A DNA stretch of 64,000 nt, taken from IMG/VR virus record IMGVR_UViG_3300027759_003844, positions 1-64,000 of that record. One strand, written 5' to 3'. Positions 1 to 64,000 of the stretch are shown in pieces. The stretch comes from a virus (taxonomy: Duplodnaviria; Caudoviricetes). The notes below the pieces were generated by a model. It worked only from the letters and a program-made list of their open reading frames with translations. It did not search any database and had not been told where the DNA came from. How positions within the stretch are numbered: the stretch's first letter is position 1; every line of letters begins with the position of its first letter. A program made the position numbers and the translations under genes.

Positions 1-68
1 ACTCTTGATAGGGATGCGTGGATGGGCTATGCAAATGACCTAGAAAAGGAAGTTGAGATGCTGAAACA

Positions 69-314
69 ATGAACGAAATAGGTTACGAAAAATTCATTGA
101 AAAGATTGTCAATCCTGTGTCTAAATGCGTAATGAATGACGACGCAGTAAATGCTGCAGAACTCATTGATATGTGGCGTGGTGTTGCCGTGACTCTCTAT
201 CATGCAATCCAGGAAGGCGCTGGAGGAGAAGGTATGGAGGCATACTGGTGGGGCGAAAGAGAAGAAACGCGAATTATCAATTCACAGAGTTACCAAGGGG
301 CAAAGCGTGATTAA
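69..314 (+). CDS. hypothetical phage protein
   Basis: 81-aa ORF in a tightly packed run of plus-strand ORFs; no recognisable motif. Confidence 0.6.
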   Translation: MNEIGYEKFIEKIVNPVSKCVMNDDAVNAAELIDMWRGVAVTLYHAIQEGAGGEGMEAYWWGEREETRIINSQSYQGAKRD

Positions 315-450
315 CACGGTACTACTTGCAATTATCACTGGAATGTTGATTGGCAAATGGATTGTTGAGCCGCTCATTGACATTTATCAAGAGCGTAAAG
401 ACTTAGCCACATTCGAGATGATGTGGGACAAGAATGACTGGCAGGACTAG
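307..450 (+). CDS. small membrane protein
   Basis: GTG start overlapping the upstream ORF end; hydrophobic N-terminus (VLLAIITGMLIGKWIV). Confidence 0.55.
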   Translation: MINTVLLAIITGMLIGKWIVEPLIDIYQERKDLATFEMMWDKNDWQD

Positions 451-537
451 AAGTGTCTGACGCTCGTCCGTGCCAATGCGTCTATCGTGGTCCTATTCCA
501 AGAAATCCGATGTGCGGAGAAAAGCCAGACGATTTCG

Positions 538-732
538 ATGAGTAGGCCAGAATCTCCAATGACCGTGTTGTCCATTCGTCTCCACGACGCAGAACTAGAC
601 CGCGATTACTTTAAGGGTGCTGCACGGGCTATGGCGTATGTTATGCTCGTCGACTCTGGAATAGAAAAGCCAACAGAAGAGCATGTTCTGGAATTCATAG
701 AAAAAGTAGGCGGAAGGCGCGATATCTGGTGA
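538..732 (+). CDS. hypothetical phage protein
   Basis: ATG at 538; stop overlaps the next GTG start. Confidence 0.55.
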   Translation: MSRPESPMTVLSIRLHDAELDRDYFKGAARAMAYVMLVDSGIEKPTEEHVLEFIEKVGGRRDIW

Positions 733-968
733 GCGAAGAAGTTCATATCTGTCCACATTGTGGTGCAAGCCTTAAGGGTGAATACATCGACCAGAATTTA
801 ATTGATGATGGTAAGTACGCAGATTTATGCAAGATTTGCGGAGACAAGAACCACTGGAGACTAGAGACAGCGCTTGTTGACAGCAGTACTGGAGAAACAG
901 TTGGAATGGTATGCAACTCGTGCCGAAAGGGCTGGGACTTCAAGATTGGTCTCTTCCAGCAATCATAA
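729..968 (+). CDS. zinc-finger protein
   Basis: CPHC, CKIC and CNSC motifs. Confidence 0.65.
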   Translation: MSEEVHICPHCGASLKGEYIDQNLIDDGKYADLCKICGDKNHWRLETALVDSSTGETVGMVCNSCRKGWDFKIGLFQQS

Positions 969-1011
969 TTAGAGATGGAATCCATCTAATCTAAAAATGT
1001 GATACAGAAAT

Positions 1012-1206
1012 TTGATTTTTCACTATTTGAGATGGTTTAATAAGTGGACTATGTTTATCTTCTTCGCCATCTCCACTGTACTAATTTTTGCTATCCATAA
1101 GAGCGTAATGAAATCTGTTGATAACTACAACTACGGGCATGGCTCACATGAAGAATGGCGTGAGTTTGAAAAGCAGTTTCAGTATGAGGATGCTTTTAAG
1201 TTCTAA
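1012..1206 (+). CDS. small membrane protein
   Basis: single hydrophobic segment; start uncertain. Confidence 0.5.
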   Translation: MIFHYLRWFNKWTMFIFFAISTVLIFAIHKSVMKSVDNYNYGHGSHEEWREFEKQFQYEDAFKF

Positions 1207-1514
1207 AGACCAAGCATTCCCAGTATCTGGGTCTTGCCTTTTGCTCCAACTTCTCTTTTAACCATCTTTCCATTAGAGAATAGGATAAGTGTAGGGATGC
1301 TCATAACGCTATATTTTTGAGCCAAATCTCCGTACTGGTCAATATCAACCTTTGCGATAACAACAGAATCTGAATGCTCAGCATCAATATCTTTTAGGAT
1401 TGGTGCAATTGCTTTGCATGGACCACACCATTCGGCCCAGAAATCAACAAGAACTGGAACTGGCGAGGTCTTTATAACAGTGTCAAAATCTTTATTGCTT
1501 AGATTTACAATCAC
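1203..1514 (-). CDS. trxA: thioredoxin
   Basis: VLVDFWAEWCGPCK active site and SIPTL cis-Pro motif; GTG start overlaps the ferredoxin stop. Confidence 0.95.
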   Translation of the reverse strand: MIVNLSNKDFDTVIKTSPVPVLVDFWAEWCGPCKAIAPILKDIDAEHSDSVVIAKVDIDQYGDLAQKYSVMSIPTLILFSNGKMVKREVGAKGKTQILGMLGL

Positions 1515-1762
1515 TATTCTACCTCGATGAATATGCATTCACCAGGGCACTCTTCGGCTGACTCAAGAACATCGTCAAGCCTATCGTCTGCGAAAGAAGC
1601 CATTCCAGCGGCTCCTTCTGGGTTCCCCACAGCGGCCGCATAAATCTTGTCGCCTTCTTTGACATACGCAAGACCGTCTGGCATCATATGAAACACATCT
1701 GGGGCTATCTCCGCGCATAGTCCATCTCCAGTACACAGGTCTTGGTCAATCCATACTCTCAT
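1514..1762 (-). CDS. fdx: single-cluster ferredoxin, actinobacterial type
   Basis: DQDLCTGDGLCAEIAPDVF...EECPGECI motif. Confidence 0.92.
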   Translation of the reverse strand: MRVWIDQDLCTGDGLCAEIAPDVFHMMPDGLAYVKEGDKIYAAAVGNPEGAAGMASFADDRLDDVLESAEECPGECIFIEVE

Positions 1763-2595
1763 TTTTTCCCTTTGGTGATTGGTCCACCTGTCAATACATC
1801 AACACCAGTTTCAGTGACCAACACGGTGTGTTCAAATTGCGCGGTGCGCTTGCCGTCTGCAGTGACTGCTGTCCAGCCGTCGTTCCACATGCGGTGCTGC
1901 CATGTGCCAAGTGAAATCATCGGCTCAATCGTGAATGTCATGCCAGGTCGCATTATTGTATTGTTGCTCTTGTCGTAGTAGTGCAGCACCTGAATATCGG
2001 TGTGGAACTGCTCGCCAATACCGTGACCAATAAAGGCGCGAATAACGCTCATTTGGTCTTGTTTTGCTCGGGTTTCAATGGCTTTTCCAATGTCACTTAG
2101 TGGGCGACCAGGAACAACGGCTTCAATGCCGCGCCATGTGCACTCTTCGGTTACAGAAATTAGGTTGCGGCTCTCGTCGTCAATCTCGCCTACCGCAAAT
2201 GTTGCATTGGTGTCGCCATGAACGCCATTCATGTATGTGGTGACATCAAGATTAATGATGTCACCGTCTTGCAACACGCGTGAATCGGGAATTCCATGAC
2301 AAATCACTTCGTTCACTGAAGTGCACACACTCTTTGGATAGCCCGAATAATTCAATGGGCTCGGGTATGCACCACGCTCAATGCACAAGTTATGCACATA
2401 CACATCAATTTCATCGGTGGTTATTCCTGGACGAACAAATTCTCCTGCAAGGCGTAGTACTTCGGCAGCAGCAGAACACGCAATGCGCATGCGTTCAATA
2501 ATTTCAGGGGACTTCACAGCAGATTCCTGCCAGCGCGTGACCTTGCCAGTCTCTGCGTACGGCGGCTTCACAATGTGGTCAGGAACGCTCAACAT
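1759..2595 (-). CDS. map: type I methionine aminopeptidase, probably N-terminally clipped
   Basis: SVCTSVNEVICHGIP, DGDIINLDVT, HGDT, GHGIG, TFTIEPM and AQFEHT motifs; higher GC than flanks. Confidence 0.95.
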   Translation of the reverse strand: MLSVPDHIVKPPYAETGKVTRWQESAVKSPEIIERMRIACSAAAEVLRLAGEFVRPGITTDEIDVYVHNLCIERGAYPSPLNYSGYPKSVCTSVNEVICHGIPDSRVLQDGDIINLDVTTYMNGVHGDTNATFAVGEIDDESRNLISVTEECTWRGIEAVVPGRPLSDIGKAIETRAKQDQMSVIRAFIGHGIGEQFHTDIQVLHYYDKSNNTIMRPGMTFTIEPMISLGTWQHRMWNDGWTAVTADGKRTAQFEHTVLVTETGVDVLTGGPITKGKK

Positions 2596-2621
2596 AAGTC
2601 TTGATCAATCCACACTCTCAT
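2589..2621 (-). pseudogene. 10-codon remnant of a ferredoxin start (MRVWIDQDLC*), possibly a translated leader ORF
   Basis: encodes the same 10 residues as the fdx N-terminus at 1762 (26/30 nt identical); its last codons overlap the map ATG. Confidence 0.85.
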
Positions 2622-2627
2622 ATAGGA

Positions 2628-2651
2628 AGTATACCATTTTTACGCTATAAT
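2628..2651. promoter_or_regulatory. divergent -10 elements for probable leaderless transcripts
   Basis: minus-strand TGgTATACT (2636-2628) 6 nt before ATG 2621; plus-strand TATAAT (2646-2651) 6 nt before ATG 2658. Confidence 0.6.
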
Positions 2652-2657
2652 GGGAAC

Positions 2658-2831
2658 ATGCCACAGTACAACTATCGCTGCTCTAACGGACATACTCATG
2701 AAGAAGTACGATCTATTCTGGAAGACCAGAAACAAAAATATTGCCCCGAATGCAACGCAGAGCTAAAACAATCATATACCCCGCCAGGAATCCAATTTCA
2801 TGGACATGGCTTCTACCGTAACTCTAAATAA
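2658..2831 (+). CDS. FmdB-family zinc-ribbon protein
   Basis: MPQYNYRC..GH...CPEC...FHGHGFY pattern. Confidence 0.85.
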   Translation: MPQYNYRCSNGHTHEEVRSILEDQKQKYCPECNAELKQSYTPPGIQFHGHGFYRNSK

Positions 2832-2868
2832 TTCTAATACAATAAGTTGTGTATGATATAATGCTTAA

Positions 2869-2994
2869 GCGCACTCGTGGTGCTGCCGATCCTGTTTGTT
2901 CCCGCAAACACGGCAGTATGAGTTTCGCTATCTTAGGACCGTTATAGTTAACATCCAAGAGGAAAAGAGACCACTCCGCCGAGTGGTCTTTTTT
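2869..2994 (+). ncRNA. putative structured small RNA
   Basis: extended -10 TGaTATAAT at 2854-2862; nested stems GTGCTGCCG/CGGCAGTAT and TGTTTG/CAAACA; second hairpin; intrinsic terminator; no ORF. Confidence 0.55.
2963..2994 (+). terminator. intrinsic terminator
   Basis: AGAGACCACTC-CGCC-GAGTGGTCTTT followed by a T-run. Confidence 0.85.
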
Positions 2995-3126
2995 CTATTC
3001 TAACCCCAATTCCAGCCCTCCTCCCGAACTTTAAACCAGCCAACGCCCGAACACCGCCCAAACTCGTTTTTTTACAAAATTGAGTACATAAAAAAGATGT
3101 GTTATGCATGCATATTTGTAGGGGGG

Positions 3127-3140
3127 CGAACCTATGTTCG
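3127..3140. promoter_or_regulatory. LexA (SOS/Cheo) box
   Basis: CGAAC-CTAT-GTTCG matches the Gram-positive/actinobacterial CGAAC-N4-GTTCG consensus. Confidence 0.65.
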
Positions 3141-3208
3141 GTAGGGTCAAACCTAAGTTACTCACGGGTAAGTCAAGTTACCCAACAGTAGGTTGGTGAT
3201 ATATTACC

Positions 3209-3231
3209 AAACCCTTATGATATAAGGGTTT
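3209..3231. promoter_or_regulatory. palindromic operator-like site, copy 1
   Basis: AAACCCTTAT-GAT-ATAAGGGTTT perfect inverted repeat; recurs at 7166, degenerate at 8847 and 33457. Confidence 0.7.
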
Positions 3232-3337
3232 TATCCAAAAAATAGTTGTACGGGGGGCAAAAATCCGTAGTATCGTTGTATTCATAGGGGCAACCAAGCC
3301 ACTATCCCCCCCTAAGGGGGGCAACGGAAGGATACCA

Positions 3338-3760
3338 ATGAAAACGCTAGAGACAGTAAAGAAGGCAAACTTGGCAAGTGCCAAGAACCAATCCAAGCCA
3401 ATTCAGATAACACCGAAAATCCAAGCATGGTGGGCGAACCTAGAAAAAATCGCAACATCGGCAACCATTATCCCAACCGATCTACGCATTGCCACCCGAA
3501 CCAACGGGGCAACCCGTAGGGCATGGTGTGTAGCCAATCCAAAATCGGTAGTGATTGTCTCGGTCTCGGATATCGCTAACAAGGTTGGCAATCGCCCCGA
3601 AAATATCGTTAGGGCAAAACTAGACACCCTTACCAATGTCAAGGGCAACAACACTACGAAAAAAATCGGATATATCCGAGTGTTGGATAAATCAGTAGCC
3701 GATAGCAACCCAACCCACCCCGACACCGATAAGGTGTTCTGCTACAGAATTGCCAAGTAG
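3338..3760 (+). CDS. basic hypothetical protein, family A copy 1
   Basis: GGAAGG SD; shares KAN..SAK, RPE..V.A...TL, GY.R and KV..YR motifs with 4627-5040. Confidence 0.8.
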   Translation: MKTLETVKKANLASAKNQSKPIQITPKIQAWWANLEKIATSATIIPTDLRIATRTNGATRRAWCVANPKSVVIVSVSDIANKVGNRPENIVRAKLDTLTNVKGNNTTKKIGYIRVLDKSVADSNPTHPDTDKVFCYRIAK

Positions 3761-3879
3761 CCCCGAAAGGGGTGGGGGCAACCCCACCCCAAGGGGTCTC
3801 GGCAGGGTGTAGCCCTACCTTTACCGAAAATTTCACGCATACTCTTTACACAACAAAACAACAGAAAAGGAAAACCATT

Positions 3880-4080
3880 ATGAACACTGAAATTAGACCA
3901 AATATCCGAATGAAGGGAATGCCCGTAGCAATAGAACGGGTGGACAATATCCTAGTGATCTGGGTAGCCAGCCCAACGGGAGACAGTTCAGACAGTCACC
4001 TATTCCGTATGCCATGCGTGAACGAGGCACAAGCCGAGGTCATCATGGAGACATGGTTGAAGGTATGGGGGCTAGCATGA
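3880..4080 (+). CDS. hypothetical protein
   Basis: AAAAGGA SD before ATG 3880; ATGA overlap with the next gene. Confidence 0.75.
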   Translation: MNTEIRPNIRMKGMPVAIERVDNILVIWVASPTGDSSDSHLFRMPCVNEAQAEVIMETWLKVWGLA

Positions 4081-4220
4081 ATTGGTTCGGTATGTTCACG
4101 GTGCTACTAATCGTAGTGCTAGTGACTACGATTATCGCATACGAGATCGGCTACGATAAAGCGGTCAAGGATGTAACAATGTCCAAGACATGGCTAGACC
4201 TCAACAATAGAAAACGCTAG
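4077..4220 (+). CDS. small membrane protein
   Basis: ATGA-coupled start; one TM helix followed by GYDKA. Confidence 0.7.
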   Translation: MNWFGMFTVLLIVVLVTTIIAYEIGYDKAVKDVTMSKTWLDLNNRKR

Positions 4221-4237
4221 ATCGGTTGGTATCCGAG

Positions 4238-4270
4238 AAAAGTCCCCCGAGAAATCGGGGGCTTTTTTCT
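4238..4270 (+). terminator. intrinsic terminator
   Basis: CCCCCGA-GAAA-TCGGGGG followed by a T-run. Confidence 0.85.
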
Positions 4271-4575
4271 TTCCCAGAATATCTCTAAACTTACACAGAT
4301 GTAAACTTACAGGAAGGTGTAACCCTGCCCGCACCGTGTAAGTTTAGTGAATGTTTATGTAAAGCTTTATCTAAACTTACCAGCGTGTAAGTTTTGGCGG
4401 GCGGGTGTAGGCAGCATCGTTTCCCTCGCTTACACCCGTTGTACCGTTTATGGTACCTGTACCATTTGTAGTATGTGTGTGTAAGTTTACAAGCGTGTAC
4501 CTTTATCGGTACACAATGTAATTCTAAGTCGTGTAAGTTTACGCATGTACCCTTTATGAGACACATAAAAAATAT

Positions 4576-4610
4576 AAAAAAAGAGCGAGGCATTTCTGCC
4601 TCGCTCTCTC
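4576..4610 (-). terminator. intrinsic terminator
   Basis: GAGCGAGGCA-GAAA-TGCCTCGCTC plus T-run on the minus strand. Confidence 0.85.
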
Positions 4611-4626
4611 TTACTTACTTGCTGTA

Positions 4627-5040
4627 CTACTTACGGTATAGTACAACTTTGTAAGCGTCATCATTATTCATGTCGCTTGCTTCAGGCGTACCGTTCACGC
4701 ATAGACGCACATAGCCCACATTGACAAGCGACTTATCGTGCTTCTGCAAAGTTTGCATGATCGCAAGGACAGCCAATTCTGGGCGCATAACGCCTTTGTC
4801 ATTGAGCGTGACAGGCTTTGCACAAACTTTGCGCTGATCAACAACTACGCCAAACTTGACAGCGTGCGCACGCACGCTCAGTTTGTCTGTCATCTTTGGT
4901 GACGCTTGCGCCTTGTACATTTGCTCAGCAAATACTAAGTGATCAAATACTTGCTTCGTGCGAAGTTTGGCAGACTTCACATTTGCTTTGGCGATCTTTG
5001 CAATGAGCGCCTTTGCTTTCATCTTTGGACTAGTGGACAT
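4627..5040 (-). CDS. basic hypothetical protein, family A copy 2
   Basis: GAAAGG SD before ATG 5040; motif similarity to 3338-3760; own terminator. Confidence 0.8.
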   Translation of the reverse strand: MSTSPKMKAKALIAKIAKANVKSAKLRTKQVFDHLVFAEQMYKAQASPKMTDKLSVRAHAVKFGVVVDQRKVCAKPVTLNDKGVMRPELAVLAIMQTLQKHDKSLVNVGYVRLCVNGTPEASDMNNDDAYKVVLYRK

Positions 5041-5462
5041 GATGAGCCTTTCAGTTAGATGAGCGTTATTGCTCATGATGTAAGTATACACATACTTGAC
5101 CCAAAGCGGGCGCATTTGTTTGAGCCAATAAATGAGAATTATTCTCACTTATACCGTGTACCATAATCACCCCAAACTTACACGGGCACCCTGGTAGACT
5201 GGTCACACCACTGTGGATAGAGGCTTACAGGCGTGTAAGTTTAGTAGATTAGACTTTATGAGAGCCTAAACTTACACCATTTCGTGGGTGTAAGTCGGCT
5301 CCGCCAACCGACTTACACCCATGTAAGTTTACTGGCACTAATCTTTATGTTGAGTGTGTATTTTCTATGTAAGTTAACAGACATGTAAGTTTATGACAAT
5401 CTATTCAGTGGATAACTTACACAGGGTCTGGAATAGGGTCAAATTAGCCCGAAATCTAATGC

Positions 5463-5491
5463 TTGCAATTGGGTTGGGTATCGGGTAGGGT
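5463..5491 (+). promoter_or_regulatory. sigma70/SigA-type promoter
   Basis: TTGCAA-17 nt-TAGGGT upstream of 5541. Confidence 0.6.
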
Positions 5492-5540
5492 TGAGCGTAG
5501 CGAAACAAGTCGCACCTAAACGAAAGGCAAAACTTACACC

Positions 5541-5765
5541 ATGTCCTACCTAACCTGTAAGATTAGGAACAGAATAAATTACCGAGACAACTTGCCCCAT
5601 GAATTCATGTTCATTGGCACTAACTCTCACGAGGTACAGAACGGGTACACACTTACCCAAATCCATGCAACCTGTAAGTTTTGTGGTGTTCTGAACACTA
5701 CAACACAAATAGAAAATAGCGATCATTCATATTCACAAATACTAGGCGATACGGAAGGGTACTAA
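5541..5765 (+). CDS. hypothetical protein with CxxC
   Basis: GAAAGG SD; CKFC motif. Confidence 0.7.
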   Translation: MSYLTCKIRNRINYRDNLPHEFMFIGTNSHEVQNGYTLTQIHATCKFCGVLNTTTQIENSDHSYSQILGDTEGY

Positions 5766-5771
5766 ACTTAC

Positions 5772-6014
5772 ATGAACACATACGAGGTATCTTGGCAATT
5801 TGAGAAGGGTAATCAAGAATGGGCAGACAGTTTTCTCTACTACGCCGAAAATATAGAGGAATTAGGAAAACTATTACGCTCTATCAAAAATGACAAGGAT
5901 AGTGACGATCCTGACATGAGTGTAATTTTTGCACAAATCTGTGACGATGATCTAGACAATGCAGATGACCGAGACATTACAGACGAACTACCCGAAGATA
6001 TTCTTGCTGACTAA
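5772..6014 (+). CDS. highly acidic hypothetical protein
   Basis: GGAAGG SD; Asp/Glu-rich C-terminal half. Confidence 0.75.
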   Translation: MNTYEVSWQFEKGNQEWADSFLYYAENIEELGKLLRSIKNDKDSDDPDMSVIFAQICDDDLDNADDRDITDELPEDILAD

Positions 6015-6053
6015 AGTTACACAACCGCAAACTTACACGGAAAGGAGAAAAAT

Positions 6054-6158
6054 ATGGATATGACCTTGAATATTGACTTACAATTCATAATGGTTATTTG
6101 CTCCACAATTGTCGTGATTACTTTGATCACAACAAAGTTCAGAAAGCGTGGAGAGTAA
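6054..6158 (+). CDS. 34-aa membrane peptide
   Basis: GAAAGGAG SD; MDMTLNIDLQFIMVICSTIVVITLITTKFRKRGE; not in the ORF track. Confidence 0.65.
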   Translation: MDMTLNIDLQFIMVICSTIVVITLITTKFRKRGE

Positions 6159-6178
6159 AGTTACACAGCAGTAAGATT

Positions 6179-6210
6179 AGCCCGTGCGCCCTCCGCACGG
6201 GCTTTTCTTT
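6179..6210 (+). terminator. intrinsic terminator
   Basis: AGCCCGTGCG-loop-CGCACGGGCT plus T-run. Confidence 0.8.
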
Positions 6211-6515
6211 GTCACCCTAAACTTACACAGCTGTAATTTTACAGGCAGGTGTAAGGTTGCTTCTTTGCGAACCTTACACCTGTGTAAGTTTGCAGCAATG
6301 TAACTTTATGTTTAGTACATGTGTGTAACTTTACTGCTGTGTACTTTATGTAGACCCAAAAGTAACGCAAGTGTAAGTTGGGAAGCCTTTCGTGTAACTT
6401 ATCTAATTTGCTCAAGTTACCCACCAGTAAGGCAAATGTCATCACATTGTAACAATTGCCGTGATATATCTCATATGGGCTATGGGTTCTAGCGCATTGT
6501 TACAATTTGATTACC

Positions 6516-6544
6516 TTGTATTAGTATTTGGGTTCCGATATTGT
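6516..6544 (+). promoter_or_regulatory. putative promoter
   Basis: TTGTAT-17 nt-TATTGT upstream of 6591. Confidence 0.45.
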
Positions 6545-6590
6545 TTCTCTTATCAAGCAATAACGCTTGGTACTAACGGAAGGTAATCCA

Positions 6591-6869
6591 ATGGCAGATT
6601 ATGAATTCATCAACGAAGACGACATGGAATTCGTTCCTCGTGGTCGTAAGTCAAATGTTTCACCTGAATTGGTCAATGCGATCAAGACAATGCCTAAAGG
6701 CAAGGCTTGCAAATTGACTGGCATGAAGGTGGACATCAAGAAGGCAAATGCCAAGACCGAGAAGGCACGCATCAGCGCAACGATCCGACAGGCAAGCAAG
6801 CAAGCGGGAACGCCAGTCGTAATCCGTTGGTCGGCAGACGGTACGCCACAGGTAATCAAGAAGGCGTAA
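6591..6869 (+). CDS. small basic putative DNA-binding protein, family B (RGRKS) copy 1
   Basis: GGAAGGT SD; about 78% aa identity to 7286-7561. Confidence 0.85.
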   Translation: MADYEFINEDDMEFVPRGRKSNVSPELVNAIKTMPKGKACKLTGMKVDIKKANAKTEKARISATIRQASKQAGTPVVIRWSADGTPQVIKKA

Positions 6870-7165
6870 CTTACACGCCTGTAAGTTCTTGGTCGGCTTA
6901 CAGGCAAGTAAGTTTGGTAAGGCTCGTGACCCCCCCTGGTCACGGGCTTTACTATTCTTACGCTCATGTAAGTTTACACGCCTGTAAGCTTACGGGCGGG
7001 TGTAAGTTAAGTCTTTGGTTAACTTACACCCGCTGTAAGATTACACACCTGATCTAAATGTTTAGTGTAAGTTTACAGGGTAAGTCTTTATGAGAGCCCC
7101 CGTGTAAGTTTTCAAAATGAGCGTGTAAGTTATCAAAACTGAGATATATCACCAAACTATTCACC

Positions 7166-7188
7166 AAACCCTTATCCCATAAGGGTTT
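7166..7188. promoter_or_regulatory. palindromic operator-like site, copy 2
   Basis: AAACCCTTAT-CCC-ATAAGGGTTT with flanks identical to the 3209 copy. Confidence 0.7.
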
Positions 7189-7285
7189 TATCCCTTTATG
7201 AGTTGCCCGATCTAATGCAAATGCGAGTAGATTGGTTGTTGTCAGGCAATCCCGTCTGACAGTAAAGTTACACGAAAGGCAAACC

Positions 7286-7561
7286 ATGTTTGAGTTCATT
7301 GAAGAAAGCGAGATGGAGTTTGTGCCCCGTGGGCGCAAGTCAAATGTCTCGCCCGAGTTGGTCAAAGCATTGACCAGTCTCAAAAAAGGACAGGCATGCA
7401 AACTTACAGGCATGAAAGTTGACCTGAAGTTGGCAAATGCGAAAACCGAAAAGGCTCGCATCTCGGCAACAATTCGCCAAGCGTCAAAGCAGGCAAAGGT
7501 TGCAATCGTCATCCGATGGTCAGGTGACGGAACACCACAGGTTGTCAAAAAGTCAGCCTGA
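7286..7561 (+). CDS. small basic putative DNA-binding protein, family B copy 2
   Basis: GAAAGG SD; MEFVPRGRKSNVSPELV...IRQASKQA..VIRWS shared with 6591. Confidence 0.85.
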   Translation: MFEFIEESEMEFVPRGRKSNVSPELVKALTSLKKGQACKLTGMKVDLKLANAKTEKARISATIRQASKQAKVAIVIRWSGDGTPQVVKKSA

Positions 7562-7583
7562 TAACTTACACCCCCGTAAGTTA

Positions 7584-7613
7584 GAGAGACCCCCGAAAGG
7601 GGGTCTCTTTTTT
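7584..7613 (+). terminator. intrinsic terminator
   Basis: GAGACCCCC-GAAA-GGGGGTCTC plus T-run. Confidence 0.9.
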
Positions 7614-7831
7614 GCGTCTGTTTCAAAACTTACACGGCTGCAAACTTACACAGCTGTAAGCTAGCGCACGGGTGTAATGTTACACTTATGTAACATTACA
7701 CCCGAGTAATCTTACACCACGCCTTTATCTAATTGAGTATCTAAATCTAAATGCTATTTCCAATCTTTATGTTGATACTATTTCTATATTTAATCTTTAT
7801 GTTCACCTTTATCCCAACCTTATTTTTAGAC

Positions 7832-7868
7832 AAAAAAATAGGGCTAGGTTTTACCCTAACCCTATTAT
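7832..7868 (-). terminator. intrinsic terminator
   Basis: AATAGGGTTAGG...CCTAGCCCTATT plus T-run on the minus strand. Confidence 0.7.
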
Positions 7869-7888
7869 AATTCGTAAAGGTTATTTAA

Positions 7889-8212
7889 TTATTTCTTCAA
7901 TGAGAAACGAATTGCTGGAATTGTTTCTTTATGCCAACGGATTTCAATTTTGTAACCCAAACGGCTACCCAAACCACGAAGCATTGCTGAAGTCTTTGCT
8001 TTGTAATTTTTGATATCCTTTTCGTTCTTCAATTCCGAAGGAATTGTCAATTCCTTAAGAACGAGGAATTTCTTTGTTTGAATCGCATTGTTATCCTTGA
8101 TCAATTTCTGAACATTTTGGACAAACAATTCGCTAAGATTAGACTTTCGCCCTCTTTTAACAAATTCCATATCCTCTTCATTAATAATATCAATTTGCAT
8201 TTCTTGTGCCAT
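7889..8212 (-). CDS. small basic putative DNA-binding protein, family B copy 3
   Basis: INEEDMEFVKRGRKSNLS...LGYKIEIRW; AT-rich coding. Confidence 0.85.
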   Translation of the reverse strand: MAQEMQIDIINEEDMEFVKRGRKSNLSELFVQNVQKLIKDNNAIQTKKFLVLKELTIPSELKNEKDIKNYKAKTSAMLRGLGSRLGYKIEIRWHKETIPAIRFSLKK

Positions 8213-8391
8213 TGTTTTACCTTTTCCTTTGTTAGTTGTTTTATCCAATATTTTACTGATTTCATAATTCCTTTACGAATTACCCAACCAGCATATCAGC
8301 GCAATTCCTAACTTCCAACCTTGTCTAAAAGAAATAAAATAAAGTTATAATCCCTCACCTAATTCTTTAGCCAATGTTTTAGTCAATACTC

Positions 8392-8425
8392 CCATGTAAG
8401 ATTACAGTTGTGTAATCTTACATGG
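8392..8425. repeat. perfect 15-bp inverted repeat of the lattice motif
   Basis: CCATGTAAGATTACA-GTTG-TGTAATCTTACATGG. Confidence 0.85.
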
Positions 8426-8978
8426 AGTGCGTATAAAAAAAGAGGTAAAGGTTTATCTAATCTTTTAGATAAACCAATACCTTTATGGGGATGCTTTATA
8501 CAACTAAATTTCTGGGGTGAATCCTGATTGTAATTTGTACAGATAGCTTCATCTATACCCTTACCCAACACCCTTACCTAATATGCCCCCGAATTCTATT
8601 ACAAATAGCCTGACAGAATCTATGACGAATTTGGGTCTATATAGCCATACTAAATTTATGATAAATATGACCACTAGTTGTTAGATAGATACAACCACAT
8701 ATATTTTTGGGGATTCAATTATTAATGTCTTCAGAAACCTTTATAGAGAGAGTGTATAGGTCTAAGTATCCTATATAAAACATCAATCCTAGGGAATATT
8801 GCATTTATTGGTCTTTTTATTGATTTTTACACTGATTTATGCAATAAAACCCTTATAATATAAGCTTTTCATCGTATTTTATGTGATTTATACCAATCTG
8901 TATATTACAATCTAGACCTTTACTAGAGTACTTAACACATGATTGCGGCTATAAATTCCTAGTGTTTGGGGTGTATTC

Positions 8979-9218
8979 CTATCTGTTAGCGAACCACCAA
9001 TCATCTTCAATTTCTTCTTCTGTTCTTATCTTTCCTTTAGGTAGTTCATCTACCTTAGTCTCTATCTTTTTCAGAGTGTGCAACAGTCTCTTTTCTCTGA
9101 GATAAACCTCTATAAGTTCTATCATAGTAACAAGTAGATATACCCCGCAAAATATCATGAAGTACGAGGCAACCATTTTTAGAAACAAATCCGTAGTCAT
9201 ACCCTTATTCTTTCTCAA
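8979..9218 (-). CDS. membrane protein
   Basis: TM segment; last gene of the minus-strand block. Confidence 0.65.
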   Translation of the reverse strand: MRKNKGMTTDLFLKMVASYFMIFCGVYLLVTMIELIEVYLREKRLLHTLKKIETKVDELPKGKIRTEEEIEDDWWFANR

Positions 9219-9468
9219 TCGTGAAGTGAACTCTATGTCCTAATGGATACTTTTCTGTAGATATCATATGATCTACAACCTCATCCAAAGCTAGTTCTTT
9301 CTTGCATTCCCTACAGAATACCAATACCCTTTCCCCCGCTTTTACTTCAGACAAAGGGAAATGCCCATACTCTCTCCACTCCTGATCCATTTCCTCATCA
9401 GAAATACAATAGCCATAAGTAACCTTATTCTCACTGGCACTCATGCCCATATCCCATCTCATTCTCAT
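9205..9468 (-). CDS. hypothetical protein
   Basis: CxxC..H motif; packed ORF, start uncertain. Confidence 0.6.
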   Translation of the reverse strand: MRMRWDMGMSASENKVTYGYCISDEEMDQEWREYGHFPLSEVKAGERVLVFCRECKKELALDEVVDHMISTEKYPLGHRVHFTIEKE

Positions 9469-9616
9469 CTAATAACATCTCACACTCATCACAAACATCA
9501 TAATAAAGCGTACCTGTTTCTATATCCTGAAGAGCCTTAATTCCCGCAATTTTTATGCGAACCATATGCACTGCATCAGCCTTATATTTAACATTATTCA
9601 TAGATTTGGTCTCCAA
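9431..9616 (-). CDS. hypothetical protein
   Basis: CDEC...GHEC motif. Confidence 0.6.
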   Translation of the reverse strand: METKSMNNVKYKADAVHMVRIKIAGIKALQDIETGTLYYDVCDECEMLLDENEMGYGHECQ

Positions 9617-9858
9617 TCAATCGTTTCATGAACATGCCCATACTCCTCATACAGATCCCTTTTATACTCTTCAACCAATTGCCTAAGATTATCTAAAATG
9701 CCATAGATTTTGTCAAAGTCTGGATGAGTGCGAATACTATCCTTAAACCTGGTTCGCTCCAAATCCTCCATAAAACCTTTGATCAAACCAATACCACTTT
9801 GCATTTCCTCTAAAGTAAGATCCATATATTCTCCATGCTTATCAATAGCCATAACCAT
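9598..9858 (-). CDS. hypothetical protein
   Basis: packed ORF. Confidence 0.6.
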   Translation of the reverse strand: MVMAIDKHGEYMDLTLEEMQSGIGLIKGFMEDLERTRFKDSIRTHPDFDKIYGILDNLRQLVEEYKRDLYEEYGHVHETIDWRPNL

Positions 9859-9994
9859 TCCTAATCCTTATCCCAATGCCGATGAATGTGTCTTTTATTT
9901 TCTCCACCATGTTTGTAATTATCTACACTTTTCTTTGTATGCCAATGAAGTCCAATATACAAACCCAAACACAATGCTAGTACGATTTTCGCCA

Positions 9995-10228
9995 CTATCT
10001 AACTCCTCTCCTATAATTTTGTCTTGCCCAATATAATTCCATTGTTAATAAACAAAGCTCTTTAGAAGCCTCTTCCTCGGTAGAAAACGAACGAATAAGT
10101 TGATGCTTATTGAAAGCAAAATATATCCTTATTTCCCAATTCCCGCTTGACTTATACTGCCTATGCAATTCATAACAGTACTGGTCAGTTTCAAGCCAAC
10201 TCTTCGGGAAACCTAATTCCTTATTCAT
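9995..10228 (-). CDS. hypothetical protein
   Basis: ATGA overlap with the upstream gene. Confidence 0.65.
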   Translation of the reverse strand: MNKELGFPKSWLETDQYCYELHRQYKSSGNWEIRIYFAFNKHQLIRSFSTEEEASKELCLLTMELYWARQNYRRGVR

Positions 10229-10539
10229 ATGTCTCTCGCAGGCGCTTTTTCATAATTCTCCTTTTCTATAATGCGATAAAACCCATAAAGAGCAATTGTT
10301 CTTTGATGAGCAGCGCAGCATAAATCCTTATTGTACTTACTTCTAATTGTATTACATTCAGTAAAACAACAAACGCCAGTATCAATTTTATCAGAATCAA
10401 ACCCAATCTCTGCAAGATACCTTTCGGTTCTATCAACCTTTTGTCTTCTTCTTTTTACATTGTATTCATCACGCAATTCAGGGTTTATTGATCTTGCGAG
10501 TTTTCTTCTTTCATAAGCTTTTTTATTATAACCTGGCAT
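10225..10539 (-). CDS. zinc-finger protein
   Basis: C...C....S.YNK...C..H motif shared with 36731-37042. Confidence 0.7.
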   Translation of the reverse strand: MPGYNKKAYERRKLARSINPELRDEYNVKRRRQKVDRTERYLAEIGFDSDKIDTGVCCFTECNTIRSKYNKDLCCAAHQRTIALYGFYRIIEKENYEKAPARDI

Positions 10540-10601
10540 TAATCCCTTCCTAAATTAAAGTCAAATATATTATATATATATCATTGTTATCCTAATGATA
10601 A

Positions 10602-11150
10602 TTACTGCTCAACATTAGGATAGTTAGTTCCAAAATATCTTTCTTCTTTATACGATCTAATGATGTCATCAGCAACTGTATCAATAGCAATTTTATTCAA
10701 TTTGAAAGATCCTCCTTCAATAGTAAACAATTTGCTATTAGCAATAGACAATAATTTTTGCCAATCTTCAGGATTTTGACCATCATGAATTCTTTGTGCA
10801 AAAGCAAGCATAGCCATACTTTCTTCTGTTCTATTCCAATTAGGAGTTGATTCCAAAACAATCTTTTCTACATCACTATCGTAAACTGGTTTACCTTCAA
10901 TTTCAGGAACATAATGCTCTTCATTAATAAGCCAACCAACTGCACATCTTGTTGTTTCACCACTCTTCATATTTATGCTAATGTAGGCGCATTCGTCACT
11001 CTGAAATTGTTGGTCATCATCATCATAATAAATATCTGTAGATTTAGCATTCTGTTTTAAAAGACCTCTAGCAATATGATGAAATGCTTGTCTATCACTT
11101 GTTATTGATTCTAAACTCTTTTCAAATGCAATTAGTGTTTCTGTTTCCAT
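10602..11150 (-). CDS. hypothetical protein, paralog of 14487-14879
   Basis: CAVGWLI...QRIHD motif; GGAGG SD. Confidence 0.75.
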   Translation of the reverse strand: METETLIAFEKSLESITSDRQAFHHIARGLLKQNAKSTDIYYDDDDQQFQSDECAYISINMKSGETTRCAVGWLINEEHYVPEIEGKPVYDSDVEKIVLESTPNWNRTEESMAMLAFAQRIHDGQNPEDWQKLLSIANSKLFTIEGGSFKLNKIAIDTVADDIIRSYKEERYFGTNYPNVEQ

Positions 11151-11208
11151 ATTAAAAGCCCTCCATTTGGGTCTGTAATCGTTTGTAATCGTTTATAAAG
11201 GTTAAATG

Positions 11209-11439
11209 CTATGCAGTTACTTCATTTGGGAAAATATAATAAGCAGTCTCTAATTCCTTGTCCATTGCAAAGAAAGAACCTGGTCCATTACCTTCTTCAT
11301 CTTGTGATGGATAGATAATTGAACCATCATCTAATACCAAACAAATAGAGTTATGTGGACTATATTCCCAACCCTCTTTTTCAATTACTTTTTTGCTTAA
11401 AGATCTTACATCTACAATTTTTCTTCCGATTACTTCCAT
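11209..11439 (-). CDS. hypothetical protein
   Basis: LDDG..IYPSQDEEGNGPG motif; coupled start/stop. Confidence 0.7.
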   Translation of the reverse strand: MEVIGRKIVDVRSLSKKVIEKEGWEYSPHNSICLVLDDGSIIYPSQDEEGNGPGSFFAMDKELETAYYIFPNEVTA

Positions 11440-11633
11440 TATGCATTCTCCTTTAGTTGTTCTTTATATTCTAAATCTATCCATTTCCAGTATTTATTTA
11501 ATTCATAAGTAGTAGCTTCAGATGAATCTATGCCGTTAGATATAGTGTGCTGAAATTTCAAAAGAATGTCTGCATAATCATCATCACACCCAATTGCATC
11601 TTTAACCATACCTCTCCAATAAGGATTACTCAT
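11439..11633 (-). CDS. hypothetical protein
   Basis: coupled ORF. Confidence 0.65.
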   Translation of the reverse strand: MSNPYWRGMVKDAIGCDDDYADILLKFQHTISNGIDSSEATTYELNKYWKWIDLEYKEQLKENA

Positions 11634-12256
11634 GACACTACCGCTTCTTTTTTAATGTAATAAGGCTTATTACTAAAATCAGCCAAACCAATTTCTTCAT
11701 TCAAGATTCTGGTCAATACATCTACTGCTGTAAGGTAATCAATACTTTTAAAGTCAATGCATAGATCTTCTTCATCCCATTCACGACCCTCTTCTTCAGC
11801 GTCATCCATTGACTCATAATCTTCCATTACCAATTGAGAATATCTCTCTGGCTCATGCTTCATTAGCCATTTCCAGATACAATTGCTGTCACCAAAGTAA
11901 ATGTTTCTACCCTCTTCATGTGTGAACCCCAAGAATTTGTTTGAATCAAATTCAAAGTTGTTAACCTGATTTGAATGATTATCTATTGATAACCACTTGG
12001 GCGCTTTCCAATCATTAGCAATTGCCGCAGCAAATCCTGCAATACAACCCATTGAAGTACAATTAAAAATATCTGTACCTTCTTCAACAAGATTAACTCT
12101 TGTTGCAGAATATTCACTAGCTGAATCCGTACCATTGAATACTCTTTCTTCATAATGATGTGCATCAAGTTTCCCAAGAAAAACATTCATATTGAACTTT
12201 TTTCTACCGTCAAACTTAATTGCGTCAATTACTCTTTGCAGATTTTCCTTATTCAT
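11630..12256 (-). CDS. hypothetical protein
   Basis: AAGGAG SD; CTSMGCIAGFA motif. Confidence 0.75.
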   Translation of the reverse strand: MNKENLQRVIDAIKFDGRKKFNMNVFLGKLDAHHYEERVFNGTDSASEYSATRVNLVEEGTDIFNCTSMGCIAGFAAAIANDWKAPKWLSIDNHSNQVNNFEFDSNKFLGFTHEEGRNIYFGDSNCIWKWLMKHEPERYSQLVMEDYESMDDAEEEGREWDEEDLCIDFKSIDYLTAVDVLTRILNEEIGLADFSNKPYYIKKEAVVS

Positions 12257-12395
12257 TTTAGCTCCTTGTAATTTCCGTTTGTTGTTTCTTTTAGGTTTGT
12301 ATAAATAATAACTTGACCTTCATTATCTTCATCAAAAGAACAATTAGGTAAAAGCTTTTCTATCTTTGACCGTAATTGATCTCCGTTTACTTTAC

Positions 12396-12635
12396 TCATT
12401 CTGTCCATCCATCATATTCAGATATAGTTTCTACAATTATGTCGTATATTAATCCCTGGTAGTGTTCAGTCATATCATCAAACTCTAATACAACCTTATT
12501 CCAGGCTTCTTCTTTTATTCTATTATCTTCGGGAGAGTCTTCAAATAACTCTTTACTCCACCAAGCAATACAAATTTCTTCATCCTGATCATTATAATCA
12601 GTGAGCATTTTAATTGCTTCTTTTACTGTTGTCAT
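12396..12635 (-). CDS. acidic hypothetical protein
   Basis: coupled ORF. Confidence 0.65.
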   Translation of the reverse strand: MTTVKEAIKMLTDYNDQDEEICIAWWSKELFEDSPEDNRIKEEAWNKVVLEFDDMTEHYQGLIYDIIVETISEYDGWTE

Positions 12636-12973
12636 ACTTGTTCCAATTTGAACGCATTGCTTTCACGCAATTGATCAAGAACTTTAACCCAATTATGGTT
12701 GTTATTGCGTACAAGATCTTCAAAGTCTTTTTCAAGTTTTTCTCCTAGTCCTAGTATTGTAAGTTCCTTGATGAATTCAAAGAACTCAGGTTTTTTTGTT
12801 TCAAAGTGAGAAATTTTACCTGTAACTGGATTTCTTACATAGATAAATTCCTCACCTCTACATGGAATCAATAGGCTATATGCACTATTAACTGTTGCCT
12901 GAATCAAAAGCTGAGCTTCTGTCTTAGCGTCTTTCTTAGCCTCAAATTTCTTAGGTACTTTACGAGTTGCCAT
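12632..12973 (-). CDS. hypothetical protein
   Basis: packed ORF. Confidence 0.7.
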   Translation of the reverse strand: MATRKVPKKFEAKKDAKTEAQLLIQATVNSAYSLLIPCRGEEFIYVRNPVTGKISHFETKKPEFFEFIKELTILGLGEKLEKDFEDLVRNNNHNWVKVLDQLRESNAFKLEQV

Positions 12974-12988
12974 ATATACTGCTTTCTG

Positions 12989-13195
12989 TTAGTCGGATTG
13001 TAATTCTACTTCTATACTTTGAACAAGGCTAGTTAATTCTTTTTCCTGCTTCTTTGTCAATTCAGGATAGTAAGAATCAAATAATTGTTCAAGCGCTTCA
13101 TTTTCTAAATCCTCTTCGTTTGTCGCACTTGACACCCAAGGATTTACATAGATTACACTGTAATCAAATACTATCTGTGCTGAATACATTGCCAT
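12989..13195 (-). CDS. hypothetical protein
   Basis: GGAGGAG SD. Confidence 0.65.
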   Translation of the reverse strand: MAMYSAQIVFDYSVIYVNPWVSSATNEEDLENEALEQLFDSYYPELTKKQEKELTSLVQSIEVELQSD

Positions 13196-13325
13196 TATTT
13201 AGACTCCTCCTTCTTTTTAAATTCTATATATGATTGAGTTCTATAATTAAAAAACTTCATATCTCCACACTTTTTACACTTATAATAACCTGGAGCTTGT
13301 GAACATTTCCATATATGTTTGTGAC

Positions 13326-13568
13326 TCATTTTCTGCTCCCATGCATTATTGCGTATGTTGTGCTTAATTGTGCATGAATCAATGCTTCAGTCAATGCTGG
13401 ATCTGTAATCGTTGGAATACATTTAGGATCAAACACAACTTGAGCCATAAGTTCTTTCGCATGATTAGCGTGAATAGTAGACAAATCTCTATATTCATGG
13501 TCTAATTCTAGTTTTCTTTCCCAAGAAATATTTACTTCATTATAACTAAACCTCTGTCTTTTTGTCAT
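13326..13568 (-). CDS. hypothetical protein
   Basis: packed ORF. Confidence 0.6.
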   Translation of the reverse strand: MTKRQRFSYNEVNISWERKLELDHEYRDLSTIHANHAKELMAQVVFDPKCIPTITDPALTEALIHAQLSTTYAIMHGSRK

Positions 13569-13809
13569 TATTAATACTCAATCTTTCTTGTAGTAGTTGT
13601 AACATTCTTGTATCTGTTGCCATGATCTTATCATTATCTAATTTCACCCATTCACCAGTACCCATATTGAAAACTGGGGTTGGATAAAACACTTCAACAT
13701 TTTCCATGTCTAAATCAAAATTAATTTTGTCATCTTTATCAAGCCATGCTTTTACAATAAAATGATGTTCTTTTCTATGGATATCTTCATGTTTAATGCT
13801 TCTCATCAT
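13546..13809 (-). CDS. hypothetical protein
   Basis: packed ORF. Confidence 0.6.
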   Translation of the reverse strand: MMRSIKHEDIHRKEHHFIVKAWLDKDDKINFDLDMENVEVFYPTPVFNMGTGEWVKLDNDKIMATDTRMLQLLQERLSINNDKKTEV

Positions 13810-14200
13810 TACTCAACCCCTGTTCTTTAAGGTATGTTTTAGCACTTTCAATTGATTCCCAGATATCATATCCAACTATATCTAAATGATCACCATTGCT
13901 ATCATAGATATCAAACCAAGGATTCATAATTATTCTTGAACCATTTTCTTCATCATAAATAGCATTTAATTCAGCATCAGTAGTGACACCCATATCTACT
14001 AATTGATTGCAATCATATATGCTTTCATCTTGAAAGATAATACGCATATCCCCATCACAATAAATAGTTACATAATCACCACCATTTAGACTTACATGAC
14101 ATATTGCGTTAGATGTAACTCCAGCACAAAAGAATTCTGGAGATGTTTGTTGTTCATTAAAGTTAAAACCATTCAGTAACTCAATCCCTGTTACATTCAT
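13793..14200 (-). CDS. acidic hypothetical protein
   Basis: coupled ORF; NPWFD motif. Confidence 0.7.
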   Translation of the reverse strand: MNVTGIELLNGFNFNEQQTSPEFFCAGVTSNAICHVSLNGGDYVTIYCDGDMRIIFQDESIYDCNQLVDMGVTTDAELNAIYDEENGSRIIMNPWFDIYDSNGDHLDIVGYDIWESIESAKTYLKEQGLSNDEKH

Positions 14201-14484
14201 AATTTACTCAACTTTTCAACAGCATTATTAAATCTAGTAACATATGCATTAACAGCAAGTCTTTCCTCAATGTTTAGCCTTTCCACTGTGTTATTCAATT
14301 TAACTATTAATTCTTCGGCTTCAGGTAAATAGATTCCATCACCGCTATATTCATTTATATAGCTTTGAGATTCTGGATCATAAACTGTACTGCAATTCAT
14401 AAGATCAGCCTCAGCATCAACATTATGAAACCATGTATTATCTTCAGTATCATAACCTATGATGTAATTGTATATTAATGTCAT
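14197..14484 (-). CDS. hypothetical protein
   Basis: packed ORF. Confidence 0.65.
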   Translation of the reverse strand: MTLIYNYIIGYDTEDNTWFHNVDAEADLMNCSTVYDPESQSYINEYSGDGIYLPEAEELIVKLNNTVERLNIEERLAVNAYVTRFNNAVEKLSKL

Positions 14485-14486
14485 GA

Positions 14487-14879
14487 TTAACCTGCCTGTA
14501 TATATTCGTTGTTTTCGTTAAAATAACTTTCAAGAGATTCTAATTTTACAGACCATTCATCAGCTTCATATTCATCGTGAATATTTTGCAATTCACTTAG
14601 CAAACTTACATTATATTCCCAATCTGAAAAGATTGAATTCTCAACAGCTTTTTTAACATCTGAGTCGTATGGTGAAGAGTTTTCTAATTTTTCTGAATAG
14701 AAATTATCATCTATTAGACAACCAACAGCACACATCAATGTTTTACCGCTTTCATTTTGCGCACGATAAAAGCATGATAATGTATGAGGATCTAATGATC
14801 TTTCTTGTTGATTTAAAAGATGTTGTTTAACATAGTTAAATACATCATAATCAGTGTTTAAGATTGTACTTACCATCAT
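14487..14879 (-). CDS. hypothetical protein, paralog of 10602-11150
   Basis: VFNYVKQHLLNQ...CFYR...CAVGCLI...QNIHD. Confidence 0.75.
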   Translation of the reverse strand: MMVSTILNTDYDVFNYVKQHLLNQQERSLDPHTLSCFYRAQNESGKTLMCAVGCLIDDNFYSEKLENSSPYDSDVKKAVENSIFSDWEYNVSLLSELQNIHDEYEADEWSVKLESLESYFNENNEYIQAG

Positions 14880-15190
14880 TTAACCTTTCCATACTTAATT
14901 TTATTGACAATATCATTAGCCCATCTCTCAACATCTTGATGAGCAGTTTCACCAAGAAATGCATCTTCCCAATAATTACCTGTTAGCTTGTCAATAATTT
15001 CAACTCTTTGATATCCACCACTAAGGGCTTTAGTTTTACCTGCTCCGTAAGAATATTCTGCATCTGCTTCAAAATAAACAACTTCAATGTACCATTTATC
15101 AAAAGCACTATTCTCTCGGTATTCAATAACATTTGTTTCATACCAATCTGATACTCTTGGATACATATTTGCTTGTCCTTGTTTAATCAT
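14876..15190 (-). CDS. hypothetical protein
   Basis: coupled ORF. Confidence 0.65.
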   Translation of the reverse strand: MIKQGQANMYPRVSDWYETNVIEYRENSAFDKWYIEVVYFEADAEYSYGAGKTKALSGGYQRVEIIDKLTGNYWEDAFLGETAHQDVERWANDIVNKIKYGKVK

Positions 15191-15636
15191 TGGAATACCT
15201 CTCTCTCAAACTTTTCTTCAAGTTTCTTCAAACGAGCAATCATTTGTGTTGTTGTAAGATCAACAGATTGATTACGCTTTACATTCTTAGTCCATTGACT
15301 TCTTGTAACAGTAGAATGATTTGTTGACAAACCAATATACTTAGCCAATTCCTTTGCCTCCAAAGGAACATCTACCCATTCCTTTCTATCTTCATCATAC
15401 TTAGATGTAAGGTATGTCTTATACATTTCTTCACACAATTTCAATCTTGCATACCATTCACCAACATTTTTAAATGTAATTGAACTAAGAGCAACCATAC
15501 CCCCAGAAAAAATCAAACCTTTCAGAAAAGGCTTTACATCTGTATATGTGCTACCGAATTGTGTATATTCTTGGTAAGCTTCATCATAATTATCTTTGTA
15601 CATTGCAATTTTTGTAATATCATAGTTTAATGTCAT
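15187..15636 (-). CDS. hypothetical protein
   Basis: GAGG SD; YIGLSTN motif. Confidence 0.7.
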   Translation of the reverse strand: MTLNYDITKIAMYKDNYDEAYQEYTQFGSTYTDVKPFLKGLIFSGGMVALSSITFKNVGEWYARLKLCEEMYKTYLTSKYDEDRKEWVDVPLEAKELAKYIGLSTNHSTVTRSQWTKNVKRNQSVDLTTTQMIARLKKLEEKFEREVFQ

Positions 15637-15769
15637 GTTTTACTTTTCCTCTTCTCTAGGTTCACTCCACCATAGATCACATAATCTACAGTTATAATGT
15701 AATAAATCACCCAATATTCCAATTGGAAGTTGTTCAAATTCGCATTGTGGACATAATGATTCTTGAAAT

Positions 15770-16024
15770 TCAGACTCCATTAAACTCCTCAGATGCTAAA
15801 GATAAAATAGCATTTATATCAATTGTTTTCATAAACCCAATCTCGTCAAATTGACCAGAGTTAGGCAATTTCTTACTAGAGGCATTTGCAATAACATTTG
15901 CAGCATCTCTAGCTTGTTCTAATGTTGCACTAAAGGAACTAATTCCAACCACTTTTGATTCATTATAAAATAACAAACCATATTCATTTGTGTCACTATT
16001 TGTATTCATTTGCCTCCTGCGCAA
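15770..16024 (-). CDS. hypothetical protein
   Basis: GGAGG SD suggests the true start is near 16009. Confidence 0.6.
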   Translation of the reverse strand: MRRRQMNTNSDTNEYGLLFYNESKVVGISSFSATLEQARDAANVIANASSKKLPNSGQFDEIGFMKTIDINAILSLASEEFNGV

Positions 16025-16382
16025 TTAGTTTTCTTCCAGTTACATATTCTTGAAAATCTTCAAACTCTTTTATTTGTTCTTCTGTTAATCCTGCTGAATC
16101 TCCTTCCTCATCTGTGCTTAAATAAATTACATCTCCTGAGATATAGTCATCTACATTCTCACCATATTGATCAAAGTAATTGCTAGCCCAAAAATAAGTA
16201 GCAAGTTGATTTAATTCTTTGTTAAACTTGCCCTCTTCATTAACATAGAAGCCAGTATTATTCTTGATCGTAATCCACTCTATATATCCTCCTACAATTC
16301 CTTGTAGAATATCAAGACTAGGTTTTTGATTCATTTCTACAATTTTATATTCACTTTTTTGATTAATGATAATAACTTTCAT
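15996..16382 (-). CDS. DUF3846-like protein
   Basis: LQ.IVGGYIE...VNEEGK...N..AT...DYI.GDV pattern. Confidence 0.7.
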   Translation of the reverse strand: MKVIIINQKSEYKIVEMNQKPSLDILQGIVGGYIEWITIKNNTGFYVNEEGKFNKELNQLATYFWASNYFDQYGENVDDYISGDVIYLSTDEEGDSAGLTEEQIKEFEDFQEYVTGRKLIAQEANEYK

Positions 16383-16550
16383 CTTTATGATGCTCCTTTA
16401 TTTGTTCTAATATATACAAAAAGAGTTAGGCAAGAAACATTAGCAAAGAACAATGATACTCTCCGCTTGTAACATTTTCTATATGTTCCCACTAATAGAC
16501 AAATGCATATTTCTCTTAGACCGAAAGGTTGGTCTTAGCCTAACTCTTAG

Positions 16551-16624
16551 CGTATCCGATAGGAATTGAACCTATAACCTACAGATTAGAAGTCTGTTGC
16601 TCTATCCAATTGAGCTACGGATAC
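16551..16624 (-). tRNA. tRNA-Arg(TCT)
   Basis: GTATCCG acceptor stem, TAGCTCAATTGGATAGAGC D-arm, ACAGA-CTTCTAA-TCTGT anticodon arm, GGTTCAATTCC T-arm; no encoded CCA. Confidence 0.95.
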
Positions 16625-16630
16625 ATTAAC

Positions 16631-17104
16631 TTATTCAGACCATGTTATATGAGCTGATTTAGTTACCATTTCCTTACCATTAAAGTACCATTGCCACATA
16701 GAATTATCTTCACCTGACCAAGTAACATAACTACCTTCTTTAACAAAAGGCGCAATTGCTTGGAAGAAGTGTTCCTCAGAACCAATCTTATTGCTATAGC
16801 ATAGATCTGTTAGATTGCCTTCTTCATCATAAGCAATACCTTCAAAGCCAAGTTCAAACAAAATATCTTCCATACTTTTACATGTTTCTGGATAATTAGC
16901 TGGCATCCAACTAAACCATTTAGCTGGATGATAATCCATACCTTCAGGTCTAGGTGAACTAGAACTTATACCTTCACTATTCCAACCACCACCACTTTTT
17001 AGATCATCTCTTTCGTTAAGTTTGCACATTGCCTTGTAGCAATCCTCAAACTTATCTTTAGGGATAAAGATATTGGCTTCCGTTGTATCTACATAGTATC
17101 CCAT
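16631..17104 (-). CDS. hypothetical protein
   Basis: MGY start; IAPFVKEGSY.W.GED motif; SD present. Confidence 0.75.
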   Translation of the reverse strand: MGYYVDTTEANIFIPKDKFEDCYKAMCKLNERDDLKSGGGWNSEGISSSSPRPEGMDYHPAKWFSWMPANYPETCKSMEDILFELGFEGIAYDEEGNLTDLCYSNKIGSEEHFFQAIAPFVKEGSYVTWSGEDNSMWQWYFNGKEMVTKSAHITWSE

Positions 17105-17120
17105 TGGATACCCCTTTCTA

Positions 17121-17657
17121 TTAGTTTTGAATTCTCCAGTTTAATAACTTACCTTCAGAATTATCCATAATATACTTTGCAACTTTAAGATTGCAATCTA
17201 TATTAAGTAATCCATTTAATGATGTACCACAAACATTTTTAGTTACAGTTTTCCATGAACTATTGATCTGAACCAAGCCTCTATCAATAGAGCCATCTTT
17301 ATTTAAAGTCCATATGACATTACCATTAGCATCAAATTTTGCATTTATTGCTTTTGGATTACATCCACTTTCTCTCCAAGCAATATATGAAAACACATCT
17401 ACTGGCAATCCATATTCTCTAAACTTAGATTCCCATTGAGGACATCTTTTAGTTTTATCATCAGGTACTCTTGTATCTTTTACAACAGGGATGTACAAAT
17501 CATCTCGCTGTATTGAAGGTAAGTCTATCCGTGGTGCAAACGCATAAGCATTCACGGTCTCTTTACCTTGTTCAACATTTGCACCATATGCAATTGTTGC
17601 TATTACTCCTAAATATATACTTACTATTAAAATTGAAATTGAAGTTTTTGTCTTCAT
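17121..17657 (-). CDS. secreted lytic transglycosylase (SLT/lysozyme-like)
   Basis: signal/TM N-terminus; IAWRESGCNP catalytic Glu; DRGLVQIN; N...A motif. Confidence 0.85.
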   Translation of the reverse strand: MKTKTSISILIVSIYLGVIATIAYGANVEQGKETVNAYAFAPRIDLPSIQRDDLYIPVVKDTRVPDDKTKRCPQWESKFREYGLPVDVFSYIAWRESGCNPKAINAKFDANGNVIWTLNKDGSIDRGLVQINSSWKTVTKNVCGTSLNGLLNIDCNLKVAKYIMDNSEGKLLNWRIQN

Positions 17658-17792
17658 TTTGCCTCCTTAGTTTAGGTTTTGCGATAAGTTCGCATTAGCA
17701 TAGCTTTAGATGCAAAACGAGGGCAATCTACAAGTTTGCTCGCTCGCTTTACAATTGTTTTATCTTATACAGACCTCCCAAACTACTTTTAT

Positions 17793-18146
17793 TTAAAGGT
17801 TTTCTTCTCTCATTACATCAAATAATTGCCTTGCGACACCTTGATGCAATGTAGGAATCATTGACATTTGCTCACGCATTTCTAAATTATAAGAATTTGC
17901 GTAATGACTAAATGCTTCCTCAATCGTCATACTAGAACTTTCCGCAATTGTAGCCAAAAGCACACCCAAATGCAACATGCACCCAAATATTACTCCTGGC
18001 ATAAATGCTGGGTCTTCTTCGTTATCTGATGAATACGAAAGCATAAGCTCATTAGTAACATTTTTGTCATTATTCAAGTATGCAGATAGCATCTGCATTG
18101 CTATATCCGTATACAACTCATCATTACTATCTAAATTTACTGACAT
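17793..18146 (-). CDS. hypothetical protein
   Basis: AAGGAG SD. Confidence 0.7.
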   Translation of the reverse strand: MSVNLDSNDELYTDIAMQMLSAYLNNDKNVTNELMLSYSSDNEEDPAFMPGVIFGCMLHLGVLLATIAESSSMTIEEAFSHYANSYNLEMREQMSMIPTLHQGVARQLFDVMREENL

Positions 18147-18339
18147 ACCACTCCTTCAAAGTAAATATACGGTAAACAATTATACCATATATTATAAAAT
18201 AACTAAACAATTATGAATGCTATTAACGCTATAAGTATCATAGGTAATATGACAATGCCTATCATTGAAGCCATAATAACAAATACTACACCTAAAAACG
18301 CAATCCAACACCACCACAAAAACGCTTCTAATACTGACA

Positions 18340-18681
18340 CTAAATCTCCTCTGTTAAGGCTTTGATAATTTTTTTCTTATTCTTCTTTTCATCTGGCGAT
18401 AATCCTTGTTCAATTAACTGAGAGAAGTATTCAATATTCTTTGTTATCTCTCTATGCGTAGCTGAATGAGGATTATAAAAGTATTCCTTAATGTGACCAG
18501 TAGTTTCTGATTCAGCAGTAGAATATTCAAATATTCTTGCATACCAATTATCAGGCTTAAACCCATGTTGATCCTTACATATTTGACCAGCAATACTTAA
18601 TGCTTCTTTGACAGTATTTACTGTATCAACCTGTATAGGAAAACGGAACTCTACTACGAAATAATTACCAAACTTAGGCAT
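18340..18681 (-). CDS. hypothetical protein
   Basis: AAAGGA SD. Confidence 0.7.
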   Translation of the reverse strand: MPKFGNYFVVEFRFPIQVDTVNTVKEALSIAGQICKDQHGFKPDNWYARIFEYSTAESETTGHIKEYFYNPHSATHREITKNIEYFSQLIEQGLSPDEKKNKKKIIKALTEEI

Positions 18682-18691
18682 AGTATCCTTT

Positions 18692-20323
18692 CTAGTGAAT
18701 AATGCTTACAGTAAAACTACCATCAATCTCAATGAAGAACCTTGTGCCATTGTCAATAGCAATAGCAGATCCAACTCCAGCATCTACTCTATCACCAGAA
18801 ATTTTATACGCTTTTTTACCGAGAGACATTACATAACAGTTTAGCGGTTGACACCATGCAATGCTATATCCAACTCCACCCAATTCGGAAATACTTTCCA
18901 ATGGAATATAAATTCCATTTACCCCAACTTGAATTAAGTCTGGCTTATAGTAATCGCACATCAATTTACCAATCCTGCGATCAGCCAAATCCCTAAACTT
19001 TCTCCCAGCGATATCACCATCTGTATTACCAGTCTCATAGTGATCATATTCATGAATGATAGTTGCTACCAATTCATTCAGCTCACCATTTGATGCATGG
19101 TTTTTGTCAATCAGAATCTGTTTGTCTTTTGTATTCGGATTGATTACAACACCTAGATAGTGTTCAGTTTGCTTAGGGATAAAGCAAGCAATTGGTTTTT
19201 CTAATTGCAATAAACCTGGCTCAAACCTTGCTGCAATTTCAATTGCTTTGACCAACTTTGGATAACGATTGATATCGTTATCAATTTCAAAGTTAATTGC
19301 CTCACCAGCAATATCATCAATTGTTCTAACTCCAGCTTTTTTCAAAATACCAAAGAAGAAACTAGAACCCATTGTTTTAAATGGGAATCCTTTTTCTTTA
19401 ATAAAAGAAACATACGCTTGATTCAGAGATTGCTCATCTGTAACCATAATGCAATTCTCATCATATAGTTCACACCAAGCCTCTAACCAATTATCATCTA
19501 CATCATGTAAAGATGTACTAAGTTCAAATTCAAAATATGTCTTACCTGAATTTGCCATCTTAATCATATCTTTAGCGATAGAGAGACTCTTACACTCACA
19601 AATAGATTGAGCAATCCTGTAATTCATTGAGAACTCATCTGATACTGTACGCATTTCATTGAGTTTAAGATTTTGAATTTCATAATCAAACATTGGTTGA
19701 TATTCTTCATTTTCATAAACCATAACTTGCTTTGAATAAACATGCATCTGTTTGTTATATGGTTTATAAAACTTAACTGGAGCATATGAGGATTCATTTT
19801 CATAGACTGAATCTCTATTTTCAAGGAAGTATTTATTGTGATCATTATATATTTCCATCATCAAAGGTGATGCCGTAATGTAAACAGCGAACTCACCTTT
19901 GTTGTAAGCAACATCTTTTTCTTCAACAATGCTGCGATACCAATTACCATTAGAAGTATAAGCTTCATCCATAGCATTTGCTATTGCTTCTCTATAGATT
20001 TGAAATGGATCTTCCCAACTCAATACCCCAGCATCAACAGTAAACGAAGATGATTTTTTATAGTCACCGTAATTGTAAACAATACAGTCAACTCCATCCT
20101 CGTTCTCTACATCATACTTAAGCGTATATGGACCTTTTTCATCCTCGCCAGTAAATGCCCAATCCAATCCCATACGCAAAGCTGCAATCGGAGCATATTT
20201 AATACCCGAACCGAATTGCCCAATCGTATCTGGATCATTTCGTTTAGTGGATAGCCCTAGTTTTTCTAAGGCTATCCGACTAACGAAACCAGACTCATTA
20301 GCTATTTTGATATACTTCTGCAT
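18692..20323 (-). CDS. GHKL/Hsp90-like ATPase with C-terminal HExxH motif
   Basis: GLSTK..IGQFGSG and REAIANAMDE motifs; TIIHEYDH. Confidence 0.75.
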   Translation of the reverse strand: MQKYIKIANESGFVSRIALEKLGLSTKRNDPDTIGQFGSGIKYAPIAALRMGLDWAFTGEDEKGPYTLKYDVENEDGVDCIVYNYGDYKKSSSFTVDAGVLSWEDPFQIYREAIANAMDEAYTSNGNWYRSIVEEKDVAYNKGEFAVYITASPLMMEIYNDHNKYFLENRDSVYENESSYAPVKFYKPYNKQMHVYSKQVMVYENEEYQPMFDYEIQNLKLNEMRTVSDEFSMNYRIAQSICECKSLSIAKDMIKMANSGKTYFEFELSTSLHDVDDNWLEAWCELYDENCIMVTDEQSLNQAYVSFIKEKGFPFKTMGSSFFFGILKKAGVRTIDDIAGEAINFEIDNDINRYPKLVKAIEIAARFEPGLLQLEKPIACFIPKQTEHYLGVVINPNTKDKQILIDKNHASNGELNELVATIIHEYDHYETGNTDGDIAGRKFRDLADRRIGKLMCDYYKPDLIQVGVNGIYIPLESISELGGVGYSIAWCQPLNCYVMSLGKKAYKISGDRVDAGVGSAIAIDNGTRFFIEIDGSFTVSIIH

Positions 20324-20335
20324 AAAGATACCTTT

Positions 20336-20995
20336 CTATTTTAGTGATAGTGATGTTAAGATACGACTCTTGTTGTATTCAGTATACTGTAAAGCATCTA
20401 GAACTTCATTAATTTCTAGAAGGGAATACGAACGCAAAACAACTTCATTATTTATGATAGCAGTAGGTTGAATAACACCTTCTGTTTGCTTCTTCATAAA
20501 TCCTTCAATAATTGATTCTACTGATTTAATAAACAATTGACCAGTATGACAAGGTGATTCATAACTGAATTGCGAAAGCAAATCCCTAGCCATTGATTCA
20601 GCATCAGGTTCTTCCATATGTTGTTTTACTTCATTAGCAATATCTCCATAATCAACAGCTTCCATAACGCTATCAACAATGCTTGATGTGCTAATATAAT
20701 CTTCCAAATCAATATCACCAAGAACATCTGTAACCTTATCGTTCCAGTCAATATTCTCAATTGCTGATTCAATTACATTATCGTAATCGTATCCAGCAAT
20801 CAGTTCCTCAACCTGATCTCCAGTCATTGTGTAGTCTTTAAACATCTCAATTAACTGTTCTGCTGGGAATGTCATTGTTGCAACAACATCCTTATTCTTT
20901 TCTTGTACTGGTTCCATGTTTAGTTTTTCTCCTGTTTTTGAGGTGTAAATAATATTTCCTGCTGTATCTGTTTTTTCTAAAAATTCTTGTGTCAT
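20336..20995 (-). CDS. acidic hypothetical protein with short internal repeats
   Basis: repeated DY/DW/DL..V.E pattern. Confidence 0.7.
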   Translation of the reverse strand: MTQEFLEKTDTAGNIIYTSKTGEKLNMEPVQEKNKDVVATMTFPAEQLIEMFKDYTMTGDQVEELIAGYDYDNVIESAIENIDWNDKVTDVLGDIDLEDYISTSSIVDSVMEAVDYGDIANEVKQHMEEPDAESMARDLLSQFSYESPCHTGQLFIKSVESIIEGFMKKQTEGVIQPTAIINNEVVLRSYSLLEINEVLDALQYTEYNKSRILTSLSLK

Positions 20996-20997
20996 TT

Positions 20998-21390
20998 CTA
21001 TAACCCTTCTGCCATGAATTGTGCATACCTATATATTGCTGAATGACTTGATACTTTCCTTTTAGCCCCATCAAACCAATCTTGATAATGATAAAATACT
21101 TCATCAACATTATTGCTATCATCAAGATAAGCTTCAATAAAAGAAGCAGGTCCACCAGTACTCAATTCAATTCTCATAACTTTTTGAATTGAAATACCCA
21201 ATGCATACTCGTAAATAGTATCCTCATTGAGACCTTCATCTTCAATTAGTTGCATTACTTTCTTATCATCTTCATCATCTTCATCCAATGTTTCACTATC
21301 TACTACTTTAAACATAAACGAAAGATATTCTTCACAGTTATCCATATTTGATTGTATTCTTGATTCACAACTATCAGTTTTTACACTCAT
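20998..21390 (-). CDS. hypothetical protein
   Basis: IELSTGGPA...YHYQDWFDGA motif. Confidence 0.75.
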   Translation of the reverse strand: MSVKTDSCESRIQSNMDNCEEYLSFMFKVVDSETLDEDDEDDKKVMQLIEDEGLNEDTIYEYALGISIQKVMRIELSTGGPASFIEAYLDDSNNVDEVFYHYQDWFDGAKRKVSSHSAIYRYAQFMAEGL

Positions 21391-21905
21391 AATGCCTCAA
21401 CTTCTTTCTTAAGTTCAAAGAACTCATCTATGTTTGTTATATGACTAATTTCTGATTTCACTAAAATGAATAATGAATTTACATATCTTGCAAACCCATT
21501 GAATCTTTCAATTATAATTGAATCTGAGATTGGAATACTACTTTGACCATTACTTTCTGGACACTTAATATAATTAAATGTAGTTGTAGAATTATAGGAA
21601 TGTATTGTCATAGGACAAGCCCAACCTGCACTTCTACCTGATCTATCAACATGATCATAACCCCAGCTATGTCCTATTGACTGACATTTATTCCAAAACA
21701 TAGCCTGTACTCCGCTATATACATATTCATTCAATTCATAGTTGAAATACATTTGCCCATCTAATAGAGGACTCATGCGAGAATGATGATCTTTTACATT
21801 AACACCAAGATTTCCATCTTGAGTTATAAATTTTTGATCTATAAACTCAGGAATAAAATATCCTCCTCTTAAGTTTTTAACACTATGTAGTTTAATGCTA
21901 TCCAT
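21387..21905 (-). CDS. hypothetical protein
   Basis: NVK and GRSAGW motifs. Confidence 0.7.
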   Translation of the reverse strand: MDSIKLHSVKNLRGGYFIPEFIDQKFITQDGNLGVNVKDHHSRMSPLLDGQMYFNYELNEYVYSGVQAMFWNKCQSIGHSWGYDHVDRSGRSAGWACPMTIHSYNSTTTFNYIKCPESNGQSSIPISDSIIIERFNGFARYVNSLFILVKSEISHITNIDEFFELKKEVEAL

Positions 21906-22002
21906 TACTTTCCTTTCCCGATGTAAAACATCGTAATATGATTTATATAAAACAAACCCGCCGATTTATTAGCCAATTTTTCACAATTTTGAGTATACGC
22001 TA

Positions 22003-22371
22003 CTAATCAATATCGTACTCATATTCTTTTTCACATTTAGGACATTCAAACATAACTGTTCCACGATACTCTTCTTTTAGCACTACGCCAGAGAAATCAC
22101 AAGTCCTTTCAACAACCTCATCTGAATGATAATAACCATTTAGTTCATGCATTATTTTCTTAAGACGAGTGTTGATTAAATACTCGCCAATACTCCCATT
22201 GTTTTTAAATTCGTTATACAAAGTCAGTGCGTGATCAGAAAGACGATACAATTGCAATCTTGTAATAGTTACATATTCCGTTGTTGCTTCACAATCAAAA
22301 TGTTCTTCAAATTCATTCCCGCCAGCAATTTCATATTCATTACCAGTTACCCCAGGTGGATAGTTACTCAT
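22003..22371 (-). CDS. zinc-ribbon protein
   Basis: MSNYPPGVTG start; CPKC. Confidence 0.7.
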   Translation of the reverse strand: MSNYPPGVTGNEYEIAGGNEFEEHFDCEATTEYVTITRLQLYRLSDHALTLYNEFKNNGSIGEYLINTRLKKIMHELNGYYHSDEVVERTCDFSGVVLKEEYRGTVMFECPKCEKEYEYDID

Positions 22372-22442
22372 ATCATTCTCCTTTTGTTAGTTGAACTTAA
22401 ATGGGGTTAGGATACCGATCAAATACCCTAACCCCAAATCTG

Positions 22443-23360
22443 TTATTTAATTGAAACCCAAACTTGTTGAGCAAGTAGGTTCATTGGATAATCGCTAAGA
22501 CGATTCTTTGTCAATCGCTGGTTATAAGCATTCACAATAACAAATGGCAAAGCAGATGCTGTAACAGAACTTGCATTTACACCAATTGACTTTGCATTTG
22601 CGATAAGCGTATTTGGATTACCAAACTTTTGCAATGTAGTAATCATACGAGATACCTCAACTTTTGCACCATAACGATTATAAACAATTGCAACAGCAGA
22701 AATCAAAACATCACGCATTGTGCTAGATGAATCTCCATACGCTGATTTAATCGTATACAATGTATCACGCAATACTTTTTCTCCAGCATTACGATATACA
22801 CGCCTAATTGTAGATATAGCACGAACCTTATTATCACCAGGACCTACACCAATAATCAAACCTAAACTATTAAGGATTTTATTAATAGCAATAGTTTCTT
22901 CATCACCAGAAACAATTCCAGCTTTAAAGATATCTGTTGTATTAGGTTTTGTATGTTCTTGATTCAACATTGCAAATATTTTTGCTTCTTCTTGAATAGT
23001 CAAAGAAAAATAAACAAGAGCATTGACTGTTGAATCATTTAGCCCTTTCATACGCAAAGCATGAACTCTATGACTACCATCAATAACAGCAATAGAGCCA
23101 TCTTCACGCATTGAGCAAATAATAACGCCAAGAATATCTGAATCAAAGTTCTTTGCGATCTTGTTTACTTTTTTCATAATAGGCTGTCTCTGATATGTAT
23201 AATCAATTGTCAAATCTGATATCTTAACAATTGACGACATCTTAGAGATATGTCCTTGATTAAACAATGCACCAACTTTTTCTTCTGAAAAGATTGGTAT
23301 ATTCAGGTTCTTTTTGATTTCTGATTGTTCTACTTGCACTTCAAAGTCAATGGCTTCCAT
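22443..23360 (-). CDS. ParB/Srx-like N-terminal domain protein (DUF6551-like)
   Basis: L.ID..YQR...IA.NFD..LGVI...VIDGSHR..A...EA.IF..LN. Confidence 0.8.
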   Translation of the reverse strand: MEAIDFEVQVEQSEIKKNLNIPIFSEEKVGALFNQGHISKMSSIVKISDLTIDYTYQRQPIMKKVNKIAKNFDSDILGVIICSMREDGSIAVIDGSHRVHALRMKGLNDSTVNALVYFSLTIQEEAKIFAMLNQEHTKPNTTDIFKAGIVSGDEETIAINKILNSLGLIIGVGPGDNKVRAISTIRRVYRNAGEKVLRDTLYTIKSAYGDSSSTMRDVLISAVAIVYNRYGAKVEVSRMITTLQKFGNPNTLIANAKSIGVNASSVTASALPFVIVNAYNQRLTKNRLSDYPMNLLAQQVWVSIK

Positions 23361-23362
23361 GA

Positions 23363-23566
23363 CTATTCTCCTATGCTGTTGTGGATTAATTGCTCTACTT
23401 CTGAATAAACAGAAGTCATTTGCCCAAATGTTGTCATTTGGGATTCTCTACTTGATATCAAATCAGCAATCTGTTGAGCTTCATTAATATCTCTTAGACT
23501 AATATAAATATCTTTTACAATTTTAATTTTAAAAGATTTTTCGTCAGTTAATACATTTGTTACCAT
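23363..23566 (-). CDS. hypothetical protein
   Basis: packed ORF. Confidence 0.55.
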   Translation of the reverse strand: MVTNVLTDEKSFKIKIVKDIYISLRDINEAQQIADLISSRESQMTTFGQMTSVYSEVEQLIHNSIGE

Positions 23567-23834
23567 GTTTAATCACTATCTCCTTTGCAAGATTAATCTC
23601 TATATTTGTCTTATATGTGCGGTGATACTTTCTTCTTTCCCTTTGTGAAAGACCACCCCAAATCCCATATATTTCATCAGCAAATATAGATTGTTGAAAA
23701 CATTCAGCAGCAACACTACATTTAGAACATAATGCTTTTGCCAATTTAATTCCAGAAGTATCATCGGCAAAGAAATCAATACCCTTAGTCTTACGACAAA
23801 GAGCATTATTAGTCCAGTGTTCACTCATTTTCAT
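23544..23834 (-). CDS. whiB: WhiB-family transcription factor
   Basis: W...ALC...FF...AK..C..C.V..EC...GIWGGLS..ER. Confidence 0.95.
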   Translation of the reverse strand: MKMSEHWTNNALCRKTKGIDFFADDTSGIKLAKALCSKCSVAAECFQQSIFADEIYGIWGGLSQRERRKYHRTYKTNIEINLAKEIVIKHGNKCIN

Positions 23835-24207
23835 TTTCCTCTGTATTCCAATAAGGCAGAGTTGAAGATTCTTTCTTGATTTCTTCTATAACATTGTGCT
23901 TTGTATTATAAAAATATTCTTCTCTACTCTCATCTTCCAAATTAGCAAGAATATTAACAATATGAAAACATAATGCTACAGTAACTCCTGATACTCTCTC
24001 AATATCTAATTCTCCACTATCATCATATACACTGTTCATTATATTCATCATTCCATGCATTCTTGATACCATATCATCATATTCTATATTGTCTAGAATA
24101 TTAGTTATCAACTCCATATCATTAGCATAATCTGATGCATCTATCAAACCATCTGGAACAGAATCCATTGATTCATTCAAATTATTAAAGTCATCCATAT
24201 TAAACAT
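23821..24207 (-). CDS. acidic hypothetical protein
   Basis: AAGGAG SD. Confidence 0.7.
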   Translation of the reverse strand: MFNMDDFNNLNESMDSVPDGLIDASDYANDMELITNILDNIEYDDMVSRMHGMMNIMNSVYDDSGELDIERVSGVTVALCFHIVNILANLEDESREEYFYNTKHNVIEEIKKESSTLPYWNTEENENE

Positions 24208-24219
24208 ACTTCTCCTTTG

Positions 24220-24705
24220 TTAGTACCATATTGCTGAACCTTTGCATTTCTCACCAACAAAATTTAACCACCAACTGGCATAAATCCAATCGTTAATTAA
24301 TTCTTTTGATTGTTCTGGATATTTTGTACCTACTTTGTATGCAAATAATTCTGCATTATCTTTCATAAACTCAGACATTGAAATACAATCATCTGAATCA
24401 ATACCTTCATCTCCATTTACATGACCACTACCATAAAAAGTCCAACTAGAGTCATCATTATAAGTATCTTCTTTATCTTCTAATACACTCAAAAGATAAT
24501 TCCCATACTTTCCTCTATACCAGCAATCAGCACCAAACATACCCAATACTGGTTTTAAGTCTTTTACTAATGGATCTGATTCAATTGCATTTTTCCAACC
24601 ACAATTACCACATAATGCTGTAGCCTCACAATCAATATGACCTTCATCAGTTTTAGTTGCTTTACCTATACACGGTAAAACCATTGGCATATTATCTAAT
24701 CCCAT
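24220..24705 (-). CDS. hypothetical protein
   Basis: MGLD start; CWYRGK motif. Confidence 0.75.
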   Translation of the reverse strand: MGLDNMPMVLPCIGKATKTDEGHIDCEATALCGNCGWKNAIESDPLVKDLKPVLGMFGADCWYRGKYGNYLLSVLEDKEDTYNDDSSWTFYGSGHVNGDEGIDSDDCISMSEFMKDNAELFAYKVGTKYPEQSKELINDWIYASWWLNFVGEKCKGSAIWY

Positions 24706-24716
24706 GCTTTTCTCCT

Positions 24717-25310
24717 TTAGTTGTCAAAATCCATTTCGGATATATCGGCACAATCTTGATGGAAATCCCAACTATCATTATAAATTACTTCACCTTTTTT
24801 AATTTTAACTTGACCAGCAAAACCCATTCCAGGTTCTTCGTAATACAAATTGAAATTCAATTCTGGAAACTGAACACAAAGTGCATCAGAAAGTTGATCA
24901 CTTCCTGGAGCCCAAGCAGTATCATAATAAAAATGAACATATGAGTTATCTGTATTTTCAATAGGCTTATCATAATCTTTAATACCATCTTCTCCAAATG
25001 GATAAGAATATTGAACTAAATTAGCAAGATCGCTTTTAGTGATATCATAATCACCCCATTTAGTGCCCCAATTACTATTGCACCAATCATACCAATTATC
25101 AGTTCCATACTTCTTAATTAACTCTTCATTGCTTAATTTAGATGGTGAAGTAGTTCCTTCCAATTCTTTTGGCATTGGCATTAAACTTTTAAATAATTGA
25201 TAATTGTTTTGTTCTTTATCTTCACCATTATTTGTTACAAATGCTACAAACTTTTCTACATCTTCTGTTTTACCTAAAACACCTAATGTGTTATTACAAT
25301 GATTTGGCAT
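24717..25310 (-). CDS. DUF1281/YubB-like ferredoxin-fold protein
   Basis: MPNHC.N...WYDWC..NWGTKW...DTAWAP...YEEPGMGFAG. Confidence 0.8.
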   Translation of the reverse strand: MPNHCNNTLGVLGKTEDVEKFVAFVTNNGEDKEQNNYQLFKSLMPMPKELEGTTSPSKLSNEELIKKYGTDNWYDWCNSNWGTKWGDYDITKSDLANLVQYSYPFGEDGIKDYDKPIENTDNSYVHFYYDTAWAPGSDQLSDALCVQFPELNFNLYYEEPGMGFAGQVKIKKGEVIYNDSWDFHQDCADISEMDFDN

Positions 25311-25561
25311 TATTCTTCTCCCTTATATGTCTTTTTGTAATGTGTATACTTTGATTCAATTACTGCTTTAAATTGTTTTCCAGGAGTTGTTCCTGGAGTA
25401 TTTATTAACTTATTAAAATCATCAACATATATTTGTTCATAATAATATGTATCCAAAGATTTAAATATAGCTGTTAATTCACCATACATATTGCCGTTAT
25501 CTCTTTCATATCTTAACTCATCAAGCATTGATGAATTAAGATTTGTTACTGTTACTATCAT
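25310..25561 (-). CDS. KTSC-like protein
   Basis: SSML..LRY...F...YYY..I...PG..F pattern. Confidence 0.5.
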   Translation of the reverse strand: MIVTVTNLNSSMLDELRYERDNGNMYGELTAIFKSLDTYYYEQIYVDDFNKLINTPGTTPGKQFKAVIESKYTHYKKTYKGEE

Positions 25562-26250
25562 TTAAACTCCAATTCTATTTGGGCAGTATCATATTTAGAT
25601 ATTTCATTAGCAGTAAATGGAGGTCGCTCTAACCCATTACGATCACAGAATTCAAACCACTTTATATAGCCTGCTGCATTCCAATATTGAAGATTATAAA
25701 TAGCCATGATAATATCACTATCTTTTGGATGATTATTTTCAAAACTAACAAAAATATCCATATTCACTTCTAATTCAAAAAGAATTTCAGAAGCCCAATC
25801 TGGATGTTGATCAGTATCTACATAATCAGGATTATCTTTACTCCAATATTCAAGATCACTAATATTTTCAAGATCAATCATTTTTTGATACATATCTTCA
25901 TCAGCAACTGGATAGTCATCTAATTTGTCTAACCATTCCATTGCCAAAGCAAATGGCAATGCAATAGTCTTTCTATCTAATTCATATACACGACAAACCA
26001 ATCTGTCAACTGAACCCACAGCCCAATGGTTATATGTTTCAATTCTGTAATCTTCAGGGAAACTACCCATCAAATCCTCAGTAATATATTTAAAATTTGA
26101 TTTTTCTAATATGTCAGAGTCTCTGCTTTGATCAATATTAGTAAAACCCCAAGTATCAAACATATCTTCAGAACCCCAATAACCAAAATCTTCAGGTTTA
26201 GTAGTTGCTTGTTTTGCATACTTTTCAATGTTTTCAACATATTCATTCAT
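25558..26250 (-). CDS. hypothetical protein
   Basis: LEKSNF..HWAVG..L.DYPVADE motifs. Confidence 0.75.
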   Translation of the reverse strand: MNEYVENIEKYAKQATTKPEDFGYWGSEDMFDTWGFTNIDQSRDSDILEKSNFKYITEDLMGSFPEDYRIETYNHWAVGSVDRLVCRVYELDRKTIALPFALAMEWLDKLDDYPVADEDMYQKMIDLENISDLEYWSKDNPDYVDTDQHPDWASEILFELEVNMDIFVSFENNHPKDSDIIMAIYNLQYWNAAGYIKWFEFCDRNGLERPPFTANEISKYDTAQIELEFK

Positions 26251-26256
26251 GCGTTA

Positions 26257-26736
26257 TTACTGCATTCCTTTCAGTTTTGCTACATTCATTAGATTGACAA
26301 CTGCTTCTGCCATACTTCCCCTAGCACTTCCATAATCATATACTGGATTATCTATATCATCACTAAACATAATAGAACTACCAATCTTTCCAGCAGTATT
26401 AGCTGAAGTAAATAGGCGAACCCTTCTTTTTTTAGGATGCTGAGATGGAGGCAAATCACTATATTCATCTTCTTCTTCACTAATAGGTGCAGCCCAACCA
26501 CAAGTCGCAACAGTAATCATATCGTATTGATTAATTTGGCTAACAAGGGTTTCATTATCTGTATCCAGCATTTCATAAATATCATAAGCACTATCAATTT
26601 TTTCAAACTGAATGTTTAGATCTTCATCAAGCAGAATACCAAATGCTGAGCATTGCTTTGCATCAAATGGATGCGTGACTGTTTTGTGAATGTTACCAAT
26701 AACTACTTCTAGTTGTTGATTGTTTAGCGTTTTCAT
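26257..26736 (-). CDS. hypothetical protein
   Basis: T.GWAAP..PSQHP.RRVRL motif. Confidence 0.75.
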   Translation of the reverse strand: MKTLNNQQLEVVIGNIHKTVTHPFDAKQCSAFGILLDEDLNIQFEKIDSAYDIYEMLDTDNETLVSQINQYDMITVATCGWAAPISEEEDEYSDLPPSQHPKKRRVRLFTSANTAGKIGSSIMFSDDIDNPVYDYGSARGSMAEAVVNLMNVAKLKGMQ

Positions 26737-27077
26737 GACTTGATTCCTTTGTTTTCTAGTTGTTGTTTGATTTCTTTTTTAGCTTCTTCATCCCAATTCA
26801 TTGGAAGATTGTGTTCAATTAAAATTGCATATTCATAATCATGCTCATTACTTTCATTGTAATAAATAACAACTTCGGCATAAGTACCGAAATCATGATT
26901 GAATTTTTTAACAGCAAATTTTAATGAATCAGTTTCTTTAACATGAGGGAACATTCTTTCTAATTGATGAACATAAGCGTTAAGTTCAATTCTTGACAAA
27001 ACTGCATATTCATCAGAACCTAATTGAGCACAATGTTCATCAGTTGGAGATGAACCTATTTCCATATAATCAATCAT
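26733..27077 (-). CDS. hypothetical protein
   Basis: G..P.DE.CAQLG..Y...HDFGTY.EV motif. Confidence 0.75.
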   Translation of the reverse strand: MIDYMEIGSSPTDEHCAQLGSDEYAVLSRIELNAYVHQLERMFPHVKETDSLKFAVKKFNHDFGTYAEVVIYYNESNEHDYEYAILIEHNLPMNWDEEAKKEIKQQLENKGIKS

Positions 27078-27414
27078 TGATTTCTCCTATTTCTTTAATT
27101 TTCCAATATTCTTCTGGCATATCCTTTTTATTGTTCCAACCATTTTCTTTGGTCCAATAATATTGAGGTTCAGATTTTACTTTGACCCATTCCAATATCT
27201 TAAGCTTTTTCTTTTTCATAATTTATCCTTAATTAGAATTGTGAATATCAATAAAAGCATTGCTAAAAGCAATATGTGATCCATTAGTATTTATCATCCC
27301 ATTCATTTTGTTCAGTGATAAAATCAACTGGAATTACAACTTCACTCCCACAAATAACACAAGGCATAATGCCTTCTTCAAAAAATTCAAAACATTCTTG
27401 ACATTGAAAATCCA

Positions 27415-27843
27415 TTACATTTTCCCTTCTGGAAGAATTACTTCACCGTTTTTACTACTCCAACCCCATTCGCAACAAAATTCACCTTCTTTAGTTGAAG
27501 ATGAAGGATGAAGACCAGCCAATTTCTTTGTTTTATTAAAGAGTGAAAACATTTTAGATGTACAATCATGACAAATACATAATTTAATTATGTCATCTTC
27601 AGTCATACAATCAAAGAATTCACCATAACCACCACATAACTCAAATGATAATCCCCCATCAATTTGATTCATAATAGGATAAATATCACCATCAATTAAT
27701 CTGGCTTCCATTTGATCCTGAACAATATAGGATTCTGATTCTTGATCCCAAGTCTTTTTCCAAAACTCAGGCTGCATCTTTACCCCACAACCATCACAAT
27801 CAAACCAATTTTCTTTTGTTAAAATAATATCTTGATCTTGCAT
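27415..27843 (-). CDS. cysteine-rich hypothetical protein
   Basis: CDGC, GGYGEFFD, CHDC. Confidence 0.7.
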   Translation of the reverse strand: MQDQDIILTKENWFDCDGCGVKMQPEFWKKTWDQESESYIVQDQMEARLIDGDIYPIMNQIDGGLSFELCGGYGEFFDCMTEDDIIKLCICHDCTSKMFSLFNKTKKLAGLHPSSSTKEGEFCCEWGWSSKNGEVILPEGKM

Positions 27844-27847
27844 TTAA

Positions 27848-28048
27848 CTATTTCTCCTCTTTGTAACCAAAGAAATCTTTCATCTCTTTGTCCCATGAAG
27901 ACCAATCTGGATTCATATCTATATCCAAAGCCCAATCATAAGGGCTAATGTTTTCATGATTCTTAGGTGTTAGTTTATTTGCATTTCTCATTGTAGGGTG
28001 ATTCCTTTTGCTATTGTCTTCATTTTCAATATCATCTAACCAACTCAT
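27848..28048 (-). CDS. hypothetical protein
   Basis: packed ORF. Confidence 0.6.
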   Translation of the reverse strand: MSWLDDIENEDNSKRNHPTMRNANKLTPKNHENISPYDWALDIDMNPDWSSWDKEMKDFFGYKEEK

Positions 28049-28061
28049 AATATTTTCCCTT

Positions 28062-28313
28062 TCAGTCTGTTTGTCCTAATAGATCAGCTCTAACATTTAA
28101 AGATTTTAATTCTGTTTTCTTTACCCAAAAGTAATTAGACTTGTGAAGCAAAGCAGGAGTGTAAACTTTTCTAAATTCCCGTTCTGAAATATCAAGTCCA
28201 ATCTTTTGGCATTTCTCATCTAAGCAGTATTCATAACCTGCTTCATACCGTTCGTCAATAAATAATGACGAGCAATATATACATTTAGCCATTATTAATC
28301 CTATCAATAACAT
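28062..28313 (-). CDS. zinc-finger protein
   Basis: CIYC...ER..AGY.YC...C..HKSNY. Confidence 0.65.
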   Translation of the reverse strand: MLLIGLIMAKCIYCSSLFIDERYEAGYEYCLDEKCQKIGLDISEREFRKVYTPALLHKSNYFWVKKTELKSLNVRADLLGQTD

Positions 28314-28503
28314 TTTCTAATTCAATAATTTTATCCTGCATTTTAACAATCATCTGTTGATTATACTCAAGAACATCCATAATACTATTTGTTCTATGGT
28401 TCATTTCAATTGCTAATTCTAAAAGGCTAATTTTATTCATAGGAATAGAACCTTCTTCTTTTGTAGATATTACTACTTCAGATCCAATTTTCATTTTATT
28501 CAC
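28285..28503 (-). CDS. hypothetical coiled-coil protein
   Basis: packed ORF. Confidence 0.6.
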   Translation of the reverse strand: MNKMKIGSEVVISTKEEGSIPMNKISLLELAIEMNHRTNSIMDVLEYNQQMIVKMQDKIIELENVIDRINNG

Positions 28504-28675
28504 CTTTCATTAGAAGTTGACAAATACTAATCACTTTCTTTATTCTTTTTTCATCTGTATTATTTATTGCAACATTTCTTAATATCCAATGGATATCCGT
28601 TCTGCGAGCAAAAGGGATATCCATAAGACTTGTTAATTTTTCAAGTTCATCTAATAATTGCTGTTTATGTTCCAC

Positions 28676-29056
28676 TTATGCCTCTTCGTAAACACTAAAC
28701 TTATAGCCAACTGTTGCAAAACTTTCACACAAACCAGTAGCAATTTCTTTAGTCAATAGTCTAAACTCACGAATATCGTCTAGAATAATGATTTGATTAC
28801 GCCGACTCATTCTTTGAACTTTAATAGAAACTAAACAAGCAAGAAATTCCTGATCGTCACTCAACCAGTAATCCCTATGTGTTCTCTCTTTTGTATATGA
28901 ACCATAAGGGAAATATGCTTTTACTGCTTTTTTAGTTTCTTTTACTTCTACTTCACTTTCATCCATAAACTCAAACTCAAGCACACCTGTTACCTCAAAT
29001 GAAGTCAAAGTAATAGGAGCAACTATTTCTGAAGCATCTACAATTTCAATTTCCAT
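28676..29056 (-). CDS. hypothetical protein
   Basis: acidic N-terminal motifs resembling family B N-termini. Confidence 0.7.
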   Translation of the reverse strand: MEIEIVDASEIVAPITLTSFEVTGVLEFEFMDESEVEVKETKKAVKAYFPYGSYTKERTHRDYWLSDDQEFLACLVSIKVQRMSRRNQIIILDDIREFRLLTKEIATGLCESFATVGYKFSVYEEA

Positions 29057-29271
29057 TATTGCAACTCACTTTCTATTTTTAGTAAATATGATTCTTGGAT
29101 ATCTTCTTCAATCTTTTCATGAACCTTTTCTTTAATACCAATACTAAAGTCAAGTAATGCCATTTGTTGTTCACTAGCAAATTCACTAAAGGTTATCAAA
29201 CCTCTATATTTTTGGCTATACAAATTATTTAGCCGAGTAATAGTGCTATTGTAAATTTCTTCCATTGTCAT
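29056..29271 (-). CDS. hypothetical protein
   Basis: GAAAGGT SD. Confidence 0.65.
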   Translation of the reverse strand: MTMEEIYNSTITRLNNLYSQKYRGLITFSEFASEQQMALLDFSIGIKEKVHEKIEEDIQESYLLKIESELQ

Positions 29272-29298
29272 ATTTTTACCTTTCGTTGTTGGTTATTA

Positions 29299-29694
29299 TT
29301 AGAATTTTGGATAATAAATAGGGTTACTGGAACTAATATGAGTAATAATATTTATTTTCTCATCTCCAATAGTTGCTATAGTGTTTACATTACCTGTAAC
29401 ACAAGGTGAAACAATACGCTTTTTTTGAGGACCAAACTTTTGCTTAGACACTTCATAATCACTAGTCCAAGCATAAACAGCAAACTGATCTCCAACTTTA
29501 CGCAAACGCTGTCTCTTAGCGTATAGCAATTTAGAAACTGTAGACATACGCATTGCTTTACCTGTATCTAATAATGCTATAAAGAAAGTCTCATTATTTT
29601 GTGTAATCTCACGCACTTCTGTAACAATTCCATAAACTGTATTTTTATCTGATAATTTATTACCGACTAATGACCCGAATATAGGCTTACTCAT
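29299..29694 (-). CDS. hypothetical protein
   Basis: GAAAGGA SD; first gene of the small-gene block. Confidence 0.7.
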   Translation of the reverse strand: MSKPIFGSLVGNKLSDKNTVYGIVTEVREITQNNETFFIALLDTGKAMRMSTVSKLLYAKRQRLRKVGDQFAVYAWTSDYEVSKQKFGPQKKRIVSPCVTGNVNTIATIGDEKINIITHISSSNPIYYPKF

Positions 29695-29948
29695 ATACTA
29701 TTCCTTTCCCTAAGATAATGATTTATATTGGTGATTATACGCAGAAATAGCGCACAAATAGTGCGCTAATTCCTTGATATTTAGACTGAATAATAGTGAA
29801 CTCATTGGCTAACTATTGTATCGGGCATATGGCTCAAACAAAACCTGCGTAATAATATTTCTTTTATATTTCTTTTGTGTCAGAAAACTGGTCAAAAACC
29901 TGTCTCGTTTTAGATAAAGAATTATATAAAAAAATGCGCAGGGGGTCG

Positions 29949-29970
29949 TGTAAGATTACAGCTGTGTAAG
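29949..29970. promoter_or_regulatory. isolated copy of the lattice palindrome
   Basis: TGTAAGATTACAGCTGTGTAAG, 20/22 identical to 8395-8416. Confidence 0.7.
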
Positions 29971-30084
29971 TTAGGGAATTATATCAGGGATTAGATAATG
30001 TTTTATCTAATGTTTCACCAAGCACATTTTAGCCAATATTTTACACAATTTTAGTATATATTTTTTAGGCTACTAGCTGGTTAT

Positions 30085-30963
30085 TTATTTTTTGGATTTC
30101 CTAGACTGATTCTTAGATTTTGGCTTTCCAAGATCCAATGCATCAGCCTTAGATGTATCAACAGAGATTTCTACAAGATAATCTATCATACTACCTTCAT
30201 ATGTCATTCTACCTAAATGACCAATCTCAATACCTGGATCAACCCAAACTTTACCATCAATCTTTTGCCAATATCTACAGAAACCATAATCCTCAGAAAC
30301 AAACCTTCCATCATCATCAACATAAGAATTAAAGAAAGCATATGTATTATCTAATTCTGCACCCTTCATGCTACCTGTATCATCTCTAAACTTTAATTCA
30401 GGATAGGCAACCATTAATTTCTCAAAGACTTCTCTTTTAATACACATAAAGCCAGTACCAGCATCATGAACTGATATAGCACCATTATCTGTTTCAATTG
30501 TATTACTACCAGACCTAACTGGATTTACAACAAAGCGAGTTGATTTCTTAGCTAAATCCTTACTCTCAATACCATCATTAACATTCTTTACAACTTTTTC
30601 CCAATTGATTTCTTTAATAGGATAAGCGCCAGTCATAATATCTTTATCATGCCATAGAAGCTTTACAATATCTTCAGGTCTAAAACTAAGATCAACATCA
30701 AGGAAAATCAAGTGAGTAAACTGTGGGTTAGCCATAAACTTAGCAACAAGGTTATTTCTTGCTCTATTGATTAGTGAGTCAGTAATTGTACTAACCGCAA
30801 ACTTTAATCCGATATCCTTACAATACATAACTGTCTTCATAAAAGACATAAAGAAAGGTTCAGTCAATGCTCTATCGTAACATGGAAGCGCAAACATTGG
30901 ACACCATGAGTCAATATCTTCTCTATCAATTTCAATATTCTGTTGTTCAATTTGTAATGTCAT
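30085..30963 (-). CDS. glycosyltransferase (GT-A fold)
   Basis: SLINRARN, THLIFLDVD (DxD), GTGFMCIKR, SEDYGFC. Confidence 0.8.
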   Translation of the reverse strand: MTLQIEQQNIEIDREDIDSWCPMFALPCYDRALTEPFFMSFMKTVMYCKDIGLKFAVSTITDSLINRARNNLVAKFMANPQFTHLIFLDVDLSFRPEDIVKLLWHDKDIMTGAYPIKEINWEKVVKNVNDGIESKDLAKKSTRFVVNPVRSGSNTIETDNGAISVHDAGTGFMCIKREVFEKLMVAYPELKFRDDTGSMKGAELDNTYAFFNSYVDDDGRFVSEDYGFCRYWQKIDGKVWVDPGIEIGHLGRMTYEGSMIDYLVEISVDTSKADALDLGKPKSKNQSRKSKK

Positions 30964-30978
30964 CCCTACATTATGACA

Positions 30979-31015
30979 TAAAAAAAAGCCCTGCGCTGGC
31001 TAGGCGCAGGGCTTT
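30979..31015 (-). terminator. intrinsic terminator
   Basis: AAGCCCTGCGC-loop-GCGCAGGGCTT plus T-run on the minus strand. Confidence 0.85.
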
Positions 31016-31037
31016 ATGGTATTTGTTTTTGGTCTAA

Positions 31038-31409
31038 TTATTTTGTCTTAACCTTAGTTTTTACACCAGTAATTTCGCTAGCCTTAGCTGAAAGATTATT
31101 AACTGCTGTAACGCCAATCTCGGTTGTATTCTTTACATTTCCAATGCGAGTTGCCTTGAAGAATAGTGAATCAGTTGTTGAATCAAAACGGATAACAATT
31201 TTGTAACCCAACTTCTTAGCCTGAGCACGAATTCTTTGTTGCATTGAATTGTAAGCATTACCTGCTTTAATTCCATCAATACGAACTGAATTACCATCTT
31301 TTGCCGACTCGTTGAGTGCAGCAATAATCATATTCAATTCCTCAGATTTACGACCAGCTCTTGCGATTTCTGGAAGCGTATCTACTTTATTCATCTTTAG
31401 TGTTGTCAC
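31038..31409 (-). CDS. small basic putative DNA-binding protein, distant family B member
   Basis: RAGRKSEEL...IRAQAKKLGYKIVIRF aligns with copies at 6591, 7286 and 8212. Confidence 0.75.
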   Translation of the reverse strand: MTTLKMNKVDTLPEIARAGRKSEELNMIIAALNESAKDGNSVRIDGIKAGNAYNSMQQRIRAQAKKLGYKIVIRFDSTTDSLFFKATRIGNVKNTTEIGVTAVNNLSAKASEITGVKTKVKTK

Positions 31410-31553
31410 TTAATTTCTCCTATGTTTGGTTTGTTTTGATAGGAAGCCATTTTGACCACCTATTGCTTAGATAAGACCATATCAGGCTTTATGGTAAAAA
31501 ACTCAACAGGGAGCAAAAAACTTTTAAAAACTAAAAGAAATTTATTATTTGAT

Positions 31554-31709
31554 TTAGAATTCAGCGTTATTAGCAATATGTTCTTTTAGCTTTTGATTTT
31601 CCAATTTCAAGACAATAACATCAACTTGCACTGAAGCCAATTGCATCGCCAGTTGGCTAATCACTTCTTCATGAGTAACCTTAGTTGGGTCTAGAGATTT
31701 TCCAGCCAT
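31554..31709 (-). CDS. small coiled-coil protein (51 aa)
   Basis: MAGKSLDPTKVTHEEVISQLAMQLASVQVDVIVLKLENQKLKEH...; overlaps the terminase end. Confidence 0.55.
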   Translation of the reverse strand: MAGKSLDPTKVTHEEVISQLAMQLASVQVDVIVLKLENQKLKEHIANNAEF

Positions 31710-33421
31710 TTCATACCATCCGTTTCTTGTTGATTAAAGCCAGATGAATATTCACCTGTTTCCCTATTATATACCTGCACAGTACCAAAATTTGGAATAT
31801 CTTCATTTTCTTCCCAATATTTATCTGGTGATAATATTTCTATTTCAACATCTCCATCAATAGCCATATTTTCAACACAAACAAATACTGCACCTGCAAC
31901 CGCATCTGCTAAGTCTTTTGAACCTGAACTTGGGTGATCAATTTTATTATTACCAAATAGTCTAAGTTTCAAAAGCTCTTCTTCAACTAAAAGCTCATTC
32001 CAATATCCACGCAATCTTGTATCATAAATAGCAGTCATTAATGTATCAAAGTCTGTTTTCTTAACGCTATGAAAATCAGCATTAATACTTTGAGCTCTTA
32101 AGCTTTGAATCATTTCAATAGATTGCCATCTGTCAAAAGTAACTTTAGCAACATCAAATTTTCTACATAAGTCTAGAATCATTTGTCTAATGGATGCAAA
32201 ATTAATTTCTTGGTTAACAGATGCTTCCCATGAGTAAACCAAATCAACATTAATAATAGGAAGATTTTCAACACCCATTAATGTTTTAACTTCCTTAAGT
32301 CCAGTGCAATGCACCATGCTAAGCGCAGCTCTGTCTCTCTTTAAGGCTAAGTCAATATGAATAAATCTTACCTGACCATCTGTTTTATTAAACCAAGGTT
32401 TAAAATTACCTTCTTCATCAACAGGATCTTCACTATACATGAAAGCTTTTCTAACTAATTCAGGATCTCTAAAGTAAGCATCTTCCATATTAGGAGGCTC
32501 ACATTCAAATCTAGCTCTAGCCTCAACAGGATTTCTAATATATTCCGATTCTAATTGTTCACGCTTAATTGTAGGATTAACTTCCCATGTTGCAGCTTTA
32601 ATAGTCCAAGTCTTTGGCTCTTTCTTTTCTCTAGAATTATAATATCTTTGTTGAATAAAGTCACCTTTATATCGGGGGAAAGACAATAGAATAACTTTAC
32701 CTACTTCTGGAAAGCGAGACATAATAGAAAGCTTAGACATATTATAAATTGCAGACGCAGATCCTTTTGATCTCGTTTCTCCACGCAATTCAGCATCTGT
32801 TTTAAAAGCAGCAATTTCATCCAAAATAATTGTCATTACTTCATAACCTTCCCAACCTTCAGATTCAGAGTGACCAGAAAAACATCTAACAGGTTTAGAA
32901 AAGAAAAATATTTCTGATACTCTTGGTTCAAATCCAACTTTATTAAAATAAGGAGATCTAAGTAATAAGTTCTTTAATGGTTCAAAGAATACTCTCTGAG
33001 CTTGCTGAGCGTTTACAGCAAGGTTTAGAAGGTCAATATACACACCATGAGCCTTACCATAATAAATTAATGGATCTCTAAGGCAATGAATAAGATATAC
33101 AGTATAAGCCATTGATATTCTTGCGCAATGGTCTTTCCCAGATCCTTTACCTAACATACAAATAACTTCATTATCAGTATATGTTTTATACCACTCTTTT
33201 CCTTTTTCTTCCCCTAATAAAGAAATTAGTGTTCTTTCTTTGTAAATCTGTGTAGAATGTCTTACAATCTCTAATTGAATATCAGAAAGCGGAGGTAAAC
33301 CCAAATATTCTTTATCTTGTACAAATGTTTGAATATCAACAGGTGTTTCTGTAAGATCATCTTGACGCAAAAGCCTATCAAAATCTGCAAGTTCAAGATT
33401 CATTCCCATGAAATCAGACAT
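31691..33421 (-). CDS. terL: terminase large subunit
   Basis: Walker A GKGSGKD, Walker B IILDE, nuclease HIDLA..D, FDRWQS, KIDHP...SKDLADA. Confidence 0.93.
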   Translation of the reverse strand: MSDFMGMNLELADFDRLLRQDDLTETPVDIQTFVQDKEYLGLPPLSDIQLEIVRHSTQIYKERTLISLLGEEKGKEWYKTYTDNEVICMLGKGSGKDHCARISMAYTVYLIHCLRDPLIYYGKAHGVYIDLLNLAVNAQQAQRVFFEPLKNLLLRSPYFNKVGFEPRVSEIFFFSKPVRCFSGHSESEGWEGYEVMTIILDEIAAFKTDAELRGETRSKGSASAIYNMSKLSIMSRFPEVGKVILLSFPRYKGDFIQQRYYNSREKKEPKTWTIKAATWEVNPTIKREQLESEYIRNPVEARARFECEPPNMEDAYFRDPELVRKAFMYSEDPVDEEGNFKPWFNKTDGQVRFIHIDLALKRDRAALSMVHCTGLKEVKTLMGVENLPIINVDLVYSWEASVNQEINFASIRQMILDLCRKFDVAKVTFDRWQSIEMIQSLRAQSINADFHSVKKTDFDTLMTAIYDTRLRGYWNELLVEEELLKLRLFGNNKIDHPSSGSKDLADAVAGAVFVCVENMAIDGDVEIEILSPDKYWEENEDIPNFGTVQVYNRETGEYSSGFNQQETDGMKWLENL

Positions 33422-33503
33422 GCAAAGCACCACCCTTTTTGTAATCTAGATTTTTTAAACCTTTATGATAGAGGGTTTTGAGTCTAAGTTTTTTGACTTT
33501 CAT

Positions 33504-34055
33504 TTAAACATTTTCCGAATTCATAATTTCAAAAGCAATTTCAAGTTCAACACGAACTTCATTAGCAACATCAGGGTGCTTTCCAATCACATCCCGTAAT
33601 ACTTTTGAAAGAATTTGGTTAACATTTTCCGCTTTCTGCATCCGAGCGATGTACTGGTTATCAGTGGTGTTGCCAGTAAGAAGTTTATGCAGCTGAGCTT
33701 TTTTAGTAGCCAGCTCGCCAGCTAATTTGATAGCTTGAATTCTTGCAGGAATCATACCGTGATCGGTAGCGATATTGATAGTTTCCCAGGCTTCCTTACT
33801 TAATTGATCAAACTCTTGCAAAGCTTTTATTGTATTAAACTGCAGCTTCTCTAGGAAGTAGGGGTCAGACTCAGCCTGCTTATTAAGGATCTTCTTATAC
33901 TCTACAACATACGATTTAGCTTTATCAACAGTTAAAGAGAGCAGTGTTGATATTTCAGAGTAGTTATAACCTTTAACAAAAAGCAAACCAGCTTCTTCAA
34001 CATGCTTCAATTCTTCTATTAGGCTTTCACCCTGGTATCTTTCAATATCTGCCAT
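33504..34055 (-). CDS. putative terminase small subunit
   Basis: N-terminal HTH-like segment plus helices, directly upstream of terL. Confidence 0.55.
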   Translation of the reverse strand: MADIERYQGESLIEELKHVEEAGLLFVKGYNYSEISTLLSLTVDKAKSYVVEYKKILNKQAESDPYFLEKLQFNTIKALQEFDQLSKEAWETINIATDHGMIPARIQAIKLAGELATKKAQLHKLLTGNTTDNQYIARMQKAENVNQILSKVLRDVIGKHPDVANEVRVELEIAFEIMNSENV

Positions 34056-35083
34056 AATCTTTCAGCGTATTCCTTTGTTACTTTTTCCCAAGTCATATTC
34101 TCGTTAATATGCTTAGCACCTTTCAGTGTCTTATTTGAAACATCATCGTAGTTTTTAACTACATATAACATTTTATCACATAAATCATCAAAACTTGGCT
34201 CCGCCCACTCTCCAGTGTTATGATATATACCAGTCATGTTCATGTTAGACCATTTGTAATCCAAAGGTACAGACATTTCTGCATACTCCTCGCAGGCAGT
34301 AGCGTTAGTACAGATCGTTGGAATACCTTTCGCTATCGCCTGAAACGGTATCAACCCCCACCCTTCTCCACTTGTAGGATATAACAAGCAATCTGCTTCA
34401 TCATATAATGCAGAAAGAAGGCTTTCGCTTATCTTCCAATCTATAACTTCAATCCTAGGATGCCCATGAATGGATGACTGATCGCTCGTACCTTTATGAA
34501 GGCGAGCGTCTGGCGGTCCATTAGATTTGTAAATCAGTTTATAATTTTCATCACGACTAAAAAGATGTAGGAATGCATCAACAGCCATTTGAGAATTTTT
34601 TCTTGTTGAAGGAGAACCCATGCTCAGAAATGTAAATGGCTTATGAGAGTTCTTTCTAGTAGGTGAATACAGTTCTGGGTCAACGCCTAAGTTAAAAGCA
34701 TAGACTGGTTTGTGCACCCCAGAGTTTATAAATACATTTTTCATAAACTCAGATGTAGTCCATATCTCGTCCATCCGATTCATCTGGTCAACCCAATCTT
34801 TTCTCAAAGCGGTTGTTTCCCAATAAGTGAACCCAATTGAATACTTAGAGCCGTAAACATAACCTTCTGGAAGGCAATTGTTTATTATAATAGGACTATT
34901 AGTATTTGTATTAACACTCATATAATCAATACCAAAATCCATTTTTTCTATTTCTTCTGGAACATCAACAAGATACTCAGAAATAGGAACTCCATGCTTG
35001 ATTAAATTAGAAATAATCCTTAAAGAAGAATCGCCATACCCCTCACCAGACCGAGCCGCTCCTCCACTATTCCAAAATATCAA
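34019..35083 (-). CDS. GT4-like glycosyltransferase
   Basis: YWET, DEIWT.S, RKN, PTSGEGWGL..QAIA.G.P.I. Confidence 0.85.
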   Translation of the reverse strand: MIFWNSGGAARSGEGYGDSSLRIISNLIKHGVPISEYLVDVPEEIEKMDFGIDYMSVNTNTNSPIIINNCLPEGYVYGSKYSIGFTYWETTALRKDWVDQMNRMDEIWTTSEFMKNVFINSGVHKPVYAFNLGVDPELYSPTRKNSHKPFTFLSMGSPSTRKNSQMAVDAFLHLFSRDENYKLIYKSNGPPDARLHKGTSDQSSIHGHPRIEVIDWKISESLLSALYDEADCLLYPTSGEGWGLIPFQAIAKGIPTICTNATACEEYAEMSVPLDYKWSNMNMTGIYHNTGEWAEPSFDDLCDKMLYVVKNYDDVSNKTLKGAKHINENMTWEKVTKEYAERLWQILKDTRVKA

Positions 35084-35087
35084 TTAC

Positions 35088-35852
35088 TTAATCCTCTTTG
35101 GTAAACTTTGGAAATGTTAATGGCACCCCAGTCACTTCAGCAACTTTCTCCAAAACATCTCTATCATAACCATGAAGCTTTGTAAACTCTACTCTGTAGT
35201 TGTGCCAGCCCTGAACACCGTTCCAAAACTTCTTATCAGTAGTATTCTCAAGTTCAATCAATTCGTCAGATTCAAGTAAGAAGCTTAGAACTCCCAATGG
35301 CATATATACAACCAGATTGTAACCTTCATCTTTGCCTTCAGAAAAATCTTTCAAATAATCCTGGAACATCTTGATAGTGTTAATCACTGCATCGCCAGTA
35401 AAATATTCAATAGCGCCATTAGCGTTTCTAATTCTTGGGCAATAGTTGTCTACAGTCGTGATCGTTCCAAATGTCCTGCACACCATCGGTCTGTACCCAT
35501 AAACGGTGCATCCACCTTTATAGAAAGCGCAATGCCGACTAGTCTCTCCACCAGCAACCCAGTCTTTATCATACATTGCAGTAGTGAGATCGGAGACTAC
35601 TTCGTTCATCCACTTCTCAGCAAAAATACGACCCTTATCTTCAAGATACAAATAATATTGCTGGCGCAACTTAAATGCGATATTCGCACACTCAGCCATG
35701 TGAATAACCAGACCAATCTTGCAACACTCGCCAGAGCCGAGGCATTTAAATTTAGTTTCATTCTGCTTGGACTCAATAACTCTTACTTGATTATAAATCA
35801 TGTCAAGCTTTGCAAAGTTAGAAATATCTTTAGTAGTTACACTTCTTCTCAT
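35088..35852 (-). CDS. YkgJ-family cysteine-cluster (Fe-S/Zn) protein
   Basis: C.G.G.CC...CAFY.GGC.VY..RP..CR...CP. Confidence 0.8.
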   Translation of the reverse strand: MRRSVTTKDISNFAKLDMIYNQVRVIESKQNETKFKCLGSGECCKIGLVIHMAECANIAFKLRQQYYLYLEDKGRIFAEKWMNEVVSDLTTAMYDKDWVAGGETSRHCAFYKGGCTVYGYRPMVCRTFGTITTVDNYCPRIRNANGAIEYFTGDAVINTIKMFQDYLKDFSEGKDEGYNLVVYMPLGVLSFLLESDELIELENTTDKKFWNGVQGWHNYRVEFTKLHGYDRDVLEKVAEVTGVPLTFPKFTKED

Positions 35853-36145
35853 TTTCCCATCCTTTTTCTTTGTAGTTCACTTCTCTTCCGCAGCTCTCTC
35901 TTGCGCTTCTCAGCGTCAATCTGAGCCGCAGACTTCGCTCTCTTAGGACCAGCCGTTGTTAAACTTCTACCCTTACCTCTGAACTTAAGTAAATCATATT
36001 TCTTAACCCAGTTGTAAAGAGCTTGCGGTGTTACTTCAATGTTGTATGTATCTTTTAATATTTTGCATATATCAGTTAAATTCATTCTTCTCTGGACATA
36101 CATCTCATACAGGAACGATCTATCCTTATACGGTTCATTAGCCAT
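35849..36145 (-). CDS. HTH DNA-binding protein
   Basis: L...YV......DI.......VT.QALYNWV.K pattern. Confidence 0.65.
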   Translation of the reverse strand: MANEPYKDRSFLYEMYVQRRMNLTDICKILKDTYNIEVTPQALYNWVKKYDLLKFRGKGRSLTTAGPKRAKSAAQIDAEKRKRELRKRSELQRKRMGK

Positions 36146-36734
36146 TAGAAGCCTGCTGTATCTTTTTTGTTGCGTACCATAAGCCAATACCTGCTGCATC
36201 TATGATATCATCATCATTGATACCAATATCGCCTGTAGCAAAATATTTTGATACAAGCATGCGCACTCTGCGCTTTCTTTCATTCTTTAATTTTATCTGG
36301 AGAGCACCTGGCTTCCCGTCATTCATAAAAATCTCTTTATCTTTCTTGCCCAGATTCTTATACCCAATACCCGCCTTCCAAACTAAAGGATTGACATCTG
36401 ACACTGTACAATTACCAGCACTTATCACTCCCCAACTGTAACCAATTATATAAGATATGATCCTGCTTGATTCAAAATTCTGAACATAAATTGACTGCTC
36501 AATTATTGCATGTTTCGGTGTGTATTCTTTTACAATATCAGATAACCCTTTGTTAATAACCGAAAACTTTATTGAAACATCTTTATCTTTTTTATAATCA
36601 ATTTTCCCGCAGGCAATTAAAGAAATATCAGTCATGCTAATATCATAAATAACCCAAGCAAGGGAATGCGAAGATGGGTCAATAGCGAGTATCCTAGTTT
36701 CTTTTACAGATGAGACAAGCGACTTGATACTCAA
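36138..36734 (-). CDS. ruvC: RuvC-like Holliday junction resolvase
   Basis: ILAIDPS, IIEQ, DD..DA.GIG acidic tetrad. Confidence 0.8.
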   Translation of the reverse strand: MSIKSLVSSVKETRILAIDPSSHSLAWVIYDISMTDISLIACGKIDYKKDKDVSIKFSVINKGLSDIVKEYTPKHAIIEQSIYVQNFESSRIISYIIGYSWGVISAGNCTVSDVNPLVWKAGIGYKNLGKKDKEIFMNDGKPGALQIKLKNERKRRVRMLVSKYFATGDIGINDDDIIDAAGIGLWYATKKIQQASNG

Positions 36735-37042
36735 TCCATACCACGCCTAGCGTTTTCTTCAGACCATCCCCATGAGACTAATCTATTTACAAAGCGCTTT
36801 CTCTTACACTGTTCGCAAATATTTTCCTTATTATATATGGATAATACAGCAGTGCATGTTTTTGTTTTACAAATTCTTTTCTTGTTTTTATTAGCTTTCT
36901 TCTCGTAGTAACTTGCTAATAAATTTCTATTTGTGACAACCTTGCGACACTCCGCTGAACAGTAGATAGCGTTATAAACTTTTGCATGAAACTCTTTACC
37001 GCACTCTTCATAAGCGCAAATCTTAAAAGATTTATCATCCAT
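36731..37042 (-). CDS. zinc-finger protein
   Basis: two Cys4 modules. Confidence 0.7.
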   Translation of the reverse strand: MDDKSFKICAYEECGKEFHAKVYNAIYCSAECRKVVTNRNLLASYYEKKANKNKKRICKTKTCTAVLSIYNKENICEQCKRKRFVNRLVSWGWSEENARRGMD

Positions 37043-37059
37043 TTACGCTTTCGCATAAA

Positions 37060-37809
37060 TTAAAAAGGCTCGTTCCCCTTCTCTTCATCATTACGATCTC
37101 CTCCTGCCCAGCAGTGAGCAACCAGATCGCAGGAGTTACAGTTAGCCGATGTCCTTTTGTATGGTTGCACTGGAATTTCCTTGCTCAAGTAAGAGCCGTG
37201 GAACTTCCTATATTTTTTAAATAATTTATCAATAAACGGTTGATCCCTCTCAATAAAGATTGGAAGAATTTGTTGATTGTTTTTGTTTTCATAGATTACG
37301 AAACCTGAATCTAGGTTGAGGCACTCCATGTAAATTTGGGCTTGTCGGTAATGTTCATCTTTAGGTTTATTATGCAGTTGTCTATAATGAAAACCTTCTT
37401 GACTTATTGATTTAAGTTCAATTAGTTTCTCGCCATACCAATTAATTATACCATCTGCAGTACCCTCAATTGGAGGATCGGTATGATTAACCTTAATTTC
37501 TTCCCCAACAAGGATACCCATACCCCGAAGATAACTATAAAGTCTTTCATGGACAGCATGACCATTATCAAAAATACGATAGGTCTGGGAGCTAAATGAA
37601 GGGGTTACTTCTACTCCTTCAAACATATAATACCAGTAGCGAGCGCACTGGTTTGTGTAGCTAGGATGAAACCCATTAACCTTTTTAAAGTTAGGGGTAT
37701 TTCTTAACGCTAAGTGGTCATTAATTGCTTCAACTAAATCTGCCATAACCACTGGACCATCAACAGGGGCAACTGCTTTTGGTGCTCTTAATTGTTGTAT
37801 TGCTTTCAT
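37060..37809 (-). CDS. Cas4-like PD-(D/E)xK exonuclease
   Basis: C.R..YY, G...H, GTADG, ELKS, Q.QIYM, C..C....C. Confidence 0.85.
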   Translation of the reverse strand: MKAIQQLRAPKAVAPVDGPVVMADLVEAINDHLALRNTPNFKKVNGFHPSYTNQCARYWYYMFEGVEVTPSFSSQTYRIFDNGHAVHERLYSYLRGMGILVGEEIKVNHTDPPIEGTADGIINWYGEKLIELKSISQEGFHYRQLHNKPKDEHYRQAQIYMECLNLDSGFVIYENKNNQQILPIFIERDQPFIDKLFKKYRKFHGSYLSKEIPVQPYKRTSANCNSCDLVAHCWAGGDRNDEEKGNEPF

Positions 37810-38126
37810 GAGTTTGTTCCTCTTGCTGCCAGTTTAAGGGCGTTAATATTCTCGGATAATGCTTCATACATAGTTTTCCATACATCATTAACGAACTTGT
37901 CCTGCTCGCTCATAATACTAGATCTTCTTTTAAATGCTTGTGATTTTACAATCATAAGTGTTCTATAACCAGCTAACATATTGGCATACTTGATTGCTTG
38001 CATCCCAATGTAATGGTCAGGGTTTTCAATAATGTCTTGGACAATACGAATACACTCTGTAAATTCTTTTGCCTTATCACCCATCTGTTCAGACAGGAAG
38101 ACTGTATCAACAACAATATCAGGCAT
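37806..38126 (-). CDS. hypothetical protein
   Basis: coupled ORF. Confidence 0.7.
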   Translation of the reverse strand: MPDIVVDTVFLSEQMGDKAKEFTECIRIVQDIIENPDHYIGMQAIKYANMLAGYRTLMIVKSQAFKRRSSIMSEQDKFVNDVWKTMYEALSENINALKLAARGTNS

Positions 38127-38469
38127 GTAGACTCTTTCTTAGATCTTCTGTAATAACAACAGCCTGCTTCATATCATTATCTTCACGATATAATGCAAGA
38201 GCAATGATTGCATACGATGCAAGGTCTATAAGGGAATCCTCTACACCTTCATTAACCAATTTACTTCCCTTAGCGGCACTTTGTAGGCGAATTACTTTAT
38301 CATTAGCACGAATTAAAGTGCCTACCCAACCTGGAACACCCCATTCAACTGACGCACGAACATTAGCAAGAGGATCGCTCGCAGTGCCATAGTCCTGTCC
38401 TTTCTTTGTATGAAGCGCTCGTAGCTCTTCTAGAATCTGAAAAAACATCGGGTTCCCATATTGGTTCAT
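38119..38469 (-). CDS. nucleotide-modification-associated (DUF1599/MazG-like) protein
   Basis: KK..DYG...DK..RL...E.VEDSL.DLA.YA. Confidence 0.75.
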   Translation of the reverse strand: MNQYGNPMFFQILEELRALHTKKGQDYGTASDPLANVRASVEWGVPGWVGTLIRANDKVIRLQSAAKGSKLVNEGVEDSLIDLASYAIIALALYREDNDMKQAVVITEDLRKSLHA

Positions 38470-38607
38470 GCTGTTACCATCTTTCTTTGAATTCCAACCA
38501 TCCAGAAAATTATATACAATCCGATATATTGATCATCATGACCAATGCCAAACCCTAGTGTTTTCCAACCAGATAATTTGTCACAGAAAAAACTGTACTT
38601 ATATTTC

Positions 38608-38907
38608 CTACTCATACTCGCTTCCCTTCACTAGTTCTTGAAACACTTCCCAATCTATTATAGCAACCTTTGTCTCGGAGTTCTCACCGAATACAACAGA
38701 AATACATGGATATTTATAACTAGCATTCCATGCATCTTTACGCATTTTATTCCAAGCCTTTAATGTGAGAGTGAATGTTCTTTCGTTATGTTTATAATCA
38801 AGCAAAAACTTATTCAACGAAGCATCACCCTTTCTTAAACCACGACCAGAGTTCTTTACAGCCTTTGCTTTGTCCCTCTTGATTTCTTCTTGTTCAGTTC
38901 TTTTCAC
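38608..38907 (-). CDS. PD-(D/E)xK resolvase-like nuclease
   Basis: NSGRG..KGD......DYK. Confidence 0.65.
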   Translation of the reverse strand: MKRTEQEEIKRDKAKAVKNSGRGLRKGDASLNKFLLDYKHNERTFTLTLKAWNKMRKDAWNASYKYPCISVVFGENSETKVAIIDWEVFQELVKGSEYE

Positions 38908-38964
38908 AAAAACATCTTAATAAGAAAAAATAAATAAACAATAGCTCCAGCAATAACAATAAGA

Positions 38965-39330
38965 TTATGCTTGTTCATAGCCATACTCCGACATCACTTC
39001 TTTAGACAAGGTTTTCATCCACCCGCCCTTTCCTTTAGCCAAAACTCCAGGCTCTCCAGTATATTCACATGTCTGCAAAGAAAGCCTTTCAAACTTATTA
39101 ATCACATCACGCATCGCATAATAATCTTTTGAACTTGAATCTATATAATACCTTAATCCACCAAACTTTTCTTTGACTTGATAAAGTTTATAATCTGGAT
39201 CAATGGTAGCCAACTCCCTATGGCAATCAACAATCAATTGATGCCAGCCCTGATTGCAGTCAATGGTCTGGAAGAAAGGCTCAGAAATATAAGACCGAAC
39301 TTCTTCAATTTCATCATCTAGGTGACTCAC
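38965..39330 (-). CDS. conserved phage hypothetical protein
   Basis: GW..L...QVKEKFGGLRYY...TCE..G.PG..GW.KTL. Confidence 0.75.
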   Translation of the reverse strand: MSHLDDEIEEVRSYISEPFFQTIDCNQGWHQLIVDCHRELATIDPDYKLYQVKEKFGGLRYYIDSSSKDYYAMRDVINKFERLSLQTCEYTGEPGVLAKGKGGWMKTLSKEVMSEYGYEQA

Positions 39331-39339
39331 TACTCGCTC

Positions 39340-40254
39340 CTACTCTTTTATTTGTTTTTCAATAGCCTTCATTTGCTTATCGGTAAGCTCAATCGCACCC
39401 ATACCATTCCACTTACTATCATCATAAGTATACCAAGCACCCTTGCGAACAATAATATTCATCTCAATCGCAATATCAATCAACTCACGGCGAGCATCAA
39501 TTTGCCCCAATTGTGGCAGCACATAATAATATCCAGTAGAACCAATCGTAGGCAACTGCTTAGTCTTCTCAATAGTCCAAACAGCCCGTTGCGAAGTAAT
39601 CATATTATTCGGCTCACGCTCCATCTCGCCCTTAGACATAGAAAGAAACAACTTAATAATATTATGCATATTATGATGCACAACATTACCCATTTTTGCC
39701 TTAGTAATAGCGTACATACCACTCAAGTCAACCGTTTGATGAGCAACAAACAACATGATGTTACGCTCCTTATGAAGATAGTTCACCAGCTTCTGTAAAA
39801 AGTAGCCTTGCGAACGAGCCGACAAACCCATCGCCTTACCACCCTCAGGCTTATCATAAAACTCTTCCTTCACAATATTAGACAACGAATCAAACAAGAA
39901 AATATGCTTCTCCTTATCATCAGTCAAATACCCAATCAAACTTTTCATAATATCCTCAACAATAGTAGACTGAATCACCACCACATCAGAAATATCTAGA
40001 CCACACTTCTCAGCATACACATCACTATACGAAGACTCCGAATCAACAATAATCGGACGATACCCCATCTTCTGCGCCTCAGCCATAATTCTAAAACACA
40101 TAGTCGTTTTACCCACAGAAGGAGTACCCCAAAACAAGTGAGTCGCACCAGTATTTAATCCGCCACCTAAAGCCCGATTCAAACCGACACTGGGAGTCGG
40201 AATAACATCATGGATCGGCATCAAATCGCCTTTTCTTTTATCTACAAGTAACAT
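39340..40254 (-). CDS. recA: RecA/UvsX recombinase
   Basis: PTPS..LN.ALGGG, Walker A GTPSVGKTT, FLFDSL, GAWYTY. Confidence 0.92.
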   Translation of the reverse strand: MLLVDKRKGDLMPIHDVIPTPSVGLNRALGGGLNTGATHLFWGTPSVGKTTMCFRIMAEAQKMGYRPIIVDSESSYSDVYAEKCGLDISDVVVIQSTIVEDIMKSLIGYLTDDKEKHIFLFDSLSNIVKEEFYDKPEGGKAMGLSARSQGYFLQKLVNYLHKERNIMLFVAHQTVDLSGMYAITKAKMGNVVHHNMHNIIKLFLSMSKGEMEREPNNMITSQRAVWTIEKTKQLPTIGSTGYYYVLPQLGQIDARRELIDIAIEMNIIVRKGAWYTYDDSKWNGMGAIELTDKQMKAIEKQIKE

Positions 40255-40263
40255 ATTTCTCCT

Positions 40264-40698
40264 TTATTGAAACATTCTATCTAGTATTCTTGATTTAATA
40301 ATTGTTGTTGAAATCTCTTCTGTATACGGGACAAACATCACGCCAATCTTATGCTCATCAAGCCATTCTTGTGTGAATCCCATTTGCTTATAGTAATCTT
40401 TACTTTGCCAGTCGGAACCAACGATTACAAGATCAGCTTTTGCCTCTATGATAGCAGGTTTAGAATCAGCACCGCCCGAGTTTACAATTACTTTATCCAC
40501 CCATTTACAAGAAGAAACAACTTCCATTCTTTCAGCCAAACTACAAATTGGAGGCTCTTTATATTGAGAGCAGAATTGATCTGTATTAACAGATACAACT
40601 AAATAGCCATCGTCACCAGCAGCTTTTTTACACCTCTCTAACAATCTAGCGTGACCAGAATGGAATAGATCAAATGTCCCGCCTGTGTATACAATCAT
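40264..40698 (-). CDS. cytidylyltransferase (TagD/RfaE-like)
   Basis: YTGGTFDLFHSGH, VGSDW, PYT..ISTT. Confidence 0.9.
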   Translation of the reverse strand: MIVYTGGTFDLFHSGHARLLERCKKAAGDDGYLVVSVNTDQFCSQYKEPPICSLAERMEVVSSCKWVDKVIVNSGGADSKPAIIEAKADLVIVGSDWQSKDYYKQMGFTQEWLDEHKIGVMFVPYTEEISTTIIKSRILDRMFQ

Positions 40699-41417
40699 CT
40701 TGCACCCATTGAGGCATTAACAAAATTCCATTGATTGGCATCATTGAATGTAAATTTCTCCACACCTTCAATATCAGATAGAGCATCACAGTACTCAGAC
40801 ATCACACTACCAAAATCTTTAAACTGAAAGAGGTTTGTGTCATTAACAAGAACAGTAGGAACCTCTGGAACACTCACCGTACTACAACCAATACCAGCCC
40901 AGGCTAAGACATTCCTAGAATCAAGATGTTTCACCCCGATTTTAAAATCCATGACTTCTCTTCTCCAGATATTCATACTTGCCAAAGTTGCAGCAACTAA
41001 ATACGATTTATCATTAAGTTTATTTATCAACTCTATCATTGTACCAGAAAACCCAGGCAATACTTCTCCAGAGTGTGGGGCAAATTGCATTACACGATCA
41101 ACTCCGTTCAGCATCGGCATGATAGTATCAATCGCTCCAGGAATTAAAATATCATCGTCACCAAGCACCCAGACATAATCACCAGTGCCAGCAGTAATTC
41201 CATGCAAACAATTACCATCGCAACCGATATTTTGTTTTCTAATGGAATAATCAGTGATGTAGTCCTTGTATTCGTACACCACTTGTCTTGCGTAACCATC
41301 TTGGTCGTTATCAGATACAATAATTTCAATATTAGAATTAGTTTGAGATATTATACTATCCAAACAGTAATCTAGAGAATCTCTTTTATAAGTTGGTATG
41401 TATATTGTAAGAAGCAC
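40695..41417 (-). CDS. GT2 glycosyltransferase
   Basis: IPTYKR, VSDN, WVLGDDD. Confidence 0.88.
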   Translation of the reverse strand: MLLTIYIPTYKRDSLDYCLDSIISQTNSNIEIIVSDNDQDGYARQVVYEYKDYITDYSIRKQNIGCDGNCLHGITAGTGDYVWVLGDDDILIPGAIDTIMPMLNGVDRVMQFAPHSGEVLPGFSGTMIELINKLNDKSYLVAATLASMNIWRREVMDFKIGVKHLDSRNVLAWAGIGCSTVSVPEVPTVLVNDTNLFQFKDFGSVMSEYCDALSDIEGVEKFTFNDANQWNFVNASMGAR

Positions 41418-44400
41418 TAGGCTACTACTTTCACCAAGTTTTTTCGCTCTATATAATTATCTATATTGATGATGGAAGAATCAGACTCTACTTTGTACGA
41501 GTCCATGCGAGTCAGTGTTTGCTTTTCTTCAATCTTTGAAAGCCTTGCTGCATACCACTGCCCTTGCTTTATCACACCCTTAAGCTTTGCATAAGGTCTT
41601 GGGAAAATAACAACTTTAAAGATTTCCTTACCATCCCAGCAATAAAGGTTAGCCATTGTTTTATCTTTAGAAGTTGTGAAGACTCTAGAGTGCATTACAT
41701 ACATCAATGTCTTTTCATCACCAACATAACCCAACCCAGTTTCATGTAGCCAGTTATATTCATGGTCATCACCCTTTTGTCTAAGAGTAATAAACTTATG
41801 TAAGTCAGTGTCAATGAAATTATATGCATCACAGAACGAATGTAGTGTTCTATCCCCGATCAAAGCATAAACATAATCTCTATTCGCCATTTCAGTATTC
41901 CTGTCAGCGAATACAGTAGCTGACCCCGAGAAGTCTTCAAATTCAATTCTTAGATATTGCGGAGTCTTTTTCGTTGATCGCACAATTGCTTTAATAAGCG
42001 TCAATGGAGAATTTATTTCATGGAACTCAGAAAGATTGCCTACGAACTCATCCATCTCATTATTCTCTTCACCCGATTTAATAGAGAAACCAAGAACTGG
42101 CAGATAGTAACGCTCATGCTCGTATTGAGAAATATGATTCATTGAAACATACGCCCCAACTTTCTCAAGATTAAGACGGAGAGGCGCTTTGACAGCAGAC
42201 TTAGAACACTTATTATTAAACTCATCTAAGCAAGTAAATGGTCTCTTAGTTAGAATTTCCTTAATTGCAGAAGCACCACAGCCAGCGACATTCGTTAAAC
42301 CAAACCTAATAGCATCAAGCCCTGTTCGGCTGTCAGTTGTAAAGTATTCTTCGGAATAGTTTACATCTGGAGGAAGAATTGCAATACCTAGACGCTGGGC
42401 TTCCATAAGGTACGCAGTGATCTTTTCAGTAGAATCTTCATTATATAGTAATGACCAGATGAACTCTAGAGGGTAGTTTACCTTTAACCACATGGTCTGA
42501 TAGGACAGCATTGAGTAGGCTACAGCATGAGATTTATTGAACATATATAGAGCTGACATTTCAAACTCAGCCCACATTTTCCTTGCCTCTGCTTTTGGAA
42601 TGATTGCATTATTGACAAACTTATCTTTAAAATCTTTAAATTCACTGATGTCTCTTTTCTTTCCAATAATCTTTCTTAGCTTATCTGCATCTGACCAAGT
42701 GAAACCCGAAATCAACACAGACATCTGCATCAATTGCTCTTGGAAAATGACAGTACCATATGTTTCTTTTAATATTTCTTCAACGGACTTGTCAGGATAA
42801 TACGGTTGAGTAAATCCCTTCTTGCAATCAATATACTTCTGACCTTGCGATAACAAGGCTCCTGGTCTTACCAGAGCGTTACTTACTACAAGATCGCTAA
42901 AGTTATCAATACCCATTCTTTCAATTAGATTACGATAAGCTGCTGCATCGGTTTGGAAAACTCCAACGGTGTTGCCTTTATTAAAGTTTTCAAACACAAT
43001 AGGGTCATCTAGAGCCAATGATTGAGCCTCTACATCAATGCCTAGACGCTCTGTAACCTTCGCTAAGCAATCTTTAATCACAGATACGGTCTTTAGACCA
43101 AGAATATCTATTTTAATCAACCCAACAGCCTCTGCATCAGTCATATCAAATGCAGTAACGGTTGTTCGCTCTCCACCATCAGTTTCTTTTCTTGTTTCAA
43201 TAGGACAAACTTCGTTCAATGGAACAGACGATACAACCATACCTGCAGCATGGATTCCAACATTTCTAATTCTACCTTCAAGCCTTGTAGCCAGCTTAGG
43301 CACATCAGGATACTTGTTACAGAAAATCTTACCCTTGGGTGACTCAATTAACTCTTCAATTGTTTCAAAAAATGGAGTGATATTGTTAGTCTCTTCGTAA
43401 GAAACTTGCAATACTCTAGCAACATCTTTCACTACTGACTTAGGCTTGAATGTACCATAAGTAGTAATTGCAGCAACATGGTCTTTACCCCATCTATTCC
43501 TAAGATATTCTTTAACTTCGTTTCTTCTCTTATCCTCAAAGTCCAAGTCAATATCTGGATAGTCGTTACGCTCAGGGTTGATGAAGCGAGCGAATAGTAA
43601 ATTATATTTAATCGGGTCAACTTTAGAAATGTTCAATAGATAGGCAAGCAAGCTTCCACCTACAGAACCTCTACCAGTCCCACGACCAACATTGTTAGCG
43701 TCAGCCCAGGATGTTAGATCCCAAACAATAAGGAAATAATCAGCAAAGCCGAGTTGTTTAATAATTCCAAGTTCCTCGTCAAGTCTTACCTTGTATTCTT
43801 CACCTAAACCAAGTTCCTTCAGTCTAAACTCAGTCATCTCTCGTAGGTACTCATCTGAATTTAATGACTTTAGATATTTAGGGAGCAGATTTCTACGCTT
43901 GGTAATCTCGGCACTGCATTTGCTCGCTACCTCAATTGTATTTTCAAGAATGTCTGGTCTATCATAACCAGCATCTTTAAACCATGACAGTACCGTTTCT
44001 GCATTTGCAACATACGGATTAATATCATCAAAGCGCAAATTTCTTTCAGGATAAAGATGATTTACCTTTTCAAGAAGGTCATTACCACACTTGTGAAGCG
44101 TAGTAGCGTTTTCTTTAGCAAGATTAGTAATAGAAGCCCCGAGACTAGGGTACTGCGAAATGAGAAGCAGAACCTCTTCACAAGCTTTATCAGCGTGTGT
44201 TGGGAAATGGCAGTCAGCAGTCGCTACAGCCTTCTTATTAAAAGCCTTAGACAAATCTAATAGCCCATCATTAATCTCTTTAGGGTTCCACGCTTGTAAT
44301 TCAAAATAGAAATCATCTTTAAAGATTTTAGTAAATCTATCTGCCAACATTTCTGCACGACCAGTATTGCCAGCCTCAATCGCTTTAGCAATAGAGCTTC

Positions 44401-44815
44401 CTCTACAGCCCGACAATGAAACAATATCGTCATCCACCATACTCTCTAGTAAATCAAAATCAATTCTAGGCTTATAATAAAAATTGTCTTGCCATGATAT
44501 TTGTGATAATTTAAAAAGCTTCTTTAGCCCAGCATCATTTTTTGCAAGAAGGATTAAGTGAAAACGCTCATGCTTCCCATCACCATCGTCTTTAACAGAA
44601 GGTACAAAATACGCTTCAACGCCAAATATAGGTCGCACTGCATGCTTCTTACACGCATCCTGAAAACGGAGAACGCCTGCCATTGTTCCGTGATCTGTGA
44701 GTGCTGCTGCAAATTGCCCATTCGTGCTAGAAATTTGTGCGATCTCTTCAGGAGTAGACATCCCATCCAGTAGCGAGTGTTCGCTATGGCAATGAAGGTG
44801 AACAAACTCTGTCAC
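41417..44815 (-). CDS. dnaE: DNA polymerase III alpha subunit
   Basis: PHP motif HLHCHSEHSLLDG, GRGSVGGS, PDIDLDF, HAAG, KIDILGL, FNKSHA. Confidence 0.97.
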   Translation of the reverse strand: MTEFVHLHCHSEHSLLDGMSTPEEIAQISSTNGQFAAALTDHGTMAGVLRFQDACKKHAVRPIFGVEAYFVPSVKDDGDGKHERFHLILLAKNDAGLKKLFKLSQISWQDNFYYKPRIDFDLLESMVDDDIVSLSGCRGSSIAKAIEAGNTGRAEMLADRFTKIFKDDFYFELQAWNPKEINDGLLDLSKAFNKKAVATADCHFPTHADKACEEVLLLISQYPSLGASITNLAKENATTLHKCGNDLLEKVNHLYPERNLRFDDINPYVANAETVLSWFKDAGYDRPDILENTIEVASKCSAEITKRRNLLPKYLKSLNSDEYLREMTEFRLKELGLGEEYKVRLDEELGIIKQLGFADYFLIVWDLTSWADANNVGRGTGRGSVGGSLLAYLLNISKVDPIKYNLLFARFINPERNDYPDIDLDFEDKRRNEVKEYLRNRWGKDHVAAITTYGTFKPKSVVKDVARVLQVSYEETNNITPFFETIEELIESPKGKIFCNKYPDVPKLATRLEGRIRNVGIHAAGMVVSSVPLNEVCPIETRKETDGGERTTVTAFDMTDAEAVGLIKIDILGLKTVSVIKDCLAKVTERLGIDVEAQSLALDDPIVFENFNKGNTVGVFQTDAAAYRNLIERMGIDNFSDLVVSNALVRPGALLSQGQKYIDCKKGFTQPYYPDKSVEEILKETYGTVIFQEQLMQMSVLISGFTWSDADKLRKIIGKKRDISEFKDFKDKFVNNAIIPKAEARKMWAEFEMSALYMFNKSHAVAYSMLSYQTMWLKVNYPLEFIWSLLYNEDSTEKITAYLMEAQRLGIAILPPDVNYSEEYFTTDSRTGLDAIRFGLTNVAGCGASAIKEILTKRPFTCLDEFNNKCSKSAVKAPLRLNLEKVGAYVSMNHISQYEHERYYLPVLGFSIKSGEENNEMDEFVGNLSEFHEINSPLTLIKAIVRSTKKTPQYLRIEFEDFSGSATVFADRNTEMANRDYVYALIGDRTLHSFCDAYNFIDTDLHKFITLRQKGDDHEYNWLHETGLGYVGDEKTLMYVMHSRVFTTSKDKTMANLYCWDGKEIFKVVIFPRPYAKLKGVIKQGQWYAARLSKIEEKQTLTRMDSYKVESDSSIINIDNYIERKNLVKVVA

Positions 44816-45340
44816 TTAAATCTCCAGTTCGTAAAGTGAATCAATACAAGGTAAATCATTCCAGAACTGCTTATTGTACCATGCCTTGCGCAAGTAACAG
44901 TTGATTCCATTATCTCTTAATGAAATTACTTCATTCGGATTATCCTCAACCACAAATACTGGGTTGATTTCAGAAATAATTTCATGCTTAGCATGCATCT
45001 TAGCAAACTTTGGTCTTAATGTATTTATACGCCAATCATCCAGCCAAGGCTCTACGGACCTGACAGATGCTTCAGTTCTTCTTGCAGTTACTATATGCAC
45101 ATCAATGCCATCAGAGAACCATTTATTAACCTGATACCAAGCATCTTCAAATGGTTTTAGGTTCTTCCAAAACAGTTCATTTGAAAATAACTTTAAGGCT
45201 TCTTTATCTTTTGTGTCTGTAGTAAACCAACTTGAATAATCTTCCTGTACCCCGCAAACATAATGCAAGTAGTCAGAAACGGCTGTGTCTATGTCAGCAA
45301 TGACACCATCAAGGTCTAAAACAATAGAATTATTTTTCAT
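44816..45340 (-). CDS. HAD-family 5'(3')-deoxyribonucleotidase
   Basis: LDLDGVIAD, VTAR, VEDN. Confidence 0.8.
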   Translation of the reverse strand: MKNNSIVLDLDGVIADIDTAVSDYLHYVCGVQEDYSSWFTTDTKDKEALKLFSNELFWKNLKPFEDAWYQVNKWFSDGIDVHIVTARRTEASVRSVEPWLDDWRINTLRPKFAKMHAKHEIISEINPVFVVEDNPNEVISLRDNGINCYLRKAWYNKQFWNDLPCIDSLYELEI

Positions 45341-45356
45341 ATATTCCTTTTGTTAA

Positions 45357-45380
45357 AGGGCAGGGGTTTCCCCCTGCCCG
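45357..45380 (-). terminator. intrinsic terminator
   Basis: GGGCAGGGG-loop-CCCCTGCCC after the SSB gene. Confidence 0.7.
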
Positions 45381-45391
45381 ATGAATAACAA

Positions 45392-46039
45392 TCACCAAGA
45401 GTCTTTGTTAAGCTCTCCAGTAGTGAGGAATATTTGTTGCTTCTCATAAGAGAGTGTCATGTAAACACTTTCCAAATCATGCATTGGCAATTCTTTAACT
45501 GCCTTTGGCATTTCAGAAACATTCAAAGGAATTAGGCTATAGTTTGTGTCAGATGCTGACGATCCAGTTCGTGAATACTTATACTCACGGTCTGTGATTG
45601 TGCCAAACTCTTTAGCATATTCAATCAAAGTTAAACCAACATGTCGTTGATTAAATGTAGTGTCAAGAATTCGTGGTTCCCAAACTCCTGGCTCTACTTC
45701 TACTACAATGTTGATTAGCAAGTGTGGCTTAGGCTTCCAAGCCTTGTCTGTAACTGATTGCTCAGTTGCCCAACAACGATAGTTAAACTTCTCAAACGAA
45801 GCGGTGGAGGCTACTCTCCACTTCCAGTTAACTGGCGATGTAACAACTGGTACTGAAATACCCGTACCGATCTCTTCATTATAATTACTTGCATCTTCGG
45901 TAAGCTCTTGGCGAAACCGAATCTTGAAAGAATCTCCTGATTGAAGAGTAAAGTATTTCTTAACTCCTTTCCCTGTACCCTGTGCAGGAATAACTGCTTT
46001 TTCAAGGTCTTTTAATGTTTTGATTGATGTAAATGACAT
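45392..46039 (-). CDS. single-stranded DNA-binding protein (gp32-like)
   Basis: KIRF...YK.SRTG...DT.YSLIP pattern; between primase and polymerase. Confidence 0.65.
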   Translation of the reverse strand: MSFTSIKTLKDLEKAVIPAQGTGKGVKKYFTLQSGDSFKIRFRQELTEDASNYNEEIGTGISVPVVTSPVNWKWRVASTASFEKFNYRCWATEQSVTDKAWKPKPHLLINIVVEVEPGVWEPRILDTTFNQRHVGLTLIEYAKEFGTITDREYKYSRTGSSASDTNYSLIPLNVSEMPKAVKELPMHDLESVYMTLSYEKQQIFLTTGELNKDSW

Positions 46040-46047
46040 ATTGTCTC

Positions 46048-46950
46048 CTATATGATTAATTGTTTGTTTGTGATACTGTCTTTTATTTGTTGTATATCCA
46101 TTTCCCCAGGATCTTTATAACCCTCGGGAATCTGTGCTGCGTACAGTTCTTTACCGCAACAAGATTTTATTATAGCACCTTTCATAGCCTGTCCTGCGTC
46201 ATCATTGTCAGAAAATATAATTATTCTGTCAAAGTACTTTTTTAGCATTGTGACTTGTTGAGGTGAAACTTGAGCTCCTAGCGATGCAACAACATTGGGG
46301 TATCCAGCCTCATGCACTTTCATTGCATCAACACTTCCTTCTACTATTATAACATCACTATAGTTCTTGGCATTCTGTATATTGAACAACACTATGGCTC
46401 TCTTGAACCCAGTATTATAAAGATACCTTGGCTCTTGGTCGCTACTTATCGCCCTACCAATTAACCCAACAACCTTATATTGCGGATTTCTTACTGGAAT
46501 AACAATCCTATTTTTACCTTTAGAGAAGCCCACTTCAAAATGCGACAATGTGTCTAGCGAAAGACCACGCTCTACAAAAGGTAGCAATACTTGCTTGATA
46601 TTATCGCTATCATAATCAAGAGCAATACTGTCTAAAGTAATTTCTTTTTCTGGAACAATCGGTCTGAACGCCCGATCAAGTTCATTCCTTAATGCCGAAG
46701 GGTCAAGCTTTACTTCACGACCATAAGACTTGCCTGTAATTTGTCGGTATAGTTTTTTGAAATTACCCTTTTCACCACAGGATGGATTGAAACACTGCCA
46801 TAGTCCAGTCTTTTTGTTTAAATAGAAAGAAGGCGTATTCCTGTTTTTATGAAACGGACAATAAAATGTAATTTCATTACCCGACTCAGTATGAACATGG
46901 ATACCAAATTTTTGGAGGAGATCCTTGATTTCAGTTTCTAAGTTCATCAT
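46048..46950 (-). CDS. dnaG: DNA primase
   Basis: CPFH..TPS...C....C Zn finger; TOPRIM VEGSVD, DNDDAG, KDPGE. Confidence 0.93.
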   Translation of the reverse strand: MMNLETEIKDLLQKFGIHVHTESGNEITFYCPFHKNRNTPSFYLNKKTGLWQCFNPSCGEKGNFKKLYRQITGKSYGREVKLDPSALRNELDRAFRPIVPEKEITLDSIALDYDSDNIKQVLLPFVERGLSLDTLSHFEVGFSKGKNRIVIPVRNPQYKVVGLIGRAISSDQEPRYLYNTGFKRAIVLFNIQNAKNYSDVIIVEGSVDAMKVHEAGYPNVVASLGAQVSPQQVTMLKKYFDRIIIFSDNDDAGQAMKGAIIKSCCGKELYAAQIPEGYKDPGEMDIQQIKDSITNKQLII

Positions 46951-47128
46951 CAAAAACGATTGAGAATGAAAATATGTTTGCTTCTTTATCATAGTCAGTA
47001 ATCAACTTTGTCTTTCCTGTAAAACCATACTTTGCCCTTGCTTCATCTTCCATCCAAGGTCTTAGTTTTGCAATTGTTTCTATATCTTTTGCAGTACCTG
47101 ATATTTTAGCATCAATTAAATGTCCCAT
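46931..47128 (-). CDS. hypothetical protein
   Basis: coupled between helicase and primase. Confidence 0.6.
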   Translation of the reverse strand: MGHLIDAKISGTAKDIETIAKLRPWMEDEARAKYGFTGKTKLITDYDKEANIFSFSIVFDDELRN

Positions 47129-48333
47129 TCTTCTGCCCACTTTCCAGTCTCTAGATTCCATCTAAGATAAAAACCAAAATGCCCAGCTCTTCTAACCTTG
47201 CGTGACACAACCTGAAACACATCTGAAGAAGGTTCACGATGGATAGCTAACACAAGGTCGGCATCATAAGCTAACTGCTTACTCCATGCGACCTCTTCCA
47301 ATTCGGGCGGTCTCTCAGAGTGCCCCTCAGCCATTGTAACTGCTGCAACATCTATGATAGGGATGTTGTTCTTCACAGCCATGCGCTTAAACGCTTTAGA
47401 GAGGTTCTTAGCCTTCTCTGTTTCAGTTTTAGCACCACTAGAATCATCAAACAAGCCGTGGTAATCAAGAATTACCATATCTGGGTGATACTGATCAATC
47501 TTAGCCTGCACCATGTTCTGGTCTGCTGTTTCAAGACCTTCCGATGTTACAAGGTGGATGGCATGCTTGCCAGTGAAAGTAGCCTCTGCCCACTTCTCAT
47601 ACTTGTCTACGATAGCAGGGTTGGCTCGTACTAGATCGCTATTGGTGAAGTTACCCTCGCCGTTGTTTAGCAAAGTGTCTAGTCTTTGACCTTCCTGCAT
47701 CTTATTCATTTCAAGTGAAATGATCAATGGTCTATACCCTGCCTTCCAAGCATTAACTGCAAACAATCTTGCAATAAATGATTTTCCAACACCAGTCCAA
47801 CCAAGAAGAACAATAAAGTCTCCAGGTTGCCAACCACCAAATGTTTTATCAATTACATGGATACCACTTGGCACACCTTGCAATTCATCACCACCACGGA
47901 GGGCTCTTTCTCTTAAACTATCTGCTCTTTCTTTCCAGTCACCAGCCAAGTCTGTATCTTTAAGGCTACTGGAGAACTTGTACAGCCGAGATGTTTCTTC
48001 CATGAGAAAAGAGAGCGATTCTTTTGGACCTAACTCCCCAAGTATTGAGTGAGCTTTGGAAACAATAGTTCTTGTTTGATATGATAATGATTCTCGCTTT
48101 GCATCATCAAGATAATACTTCAAAGGCTCAGGAGTAGCGACAAACTCAAAGTCTGGGTGGTGATGCTTTACAGTATCCTTAGACGGAACCTTCTTATGTT
48201 CGTCAAAGTGACTGATAACAAAGTTCCAAATATCCCGATACTCAACAAACACATTTTCCGCACCTGCGTTTACTGCCTCGGCATAACCATCTTGATCAAT
48301 AATGCAGTTGAGTAATCTAATCTCATAGTTCAT
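47116..48333 (-). CDS. dnaB: replicative helicase
   Basis: GWTGVGKS Walker A, SLEM, ILDY, DAD. Confidence 0.92.
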   Translation of the reverse strand: MNYEIRLLNCIIDQDGYAEAVNAGAENVFVEYRDIWNFVISHFDEHKKVPSKDTVKHHHPDFEFVATPEPLKYYLDDAKRESLSYQTRTIVSKAHSILGELGPKESLSFLMEETSRLYKFSSSLKDTDLAGDWKERADSLRERALRGGDELQGVPSGIHVIDKTFGGWQPGDFIVLLGWTGVGKSFIARLFAVNAWKAGYRPLIISLEMNKMQEGQRLDTLLNNGEGNFTNSDLVRANPAIVDKYEKWAEATFTGKHAIHLVTSEGLETADQNMVQAKIDQYHPDMVILDYHGLFDDSSGAKTETEKAKNLSKAFKRMAVKNNIPIIDVAAVTMAEGHSERPPELEEVAWSKQLAYDADLVLAIHREPSSDVFQVVSRKVRRAGHFGFYLRWNLETGKWAEEWDI

Positions 48334-48635
48334 TCAGATTCCATTCTCTTTTTGGTTTGTTCTACTATTTCTTTAAAAGCGTTGACAGACTTAGATTCAA
48401 ATTTTGTTTTATCAACATATGATCTTGATTCTATCGCAAAATCAAATACCAAGAATGGTCCAGTCTTTGATTTTATAAATAATTGCACCGCATTGAACAA
48501 CTCTTCTTTTTTATAAAATTCAGCTAATGCGTCTGCAACAGATTCCTGTCTTGGAGAATCTGGAATAAAAAGCTTATTTGACTTTTTGCAAGATTCCTTG
48601 AAGAATTTTATTAGTTCTAGACCAGTTACTTCCAT
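48330..48635 (-). CDS. hypothetical protein
   Basis: coupled to the helicase gene. Confidence 0.7.
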   Translation of the reverse strand: MEVTGLELIKFFKESCKKSNKLFIPDSPRQESVADALAEFYKKEELFNAVQLFIKSKTGPFLVFDFAIESRSYVDKTKFESKSVNAFKEIVEQTKKRMESE

Positions 48636-48873
48636 TAGATTTCTTTGACTCCTTCCAAGTAAGCATTAGGAAATCATACTCTGATATCCCTGCATTAACT
48701 CCGACATAAGGTTTATTTTCCCATGCATTCAAGAAACATTCTACTCTTACTTTGCATTGTGAACAGCCGTGCTTGGCGTATTGTACATCTTCAATATCAT
48801 ACGATAGCCAAGCAATTGGCTGTTCATCATTTGCACAAACTGCAATTACTCGCCAATCACTTTGGGCTTTCAT
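48574..48873 (-). CDS. whiB: divergent WhiB-family protein
   Basis: WR..AVC...AK..C..C.VR.EC...GV.AG. Confidence 0.8.
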   Translation of the reverse strand: MKAQSDWRVIAVCANDEQPIAWLSYDIEDVQYAKHGCSQCKVRVECFLNAWENKPYVGVNAGISEYDFLMLTWKESKKSNGSNWSRTNKILQGILQKVK

Positions 48874-49069
48874 TATCTAGTTCTTGCAACTTGGCTTCAA
48901 TCTGGGAATCAATTGAAGCCCAAACCTTCGCCCATGCTTCAGGGTCGTTAGGATCTGATGCCTGCGTTCGTGCGCCTGCATCAAGCCTTAGTGATTCATA
49001 ATTACCAAGATTCTTGGTAATACCCAATGAAGCCCAAATTTCTGTGCCTTTTTCTTTATCTGTTGTCAT
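48857..49069 (-). CDS. hypothetical protein
   Basis: G.T.NLGNYESLR.D conserved phage motif. Confidence 0.75.
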   Translation of the reverse strand: MTTDKEKGTEIWASLGITKNLGNYESLRLDAGARTQASDPNDPEAWAKVWASIDSQIEAKLQELDNESPK

Positions 49070-49076
49070 AACATCC

Positions 49077-49511
49077 TCATCTATGAAGTTTGATTTTTTG
49101 ATCTAATAACTTTATTTTATTACTAACCCCAATACTACTTTGAGTAATGGGGCGACCTTGTGTTCTTTGATTGAAAAATTCAACCATTTCATATACTGCA
49201 CTCTCATCATAATACCTCCAGTTAGAATAGCCTGGATATTCATCTCCAAACTTACTAGCGGAAGGAATTAAATTCTTTCTTTCGTATTTCCTAAGAGTGT
49301 CAGGTCTACGCTCAACAATCTTAGCAACTTCACCAACAGTATACAACCTTATAATTAAAATTTCCGATTGCTCATATGGAATTGTTATAATTTCTTTGTT
49401 GGTTAGTTTTTCAATAAAAATTTTATTCTTGGGCTTAGAAATCTTTTTAATTTTGACAATAGACCCAGCGTACTTATAAAATTTATTTGCGATTGGTTTC
49501 TTGGATATCAT
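49077..49511 (-). CDS. MerR-type HTH DNA-binding protein
   Basis: YTVGEVA......TLR.YE...LIP......R.Y. Confidence 0.85.
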   Translation of the reverse strand: MISKKPIANKFYKYAGSIVKIKKISKPKNKIFIEKLTNKEIITIPYEQSEILIIRLYTVGEVAKIVERRPDTLRKYERKNLIPSASKFGDEYPGYSNWRYYDESAVYEMVEFFNQRTQGRPITQSSIGVSNKIKLLDQKIKLHR

Positions 49512-49701
49512 GGCGTTCCTCCACAGTTTTGAAATTCAAATACCGCAATACTTTATTTAACTTTTTGACTTCTACATCAATTGATGTAGCACATCTCAAG
49601 CAAGTCAGGTCAATATAGTTTTTCTGGAAAGCATAATACTGCTGACCAGTAAACATACGCCCAGCACAATGCTGACAATAGATACCAGTAGCTTTTACCA
49701 T
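49483..49701 (-). CDS. zinc-ribbon protein
   Basis: CQHC.GRMF...CLRC. Confidence 0.7.
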   Translation of the reverse strand: MVKATGIYCQHCAGRMFTGQQYYAFQKNYIDLTCLRCATSIDVEVKKLNKVLRYLNFKTVEERHDIQETNRK

Positions 49702-49702
49702 A

Positions 49703-50869
49703 TTAGTTTAACCAGCAGTTATACTCGGCTGTAACGATACCATTCTCAGGATGTACGAAATACAGTGACTGAGATGGTCTACCAGCAGCAGCAAGGACTT
49801 CTGCAGCATATGTATTAACTGACTCGGGGCTACCTGAAATTCTTAACTGAACAGTGTTGAATGTCATCTTGGTAGGAGTATGGAAGTGACCAATGAAGAT
49901 ATCATCAAAATCTTCATCCAATGCCCCGATCTTCCAGCCATACGCTTTCTTTTGGAAAGAGTGGAAGGCTGACAAACTACCGAATTGATCACCGTGACAA
50001 AGCATTGCTTTGTAGTTACCGATTGTATCAACGGCGTACCAATGTCTTTCACCACGACCATCAGGAATCTTAAACTCAACACGCTTTTCTTTTTCAAACA
50101 TTAATTGAGTAATACGATAAAGCATTCTGTCACCATTAGTCTCAGGGTCATGGTCTCGTCTTGCACGACCACCGATAGAACCATGATTACCAATAACACC
50201 AACAAATGTTACCTTCTCAAAATTTTCCAACATCTTGTTGATAAAATTCTTCATGATGCGTGGACCATCAACAGTAATTTGTCTATACAAACCACCATCA
50301 ACTAAGAATGATTGACCTGGAAAGATTAACTCACCTTCAATAATATCTCCTAAAGCCCAAATTCTAAGTTCCTTTACAGGGTGATCTTTTCTTTGGATTT
50401 CTGTAAGTTGGATTACCTTCTCAGCAAAAAGCTCAATGCGCTCTTCGCAAACTTTAGAGTTATAGTCAGGGGTGACTTTAGCAAGTTGCCAGTCTGCTAG
50501 AACTGCAACAGCGACTTCTTCGCCCTTGGTTTTTCTATCAAGCTTTGGCTTGTTTACTGGTACATACTTAACTGTTTCAATATCTTCTTTTACAGCACGA
50601 TAGATAGCACCAGCTAGATCATCACTCTTTGTTTTCAACTTTGTGTATTCGCTAAGAAGCTTGTTATAAGAAAGCCTCAATTCACTATCGCTTGACGGAA
50701 TTGCTCCAGTCAATGGGTCTGGTTGAATATCAAACAATCCATTATCCCTTCTATGTTTACATAATCCATTAACATCTATTGATTGACGACATAACTTGTC
50801 AGCGTATTTATGATTCGCTGTTTGTGGTTCAAACTCTATTCCACAACCTTCACCTGCACAAACTTTCAT
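49703..50869 (-). CDS. calcineurin-like metallophosphoesterase
   Basis: D.Q, LGD..EG, GNHG, HGD and GHFH motifs. Confidence 0.85.
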   Translation of the reverse strand: MKVCAGEGCGIEFEPQTANHKYADKLCRQSIDVNGLCKHRRDNGLFDIQPDPLTGAIPSSDSELRLSYNKLLSEYTKLKTKSDDLAGAIYRAVKEDIETVKYVPVNKPKLDRKTKGEEVAVAVLADWQLAKVTPDYNSKVCEERIELFAEKVIQLTEIQRKDHPVKELRIWALGDIIEGELIFPGQSFLVDGGLYRQITVDGPRIMKNFINKMLENFEKVTFVGVIGNHGSIGGRARRDHDPETNGDRMLYRITQLMFEKEKRVEFKIPDGRGERHWYAVDTIGNYKAMLCHGDQFGSLSAFHSFQKKAYGWKIGALDEDFDDIFIGHFHTPTKMTFNTVQLRISGSPESVNTYAAEVLAAAGRPSQSLYFVHPENGIVTAEYNCWLN

Positions 50870-50921
50870 AAGGACTCCTTTGGGTTCTTTACAGCATATC
50901 ATAAGGATATACTAAAAGTTG

Positions 50922-51347
50922 CTACGGGAGTCTTTTTTTAATAATTATAGCTTTTGATGCATTTTTCTTTTTAGTGTGAGGTTTTACTTTGTTAGCAGTT
51001 TCCCTCATTTTAGCACGATGAGTATCCGACATCTTATTCCCCTCTTTATGCAAGGCGCTATGCTCTTGAGGAGTACACAAAAATAAATTAGATAAACGAT
51101 TATCTACCTTGATTTCATTAATGTGATGGACAGTTTCCCACGGCTGAAGATACCTGCCCAAGTATTGCTCAATTACAAGCCTATGCTCATAAGTATAACC
51201 ACGAATGTTCTTAGGGTGATCTGGTTTTAAAACCCGAACATACCCCTTATCGTCAATATATTTTCCACCGTTGTAATTAGGACTGTCCTCTCCAGAAAGA
51301 AATTTGGTTGACCAGTCAATGTCTTTTCTTTTAGAAGCTAAACCCAT
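50922..51347 (-). CDS. HNH endonuclease
   Basis: EHRLV.E..LGR.L...E.VHHIN..K.DNR..NL. Confidence 0.9.
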   Translation of the reverse strand: MGLASKRKDIDWSTKFLSGEDSPNYNGGKYIDDKGYVRVLKPDHPKNIRGYTYEHRLVIEQYLGRYLQPWETVHHINEIKVDNRLSNLFLCTPQEHSALHKEGNKMSDTHRAKMRETANKVKPHTKKKNASKAIIIKKRLP

Positions 51348-51356
51348 TTTATTGTA

Positions 51357-52031
51357 TTATGCAATCCCGCCAACATCTTCAACATATAGCTGAAGTGGAA
51401 TGGTTCCACTAGAAACAATAACAGAATATGCTGGCAGGTTGGCTGTAGATGCGCCAGAGTTTCTATCCACAGCGGCGAAGAATGAACTATTCTGAAACCC
51501 AGAAACATTACTTGCTAAAACTACGGAGTACGATCCAGAACCAAACTTGGAATCATAAGCGTTATTACGCAAAGTGTTATTAGCAATTGTTGCGTTAGCC
51601 CCAGCTGAGACATCAATGTAAGTAAATGGTGGAGGAGTAAAAGAAAAAGTGCTAATAACAGTATTAGCCCCACCTGAAACGCCTGAGCGAAGAGTTAATA
51701 TATAGGTGCTATCTTCAGCACCCTTAGTATCAACTGTAAAGCCTGGAAAGTTAACTGTTACCCGATAGTAACGACTAACCCCGATAGTCACACGATTATC
51801 CCCACCACCAGTGCCAGAATCGTCTTTTAAGCTAATAATCTCATGAGCAGATTGGTAATCTTGGAATGGTCCAACTGTGCTAGTGACTGTTTTTAGTTTT
51901 TTAACACCTTGTGGGTTATCGTCAGTAGACTCTTTAACTTGTTGAATATTTGTAGACATTTGCTGAAGCCTGTCCCCTGTAATTGGGGTTCCATCAGTCC
52001 ATGAAATTTGTGTATAGTTCTCGTAAGCCAT
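51357..52031 (-). CDS. putative tail/virion protein
   Basis: beta-rich S/T/G composition; W.DGTPIT...L N-terminus; in the tail module. Confidence 0.6.
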   Translation of the reverse strand: MAYENYTQISWTDGTPITGDRLQQMSTNIQQVKESTDDNPQGVKKLKTVTSTVGPFQDYQSAHEIISLKDDSGTGGGDNRVTIGVSRYYRVTVNFPGFTVDTKGAEDSTYILTLRSGVSGGANTVISTFSFTPPPFTYIDVSAGANATIANNTLRNNAYDSKFGSGSYSVVLASNVSGFQNSSFFAAVDRNSGASTANLPAYSVIVSSGTIPLQLYVEDVGGIA

Positions 52032-52038
52032 TTATCTA

Positions 52039-53757
52039 TTATACCTTACTTTCTAGTTCTTTGACACGATTGTTTAGATCATGTATAGCTGATATTAGAT
52101 GAGGAATGAGAACAGTGTAGTCAACTGACGCATATCTTGGTTTTTGCCAAACACCCTCTCCAGGAACAAATTCATAAAAATCAGAACCAAATAGTTCCAT
52201 TTCTTCTAATGAAAAACCTTCTGGATGTTCCGAATACCTGTGAACCCACCCCTCATATGCATAGTCATCAATTACGGCTTCAGGGTAAAGTATCTTTAAC
52301 TCATCAGCAATAACTCCAACTCCACAACTGCGATCCTGCAACCATTGAGGTGCCTTTTCATTCCAATCAAATTCATAAGTATTTATAGAATAAAAATTAT
52401 CTAATACAGATGTTGAAACATTTCTTATATTATCCTTGACTCTTCTATCCGAAGTTATTGTGTTAGTAATGGTACCACTAACAGAAGCATCATTGTTTAC
52501 AACAAATGTCAATCTTCCACCAGAGTTTCTCCAACCAAATGCCATTGGGAATCCATCATGTGTTAAATTTGTTGCATTGTATTTCCAGCCAGATCCAGTA
52601 ATATCAACATAAGTAGGTTGAGCGCCAGTTACTATAGGTCTTATACTATATGCGTAATGACGATTATCTGAATCAATTGCAATATATGACCCTACCGCAA
52701 GATAGGCACTCGCATGCACACTGCCACCAGTTAAGTAGCTAAATGACCCACCATAGCTAACTTTCATTATTGAAGAGCTGATCTCTGAAGTCCAGCCTAG
52801 ATAGTTGACTTCAAAAACATTTTCGCTAACACTTCCGACTGCAGGATATAATGCTACATATCTACCAGCAGTGTCATTGTAGATACCATCAGAATCTATA
52901 GTCCAGGCTCCAATTGAACCATCAGCTGCATAAATAGAGCCATACAATAGGGCATTATTTGCAGATAGATTTCCAGATGCATCAACGCTAAAATTACCAC
53001 TTGATGTTGCGATTGAACCATCAGCAAAAAGTACAGTAGCACCACCACCAGAAGTTAGATCGCCATTAGAATCAATGACAAGTCCTGGGGTAGATAGTGA
53101 AGATGCTTCAATAGTGCCCGATATATTTGCACCAGTTGCAGATAAGACTCCAGCTGCGCTAACACTAAAATTACCATTTACAATTTTACCGTTGGCATAC
53201 AATGCAAAATTATCGGCAGTTAGATTACCAGCGGAATCAATATCAATACCTGGAGTATGAACAGATGCAGCATCTATTTGCCCTCTAATAAAGGTTGTAT
53301 CAAAAACAGCTTGACCCTGCCCAGATACAGCCCAGCCAACTGTACCAGCAGTAGTGATGACACCATTGGCGAGAACTGTCCCATCAAAGTTATTACTTCT
53401 AATTACATTATTAACAAGAATAATGTTTGCAGATAATTCATTTGCTGTTAATGTACCTGTCACAATAGAATTTGCTTCAATTGATCTTGAAACAATATGG
53501 GCAGAGCCATTTACCACTCCTGGCTGAAGAATTATGTTGGCGGGTTTCAACACCGCATTATTAACTGTATCTATAATAAAATTTTCAAATGAAACATAAT
53601 TTCTTGTTTGGTCTGCAATACGAGAAGGATCTCCGAAAATGCCCCACGAAAAGTCAAATAAAGAATACTTAGATGTATCAATAAAACTAGAGTTCTCTCC
53701 ATCATGAGAGTGACCACCCCGACCAGGATAAAAGTAGATAGTATTTTCACTAGCCAT
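52039..53757 (-). CDS. tail fiber with C-terminal intramolecular chaperone (peptidase S74)
   Basis: Gly-rich beta repeats; TSDRRVKDNI...GVIA.E...VDY...L..AI.DL. Confidence 0.85.
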   Translation of the reverse strand: MASENTIYFYPGRGGHSHDGENSSFIDTSKYSLFDFSWGIFGDPSRIADQTRNYVSFENFIIDTVNNAVLKPANIILQPGVVNGSAHIVSRSIEANSIVTGTLTANELSANIILVNNVIRSNNFDGTVLANGVITTAGTVGWAVSGQGQAVFDTTFIRGQIDAASVHTPGIDIDSAGNLTADNFALYANGKIVNGNFSVSAAGVLSATGANISGTIEASSLSTPGLVIDSNGDLTSGGGATVLFADGSIATSSGNFSVDASGNLSANNALLYGSIYAADGSIGAWTIDSDGIYNDTAGRYVALYPAVGSVSENVFEVNYLGWTSEISSSIMKVSYGGSFSYLTGGSVHASAYLAVGSYIAIDSDNRHYAYSIRPIVTGAQPTYVDITGSGWKYNATNLTHDGFPMAFGWRNSGGRLTFVVNNDASVSGTITNTITSDRRVKDNIRNVSTSVLDNFYSINTYEFDWNEKAPQWLQDRSCGVGVIADELKILYPEAVIDDYAYEGWVHRYSEHPEGFSLEEMELFGSDFYEFVPGEGVWQKPRYASVDYTVLIPHLISAIHDLNNRVKELESKV

Positions 53758-56700
53758 TAAGAAACACCTCGTAAGACTAAATTCTGCGTTACAGTATCAC
53801 CAATAGTTGTACTATGAGAAATCACCCAATAATCAGTATTAACTATGTCTAACGCATTAAGTGCCGTTATTCTAATTCTATCACCCAATTGAACCTTTGG
53901 CATTGCCGTAACTGATATATTAATAATTGGAACTGGTAGTTGTGTTTTTTCAATAATAAAATCAGCCAGTTTTTTTGCATGAACAGAGTCTGTAATGAAT
54001 GGGCTTTGAATTGTTAAATCTTTAATCCCATATTTTTTGATACTTGCATCTGTTGAAGCCGACTGTTCTTTAACTTGAGTATTTTGCTCAGTCATCTCAA
54101 CAGCAATGCCGCCAATTGTTGTTGCGTAAGGATACTGCGTTTCTGGGTTTGTACCCTGCAACCAAGCAAGCTTACCCTGCTCAACATCGGTAGTAGCAGA
54201 AACAATTAATTCAGCTCCATACGCATACGGTAAGTATCTGGATATTTCAACTCGGGCTGGAGAGTCAAAAAGAATTGCAGAAACAAACGGGCTCCTAATA
54301 TTATAAGCTGGAGACTTATCAAACTTAAGGTCGTAATATCTAGATTCTCTAACTTTTGTTCCCGAAGTATGAGCAGCAGCAGTCGTTTGAAATTGTCCAC
54401 GCTCTAACCCATTAAAAGACACCGCTGTTTTTGAGATGTACTTAATGATCTCATCATCAATTTTAAGATAACCAGTCTTTGGGTAAACTGGATCTAGCGT
54501 AGTAGAAACATACATAACGGAATTAGCCCCGCTTGCGTTACTTGCAAGATTTGCAGTAAGAGCAGTAACTGCTAATGAAGCGTTGTCTGGAGCTGTCCAC
54601 AAATTCTGCACCGTAGATGAAGATGTCTGGATAGCGCCCACTGGAACAATAACCTTGTTACACTGTAAAGAAACAACATAGTTAGCTTCTGTTATATTTG
54701 TTGAATCACTAATTGATGTTTGAATAACAGCATGTTGATTAATTGTAGGTTCAAAGAATCGGTAGTAATGCTCGTATCTTGCATGGTCAGTTTCATCTAC
54801 ATAAACACGACCCATATCAGCAAATGTAATCCCATCCATAATGCCTCTAATGGTATCCTCGTTGCCATACAAGAATGCAAATTGAGTAAGAGGTTGCATT
54901 TTTGCCTCAGTATATCTATCACTTACTTGAGCAGAAGTGAGGCATTCATTATAGATAGCAAACTCATCAGCATAAAGACTTCTAATAGTTGCTGGGGCTA
55001 CTTCTGCACCAGCCGTATAGGTTGCCCCTCTCCCACCAATTGTAATTGGCTTTGAAGCCCAAGAAACAATTTCGCCAGCGACAACCTCTGTGTCTGACAG
55101 AGCCCCATTAACATAATATTTGAGGCTCTCCCCATCAAAAGTAGCAACTAGATGTGATGCAGAAGAATTAGACAATGCAGTGTTAGAAGAAACAGTTTCT
55201 GTTGCAACAACAGAGTTCGCAATTGCTTTAACTTTAAAACCATGAGATGTAGAGTTATTGAAAAATTCAAAACCAGCAGTAGATGTTGAATTGTTCCAAG
55301 AACTCAAATATTCTCCATCACTACTAAAAGACCCATTGTGGAATTTCCCATAAAATTCAATTGACCATCTTGCATCAGCAGTCACATCAAGGCTTGCATC
55401 GCTCGGTATTCTAATATATGAATTTGATTCCAGCAAAACTGATTGATCATCTAGATCAGAAACCAAAAATGAAGGTTGACTTAATTTTGGTGAATTAATA
55501 TATATTGCATTATTCCTATGATTATTGGCATCAGCAACAGTAAGAGTTCTAGATGGGTCTTTAGTCCCGATACTATCCAGTGCAGCAATCGTGCAACACT
55601 CGTTTGCACTTACCAGAACATCTGACCCACCACTTAACGCTTTGTATAGAGTTATATCAAATGAAGCAACTCCGCCAGTGTTAAAAGAATGATAGAATTC
55701 AATTCTTATCTTTCTTGGAACACCAGCGGTAAGGTTAACAGTGCTTGACGCAAACCTTGTAGATGTTGTCGTTAGATTATAGCGATTAAGAATTATAATA
55801 TCATCTAAATAAACTCTAACCCCGCCATATGCTATTCTAATAATAATTTGTTGTAAACCAGAATCTGTTGGTATATAATACCCATCAAATACACCATTAT
55901 AATATTCAGAATAAACAGTACCGTCAGTGCCTGTAAAGGTATAATCATTTAAATCTAGAGCATATGCACTAGATGATGATATTGCTTTAGAGAGCGCCGT
56001 AATTGTTGGAGAAGTAAATTTTTCTACCTCAAGGGCTTTATCCATCGGGGACAATTCTTTATCAATGGCATCTGCCAGAATATCTTTAACGGAAACATCT
56101 TTCTTATTTGATGGCATCCCCCAAAACCGTGCCCTTAATCCAGTCGCTGGGATGATATTATTACCACTCCTATCAACAGTATCTTCATTAAAAGAATACG
56201 ATGCAACAGCTCCTCTTGCACGAGCGCCCTGTTTGTAGTTTTGCAATCTCTCAATATCTGCCTTTGGGAAATTTGCCCTTAATAAAAGATTTTCAACAGC
56301 ATCATCTGCATAAGAATTCTGTAAAAAGAAACCGTAGTTGATTGTTCGTTCAGACAAATACTTTGTCCAATCCTGTAAATTAGCACTCACTGTCATGTCT
56401 GTACCAATTGACCATTCATCAACATAGAATGTCCCATTTTTTACATATTCATAAATATCAAAACGAACAAGACTTCCAGTGCTGTGATTTTTAGCAACAG
56501 AACCACCATACCCACGCTCCAATACTGTTACAACACTAGAGTTAGACACTGAAGAACAAAGGATTACTTCCTCTGATTGTGTATCACGATCAATAACAAC
56601 AATAAATTCATTACCAGACCCACCAGTAGGAATATTGGATTTATCCAGAACAGTGAATGACATATCTGTATCAGTAATACTGCTAGTAATCTGAGTCTCT

Positions 56701-57668
56701 AAATAGGATGCATTAATATTATTACTGCTTGGTTTTTTAATTCTCCATCCAGTAAAGACCTCAACCTCTAAATCTTTTACCATATATTTACCATAAAGAG
56801 ATGATGTATTAAATAAATTGAAAACCTTTGTTGTATTATCTAATGTTAAATCAACAACAGCAGTCTCTGACCCGCCGATTGGCAAACTGGTGGAATGGAC
56901 ATCCCGAGTTCTATTCACTGAGTACGAAATAATGTAGTCACTAATATCTTCTTCGTACAAAGGAATGATTTCTTGGATTCTTGCATAATCTTGCGGATAT
57001 GAAGTTGAATGAATAATCACTTTAATCTTTGAAATATTCTGTGTTGTTAATGCACTTGATAAGATGTGGTCCATGTAATACCCACCAATAGGAATCTCTC
57101 CAACTTCACTCAAAACTAAATTTAAAGAACCATCATACGCTTCAACAGTATATGTTGATATTTGACCATAAAATTCTGATGTTACAATTCTAATTTTATT
57201 TACTTTTCTTGTTGTAAAAGTTGCTTGGATATATGGATCAGTAGTAAATCCATATCCACTATGTGTAGCGTGAGCATTAGAAGTACTTGTACTATTTGAC
57301 CACCATCCGAATTCAAGACTGCTTCCAATTTGTGTATTAGCCAAATCATTAGTAGTGAGCGATGGCATTGCATACCAACTACCATCCGCTTTAATCACAT
57401 CACCATTTATATCTTTAGCACCAGCAACTGCCCAAGTAAACGATTGTCTTTTAATTCCGTTAAAAGCTTCGGTAACAGGGAAGAAGAAGCCCCGAGTCGG
57501 GTAGGCTGTATTTGCAGGGGCATCGTTTGTTGTAACAACCAGGTTGTCAAGGTGACGACTATCCAGCCATTTGATAATAACTCTTGGCTTTATCTTCTGG
57601 GCTGGTGCAACAATCGCTGAATTAAATGAAGTAGAGAACTCCTTGCCATATAGTCCAGATGTTAACAT
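53757..57668 (-). CDS. large minor tail protein with PA14- and LamG-like domains
   Basis: GGVRVYLDD..IRIEFY (PA14-like); HLVATFDG...YVNG...DEFAIYN..LT (LamG-like). Confidence 0.8.
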   Translation of the reverse strand: MLTSGLYGKEFSTSFNSAIVAPAQKIKPRVIIKWLDSRHLDNLVVTTNDAPANTAYPTRGFFFPVTEAFNGIKRQSFTWAVAGAKDINGDVIKADGSWYAMPSLTTNDLANTQIGSSLEFGWWSNSTSTSNAHATHSGYGFTTDPYIQATFTTRKVNKIRIVTSEFYGQISTYTVEAYDGSLNLVLSEVGEIPIGGYYMDHILSSALTTQNISKIKVIIHSTSYPQDYARIQEIIPLYEEDISDYIISYSVNRTRDVHSTSLPIGGSETAVVDLTLDNTTKVFNLFNTSSLYGKYMVKDLEVEVFTGWRIKKPSSNNINASYLETQITSSITDTDMSFTVLDKSNIPTGGSGNEFIVVIDRDTQSEEVILCSSVSNSSVVTVLERGYGGSVAKNHSTGSLVRFDIYEYVKNGTFYVDEWSIGTDMTVSANLQDWTKYLSERTINYGFFLQNSYADDAVENLLLRANFPKADIERLQNYKQGARARGAVASYSFNEDTVDRSGNNIIPATGLRARFWGMPSNKKDVSVKDILADAIDKELSPMDKALEVEKFTSPTITALSKAISSSSAYALDLNDYTFTGTDGTVYSEYYNGVFDGYYIPTDSGLQQIIIRIAYGGVRVYLDDIIILNRYNLTTTSTRFASSTVNLTAGVPRKIRIEFYHSFNTGGVASFDITLYKALSGGSDVLVSANECCTIAALDSIGTKDPSRTLTVADANNHRNNAIYINSPKLSQPSFLVSDLDDQSVLLESNSYIRIPSDASLDVTADARWSIEFYGKFHNGSFSSDGEYLSSWNNSTSTAGFEFFNNSTSHGFKVKAIANSVVATETVSSNTALSNSSASHLVATFDGESLKYYVNGALSDTEVVAGEIVSWASKPITIGGRGATYTAGAEVAPATIRSLYADEFAIYNECLTSAQVSDRYTEAKMQPLTQFAFLYGNEDTIRGIMDGITFADMGRVYVDETDHARYEHYYRFFEPTINQHAVIQTSISDSTNITEANYVVSLQCNKVIVPVGAIQTSSSTVQNLWTAPDNASLAVTALTANLASNASGANSVMYVSTTLDPVYPKTGYLKIDDEIIKYISKTAVSFNGLERGQFQTTAAAHTSGTKVRESRYYDLKFDKSPAYNIRSPFVSAILFDSPARVEISRYLPYAYGAELIVSATTDVEQGKLAWLQGTNPETQYPYATTIGGIAVEMTEQNTQVKEQSASTDASIKKYGIKDLTIQSPFITDSVHAKKLADFIIEKTQLPVPIINISVTAMPKVQLGDRIRITALNALDIVNTDYWVISHSTTIGDTVTQNLVLRGVS

Positions 57669-58763
57669 TTAAACCTCTTCCAGCGTCATTGCGCAATCAA
57701 AATAGTATACACCACTAACCAAATCCCTTCTTAACAATTTTTCATTAAAATTAGTAATAAAGACACTTACTGACTCTTCGGTATAGGGGGTTATACCATT
57801 TTCATCTTGATTGATAATTGTTAAAGTATGGATATCTGAATCCATTGCTGCATCTTTCAAATAGTTTCTAGACTCCCTGTAGTCAACTGTTTCATCACTC
57901 TTATTGGGAATAAAGCTCCATTTGGCATTAAATGTTCTCTTGGACCCGCCATACTGAGCGGAATTCTTGTAATACCTAGACGAATCTCCTGCCCAATTAT
58001 TATTTTCTATAAATACTGGAGTTGTAGAAATGTCAAATGTTCTTGACTGGTTCGTTAAAGGCACACCATCTAACAACAGTAGGGCTCGTATCAGTGAAGA
58101 GTCAGCTGTAATGTTCGGGCTGAACCGAATCATCTGCGCCCTTGTCTCGCTATTAGATGTATTAATATTTATTCTAATTGTTGCAAGGAATATATGAGCA
58201 TTTACAGTACTAGCATTTGGCACCGTTGTAACATTGCCAAGTACTGATATTAACGAACTTACAAACCTAATTCTTAATGCAGATACAGGAACATCAGATG
58301 TGCATAGGATATTAGTATTGCTATAAGCAATCTTTGTTACAACTGTAGCAGCCGAAGCCGCAGAATCTATTGCGGATGCAGCCAATGCTATTTTCATTCC
58401 TACCGTAACAACGCTTGATGTACAATCTATTGCAGATGAAGCATATGCTATTTTTGTACCAACAGTAACTACACTTGATGTTATATATATTGGTACCAAG
58501 AACGGCTGGATCTTAGTTCCAAGCGTCAATGTTGTTGAAAGAATATCGCTTATATCTATTTGAGCATGAGCAATCTTATAAGAAGTAGCAGTTAATACAG
58601 CATCAGCTGATAGTGCAATTGTCCCATGAGAAAGTTTGATAGAAGTAACTTGTAGGGTTACATTCCCAGAAACCGCAATTAAACCGAACTGTGTTTTGTC
58701 CGCAAAATAGAAATCTACACCACTATTTAGAGGTTCACTAAAACTATAGAAACTGTCTGCCAT
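57669..58763 (-). CDS. minor tail protein
   Basis: S/T/A/I repeats; C-terminal domain similar to 58766-59176. Confidence 0.7.
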   Translation of the reverse strand: MADSFYSFSEPLNSGVDFYFADKTQFGLIAVSGNVTLQVTSIKLSHGTIALSADAVLTATSYKIAHAQIDISDILSTTLTLGTKIQPFLVPIYITSSVVTVGTKIAYASSAIDCTSSVVTVGMKIALAASAIDSAASAATVVTKIAYSNTNILCTSDVPVSALRIRFVSSLISVLGNVTTVPNASTVNAHIFLATIRININTSNSETRAQMIRFSPNITADSSLIRALLLLDGVPLTNQSRTFDISTTPVFIENNNWAGDSSRYYKNSAQYGGSKRTFNAKWSFIPNKSDETVDYRESRNYLKDAAMDSDIHTLTIINQDENGITPYTEESVSVFITNFNEKLLRRDLVSGVYYFDCAMTLEEV

Positions 58764-58765
58764 TG

Positions 58766-59176
58766 TTATTTCTCTTTAAGAGAAATCTCAACATTGTAAT
58801 AAGCACACTGGTTGGGAATATCTCTTCTAATTAATGTTTCTGAATATGACTCTACATAAACAACTGTATTATAGAAGGCATCATCAGGGTCCAATTTAAT
58901 TGATAGCGTAGCTGACGATGGAGCTCTAGCAAGATCATAAAGATAGTTCCGACTCTTACGACCATCAATAGTTTCTGATGGCTTGTCTGGAAGGTAGGTG
59001 AAAGAGAAGGTGTAATTATTCTTTGCGTTCTTAATAAACCTTTTTCTATTCCCGTTTAAAAGTTCGGTATTAGCAGCAGATGTAATCATACCACCACTGA
59101 ATATACGGTTATGCTCGGTAATCTCTTGCCCATTAAGGACAACAAGATGGGTGATATTAGGTTGTTGAATAGCCAT
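58766..59176 (-). CDS. minor (distal) tail protein
   Basis: directly downstream of the tape measure gene. Confidence 0.65.
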   Translation of the reverse strand: MAIQQPNITHLVVLNGQEITEHNRIFSGGMITSAANTELLNGNRKRFIKNAKNNYTFSFTYLPDKPSETIDGRKSRNYLYDLARAPSSATLSIKLDPDDAFYNTVVYVESYSETLIRRDIPNQCAYYNVEISLKEK

Positions 59177-62100
59177 TAGTTAATACCATTATAGCTTGTA
59201 AATGTTCTAGACTCATTACCAGCAGCCTTATTCATTTTTGGAAGAACATTAACATTGTAACTCTTCATCATTGACTTAAACCATTCTTCTTCCCCAACAA
59301 ATGTTTCAACATTGATATTGACTGTTGATACACTGGTTGACCCACCACCAGAATAGGACGGGGAACCAGAAGGAACATTAAACTTTGAGCGGTTGATTGA
59401 CTGCATTGTTCTTACGCCCATGCTTCTTACAGCATCAGCATTAACAACATATTCACCACCATGCAAGATTGCAGGAACTTCCATTGAAGGAGCACCAGGA
59501 ACATAACCACCAGATTTAAAGCGATTACCAATCCATTCTGTATGCTTCTTAACACCGCTATACATATTGTTTCTAGAAAACAAGCGGCTGATCGCGTTAT
59601 CGCTCAAAGCAGCAATTTGGTGGGGACCATAAGAGTCTGCTATATTATAAGTTCCTTTTCCATAAGTTATCGCATTATGGTAGAAAGGTGAATCAAAGTG
59701 AGGACCAAAACCAGTATTTAACTGTTTTCCAAACACCCTAAGCAACTCATCTGCACCTGCAGTATTAGACCCATGCTCTCCGCCTCTAAAGAAAGCTTGA
59801 TCACTTAGCTTTCCTGTTTGGGATAAAGCATTCATTGCATCATTAACTTTTTGACCTGGAGAAGACCCACCCGTGAAAGTTTTAAATGAACCAGTTGGTA
59901 TTTTCAGACCCTCACCAGGTTTTGGAGTAAACCATGTATCAACAGTGTATAAATTATCCAAAGCCCCAGGGTTAGCGTCAATAACATCCTTAAGCCTCGC
60001 AACAATATAATGAGCATTTTCAATATTTGCTCTTTGTTGATGCCCTTGGACAATGTGGTTTATTGACATATGAATAGTATCTCTAATGTATTCCATAGTC
60101 CCAGTCGGGGTCTCGCTAGGAAATATTGTTTTATAGTCAGCCGTAGGTCTTAAGGCAATATTGCCAGCAGCATCAAGTGGTGGAGCAAACTGAGTCTCAT
60201 GAACTAGAAATAAATCATCTAGATTAAGTGAATCTAAACCACCACGCTTAACACTGCCTAATAAATTTTGCATTGGGTATGAAAAAGTTGAATCATCTTT
60301 TGCTTGCTGTATTATTTTTCTCCCAGCCTGCGCATAGTTATTAAACTGCATCATGGAGTTAGTATCGCCTCTTTGACCAGCATAAAGCAGTGCGTCAATC
60401 AAGTTTGTTGCAGCTCCACCTTCCTTTTTGTATGCTATATGAGCGGAAATCCAATCTCTTGATATTGCTTGACCTTCCTTGCTGAACTGGCTTAATCCAC
60501 TTATGTCATATGGGTTTAAATCAACATTTTTAAAATTATATGGTACATTAAAGCCTCCACCATTTCTCGGAAGTCCAAACCCAATATTTTCTGCTCCAAT
60601 TTTATACATTTCAAAAGACTCAGTTACAATTTGCTCTGCATCCCTCATCGCCTCTCTTGAAATAACTTGGGGGGTCAGTGGAGGACGGAATAACTCTAAG
60701 CCATTACCTGGTGCTTTTGGAAGTTTTTGGTAAAATGTTCCTGAAGTGCTTATTCTATCAAGATCGCCAAAAGGGTTTTTAATGCTTGAAAACATATTGC
60801 CCAAAGATCTAAAAATATTCGGCGGTTGAGCTTTTCCTTCAAGTTTAATCGCTTGTTGCCCTCTAGCAGCTTCAATTGCTTCTCCTAATTCTTTGGCTAT
60901 TTGACCTCTTGTTTTACCGTTTGTAACAACTTCCTGCAAAACACCCACTGGTTTGTCTGTCCATGAAATAGGGCTTTCTGCAAATGTGCTTGGCTTTAAC
61001 CCTCTAGCCCCTCCAATATAGATAGACCCAACTCTGTCCCCAGCATTAAGCGCACTATCTGCATACGGAAGTAATTTTTCTACTGCATTATCTGCTGTAG
61101 TTTTTGCGGCATCAAAAGTCCAAACTTTAGGAATAGCATTAATACCTTCTGCGGATGCAGGATTAGGGAGTAATGTTTTTAGACCCTGAATAGGCGATGC
61201 ATGATATACAAGATCAAATGCTTCTTTTTCTGCCAATACAGCAGCTTCTCGTGCCAAAGCATTGTTCATGGCAGCTGTGAACCCTGGTCTCATTATTTGA
61301 CCAAGAGTCAACTCTGTTGCGGTAAGCCCCATTTTCTCTACTGCTGCAATACCAAACGGTCTTAAAAGAGGTTTTGCAACAGCTGACACTCCAGCATTAA
61401 TTTCTGGTCCAAGAAGTGTGGTTATAATATTAAATGCATCACCCATATTCATAAGTTTATTATTAGCAACTTGTCCAAACCCGTCAGATTTACCGCCAGG
61501 AAGATTGAGACCAGTCAAGTTATTAATACCACGAATATAATTGATACCATTTTCTAAATCATGTTGATTTCTATTTTGTAAATTCTTAATTGGGTTATAA
61601 CTTAATCTTCTATCAAATAAAGCAAGTGGTGATTCAACAACACCCATTGCAATGTTATTTGCACTATTGCCAAATTTAACAAACGATTGCTGTAAGTCAA
61701 AGAGCGATTTAACTACGAACCCACCAGCTTTTGCAAATATACTCTTCTTTTCTGGCTTGACAACTGGTGCTATTGGTCCAATAAAGTTCTTAGCAAGCCC
61801 CGCATTTTTCAAGTCAGCATTTCTTTGAGCATTCCTTTGTTCTTGCGCTTTAGCGACTTGCCCTATTCTACTTGCCTCAGAAAGATGAATAACTTCAGCA
61901 GCTTTACTTGCTGCAGCAGTATTGGCATAAATACCTAAATGGTTTTTGTAACCACCATTAGCATATGCGTTAAAAGCATTAGTGTCAGATAAAATCTTTC
62001 CTTGAACAACTGTTGGCAATAATACTTCACCCTTGCCAATCCCAAAAGATGCAGAGCGAACAGTAGATACACCACCTTCACCTGCAAGATTGTTCTTAAC

Positions 62101-64000
62101 GAGTGGAAGTGATTTTAAGTTAATTGTTGGAGAAGCAACAACAGGAATTGATGTTGCATACGGACCCTGTAACGGTTGTGGTGTTTTCTTAGTAGAGTTA
62201 GCAAGAATTTTATCTTCACCACCGAACGGAATACCACCCTTCTTTGGTGCAACATATCCACCTTTAGCAAATTTTGGGATAAGGTTGTTGTTAAGCTTTT
62301 CTAATGCACCAAGACCCAATCTTGAAACAGCTTTTGCATTAAGGATATATTCCCCGCCATGAAGTAATGCTGGAACTCCTTCTTGAGTAGGGGCATTAAT
62401 GAACCCGCTTCCGATATAACTGCTCTCATCACTCCTGCTTGGAATTACTCCACCTTTTGCATAACCACGAAATGGTCCAGTTGGTTTTTTAACAACTGGC
62501 ACAACTGGTTTGGTATATCCAGTACCAAAAGCAAACTCTTGATAGGTTAATGGTTTTAAGCCCCGTGCAACTCGGCTTGCGTTATTATTTTCAAATGCAT
62601 CAGCCCTACCACCTGCGCCACCAGTAGTTGAAGGGGTACTACTCGTATCCGAAGGAGTCCCCCCAGCGTTTGCTGCAGCCTCTTGAGCTGCTGCTGCAGC
62701 ATCTGCCTGAACTTTAAGAGCTAACCACTTCTTGGTGGTTTCATCAAGATGACCACGCATCTCCGCAAACAAATCTGCATTTATTGCAACAGTATTTCTT
62801 AAACTATTAGTAATAGATATATTGCCATCAATAATAGCTTGCTCATAAATTGTTTTCCAATTGGTAACAAATTTCAATGATGCTTCTGCAAAAGGAGTTA
62901 AGAACTCTTCATCAACAATCCGCAAAATTTCTGTTTTAGCAACATCAAAATTACCAACCAAACCAGTAGAAACTAAACCAAACGCATCAATAACTGTTTG
63001 TTTCTTGTCCCCAAAAACTCCGCCTATATCGGCAAGCATTCCAAGAGTTGCGCCAATAATAGAATTTTCTTCTGGATTACCACCCAAGCCGTACTTTTTC
63101 TGTGCTTCTATAACAAGATCATCAAGGTTCATGCTGAAGGCACCAATAACTTTGTTCGGCATCTTGTCATTTATTGTTGTAACAAATGTTTCAAACATAT
63201 TGCCAAACTCTGTACTATTAGCTAGAGCTGCATCCGTAGTAATCGTATGCAATTTGTTAACTTGGTCTTGGTAATCCTGAATTGTTATAGGAGGGAACTT
63301 AGTGACTAAAGCCGCAGCCTCTTGGAACTTGACAAGTGATTCATCAAAGAACTTTCCAGCAGCTTCCTTAGCCTCATTGATAGCGGTCTTAAGAGCATCA
63401 AGATTTTCTTTTGCTAATTCCTCACTACGCTTTGTCTCAATAGCCTTCATGTCTTCAGTAAATGATTTCTCGTCTAGACCTTGTTCTAGTTGCAACATTC
63501 TTGCATCATCAACCCGACCTTCATAAACAGCTAATGCATAGTTTCTGCGATACTGTTCATCAGTGAGAGCCTTGTCATCAATACGCTTACGCTTCTCTGA
63601 CTCATAAGCCATTGTTTTCGTGAGAGACTCTTGCGCTTTTTCTAATTTATCAAGCGTTTCAATTTGGACTTGGAATACTTTTAGCGCAGCATCTTTTTGT
63701 TTCTTAAGAGCATTTTCTGCTTGCGTGAGATACTTATCTACAGCGTTCTTTAATTCACCAGCAACATAGTCTTGAAGTTCCTGAACGGCACCATCAATCT
63801 CTTTCTTCATTGCCCCAGCAAGATCTAACGCATCAGCAAAGCCATCGCCTGTGGATTGTGCGATTGCCTCGCCAGCCTCTTCGGCTTCAGGCTTAACATC
63901 ATCACCTAAGCCTTTAACCTTTCCTTTTGATTTTTTGACACCTTTACTAATACCCTTATCAAGACCGTTGGTGATAGCTCCCGCAATAGCGTCAACAGCA
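59176..64000 (-). CDS. tape measure protein, 5' end outside the window
   Basis: frame stays open from 63810 to the window edge; coiled-coil region; two A.GG...LHGGEY..NA.AV modules. Confidence 0.85.
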   Translation of the reverse strand, partial: AVDAIAGAITNGLDKGISKGVKKSKGKVKGLGDDVKPEAEEAGEAIAQSTGDGFADALDLAGAMKKEIDGAVQELQDYVAGELKNAVDKYLTQAENALKKQKDAALKVFQVQIETLDKLEKAQESLTKTMAYESEKRKRIDDKALTDEQYRRNYALAVYEGRVDDARMLQLEQGLDEKSFTEDMKAIETKRSEELAKENLDALKTAINEAKEAAGKFFDESLVKFQEAAALVTKFPPITIQDYQDQVNKLHTITTDAALANSTEFGNMFETFVTTINDKMPNKVIGAFSMNLDDLVIEAQKKYGLGGNPEENSIIGATLGMLADIGGVFGDKKQTVIDAFGLVSTGLVGNFDVAKTEILRIVDEEFLTPFAEASLKFVTNWKTIYEQAIIDGNISITNSLRNTVAINADLFAEMRGHLDETTKKWLALKVQADAAAAAQEAAANAGGTPSDTSSTPSTTGGAGGRADAFENNNASRVARGLKPLTYQEFAFGTGYTKPVVPVVKKPTGPFRGYAKGGVIPSRSDESSYIGSGFINAPTQEGVPALLHGGEYILNAKAVSRLGLGALEKLNNNLIPKFAKGGYVAPKKGGIPFGGEDKILANSTKKTPQPLQGPYATSIPVVASPTINLKSLPLVKNNLAGEGGVSTVRSASFGIGKGEVLLPTVVQGKILSDTNAFNAYANGGYKNHLGIYANTAAASKAAEVIHLSEASRIGQVAKAQEQRNAQRNADLKNAGLAKNFIGPIAPVVKPEKKSIFAKAGGFVVKSLFDLQQSFVKFGNSANNIAMGVVESPLALFDRRLSYNPIKNLQNRNQHDLENGINYIRGINNLTGLNLPGGKSDGFGQVANNKLMNMGDAFNIITTLLGPEINAGVSAVAKPLLRPFGIAAVEKMGLTATELTLGQIMRPGFTAAMNNALAREAAVLAEKEAFDLVYHASPIQGLKTLLPNPASAEGINAIPKVWTFDAAKTTADNAVEKLLPYADSALNAGDRVGSIYIGGARGLKPSTFAESPISWTDKPVGVLQEVVTNGKTRGQIAKELGEAIEAARGQQAIKLEGKAQPPNIFRSLGNMFSSIKNPFGDLDRISTSGTFYQKLPKAPGNGLELFRPPLTPQVISREAMRDAEQIVTESFEMYKIGAENIGFGLPRNGGGFNVPYNFKNVDLNPYDISGLSQFSKEGQAISRDWISAHIAYKKEGGAATNLIDALLYAGQRGDTNSMMQFNNYAQAGRKIIQQAKDDSTFSYPMQNLLGSVKRGGLDSLNLDDLFLVHETQFAPPLDAAGNIALRPTADYKTIFPSETPTGTMEYIRDTIHMSINHIVQGHQQRANIENAHYIVARLKDVIDANPGALDNLYTVDTWFTPKPGEGLKIPTGSFKTFTGGSSPGQKVNDAMNALSQTGKLSDQAFFRGGEHGSNTAGADELLRVFGKQLNTGFGPHFDSPFYHNAITYGKGTYNIADSYGPHQIAALSDNAISRLFSRNNMYSGVKKHTEWIGNRFKSGGYVPGAPSMEVPAILHGGEYVVNADAVRSMGVRTMQSINRSKFNVPSGSPSYSGGGSTSVSTVNINVETFVGEEEWFKSMMKSYNVNVLPKMNKAAGNESRTFTSYNGIN

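What the first reader, a model, noticed from the sequence alone, without database searches (positions are those of the whole stretch)
1733..2636. Snapshot of host-gene capture: map inserted into a phage ferredoxin gene, leaving a duplicated 10-codon start
Seen: the promoter-proximal mini-ORF 2621-2589 encodes MRVWIDQDLC*, identical to the first 10 residues of the ferredoxin at 1762 (26/30 nt identical, all differences synonymous). Its Leu-Cys-stop codons overlap the map start (TT-ATG-TTG-A), and it begins 6 nt after an extended -10. map is more GC-rich than its flanks. Inference: a host map-fdx segment entered the phage's existing fdx by homologous recombination on one side and a short ATGT microhomology on the other. 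The old fdx start now serves as a leaderless coupling ORF that feeds ribosomes to a clipped MetAP.
Basis: partly seen in the sequence, partly recalled or inferred. Interest (0 to 1): 0.72.

Follow-up and report, generated by a model that had tools for sequence, protein, structure and literature searches.

The report
Host MetAP cassette in ferredoxin start
A freshwater phage carries a shortened copy of its host's methionine aminopeptidase gene wedged into the first ten codons of a phage ferredoxin gene, and the same scarred cassette turns up in several related phages, giving a base-by-base record of how viruses take and trade host genes.

Summary
The mini-ORF 2621-2589(-) repeats the first 10 ferredoxin codons (26/30 nt, all changes synonymous). 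Its stop overlaps the map start.

The mini-ORF is the old start of a resident ferredoxin gene. A sister contig (L096) has the same promoter driving an intact fdx without map.

This is not a fresh capture in this phage. The same two joints occur in G000 plus 9 (left joint) and 8 (right joint) other IMG/VR contigs, in 7 upstream contexts. Five of those contexts have empty-site relatives.

The right joint is not homologous recombination with a host map-fdx segment. The closest hosts do not have the two genes adjacent. It is a second microhomology joint into the tail of a phage gene, X. One capture with a roughly 59-nt target duplication, followed by spread through the conserved fdx 5' end, fits best.

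The contig is probably rho-shaped: window 1-1870 (trxA-fdx) may belong to another variant.

First-reader notes of this scan record the same cassette on three other genomes. This is a new variant of known phage mosaicism, of moderate interest.

The parts
2628..2656 (-). Promoter-like site: -35 TTCCCA (2656-2651), 17-nt spacer, TG-extended -10 TATACT (2633-2628). It ends 6 nt before the mini-ORF ATG, so the transcript may be leaderless.
   Evidence: consensus scan; the number of sites in the region is not above chance. 55 of 60 nt upstream of the ATG are identical in L096, where the same sequence precedes an intact fdx.
2589..2621 (-). Mini-ORF MRVWIDQDLC*: the 5' remnant (codons 1-10) of the resident ferredoxin gene. 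Its TGA overlaps the map start (ATGTTGA).
   Evidence: It shares the rare GAT (Asp6) and TTA (Leu9) codons with the L096 fdx.
2592..2621 (-). Left direct repeat (fdx nt 1-30).
   Evidence: family D2: 26/30 identical to 1733-1762, spacing 859.
1759..2595 (-). map: type I methionyl aminopeptidase, 278 aa, clipped at both ends relative to the host gene.
   Evidence: PF00557, 174 bits, profile 1-208/208. (TIGR00500, 300.3 bits against a cut-off of 171.35). (alignment A1).
1784..2595 (-). Host-derived core: 812 nt collinear with the acIV MAG gene, from its internal Met codon to ...LTGG.
   Evidence: 87.3%, 0 gaps, L097 2639-3450. (GC 50.0% against host 50.1%).
1763..1791 (-). Right joint (microhomology ACAGGTGG, 1791-1784) followed by a 21-nt tail derived from the 3' end of phage gene X (1783-1763). 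This tail gives the map C-terminus PITKGKK.
   Evidence: three-way alignment of host, window and X-fdx loci L018/L037. (10 of 80 fdx loci show the X-fdx context).
1733..1762 (-). Right direct repeat: the first 10 codons of the ferredoxin gene. The ATG overlaps the map stop (ATGA).
1514..1762 (-). fdx: 82-aa single-cluster ferredoxin.
   Evidence: Fer4_15, 61.6 bits. 515 viral contigs encode relatives.
1203..1514 (-). trxA (thioredoxin). A GTG start overlaps the fdx stop by one base (TAGTG). An in-frame ATG at 1538 is an alternative start.
   Evidence: TIGR01068, 122 bits.
2658..2831 (+). Divergent Zn-ribbon (FmdB-type) gene. It has TATAAT 6 nt before its ATG and shares the intergenic region with the map operon.
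   Evidence: PF09723, 36.4 bits. A homologue occupies the same position in L096.
1871..1997 (.). 127 nt identical to the last 127 nt of the 109,177-nt record. This is the probable closure point of a rho-shaped assembly path.
1..1870 (.). Probable spur: trxA-fdx-map 3' end, from a co-occurring variant or phage that shares map. The alternative is that this is a genuine second locus.
   Evidence: L096 joins window 2845-2593 directly to record 108942-104535.

Best explanation
The region is a scarred gene-capture cassette, not a fresh event in this phage.

Step 1 (shown by joint anatomy; mechanism inferred). In an ancestral phage of freshwater acIV Acidimicrobiia, gene X was followed by a ferredoxin gene. 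An internal 812-nt piece of the host map gene was inserted there through two microhomology joints. The left joint is ATG(T): fdx codon 10 joined to the host's internal Met codon. The right joint is ACTGGYGG: host ...LTGG joined to the last 8 codons of X. The re-entry point lies upstream of the exit point, so about 59 nt of phage DNA (the X tail plus fdx codons 1-10) ended up duplicated on both sides. Template switching during replication would give exactly this pattern. The enzyme lost its SEC-C N-terminal motif and its last 12 residues. It kept the whole catalytic domain and gained PITKGKK from X.

Step 2 (shown by distribution; mechanism inferred). The fdx 5' end is nearly invariant at the DNA level among these phages. 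The cassette, or equivalently its flanks, was then exchanged by recombination inside that 20-30-nt homology. It now sits in at least 7 upstream contexts. In the G000 lineage it landed in a leaderless promoter-fdx-SNase locus like that of L096.

Step 3 (inferred). map has no Shine-Dalgarno sequence or promoter of its own. The 10-codon remnant keeps the resident start signals. In this window that is a -10 element 6 nt upstream; in other contexts it is a TAATG overlap with the upstream gene. The remnant passes ribosomes to map by stop/start overlap (ATGTTGA), and map passes them to fdx (ATGA). The product is a free catalytic MetAP that would support N-terminal Met removal during infection.
For: Duplication and overlaps.

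Donor: searches show 87.3% nt identity over 812 nt with 0 gaps, and the homology starts exactly at the phage ATG and ends at ...ACAGG; 258/270 aa identical, 83 synonymous against 12 non-synonymous codon differences, and GC 50.0% against 50.1% in a 37.8% GC phage; the phage clade has 100/97 support and groups with L097 and L098 at 100/99.

Joints: one search gives the three-way alignments at both ends; the L015 left flank against the window right flank is 47/59 identical.

X-fdx context without map: 10 of 80 fdx loci (9 of them form one cluster).

X followed by mini-ORF and map: L015 and a Logan contig of run X2 (loose end at 2621).

Same joints elsewhere: the left joint is in 9 IMG/VR contigs plus G000, and the right joint is in 8. 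There are 7 upstream contexts.

Empty-site relatives for 5 of 7 contexts. L096 joins window 2845-2593 to record 108942-104535 with nothing but the 30-nt repeat in between.

The cassette lies inside a complete genome with terminal repeats (G002, 158.7 kb, one copy).

fdx sits at a mosaic boundary: 26 upstream-context clusters among 78 loci. Synonymous-site diversity is lowest in codons 2-13 (0.51 against 0.77 and 1.05 bits).

Catalytic domain intact.
Against: No RNA data were available (0 of 20 runs are on record as RNA), so the promoter, the leaderless start and the coupling are untested. The promoter scan is not above chance.

The crossover that put the cassette into the L096-like locus would have to lie within about 12 nt of the joint, because the window remnant keeps the resident-specific GAT at nt 18. 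That is very short for homologous recombination.

Only one filled/empty pair (G000 and L096) shows both flanks resident, and that pair depends on reading the contig as a circle. For L013-L016 the contigs end inside map, so their downstream sides are unknown.

The ancestral X-fdx context is inferred from the tail and from L015. The L015 contig stops before the right side.

L010/L012, L011 and L193/L197/L198 carry further, different joints. Recombination here is therefore not purely homologous.
Confidence: 0.78

Rival explanations
1. In this very phage, a host DNA segment carrying map next to fdx recombined with the phage's own fdx. One side was homologous recombination within fdx and the other was an ATGT microhomology. 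On this reading the window is a snapshot of the capture.
For: The left joint is indeed an ATG(T) microhomology. map is host-like in sequence and GC. The hosts do have a 75% identical fdx.
Against: The host map neighbours are tad/CpaF-type genes and pantothenate kinase, with no fdx in the 2.5-kb flanks of L097 or L098. Only 1 weak hit was found among 80 cellular loci. The 21 nt between the map core and the fdx ATG match the tail of phage gene X, not host DNA. The same two joints occur in 9 and 8 other IMG/VR contigs in other contexts.
Confidence: 0.04
2. Assembly or amplification chimera of phage and host DNA at a shared short word.
For: Many contigs break inside map: L011-L016, L035, L193, L197, L198, L205 and the end of G000 itself. 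The scan note e1-5741982 proposed this for another genome.
Against: Phage DNA lies on both sides of map in complete or long contigs: G002 with terminal repeats, and G001 at 160 kb. The joint recurs in contigs from 9 other IMG/VR records, one JGI metagenome contig and Logan contigs of other studies. The phage copies form their own clade, 12-13% diverged in DNA from the host gene. The breaks are what a sequence shared by several genomes does to a de Bruijn graph.
Confidence: 0.02
3. The contig is correct as a linear record and this phage has two map-fdx loci. One is mini-ORF-map-fdx-trxA at the left. The second is map-fdx'-SNase, running off the right end.
For: The assembler did join 1-1870 to the rest. 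Window 1-1200 and 2622-6000 have similar GC (43.7% and 44.2%), against 37.9% for 104-108.7 kb. fdx-trxA contexts exist in other phages (L023 and L024).
Against: The last 127 nt of the record equal 1871-1997 exactly, and 127 is a common largest word length in assemblers (recalled). L096 carries the two halves of the locus, the Zn-ribbon-promoter-fdx start and fdx-SNase and beyond, contiguously. In G000 these halves lie at opposite ends of the record, each abutting map. The long or complete relatives examined have one copy each. No part of window 1-1513 has a relative elsewhere in the record.
Confidence: 0.2
4. Site-specific cassette system. The conserved core at the fdx start (about 12-21 nt) is a dedicated recombination site cut or exchanged by a phage enzyme. 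Cassettes excise as circles and re-insert, integron- or PeSL-like.
For: Several independent joints cluster at nt 20-21 of fdx: the L010-type joint, L011, and the 60-aa membrane gene of L003/L066. The left edge in L010 is at nt 10. Three different inserted genes carry fdx-start remnants. Synonymous sites of codons 4-9 are almost invariant.
Against: No recombinase or nuclease gene travels with the cassette (859 nt, one ORF). The joints are not at one nucleotide: they fall at nt 10, 20, 21, 30 and about 40. Each has its own microhomology to the partner sequence. Selection for insertions that inherit a working start signal would produce the same clustering.
Confidence: 0.1

Closest known systems
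Phage genome mosaicism by illegitimate recombination plus recombination between short or diverged homologies (Hendrix-type model; lambda Red / Rad52-like 'relaxed' recombination, PMC2327257 and PMC3945230: I saw only the search listing and abstract starts)
   Same: Both show novel joints at microhomologies, later exchange through short conserved sequences at gene boundaries, and the same gene in many neighbourhoods.
   Different: Here both joints of a host-to-phage capture can be read to the nucleotide, with donor, empty site and filled site all in hand. The 'linker' is the coding 5' end of a gene, and it leaves a translatable 10-codon remnant.
PeSL mobile regulatory cassettes of T4-type phages (recalled from memory; my search for it failed on a term-length error, and was not repeated)
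   Same: Single genes are bracketed by direct repeats and found in different positions of related phage genomes. Repeat-mediated excision and insertion is the proposed mechanism.
   Different: PeSL repeats are promoter plus stem-loop elements. Here the repeats are the first 30 nt of a ferredoxin ORF (59 nt with the X tail). No circles have been looked for here.
Cyanophage peptide deformylase as an auxiliary gene (PMC3660681; I read one passage of the introduction)
   Same: Both are host-derived enzymes of co-translational N-terminal processing carried by a phage.
   Different: The enzyme differs (MetAP acts after deformylase), and so do the host group and habitat. I found no paper on phage MetAP in freshwater actinophages.
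SEC-C-bearing type I MetAP of Acidimicrobiia (donor family; P0001, P0002, P0027, L097)
   Same: The catalytic domain is 93-96% identical and the five conserved acidic/His columns are kept.
   Different: The phage form lacks the 46-residue N-terminal SEC-C part and the last 12 residues, and carries 7 residues from a phage gene.
Microhomology-mediated template switching (MMBIR/FoSTeS-type insertions with target duplication; recalled)
   Same: Both show an insertion bounded by 3-8-nt microhomologies, with re-entry upstream of the exit point giving a flanking duplication.
   Different: That mechanism is described mainly in cellular genomes. Here it is only inferred from the product.

Membership tests
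Type I methionyl aminopeptidase (TIGR00500 / Pfam PF00557) | Family HMM score above the curated cut-off, over the full catalytic domain | tested here: met
   TIGR00500: 300.3 bits against a cut-off of 171.35, profile positions 3-245 of 247. PF00557: 174.2 bits, profile 1-208 of 208.
Type I methionyl aminopeptidase (TIGR00500 / Pfam PF00557) | Five metal-ligand residues (Asp, Asp, His, Glu, Glu) present | tested here: met
   Columns D163, D174, H237, E270 and E301 (P0002 numbering) are invariant in all 11 sequences of alignment A1, including the window protein. That these columns are the metal ligands is recalled, not computed.
Type I methionyl aminopeptidase (TIGR00500 / Pfam PF00557) | Removes N-terminal Met from peptides | not testable with these tools
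   Needs an enzyme assay.
SEC-C-motif MetAP subclass of Acidimicrobiia | N-terminal CWCGSGRKYKRCH-type SEC-C motif (PF02810) | tested here: not met
   The motif is present in P0002 (34.6 bits) and in L097. It is absent from the window protein, and a TGA four codons upstream of the ATG excludes an extension.
Single-cluster ferredoxin (Pfam Fer4_15 / Fer4_13) | HMM above cut-off, with Cys ligands at CxxxxxC ... CPGEC | tested here: met
   fdx 1762-1514: Fer4_15 61.6 bits (cut-off 22.4) and Fer4_13 43.8 bits. The mini-ORF has only the first Cys, so it is a remnant and not a ferredoxin.
Repeat-flanked mobile gene cassettes of phages (PeSL-like) | Cassette bracketed by direct repeats | tested here: met
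   30-nt repeats, 26/30 identical. 47/59 identical when the X tail is included (L015 left against window right).
Repeat-flanked mobile gene cassettes of phages (PeSL-like) | Same cassette at different genomic positions in related phages | tested here: met
   7 upstream contexts in 10 records.
Repeat-flanked mobile gene cassettes of phages (PeSL-like) | Repeats are promoter plus stem-loop regulatory elements | tested here: not met
   The repeats are the coding start of fdx. The promoter-like site lies outside the repeat and is specific to this context.
Repeat-flanked mobile gene cassettes of phages (PeSL-like) | Circular excised intermediates | not testable with these tools
   Only assembled contigs of public runs were available. 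Raw virome reads are needed.
Transposon / insertion sequence | Transposase gene, terminal inverted repeats and a short fixed target duplication | tested here: not met
   The 859-nt unit holds only map. No terminal inverted repeats were found. The duplication is 30-59 nt.
Leaderless, translationally coupled operon | -10 element about 6-7 nt before the first ATG, and stop/start overlaps between cistrons | tested here: met
   Sequence level only: TGGTATACT ends 6 nt before the ATG, and the overlaps are ATGTTGA, ATGA and TAGTG.
Leaderless, translationally coupled operon | Transcript 5' end at the ATG, and dependence of downstream translation on the upstream ORF | not testable with these tools
   0 of 20 runs are RNA.

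The most novel reading that the evidence does not exclude
The nearly invariant start of this phage ferredoxin gene is a dedicated landing pad. It would be a short core sequence at which a phage-encoded recombination function captures host and phage genes, supplies them with a ready-made start signal through a relay mini-ORF, and lets them excise and re-insert as single-gene circles among phages of acIV Actinobacteria. That would make it a coding-sequence analogue of integron or PeSL cassette sites.
Probability: 0.12. Interest if true: 0.8.

Novelty: new variant of a known kind. Interest (0 to 1): 0.55.

Why it matters
Host-gene capture by lytic phages is usually inferred from trees. Here the donor lineage, the empty site, the filled site and both joints can all be read at single-base resolution. 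They point to two microhomology joints with a target duplication, followed by spread through a 20-30-nt conserved coding sequence.

The case shows how a captured gene fragment can be expressed at once by borrowing the start of the gene it interrupts. It ties a group of uncultured freshwater phages to acIV Acidimicrobiia hosts. It adds a MetAP without its ribosome-docking-type motif to the list of phage auxiliary genes.

It is also a warning for annotation. A gene shared by several co-occurring phages breaks and mis-joins metagenome contigs, as probably happened at the start of this record.

Tried and rejected
(1) Phage GenBank collection. The only hits were 72-nt trxA matches to engineered T7 records, so there were no relatives there.

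(2) The look-up of encoding contigs for P0002. I used the search for related loci on genome contigs instead.

(3) Public runs. All 20 runs are kept as assembled contigs and none is RNA. No listed piece spans the whole stretch 1000-3400. In X1 no listed piece covers 1510-1741, and I draw nothing from that hole. Word depths in X1 (map unitig about 41, flanks 2.6-5.4) agree with map being shared by several genomes. The tool states that contig depths cannot rank parts of a gene, so I do not count them as evidence. No piece bridges 2595 with 31 or more letters on both sides in the window's own context: X1 record 6 has 29 letters on the map side. The bridging evidence comes from L205.

(4) Exact-pattern scans of IMG/VR for the fdx' 5' end of the record's right end and for the fdx-trxA joint of the window. 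Both returned 0 hits, so neither downstream version has independent support.

(5) tblastx of window 1-1513 against the rest of the record and of the left part of L096 against the record. Neither gave a match.

(6) A search for other loci with duplicated fdx starts. At 4 or fewer mismatches in 20 nt, only map-associated duplications appear (9 of 101 viral loci). More decayed remnants (L016, L003/L066) had to be found by eye.

(7) Literature. No paper in the held library links methionine aminopeptidase with freshwater actinophages. PMC6802176 (passages read) predicts acIV-infecting phages and discusses thioredoxin, but it has no occurrence of aminopeptidase or ferredoxin in its main text. Its supplementary tables could not be seen and may list such genes.

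(8) Tree. I gave it 30 of the 80 cellular loci plus 5 viral copies. Five cellular rows (L115, L118, L119, L125, L156) were dropped because the tblastn range contained a stop.

(9) Considered and rejected: a regulatory leader peptide (there is no evidence beyond descent), and transposition (see the membership test).
Full report
WHAT IS THERE. On the minus strand of window 1200-2660 lies a tightly packed unit.
- A promoter-like site, TTCCCA-17-TG-TATACT, at 2656-2628.
- Six bases later, a 10-codon ORF, MRVWIDQDLC* (2621-2589).
- map (2595-1759): a type I methionyl aminopeptidase of 278 aa (TIGR00500 300 bits; PF00557 full length).
- fdx (1762-1514): an 82-aa Fer4_15 ferredoxin.
- trxA (1514-1203).

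Every cistron overlaps the next: ATGTTGA, ATGA and TAGTG. A divergent Zn-ribbon gene starts at 2658 on the plus strand. The mini-ORF and the first 30 nt of fdx are a direct repeat, 26/30 identical with all changes synonymous and spacing of 859 nt. That includes the GC contrast: map core 50.0%, the whole 109-kb virus record 37.8%.

THE RECORD ITSELF. The window is the first 64 kb of a 109,177-nt IMG/VR record classed as linear. Its right end (108704-109177) is a second copy of the map 3' end plus a different ferredoxin, fdx'. The last 127 nt equal window 1871-1997 exactly. The map part is 231/235 identical, and the fdx part is only 181/249 identical. Downstream comes a SNase gene, not trxA.

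A sister contig, L096, carries the Zn-ribbon gene, the same promoter (55/60 nt), an intact 81-aa fdx, then SNase, a 219-aa gene and a 2OG-oxygenase gene. It matches window 2845-2593 and then record 108942-104535 (87% over 2250 nt, then 942 nt), with only the 30-nt repeat shared between the two matches. The two halves of one L096-type locus thus sit at opposite ends of the record, each abutting map.

The simplest reading is a rho-shaped assembly path. The real molecule closes through map, giving promoter - mini-ORF - map - fdx' - SNase, which is L096 plus an 859-nt insert. Window 1-1870 (map 3' end - fdx - trxA) is then a spur from a co-occurring phage that shares map. I put this at about 0.75. 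The alternative, two loci in one genome, is not excluded. The feature under study (2589-2621 and its joint with map) does not depend on this question. An independent metagenome contig, L205, is 98.6% identical to window 6379-2481 and crosses the joint.

WHERE MAP CAME FROM. The best protein matches are 329-334-aa enzymes with an N-terminal SEC-C motif and a C-terminal ...GGTGAASPFAPWNR. In GTDB genomes the closest genes are in an acIV MAG (L097) and a second MAG (L098). Window 2595-1784 aligns to L097 2639-3450 at 87.3% without a gap. 258 of 270 residues are identical, with 83 synonymous against 12 non-synonymous codon differences, equal GC and no drift toward phage composition.

In a tree of 30 sequences, the phage copies (window, L003, L010) form one clade (100/97). 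That clade joins L097 and L098 (100/99) inside an Ilumatobacteraceae/Acidimicrobiia clade. In L097, map lies between tad/CpaF-type genes and pantothenate kinase. No ferredoxin lies within 2.5 kb in L097 or L098, and only 1 of 80 cellular loci gives even a weak hit. The hosts do have a 75%-identical ferredoxin, but elsewhere and with its own Shine-Dalgarno sequence. The predicted host map-fdx adjacency is therefore not found.

THE TWO JOINTS.
- Left joint. The host reads ...AGCCCA ATGTTGACC. The resident fdx (L096) reads ...GACTT ATGCACTGG. The window reads ...GACTT ATGTTGAGC. The switch is inside ATG, or ATGT in the many fdx alleles with TGT at codon 10. The host's internal Met codon becomes the start.
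- Right joint. The host reads ...TTAACTGGCGGC ACTGGTGCC. The window reads ...TTGACAGGTGGA CCAATCACCAAAGGGAAAAA ATG. The 21 nt before the fdx ATG match the last codons of a phage gene, X (...GGPITKEK*). X directly precedes fdx in 10 of the 80 fdx loci fetched (9 of them cluster).

The map C-terminus PITKGKK is therefore phage-derived, and the switch lies in ACTGGYGG. Because re-entry (the X tail) is upstream of exit (fdx codon 10), the original insertion duplicated about 59 nt. The left flank of L015, where a full X gene precedes the mini-ORF and map, matches the window's right flank at 47/59. A Logan contig from another study shows the same order, X tail then mini-ORF then map (run X2, loose end at 2621). 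A replication template switch from phage to host DNA and back would give this product. That mechanism is inference.

NOT A SNAPSHOT: THE CASSETTE IS SHARED. The left joint occurs in 9 IMG/VR contigs besides this record, and the right joint occurs in 8. Upstream of the remnant there are 7 different contexts:
- the Zn-ribbon and promoter (this window, and L205);
- thyX, a 212-aa gene and a 60-aa gene (L003-5);
- a truncated membrane gene (L010, L012);
- a 133-aa gene (L013);
- SNase (L014);
- X (L015);
- a 235-aa gene (L016).

In 6 of the 7 contexts the remnant keeps its own ATG and variable codons 2-3 (Arg or Lys; Val or Ala), as expected if they come from each resident fdx. For 5 of the 7 contexts there are relatives in which the same upstream gene runs straight into an intact fdx, with the alignments ending at fdx nt 29-30.

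One carrier (G002, 158.7 kb) has terminal repeats and a single internal copy. That rules out a phage-host chimera. Many contigs end inside map, which is the expected behaviour of a sequence shared by several genomes in one assembly graph.

THE FERREDOXIN START AS A RECOMBINATION HOTSPOT. 515 viral contigs encode this ferredoxin. Among the 78 fetched loci with enough upstream sequence there are 26 upstream-context clusters, and 74 of the 78 have no map. Synonymous-site diversity is lowest in codons 2-13: 0.51 bits, against 0.77 for codons 14-40 and 1.05 for codons 41-80.

Further joints fall in the same 40 nt.
- The L010/L193/L197/L198 type and L011 both break after ...TGGATTGACCAA, into different partners.
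- A 60-aa membrane gene in L003 and L066 is fused after fdx nt 20.
- L016 has a decayed 40-nt fdx start in front of a 235-aa gene, which in turn precedes the mini-ORF and map.
- A fragment of the fdx 3' end lies about 2 kb downstream in G001.

First-reader notes of this scan describe the same things on three other genomes (e1-5632360, e1-5743696, e1-5741982). I reached them independently and checked them in part.

There are two non-exclusive causes. One is recombination favoured by a short, nearly invariant sequence. The other is selection, because an insert placed just after a working start is expressed at once. A dedicated site-specific system is possible but has no direct support.

HOW IT PROBABLY WORKS NOW. 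map has no promoter or Shine-Dalgarno sequence of its own. In this window the remnant sits where the L096 fdx start sits, 6 nt after a TG-extended -10. A leaderless transcript whose first ORF is the remnant is therefore plausible, although the scan is not above chance and no RNA data exist. In other contexts the remnant's ATG overlaps the stop of the upstream gene (TAATG). In all contexts the remnant's stop lies one base after the map ATG, and the map stop overlaps the fdx ATG. A termination-reinitiation relay is the best-supported reading, but it is inferred.

The enzyme keeps the full catalytic domain and the five conserved Asp/Asp/His/Glu/Glu columns. It lacks the SEC-C part. Shorter natural forms that start at the same position exist (P0087, 279 aa), so the truncation need not inactivate it. 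The likely role is to support N-terminal Met removal during infection, alongside the ferredoxin and thioredoxin that these phages also carry.

COMPARISON AND VERDICT. This is phage mosaicism and auxiliary-gene capture, which are known kinds. It is seen here at unusual resolution and with an unusual twist: the coding start of a gene serves as the shared flank and as an expression relay. It resembles T4-type PeSL cassettes in being repeat-flanked and multi-context, but it fails their defining regulatory-repeat feature. It is not a transposon.

I found no paper on phage MetAP in freshwater actinophages.

Interest is 0.55. Confidence in the core history (single capture, two microhomology joints, later spread through the fdx start) is about 0.78. 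Confidence in the relay-expression model is about 0.5.

Noticed in passing
G000 record 108704-109177 (locus L002 1501-1974) and window 1524-1997: The right end of the 109-kb record repeats the map 3' end and a divergent fdx. The last 127 nt are identical to an internal stretch. The 'linear, 100% complete' record is probably a circle plus a spur of about 1.87 kb.
   Followed up: yes
L006-L009 (IMG/VR contigs, map at 3983-4843): GC-rich viral contigs carry a different MetAP (73-76% identical, 286 aa). It has no SEC-C motif and no fdx remnant, and it keeps a native-type C-terminus. In the tree it sits with another Acidimicrobiaceae MAG (L160). This is either an independent capture or misclassified cellular DNA.
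   Followed up: partly
L003 3793-3975 and L066 about 2833: A 60-aa membrane-protein gene begins with the first 20 nt of fdx (MKVWI...). This is a second gene that entered at the ferredoxin start. It is present in both the filled and the empty map site.
   Followed up: partly
L016 3190-3245: A decayed 40-nt ferredoxin start (its ATG lost) lies between a SNase-type gene and a 235-aa gene of no Pfam family. That gene is itself followed by the mini-ORF and map, so remnants are stacked in series.
   Followed up: partly
L182 about 1501-1564 (G001 151936-151999): An isolated fragment of the ferredoxin 3' end (64 nt, 80%) lies about 2 kb downstream of the intact fdx. This suggests insertions at the 3' end of the gene as well.
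   Followed up: no
P0006 (276 aa, on a 46.5-kb contig): Another clipped MetAP with the same start and a ...CGGPITK end. Its second half is much more diverged, so it is a mosaic between the phage cassette and another map allele.
   Followed up: no
window 1514-1762: fdx is itself GC-rich (50.6%, against 37.8% for the record). acIV MAGs encode a 75% identical ferredoxin. fdx is therefore likely an older host-derived gene, now in 515 viral contigs.
   Followed up: partly
L015 3583-3975; L016 574-2799: Gene X exists as a 130-aa form and as the N-terminal part of a 741-aa protein that also has DUF6321. Logan contigs (loose end at 1775) show a map copy whose X-derived tail runs on into the long form.
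   Followed up: no
G000 about 106061-106137 and 106800-106880: Stretches of 73-82 nt, 90-100% identical to many otherwise unrelated viral loci. They are probably tRNA genes near the fdx-SNase region. This was not checked with the tRNA tool.
   Followed up: no
window 2962-2995: A strong terminator-like hairpin on the minus strand (9 pairs) lies upstream of the Zn-ribbon/map intergenic region. The map unit therefore needs its own promoter.
   Followed up: no

Follow-up and report, generated by a model that had tools for sequence, protein, structure and literature searches.

A phased lattice of near-palindromic units and the small family B proteins of a freshwater Acidimicrobiia phage: a candidate operator array

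The Omega protein of pSM19035 is a small ribbon-helix-helix protein with a flexible N-terminal tail and a ParA partner, which binds direct and inverted runs of contiguous 7-bp repeats; these runs overlap promoters, and Omega acts as a global repressor. The early region of phiC31 contains many near-identical non-canonical promoters and terminators, together with a conserved inverted repeat, a single 17-bp site per promoter, that is bound by the large repressor of this temperate phage. Stoperators are spread across the entire genome of temperate phages, and PeSLs are host sigma-70 early promoters with a stem-loop that are not known to have a dedicated binder or a phased palindrome lattice. In Cluster A mycobacteriophages, one short site recurs many times, between genes and around start and stop codons; a single repressor works through it both at promoters and inside transcription units, specificities have diverged from one relative to another, and the asymmetric stoperators are bound by a two-domain monomer (PMC9283540). 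The PeSLs of T4-type phages are repeated composites of promoter and stem-loop that lie around small, variable early genes, at places where genes have been gained or lost (PMC4122927).

The phage analyzed here (IMG/VR record IMGVR_UViG_3300027759_003844, 109,177 bp) is a freshwater Acidimicrobiia phage that has a circular map of about 108 kb and probably infects an acIV bacterium of the Ilumatobacteraceae; the first 64,000 nucleotides of the record constitute the window. Positions 4285–8425 hold a block of five short modules, each consisting of a promoter-like element, small genes and a terminator. As in Cluster A, short-site copies of an actinobacterial phage lie in intergenic gaps and at start and stop codons. 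Unlike the stoperators described there, the unit is a near-palindrome, and 32 of the 38 genome-wide copies of AACTTACA fall inside the block, packed into 3.4 kb. The protein also differs from the Cluster A repressor, as it belongs to an unrelated 92-aa family with three copies here, and a PHROG scan of the window found no integrase. Unlike Omega, its model is not ribbon-helix-helix, the period is 16 bp, and no ParA-type ATPase was found in PHROG and Pfam scans of the record. The phased multi-unit arrays and the small multi-copy protein likewise distinguish the block from phiC31, and its promoter-like and stem-loop composites repeated around small variable genes recall the PeSLs. Judged by the large terminase, the nearest cultured relatives of the phage are Streptomyces phages of 120–134 kb (41–42% identity), with Coruscant as the closest lineage (42%). 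In the terminal 14 kb of Coruscant, TGTAAGCT occurs 11 times ahead of small genes, on the strand that encodes them; nine of these copies have a cTTG -35-like box and a TGGCGCCnGGCGCCA-type palindrome about 17–18 nt upstream. Both phages equip small genes with a conserved promoter-type element; unlike the block, Coruscant has one TGGCGCCnGGCGCCA palindrome per promoter and a clear -35 box, and it lacks family B, for which a tblastn search of 50,697 phage records gave no hit.

The lattice is built from units of 12 bp, each a TGTAA-NN-TTACA near-palindrome, and neighbouring units are spaced 16 bp apart, so that TTACA-N4-TGTAA junctions arise between neighbours. The block contains 77 TTACA/TGTAA half-sites (432 across the whole record), in line with the first-pass annotation, which had counted about 70 against some 10 expected. 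Dinucleotide shuffles of the region itself (n = 1000) yielded 16.45±3.80, with a maximum of 29, and order-3 Markov models predicted 5.1 or 13.9 for the two words together when trained on positions 1–4200 or on everything in the record beyond 8.5 kb, respectively. TTACA-N4-TGTAA and TGTAA-N2-TTACA each occur 11 times genome-wide, 10 times in the block (0.02 expected for each) and once near 29950, and same-strand copies of the two words lie 16 bp apart in seven and five pairs, which bears out the 16-bp period noted earlier. For TTAC-N6-GTAA, 17 of the 22 window matches are in the block, with 1.23 expected for the entire window. Sites fill the spacers between modules, as had been noted, with 29.9 per kb in non-coding DNA (68 sites in 2275 bp) versus 4.8 per kb in coding DNA (9 in 1866 bp). 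In a five-genome alignment, 47 of 88 motif-core positions (53%) are invariant versus 62 of 328 others (19%; Fisher p = 5e-10), a contrast possibly inflated by MAFFT anchoring on the repeats, and the spacer bases vary as described earlier. The lattice is genuine and subject to selection. A dimeric protein spreading along the DNA would fit its symmetry and its fixed 16-bp phasing, in agreement with the earlier idea of a platform for a dimeric, polymerising protein.

Upstream of the block, an outlying TTAC-N6-GTAA site (3158–3171, + strand) and the inverted repeat CCAAACCCTTAT..ATAAGGGTTTTATCC (3207–3236, + strand), which is found again at 7164–7193, precede a 140-aa gene (3338–3760), and a + strand terminator (4244–4270) closes the upstream unit. 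Array A (4285–4560, + strand) comprises an imperfect long inverted repeat (4402–4441) and the composites TGTAAG..CTTTATC (4480–4507) and TGTAAG..CTTTATG (4532–4558). It is followed by a two-way, unstranded terminator hairpin (4577–4612) and a - strand 137-aa gene (4627–5040), which is weakly similar to the 140-aa gene (E = 0.006) and is present in only L009 and L010 among six relatives. Array B (5080–5425, + strand) has composites at 5234–5260 and 5322–5349, the long inverted repeat GGGTGTAAGTCGG..CCGACTTACACCC (5285–5321), and TGTAAGTT twice on the same strand (5368 and 5384). Three small + strand genes (span 5531–6158) encode products of 74 aa (5541–5765), 80 aa (acidic; 5772–6014) and 34 aa (hydrophobic; 6054–6158), each with one + oriented (T)AAACTTACA(C) ahead of it, at 5531, 5765 and 6030, and a + strand terminator lies at 6179–6203. 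Array C (6217–6435, + strand) contains a long inverted repeat (6250–6282), composites at 6283–6310 and 6324–6350 and, downstream of these, TGTAAGTT at 6372 and TGTAACTT at 6393; the first family B paralog (92 aa; 6591–6869, + strand) follows. Array D (6868–7131, + strand) begins with a site pair at the stop codon (6868–6887) and continues with a hairpin (6922–6947), a chain (6958–7046) that encloses a long inverted repeat (6995–7032), and a composite (7066–7092) with TGTAAGTT downstream at 7103 and 7124. Paralog 2 (91 aa; 7286–7561, + strand) is preceded by TAAAGTTACAC-GAAAGG (7265–7281), and array E (7563–7720, + strand) consists of a stop-codon site pair (7563–7582), a terminator (7586–7613) and a chain (7627–7720) with an internal long inverted repeat (7671–7705). 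Next comes an unstranded stretch (7723–7866) with a cluster of CTTTAT(G/C) copies (7723, 7765, 7795 and 7807) and, after it, a - strand terminator (7837–7866); paralog 3 (107 aa; 7889–8212, - strand) follows and converges with paralogs 1 and 2. The unstranded double unit TGTAAGATTACA-N4-TGTAATCTTACA (8392–8425) lies some 180 bp upstream of this gene; previously called a perfect 34-bp palindrome, it has two 15-bp arms that match perfectly and flank a 4-bp centre, GTTG, that is not symmetric. The sole full units outside the block (29949–29972, - strand) lie within a 390-bp intergenic gap, with a CTTTATC copy about 35 nt downstream on the - strand. The most divergent paralog, paralog 4 (123 aa; 31041–31409, - strand), is located two genes downstream of the large terminase subunit and has no adjoining array.

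The chains reported at 6965–7005, 7021–7046 and 7628–7660 are all seen, and so are the motif copies described at translation signals and in coding sequence: one lies between GAAAGG and ATG (5531–5540), another spans a gene's stop codon and the ATG that follows it (5763–5774), stop codons are part of the motif at 6867–6877 and 7559–7573, and one copy enters a coding sequence (7401–7408). A plain operator model does not account for the single + copies that adjoin Shine-Dalgarno sequences and start or stop codons.

Seven composites of the form TGTAA-N15/16-CTTTAT(G/C) are present in the block, all oriented with the genes, and each places one motif unit at the position where a -35 element would sit. 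The looser pattern GTAA-N14-18-CTTTAT(G/C) occurs seven times there, always on the + strand, with only four loose matches elsewhere in the 109 kb. Further units lie just upstream of the composites as arms of 13–15-bp inverted repeats, just downstream of them, or at start and stop codons. We found 14 terminator-like sites where 4.4 were expected. Because the motif is built into directional promoter-like composites and promoter-gene-terminator modules, transcription control is a better-supported role for the block than those offered in the first-pass annotation. Some observations weigh against an operator role: the composite departs from a sigma-70 consensus (a scan returned 13 sites against 15 expected, none coinciding with a composite), the composite groups at 4480–4558 and 7723–7813 are aimed at the 3' ends of - strand genes, and paralog 4 lies away from any array. 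The units could also be mainly recognition elements for RNA polymerase, with TGTAAGTT acting either as a -35-like box or as an extended -10, TG-TAAGTT; there would then be no dedicated binder, and family B would be merely a neighbour. The Coruscant TGTAAGCT element behaves as an extended -10, and either strand of the unit reads TAANNT, in keeping with the -10 pattern of actinobacteria, TANNNT. We nevertheless regard this explanation as improbable: across five genomes, the 28 composites have no -35-like box 17 nt upstream of TGTAAG, about 60 of the 77 half-sites lie outside composites, with units in both orientations, and in the host, the single conserved site that was examined carries a canonical TTGACA box. 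Moreover, the unit's second base follows the family B clade, which is hard to explain with one host polymerase.

Family B comprises small, basic, uncharacterised proteins, with four paralogs in the genome, three of them inside the block and each of these in its own transcription unit. Searches of Pfam, PHROGs and NCBIfam gave no match. The four paralogs, together with 86 clusters retrieved from 1.84 billion representatives (E≤1e-3), confirm it as a real protein family. The predicted structure (pLDDT 84.8) shows a flexible basic arm followed by a helix-strand-helix-hairpin. Fold matches are weak overall (best Foldseek E = 0.15, best Z = 5.7) and include the winged-helix DNA binders Stn1 (Z 5.3), RepE (Z 4.8) and Z-alpha (Z 4.0).

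Arrays were found at all 17 examined loci with a family B profile match, with two or three paralogs in or beside them; the top 8-mer occurs 22–77 times at these loci versus 5–11 times in twelve 8-kb control windows of this genome. The only locus lacking a profile match (L113) has no array. The array motif varies with the family B clade (TGTAA..TTACA, TCTAAcgTTAGA, TTTAAcgTTAAA or CTAACA), as do residues of the helix (SATIRQ, SSQIRT, SASLRS or GNQIRS, depending on the class), in a parallel that spans some four to five classes, all from related phages. GGGTG..CACCC long inverted repeats, CTTTATG and a motif abutting ATG are constant across the motif classes. On a protein tree including three motif classes, two changes are needed, the minimum, versus a mean of 7.6 with shuffled labels (0 of 200 as low). 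In a comparison covering three of the motif classes, family B is the only block protein shared with the distant loci L102, L104 and L105. Family B, suggested earlier alongside the ParB-like protein at 22446–23360 and a host factor, is therefore the best candidate, given the 17 loci, the motif that follows the clade and this unique sharing; the parallel could also reflect shared descent of the whole region instead of direct recognition.

This change of motif in step with a phage protein argues against the arrays being decoys for a host regulator or for a host nuclease that recognises a two-part site. Their high density, the resemblance of the region to an early host-takeover block and a site, TTACAATGCTGTAA, conserved beside a TTGACA box in four of five candidate host genomes would suit such a sponge. 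In the five Ilumatobacteraceae genomes (1.5–3.5 Mb each), however, TGTAANNTTACA has no copies and TTACA-N4-TGTAA occurs at most once per genome, the level of control patterns, and we consider a decoy very improbable.

A rather unlikely alternative is that the lattice serves a DNA transaction other than transcription, as an architectural platform coated by family B or by a different protein; packaging or terminal-repeat recognition, DNA-entry control, iteron-like replication and tethering share that modest probability among them. In DNA run X1, near-identical contigs cover 3086–8564 at a depth of 10–11.7, compared with 5.4 (2567–2967) and 4.5–6 (8612–11514) in the flanks, an approximately two-fold excess such as a terminal repeat would give, and the Streptomyces phage relatives have long terminal repeats. 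The excess could also come from co-occurring strains sharing the region, and the ends of the record are assembly ends, not physical ones, since the 108,687-bp record of a relative joins them. Paralog 4 adjoins the terminase gene, the CTTTATC cluster carries DnaA-box-like TTATCC (7723–7813), and RepE is among the weak fold matches; the block, however, sits where transcription converges, an unusual place for an origin. Every module ties the motif to directional promoter-like composites and terminators, and the centromere-like tethering proposed before loses ground because the PHROG and Pfam scans of the record detected no ParA-type ATPase.

Gene content varies among relatives at module borders, which would also be expected if the repeats persisted mainly as cassettes for recombination by which small early genes are reshuffled, like the T4-type PeSL motifs. 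The 137-aa gene occurs in two of six relatives and the 34-aa gene in one of six, L013 and L014 carry a duplicate of the 140-aa gene, relatives lack MetAP, a variant RNA-library contig has 7-bp indels within array A, and the arrays are break points of DNA contigs. Recombination needs sequence likeness alone; it does not explain why the spacing keeps strictly to 2/4/16 bp, why the units are palindromic, why cores are conserved and spacers free, or why the motif class switches with family B. As the primary function it is distinctly improbable, and as a side effect it is compatible with the operator explanation.

The explanation that we favour, and to which we assign an even chance, is an operator role for the units: family B dimers would spread along them and switch transcription of the block. 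The enrichment, spacing and conservation of the sites, the occurrence of arrays together with family B and the matched change of motif and clade are observed; that family B binds and dimerises, that the composites are active promoters and in which direction regulation runs are inferred. The stretch would constitute the control DNA of five short, separately terminated small-gene transcription units, with the units as operators for family B, whose three block genes each occupy a transcription unit of their own. Family B would bind DNA as dimers through its small helix-strand-helix-hairpin domain and an N-terminal RGRKS arm, and cooperative spreading over the phased sites may switch the transcription of the whole block, most likely as a self-limiting shut-off following a first burst. 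Of the original interpretation, the lattice, the dimeric spreading protein and family B are thus retained, and the host-factor sponge and the centromere are not. A motif and a protein family that travel together and change together point to a new DNA-binding regulator with its binding-site array.

The stretch at 4285–8425 contains 77 TTACA/TGTAA half-sites, against 16.45±3.80 in 1000 local dinucleotide shuffles and about 5 to 14 expected from a Markov model whose training sequence came from the rest of the record, and the enrichment put forward in the first-pass annotation thus stands against a Markov background as well. Within the stretch lie 32 of 38 copies of AACTTACA and 17 of 22 copies of TTAC-N6-GTAA. 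The palindromes TTACA-N4-TGTAA and TGTAA-N2-TTACA occur 10 times each, where 0.02 is expected for each, and each has one more copy genome-wide, near 29950. Same-strand motif copies are separated by 16 bp, in agreement with the period proposed earlier; direct spacings of 18 and 21 bp also occur. Coding sequence is avoided, the site density being 29.9/kb in non-coding and 4.8/kb in coding DNA. The extended consensus is TGTAAACTTACAC, by which the previously described AAACTTACAC is seen to be one half of a 12–14-bp near-palindrome, (G)TGTAA-NN-TTACA(C). The weak half of many single sites is reduced to TAA, and the general site can be written as T-N-TAA-NN-TTA-N-A, where specificity is assigned to the second base. 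What had been read as a perfect 34-bp palindrome at 8392 consists of two 15-bp arms around an asymmetric 4-bp centre (8392–8425). A third palindrome type, TTATCTAA..TTAGATAA, is found at 8453–8472, adjoining this double unit, and at 29991–30010, adjoining the sole outlying units at 29949–29972.

The block is organized in five modules, each running from a terminator through an array and small genes to the next terminator; terminator-like sites number 14 against 4.4 expected. Every array (A, 4285–4560; B, 5080–5425; C, 6217–6435; D, 6868–7131; E, 7563–7720) has one unit, TGTAA-NN-TTACA, set at constant spacing from another conserved word; together they form the composite TGTAA-N15/16-CTTTAT(G/C). 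All seven composites lie on the + strand, as do the genes 3' of them in arrays B, C and D, and just 4 loose matches occur elsewhere in 109 kb. In the same three arrays an inverted repeat, GGGTGTAAG..CTTACACCC, with arms of 13–15 bp, lies directly upstream of the composite, and its right arm forms a TTACA-N4-TGTAA palindrome with the composite's TGTAA. Array E has a repeat of this form adjoining a CTTTATC copy, and array A an imperfect one farther upstream. Three composites are followed by two same-strand TGTAAGTT-type copies, one of them TGTAACTT (5368/5384, 6372/6393 and 7103/7124). Single + oriented copies precede the Shine-Dalgarno sequence or the ATG in four genes (5531, 5765, 6030 and 7268), family B paralogs 1 (6591–6869) and 2 (7286–7561) have their stop codons within motif copies (6867 and 7559), and two composite groups are directed at the two − strand genes from the 3' side.

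A scan for sigma-70-type promoters (TTGACA-/TATAAT-like hexamers, 16–18 nt apart) returned 13 sites, against 15.0±4.0 in shuffles, none of which coincides with the seven composites; on direct reading, TGTAAG and TATGNN are poor sigma-70 hexamers. With such sites neither enriched nor present at the composites, we therefore infer the putative promoter role of the composite from its direction, position and conservation. Two other readings were rejected: CTTTATG as the start codon of a leader peptide, because the following ORFs are short (1–32 codons) and not conserved, and − strand promoters of the form CATAAAG-N10-TAAACT, because transcription from them would run into terminators and the ends of genes. 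An Rfam search of positions 1–12000 gave sub-threshold, chance-level matches only. A second conserved inverted repeat, AACCCTTAT-N3-5-ATAAGGGTT, occurs at 3207–3236, 7164–7193 and 8848–8864, in putative leaders upstream of a 140-aa gene and of family B paralog 2, and is kept in relatives. An AT-rich cluster of CTTTAT(C/G) words (7723–7813), situated after the last array and before the convergent terminator, yields DnaA-box-like TTATCC words, as does locus L010 of a relative, where CTTTAT(C/G) recurs every 11–12 bp (7137–7250). The gene-free 530 bp at 8430–8960 are also kept in relatives, have no Rfam match and carry the conserved + strand words AATACCTTTATGGGG (8476–8490) and CTTTATAGAGAGAG (near 8741), facing the − strand gene block.

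Synteny extends to six viral contigs whose family B genes are close (60–96% identity). Their 8–12-kb loci hold 104–128 TTACA/TGTAA half-sites each, with the N2, N4 and 16-bp spacings and the composites as in 4285–8425. The two central bases of the unit vary (AAACTTACA, AATATTACA, AAAATTACA, AAAGTTACA), with TTACA kept, and across the alignment of the spacer that separates paralog 1 from paralog 2 the invariant fraction is 53% of core positions versus 19% of the rest. Distant loci were sought with sub-alignments of a 71-sequence family B set, the full set being too diverse; the search of viral contigs with alignment A6, one of these query groups, gave no match. Distant family B genes also lie in arrays, but with a different word. 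In L102–L104, where family B is about 41–49% identical to that of this phage, the motif is TCTAACGTTAGA, with 69–77 copies of AACGTTAG per 8.3 kb. The motif of the TTTAA loci L110–L112 (31–33% to A6, not to this phage's proteins) is TTTAACGTTAAA, with 59–68 copies of AACGTTAA, and that of L105 (about 29–36%) is CTAACA together with CTAACCTAACA, with 141 CTAAC cores in 8.2 kb. The TTACA core is kept in L106 and L107 (paralogs at 29–53%) and in L109 (44% to A6), where the top 8-mer has 22–25 copies. Detailed maps were made of L102 and L105, and both share the layout of the block, with long inverted repeats ending in GGGTG..CACCC and CTTTATG adjoining the unit; in L105 the unit follows a stop codon or abuts an ATG.

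All 17 loci with a family-B profile match have two to three paralogs and an array, which bears out the proposed co-occurrence; the top 8-mer has 22–77 copies in them, compared with 5–11 in twelve control windows. No array is found in L113, a locus with one weak tblastn match and no profile match. In a comparison with L102, L104 and L105, family B is the sole block protein in common, save one 67-aa protein in L105 alone. When three motif classes are placed on the protein tree, 2 changes are needed, which is the minimum, against a shuffled mean of 7.6, and 0 of 200 shuffles are as low. The paralogs of the TCTAA phages group together and not with their positional counterparts, as would be expected if every copy had to recognize one common site, and residues of the long helix differ by motif class. 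The parallel between motif class and protein clade is correlative, since relatives share labels and only about 4–5 classes exist. It bears nonetheless on whether the polymerase alone recognizes these words, as might be supposed from Streptomyces phage Coruscant, in which TGTAAGCT serves as an extended -10: the composites have no -35 box upstream of TGTAA, and the word changes in step with a phage protein, so that we regard recognition by polymerase alone as distinctly unlikely. In bases 1–14000 of Coruscant, TGTAAGCT is common to eleven small-gene promoters, nine of which also have a cTTG -35-like box and an upstream TGGCGCCnGGCGCCA-type palindrome; this terminal region also contains one Lsr2-like and one ParB-N gene.

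The four family B paralogs, small basic proteins, have the E-F-x-x-RGRKS and IRW motifs in common. A profile search of 1.84 billion representatives gave 86 family B clusters, nearly all of 70–150 aa. No match was found in Pfam, PHROGs or NCBIfam, nor by tblastn among 50,697 GenBank phage records, and the best match among solved-structure sequences has E=0.19; searching the same GenBank phages with the DNA of the stretch gave no match either. The ESM Atlas returned unnamed clusters only (best score 0.89), and BFVD a single, uncharacterised homologue (79% identity). The AlphaFold model, built on the 71-sequence alignment (pLDDT 84.8), is a single small domain in which an extended N-terminal arm carrying RGRKS is followed by helix 25–33, strand 39–41, the long helix 54–72 and hairpin 76–90. 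Fold searches gave weak matches only (best Foldseek E 0.15, best Z 5.7), among them the winged-helix DNA binders Stn1 (Z 5.3), RepE (Z 4.8), and ScpA and Z-alpha (Z 4.0). A winged-helix domain consists of three helices and then a beta-hairpin wing, and the modelled topology is compatible with it. R17, G18 and R19 are nearly invariant. The AT-hook, which has an R-G-R-P core, was rejected, since the family B motif is R-G-R-K/Q-S/A/P, with no P at the fourth position. Paralog 4 (31041–31409, − strand), two genes downstream of the large terminase subunit, is the most divergent, with 123 aa, a long basic tail and no array; paralog 3 (7889–8212, − strand) lies within the block.

We give about an even chance to a model in which family B dimers on the 12-bp units, spreading along the 16-bp lattice, switch transcription of the block. 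In each promoter-like composite family B, predicted to be dimeric, would sit on the -35 position, on the flanking DNA and on the part transcribed first, and this occupancy would switch the block, including family B's own three genes, most probably as a self-limiting shut-off after an initial burst. A more far-reaching version, which we hold only tentatively and consider rather unlikely, would see family B as a new class of small phage DNA binders polymerising on T-N-TAA-NN-TTA-N-A lattices into a coat that acts as a timed silencer or insulator of a host-takeover block, with switching specificity as an immunity-like code. Such a coat would cover all non-coding DNA of the block, which may lie in a terminal repeat; the fast-switching second base (G, C or T) would keep co-infecting relatives from cross-regulation, so that lytic phages infecting uncultured freshwater Actinobacteria would possess such a code.

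The main hint of an architectural role in packaging, entry or replication comes from near-identical contigs of DNA run X1, in which depth is 10–11.7 over 3086–8564 and 4.5–6 on the flanks (2567–2967 and 8612–11514). The plateau could reflect a terminal repeat of about 5.5 kb; sequence common to strains would give the same twofold depth, and we consider an architectural role doubtful. Both depth edges fall in non-coding gaps of about 500 bp. Iteron origins combine direct repeats of 17–22 bp with an AT-rich element for unwinding and a Rep protein of two domains; the direct spacings here are 16, 18 and 21 bp, the CTTTAT cluster at 7723–7813 is AT-rich, and the protein is single-domain. Contigs from RNA libraries X22 and X24 are 88–95% like the stretch, the former covering 4217–5396, 6967–7500 and 7831–8142, with no cover at 8.8–10.4 kb, and the latter 7254–7509 and 7938–8158. 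As these are relatives' contigs and may contain DNA, they show neither transcript starts nor expression levels.

The 109,177-bp viral record, of which the window makes up bases 1–64000, is rated complete, and its gene set is of actinophage type in scans with PHROG (called ORFs of 1–59 kb) and Pfam (25 early-region ORFs and the called ORFs of 59–109 kb). These scans identified a WhiB-like regulator (23547–23834, − strand), a DnaE-type polymerase (41420–44815), the large terminase subunit (31694–33433), and primase, helicase, portal and capsid genes, and returned no RNA polymerase, sigma factor, ParA or integrase among the called ORFs. The tail tape-measure-like protein has 2871 aa. The only tRNA that ARAGORN finds in the whole window is tRNA-Arg(TCT) (16550–16624, − strand). 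Elsewhere in the record (81915–83543, 84779–85393 and 103185–103976) are a tryptophan-halogenase-family gene, 2OG-Fe(II) oxygenases and a TauD-family dioxygenase, with sulfotransferase-like and FkbM-methyltransferase-like genes also carried. The record ends overlap imperfectly (1524–1997 versus 108704–109177, 86.5% identity); the assembler seems to have linked two variant strains of a phage with a circular map. The overlap spans the ferredoxin gene and the end of the methionine aminopeptidase (MetAP) gene; the thioredoxin gene precedes the left copy and an SNase-like nuclease gene the right one. In a related 108,687-bp record the right end of this record directly adjoins its left end, so that the map closes into a circle and base 1 marks no physical terminus.

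The earlier guess of an Acidimicrobiia host is well founded, since the phage MetAP (1762–2595) is 94–96% identical to that of ten freshwater MAGs, whose titles are mostly Ilumatobacteraceae, Acidimicrobiaceae, Acidimicrobium or acIV, and 88% identical to that of a 2.0-Mb Ilumatobacteraceae contig. The gene is absent from relatives L009–L014 and appears to be a recent host-derived acquisition. Thioredoxin, ferredoxin and MetAP form a − strand trio (1206–2595), where DNA depth rises to 4–10 times the level over the remaining phage sequence, an effect that host reads would produce. Five candidate host genomes contain no copy of TGTAANNTTACA and at most one TTACA-N4-TGTAA each, the frequency of control patterns; the suggestion that the arrays sponge a host factor was not borne out, a host regulon likewise finds no support, and a host decoy seems highly improbable. 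In four of the five Ilumatobacteraceae genomes the lone host palindrome falls at one conserved intergenic site next to a TTGACA box. This site (locus L100, 1490–1520, in candidate host genome G001) reads TTACAATGCTGTAA, and Rfam gave no match on it or downstream.

Closest in mode of action are the Cluster A stoperators, the heptad arrays of the omega protein and the phiC31 conserved inverted repeats, none of which is a family match. Array binders of the Omega/ParG type have a ribbon-helix-helix fold and a ParA ATPase as partner; the family B model runs helix, strand, helix, hairpin, no ribbon-helix-helix protein is among its listed fold matches, and no ParA was found in the PHROG/Pfam scans of called ORFs. 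Cluster A stoperators are dispersed across the genome, while here the 32 of 38 AACTTACA copies are packed into 4285–8425. The Cluster A repressor combines a helix-turn-helix with a stoperator domain; family B has no Pfam, PHROG, NCBIfam or clear fold match. According to its abstract, a study of Cluster A mycobacteriophages describes the stoperator as an asymmetric, monomer-bound site (PMC9283540); the unit here is a near-palindrome, with 10 N2 and 10 N4 copies. PeSLs, as the abstract describing them has it, join an early promoter to a terminator stem-loop and flank small genes that vary (PMC4122927). The layout here is similar, the composite being a putative promoter, and the block's gene content varies at module borders, as would fit PeSL-like recombination cassettes; such cassettes leave the strict motif geometry unexplained, and we think this origin very unlikely.

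The proposed system joins an unannotated protein family to a phased operator lattice of unusual density and to specificity classes that occur naturally. To our knowledge, gene regulation in phages of the abundant, uncultured freshwater acIV Actinobacteria is undescribed. The unannotated 92-aa protein family and its 12-bp site form a candidate pair for testing, and the natural specificity variants, differing at one half-site base, are suited to working out a new DNA-recognition rule. The pair could yield orthogonal repressor-operator parts, and dense arrays together with family B offer a sequence signature for the early blocks of related metagenomic phages.
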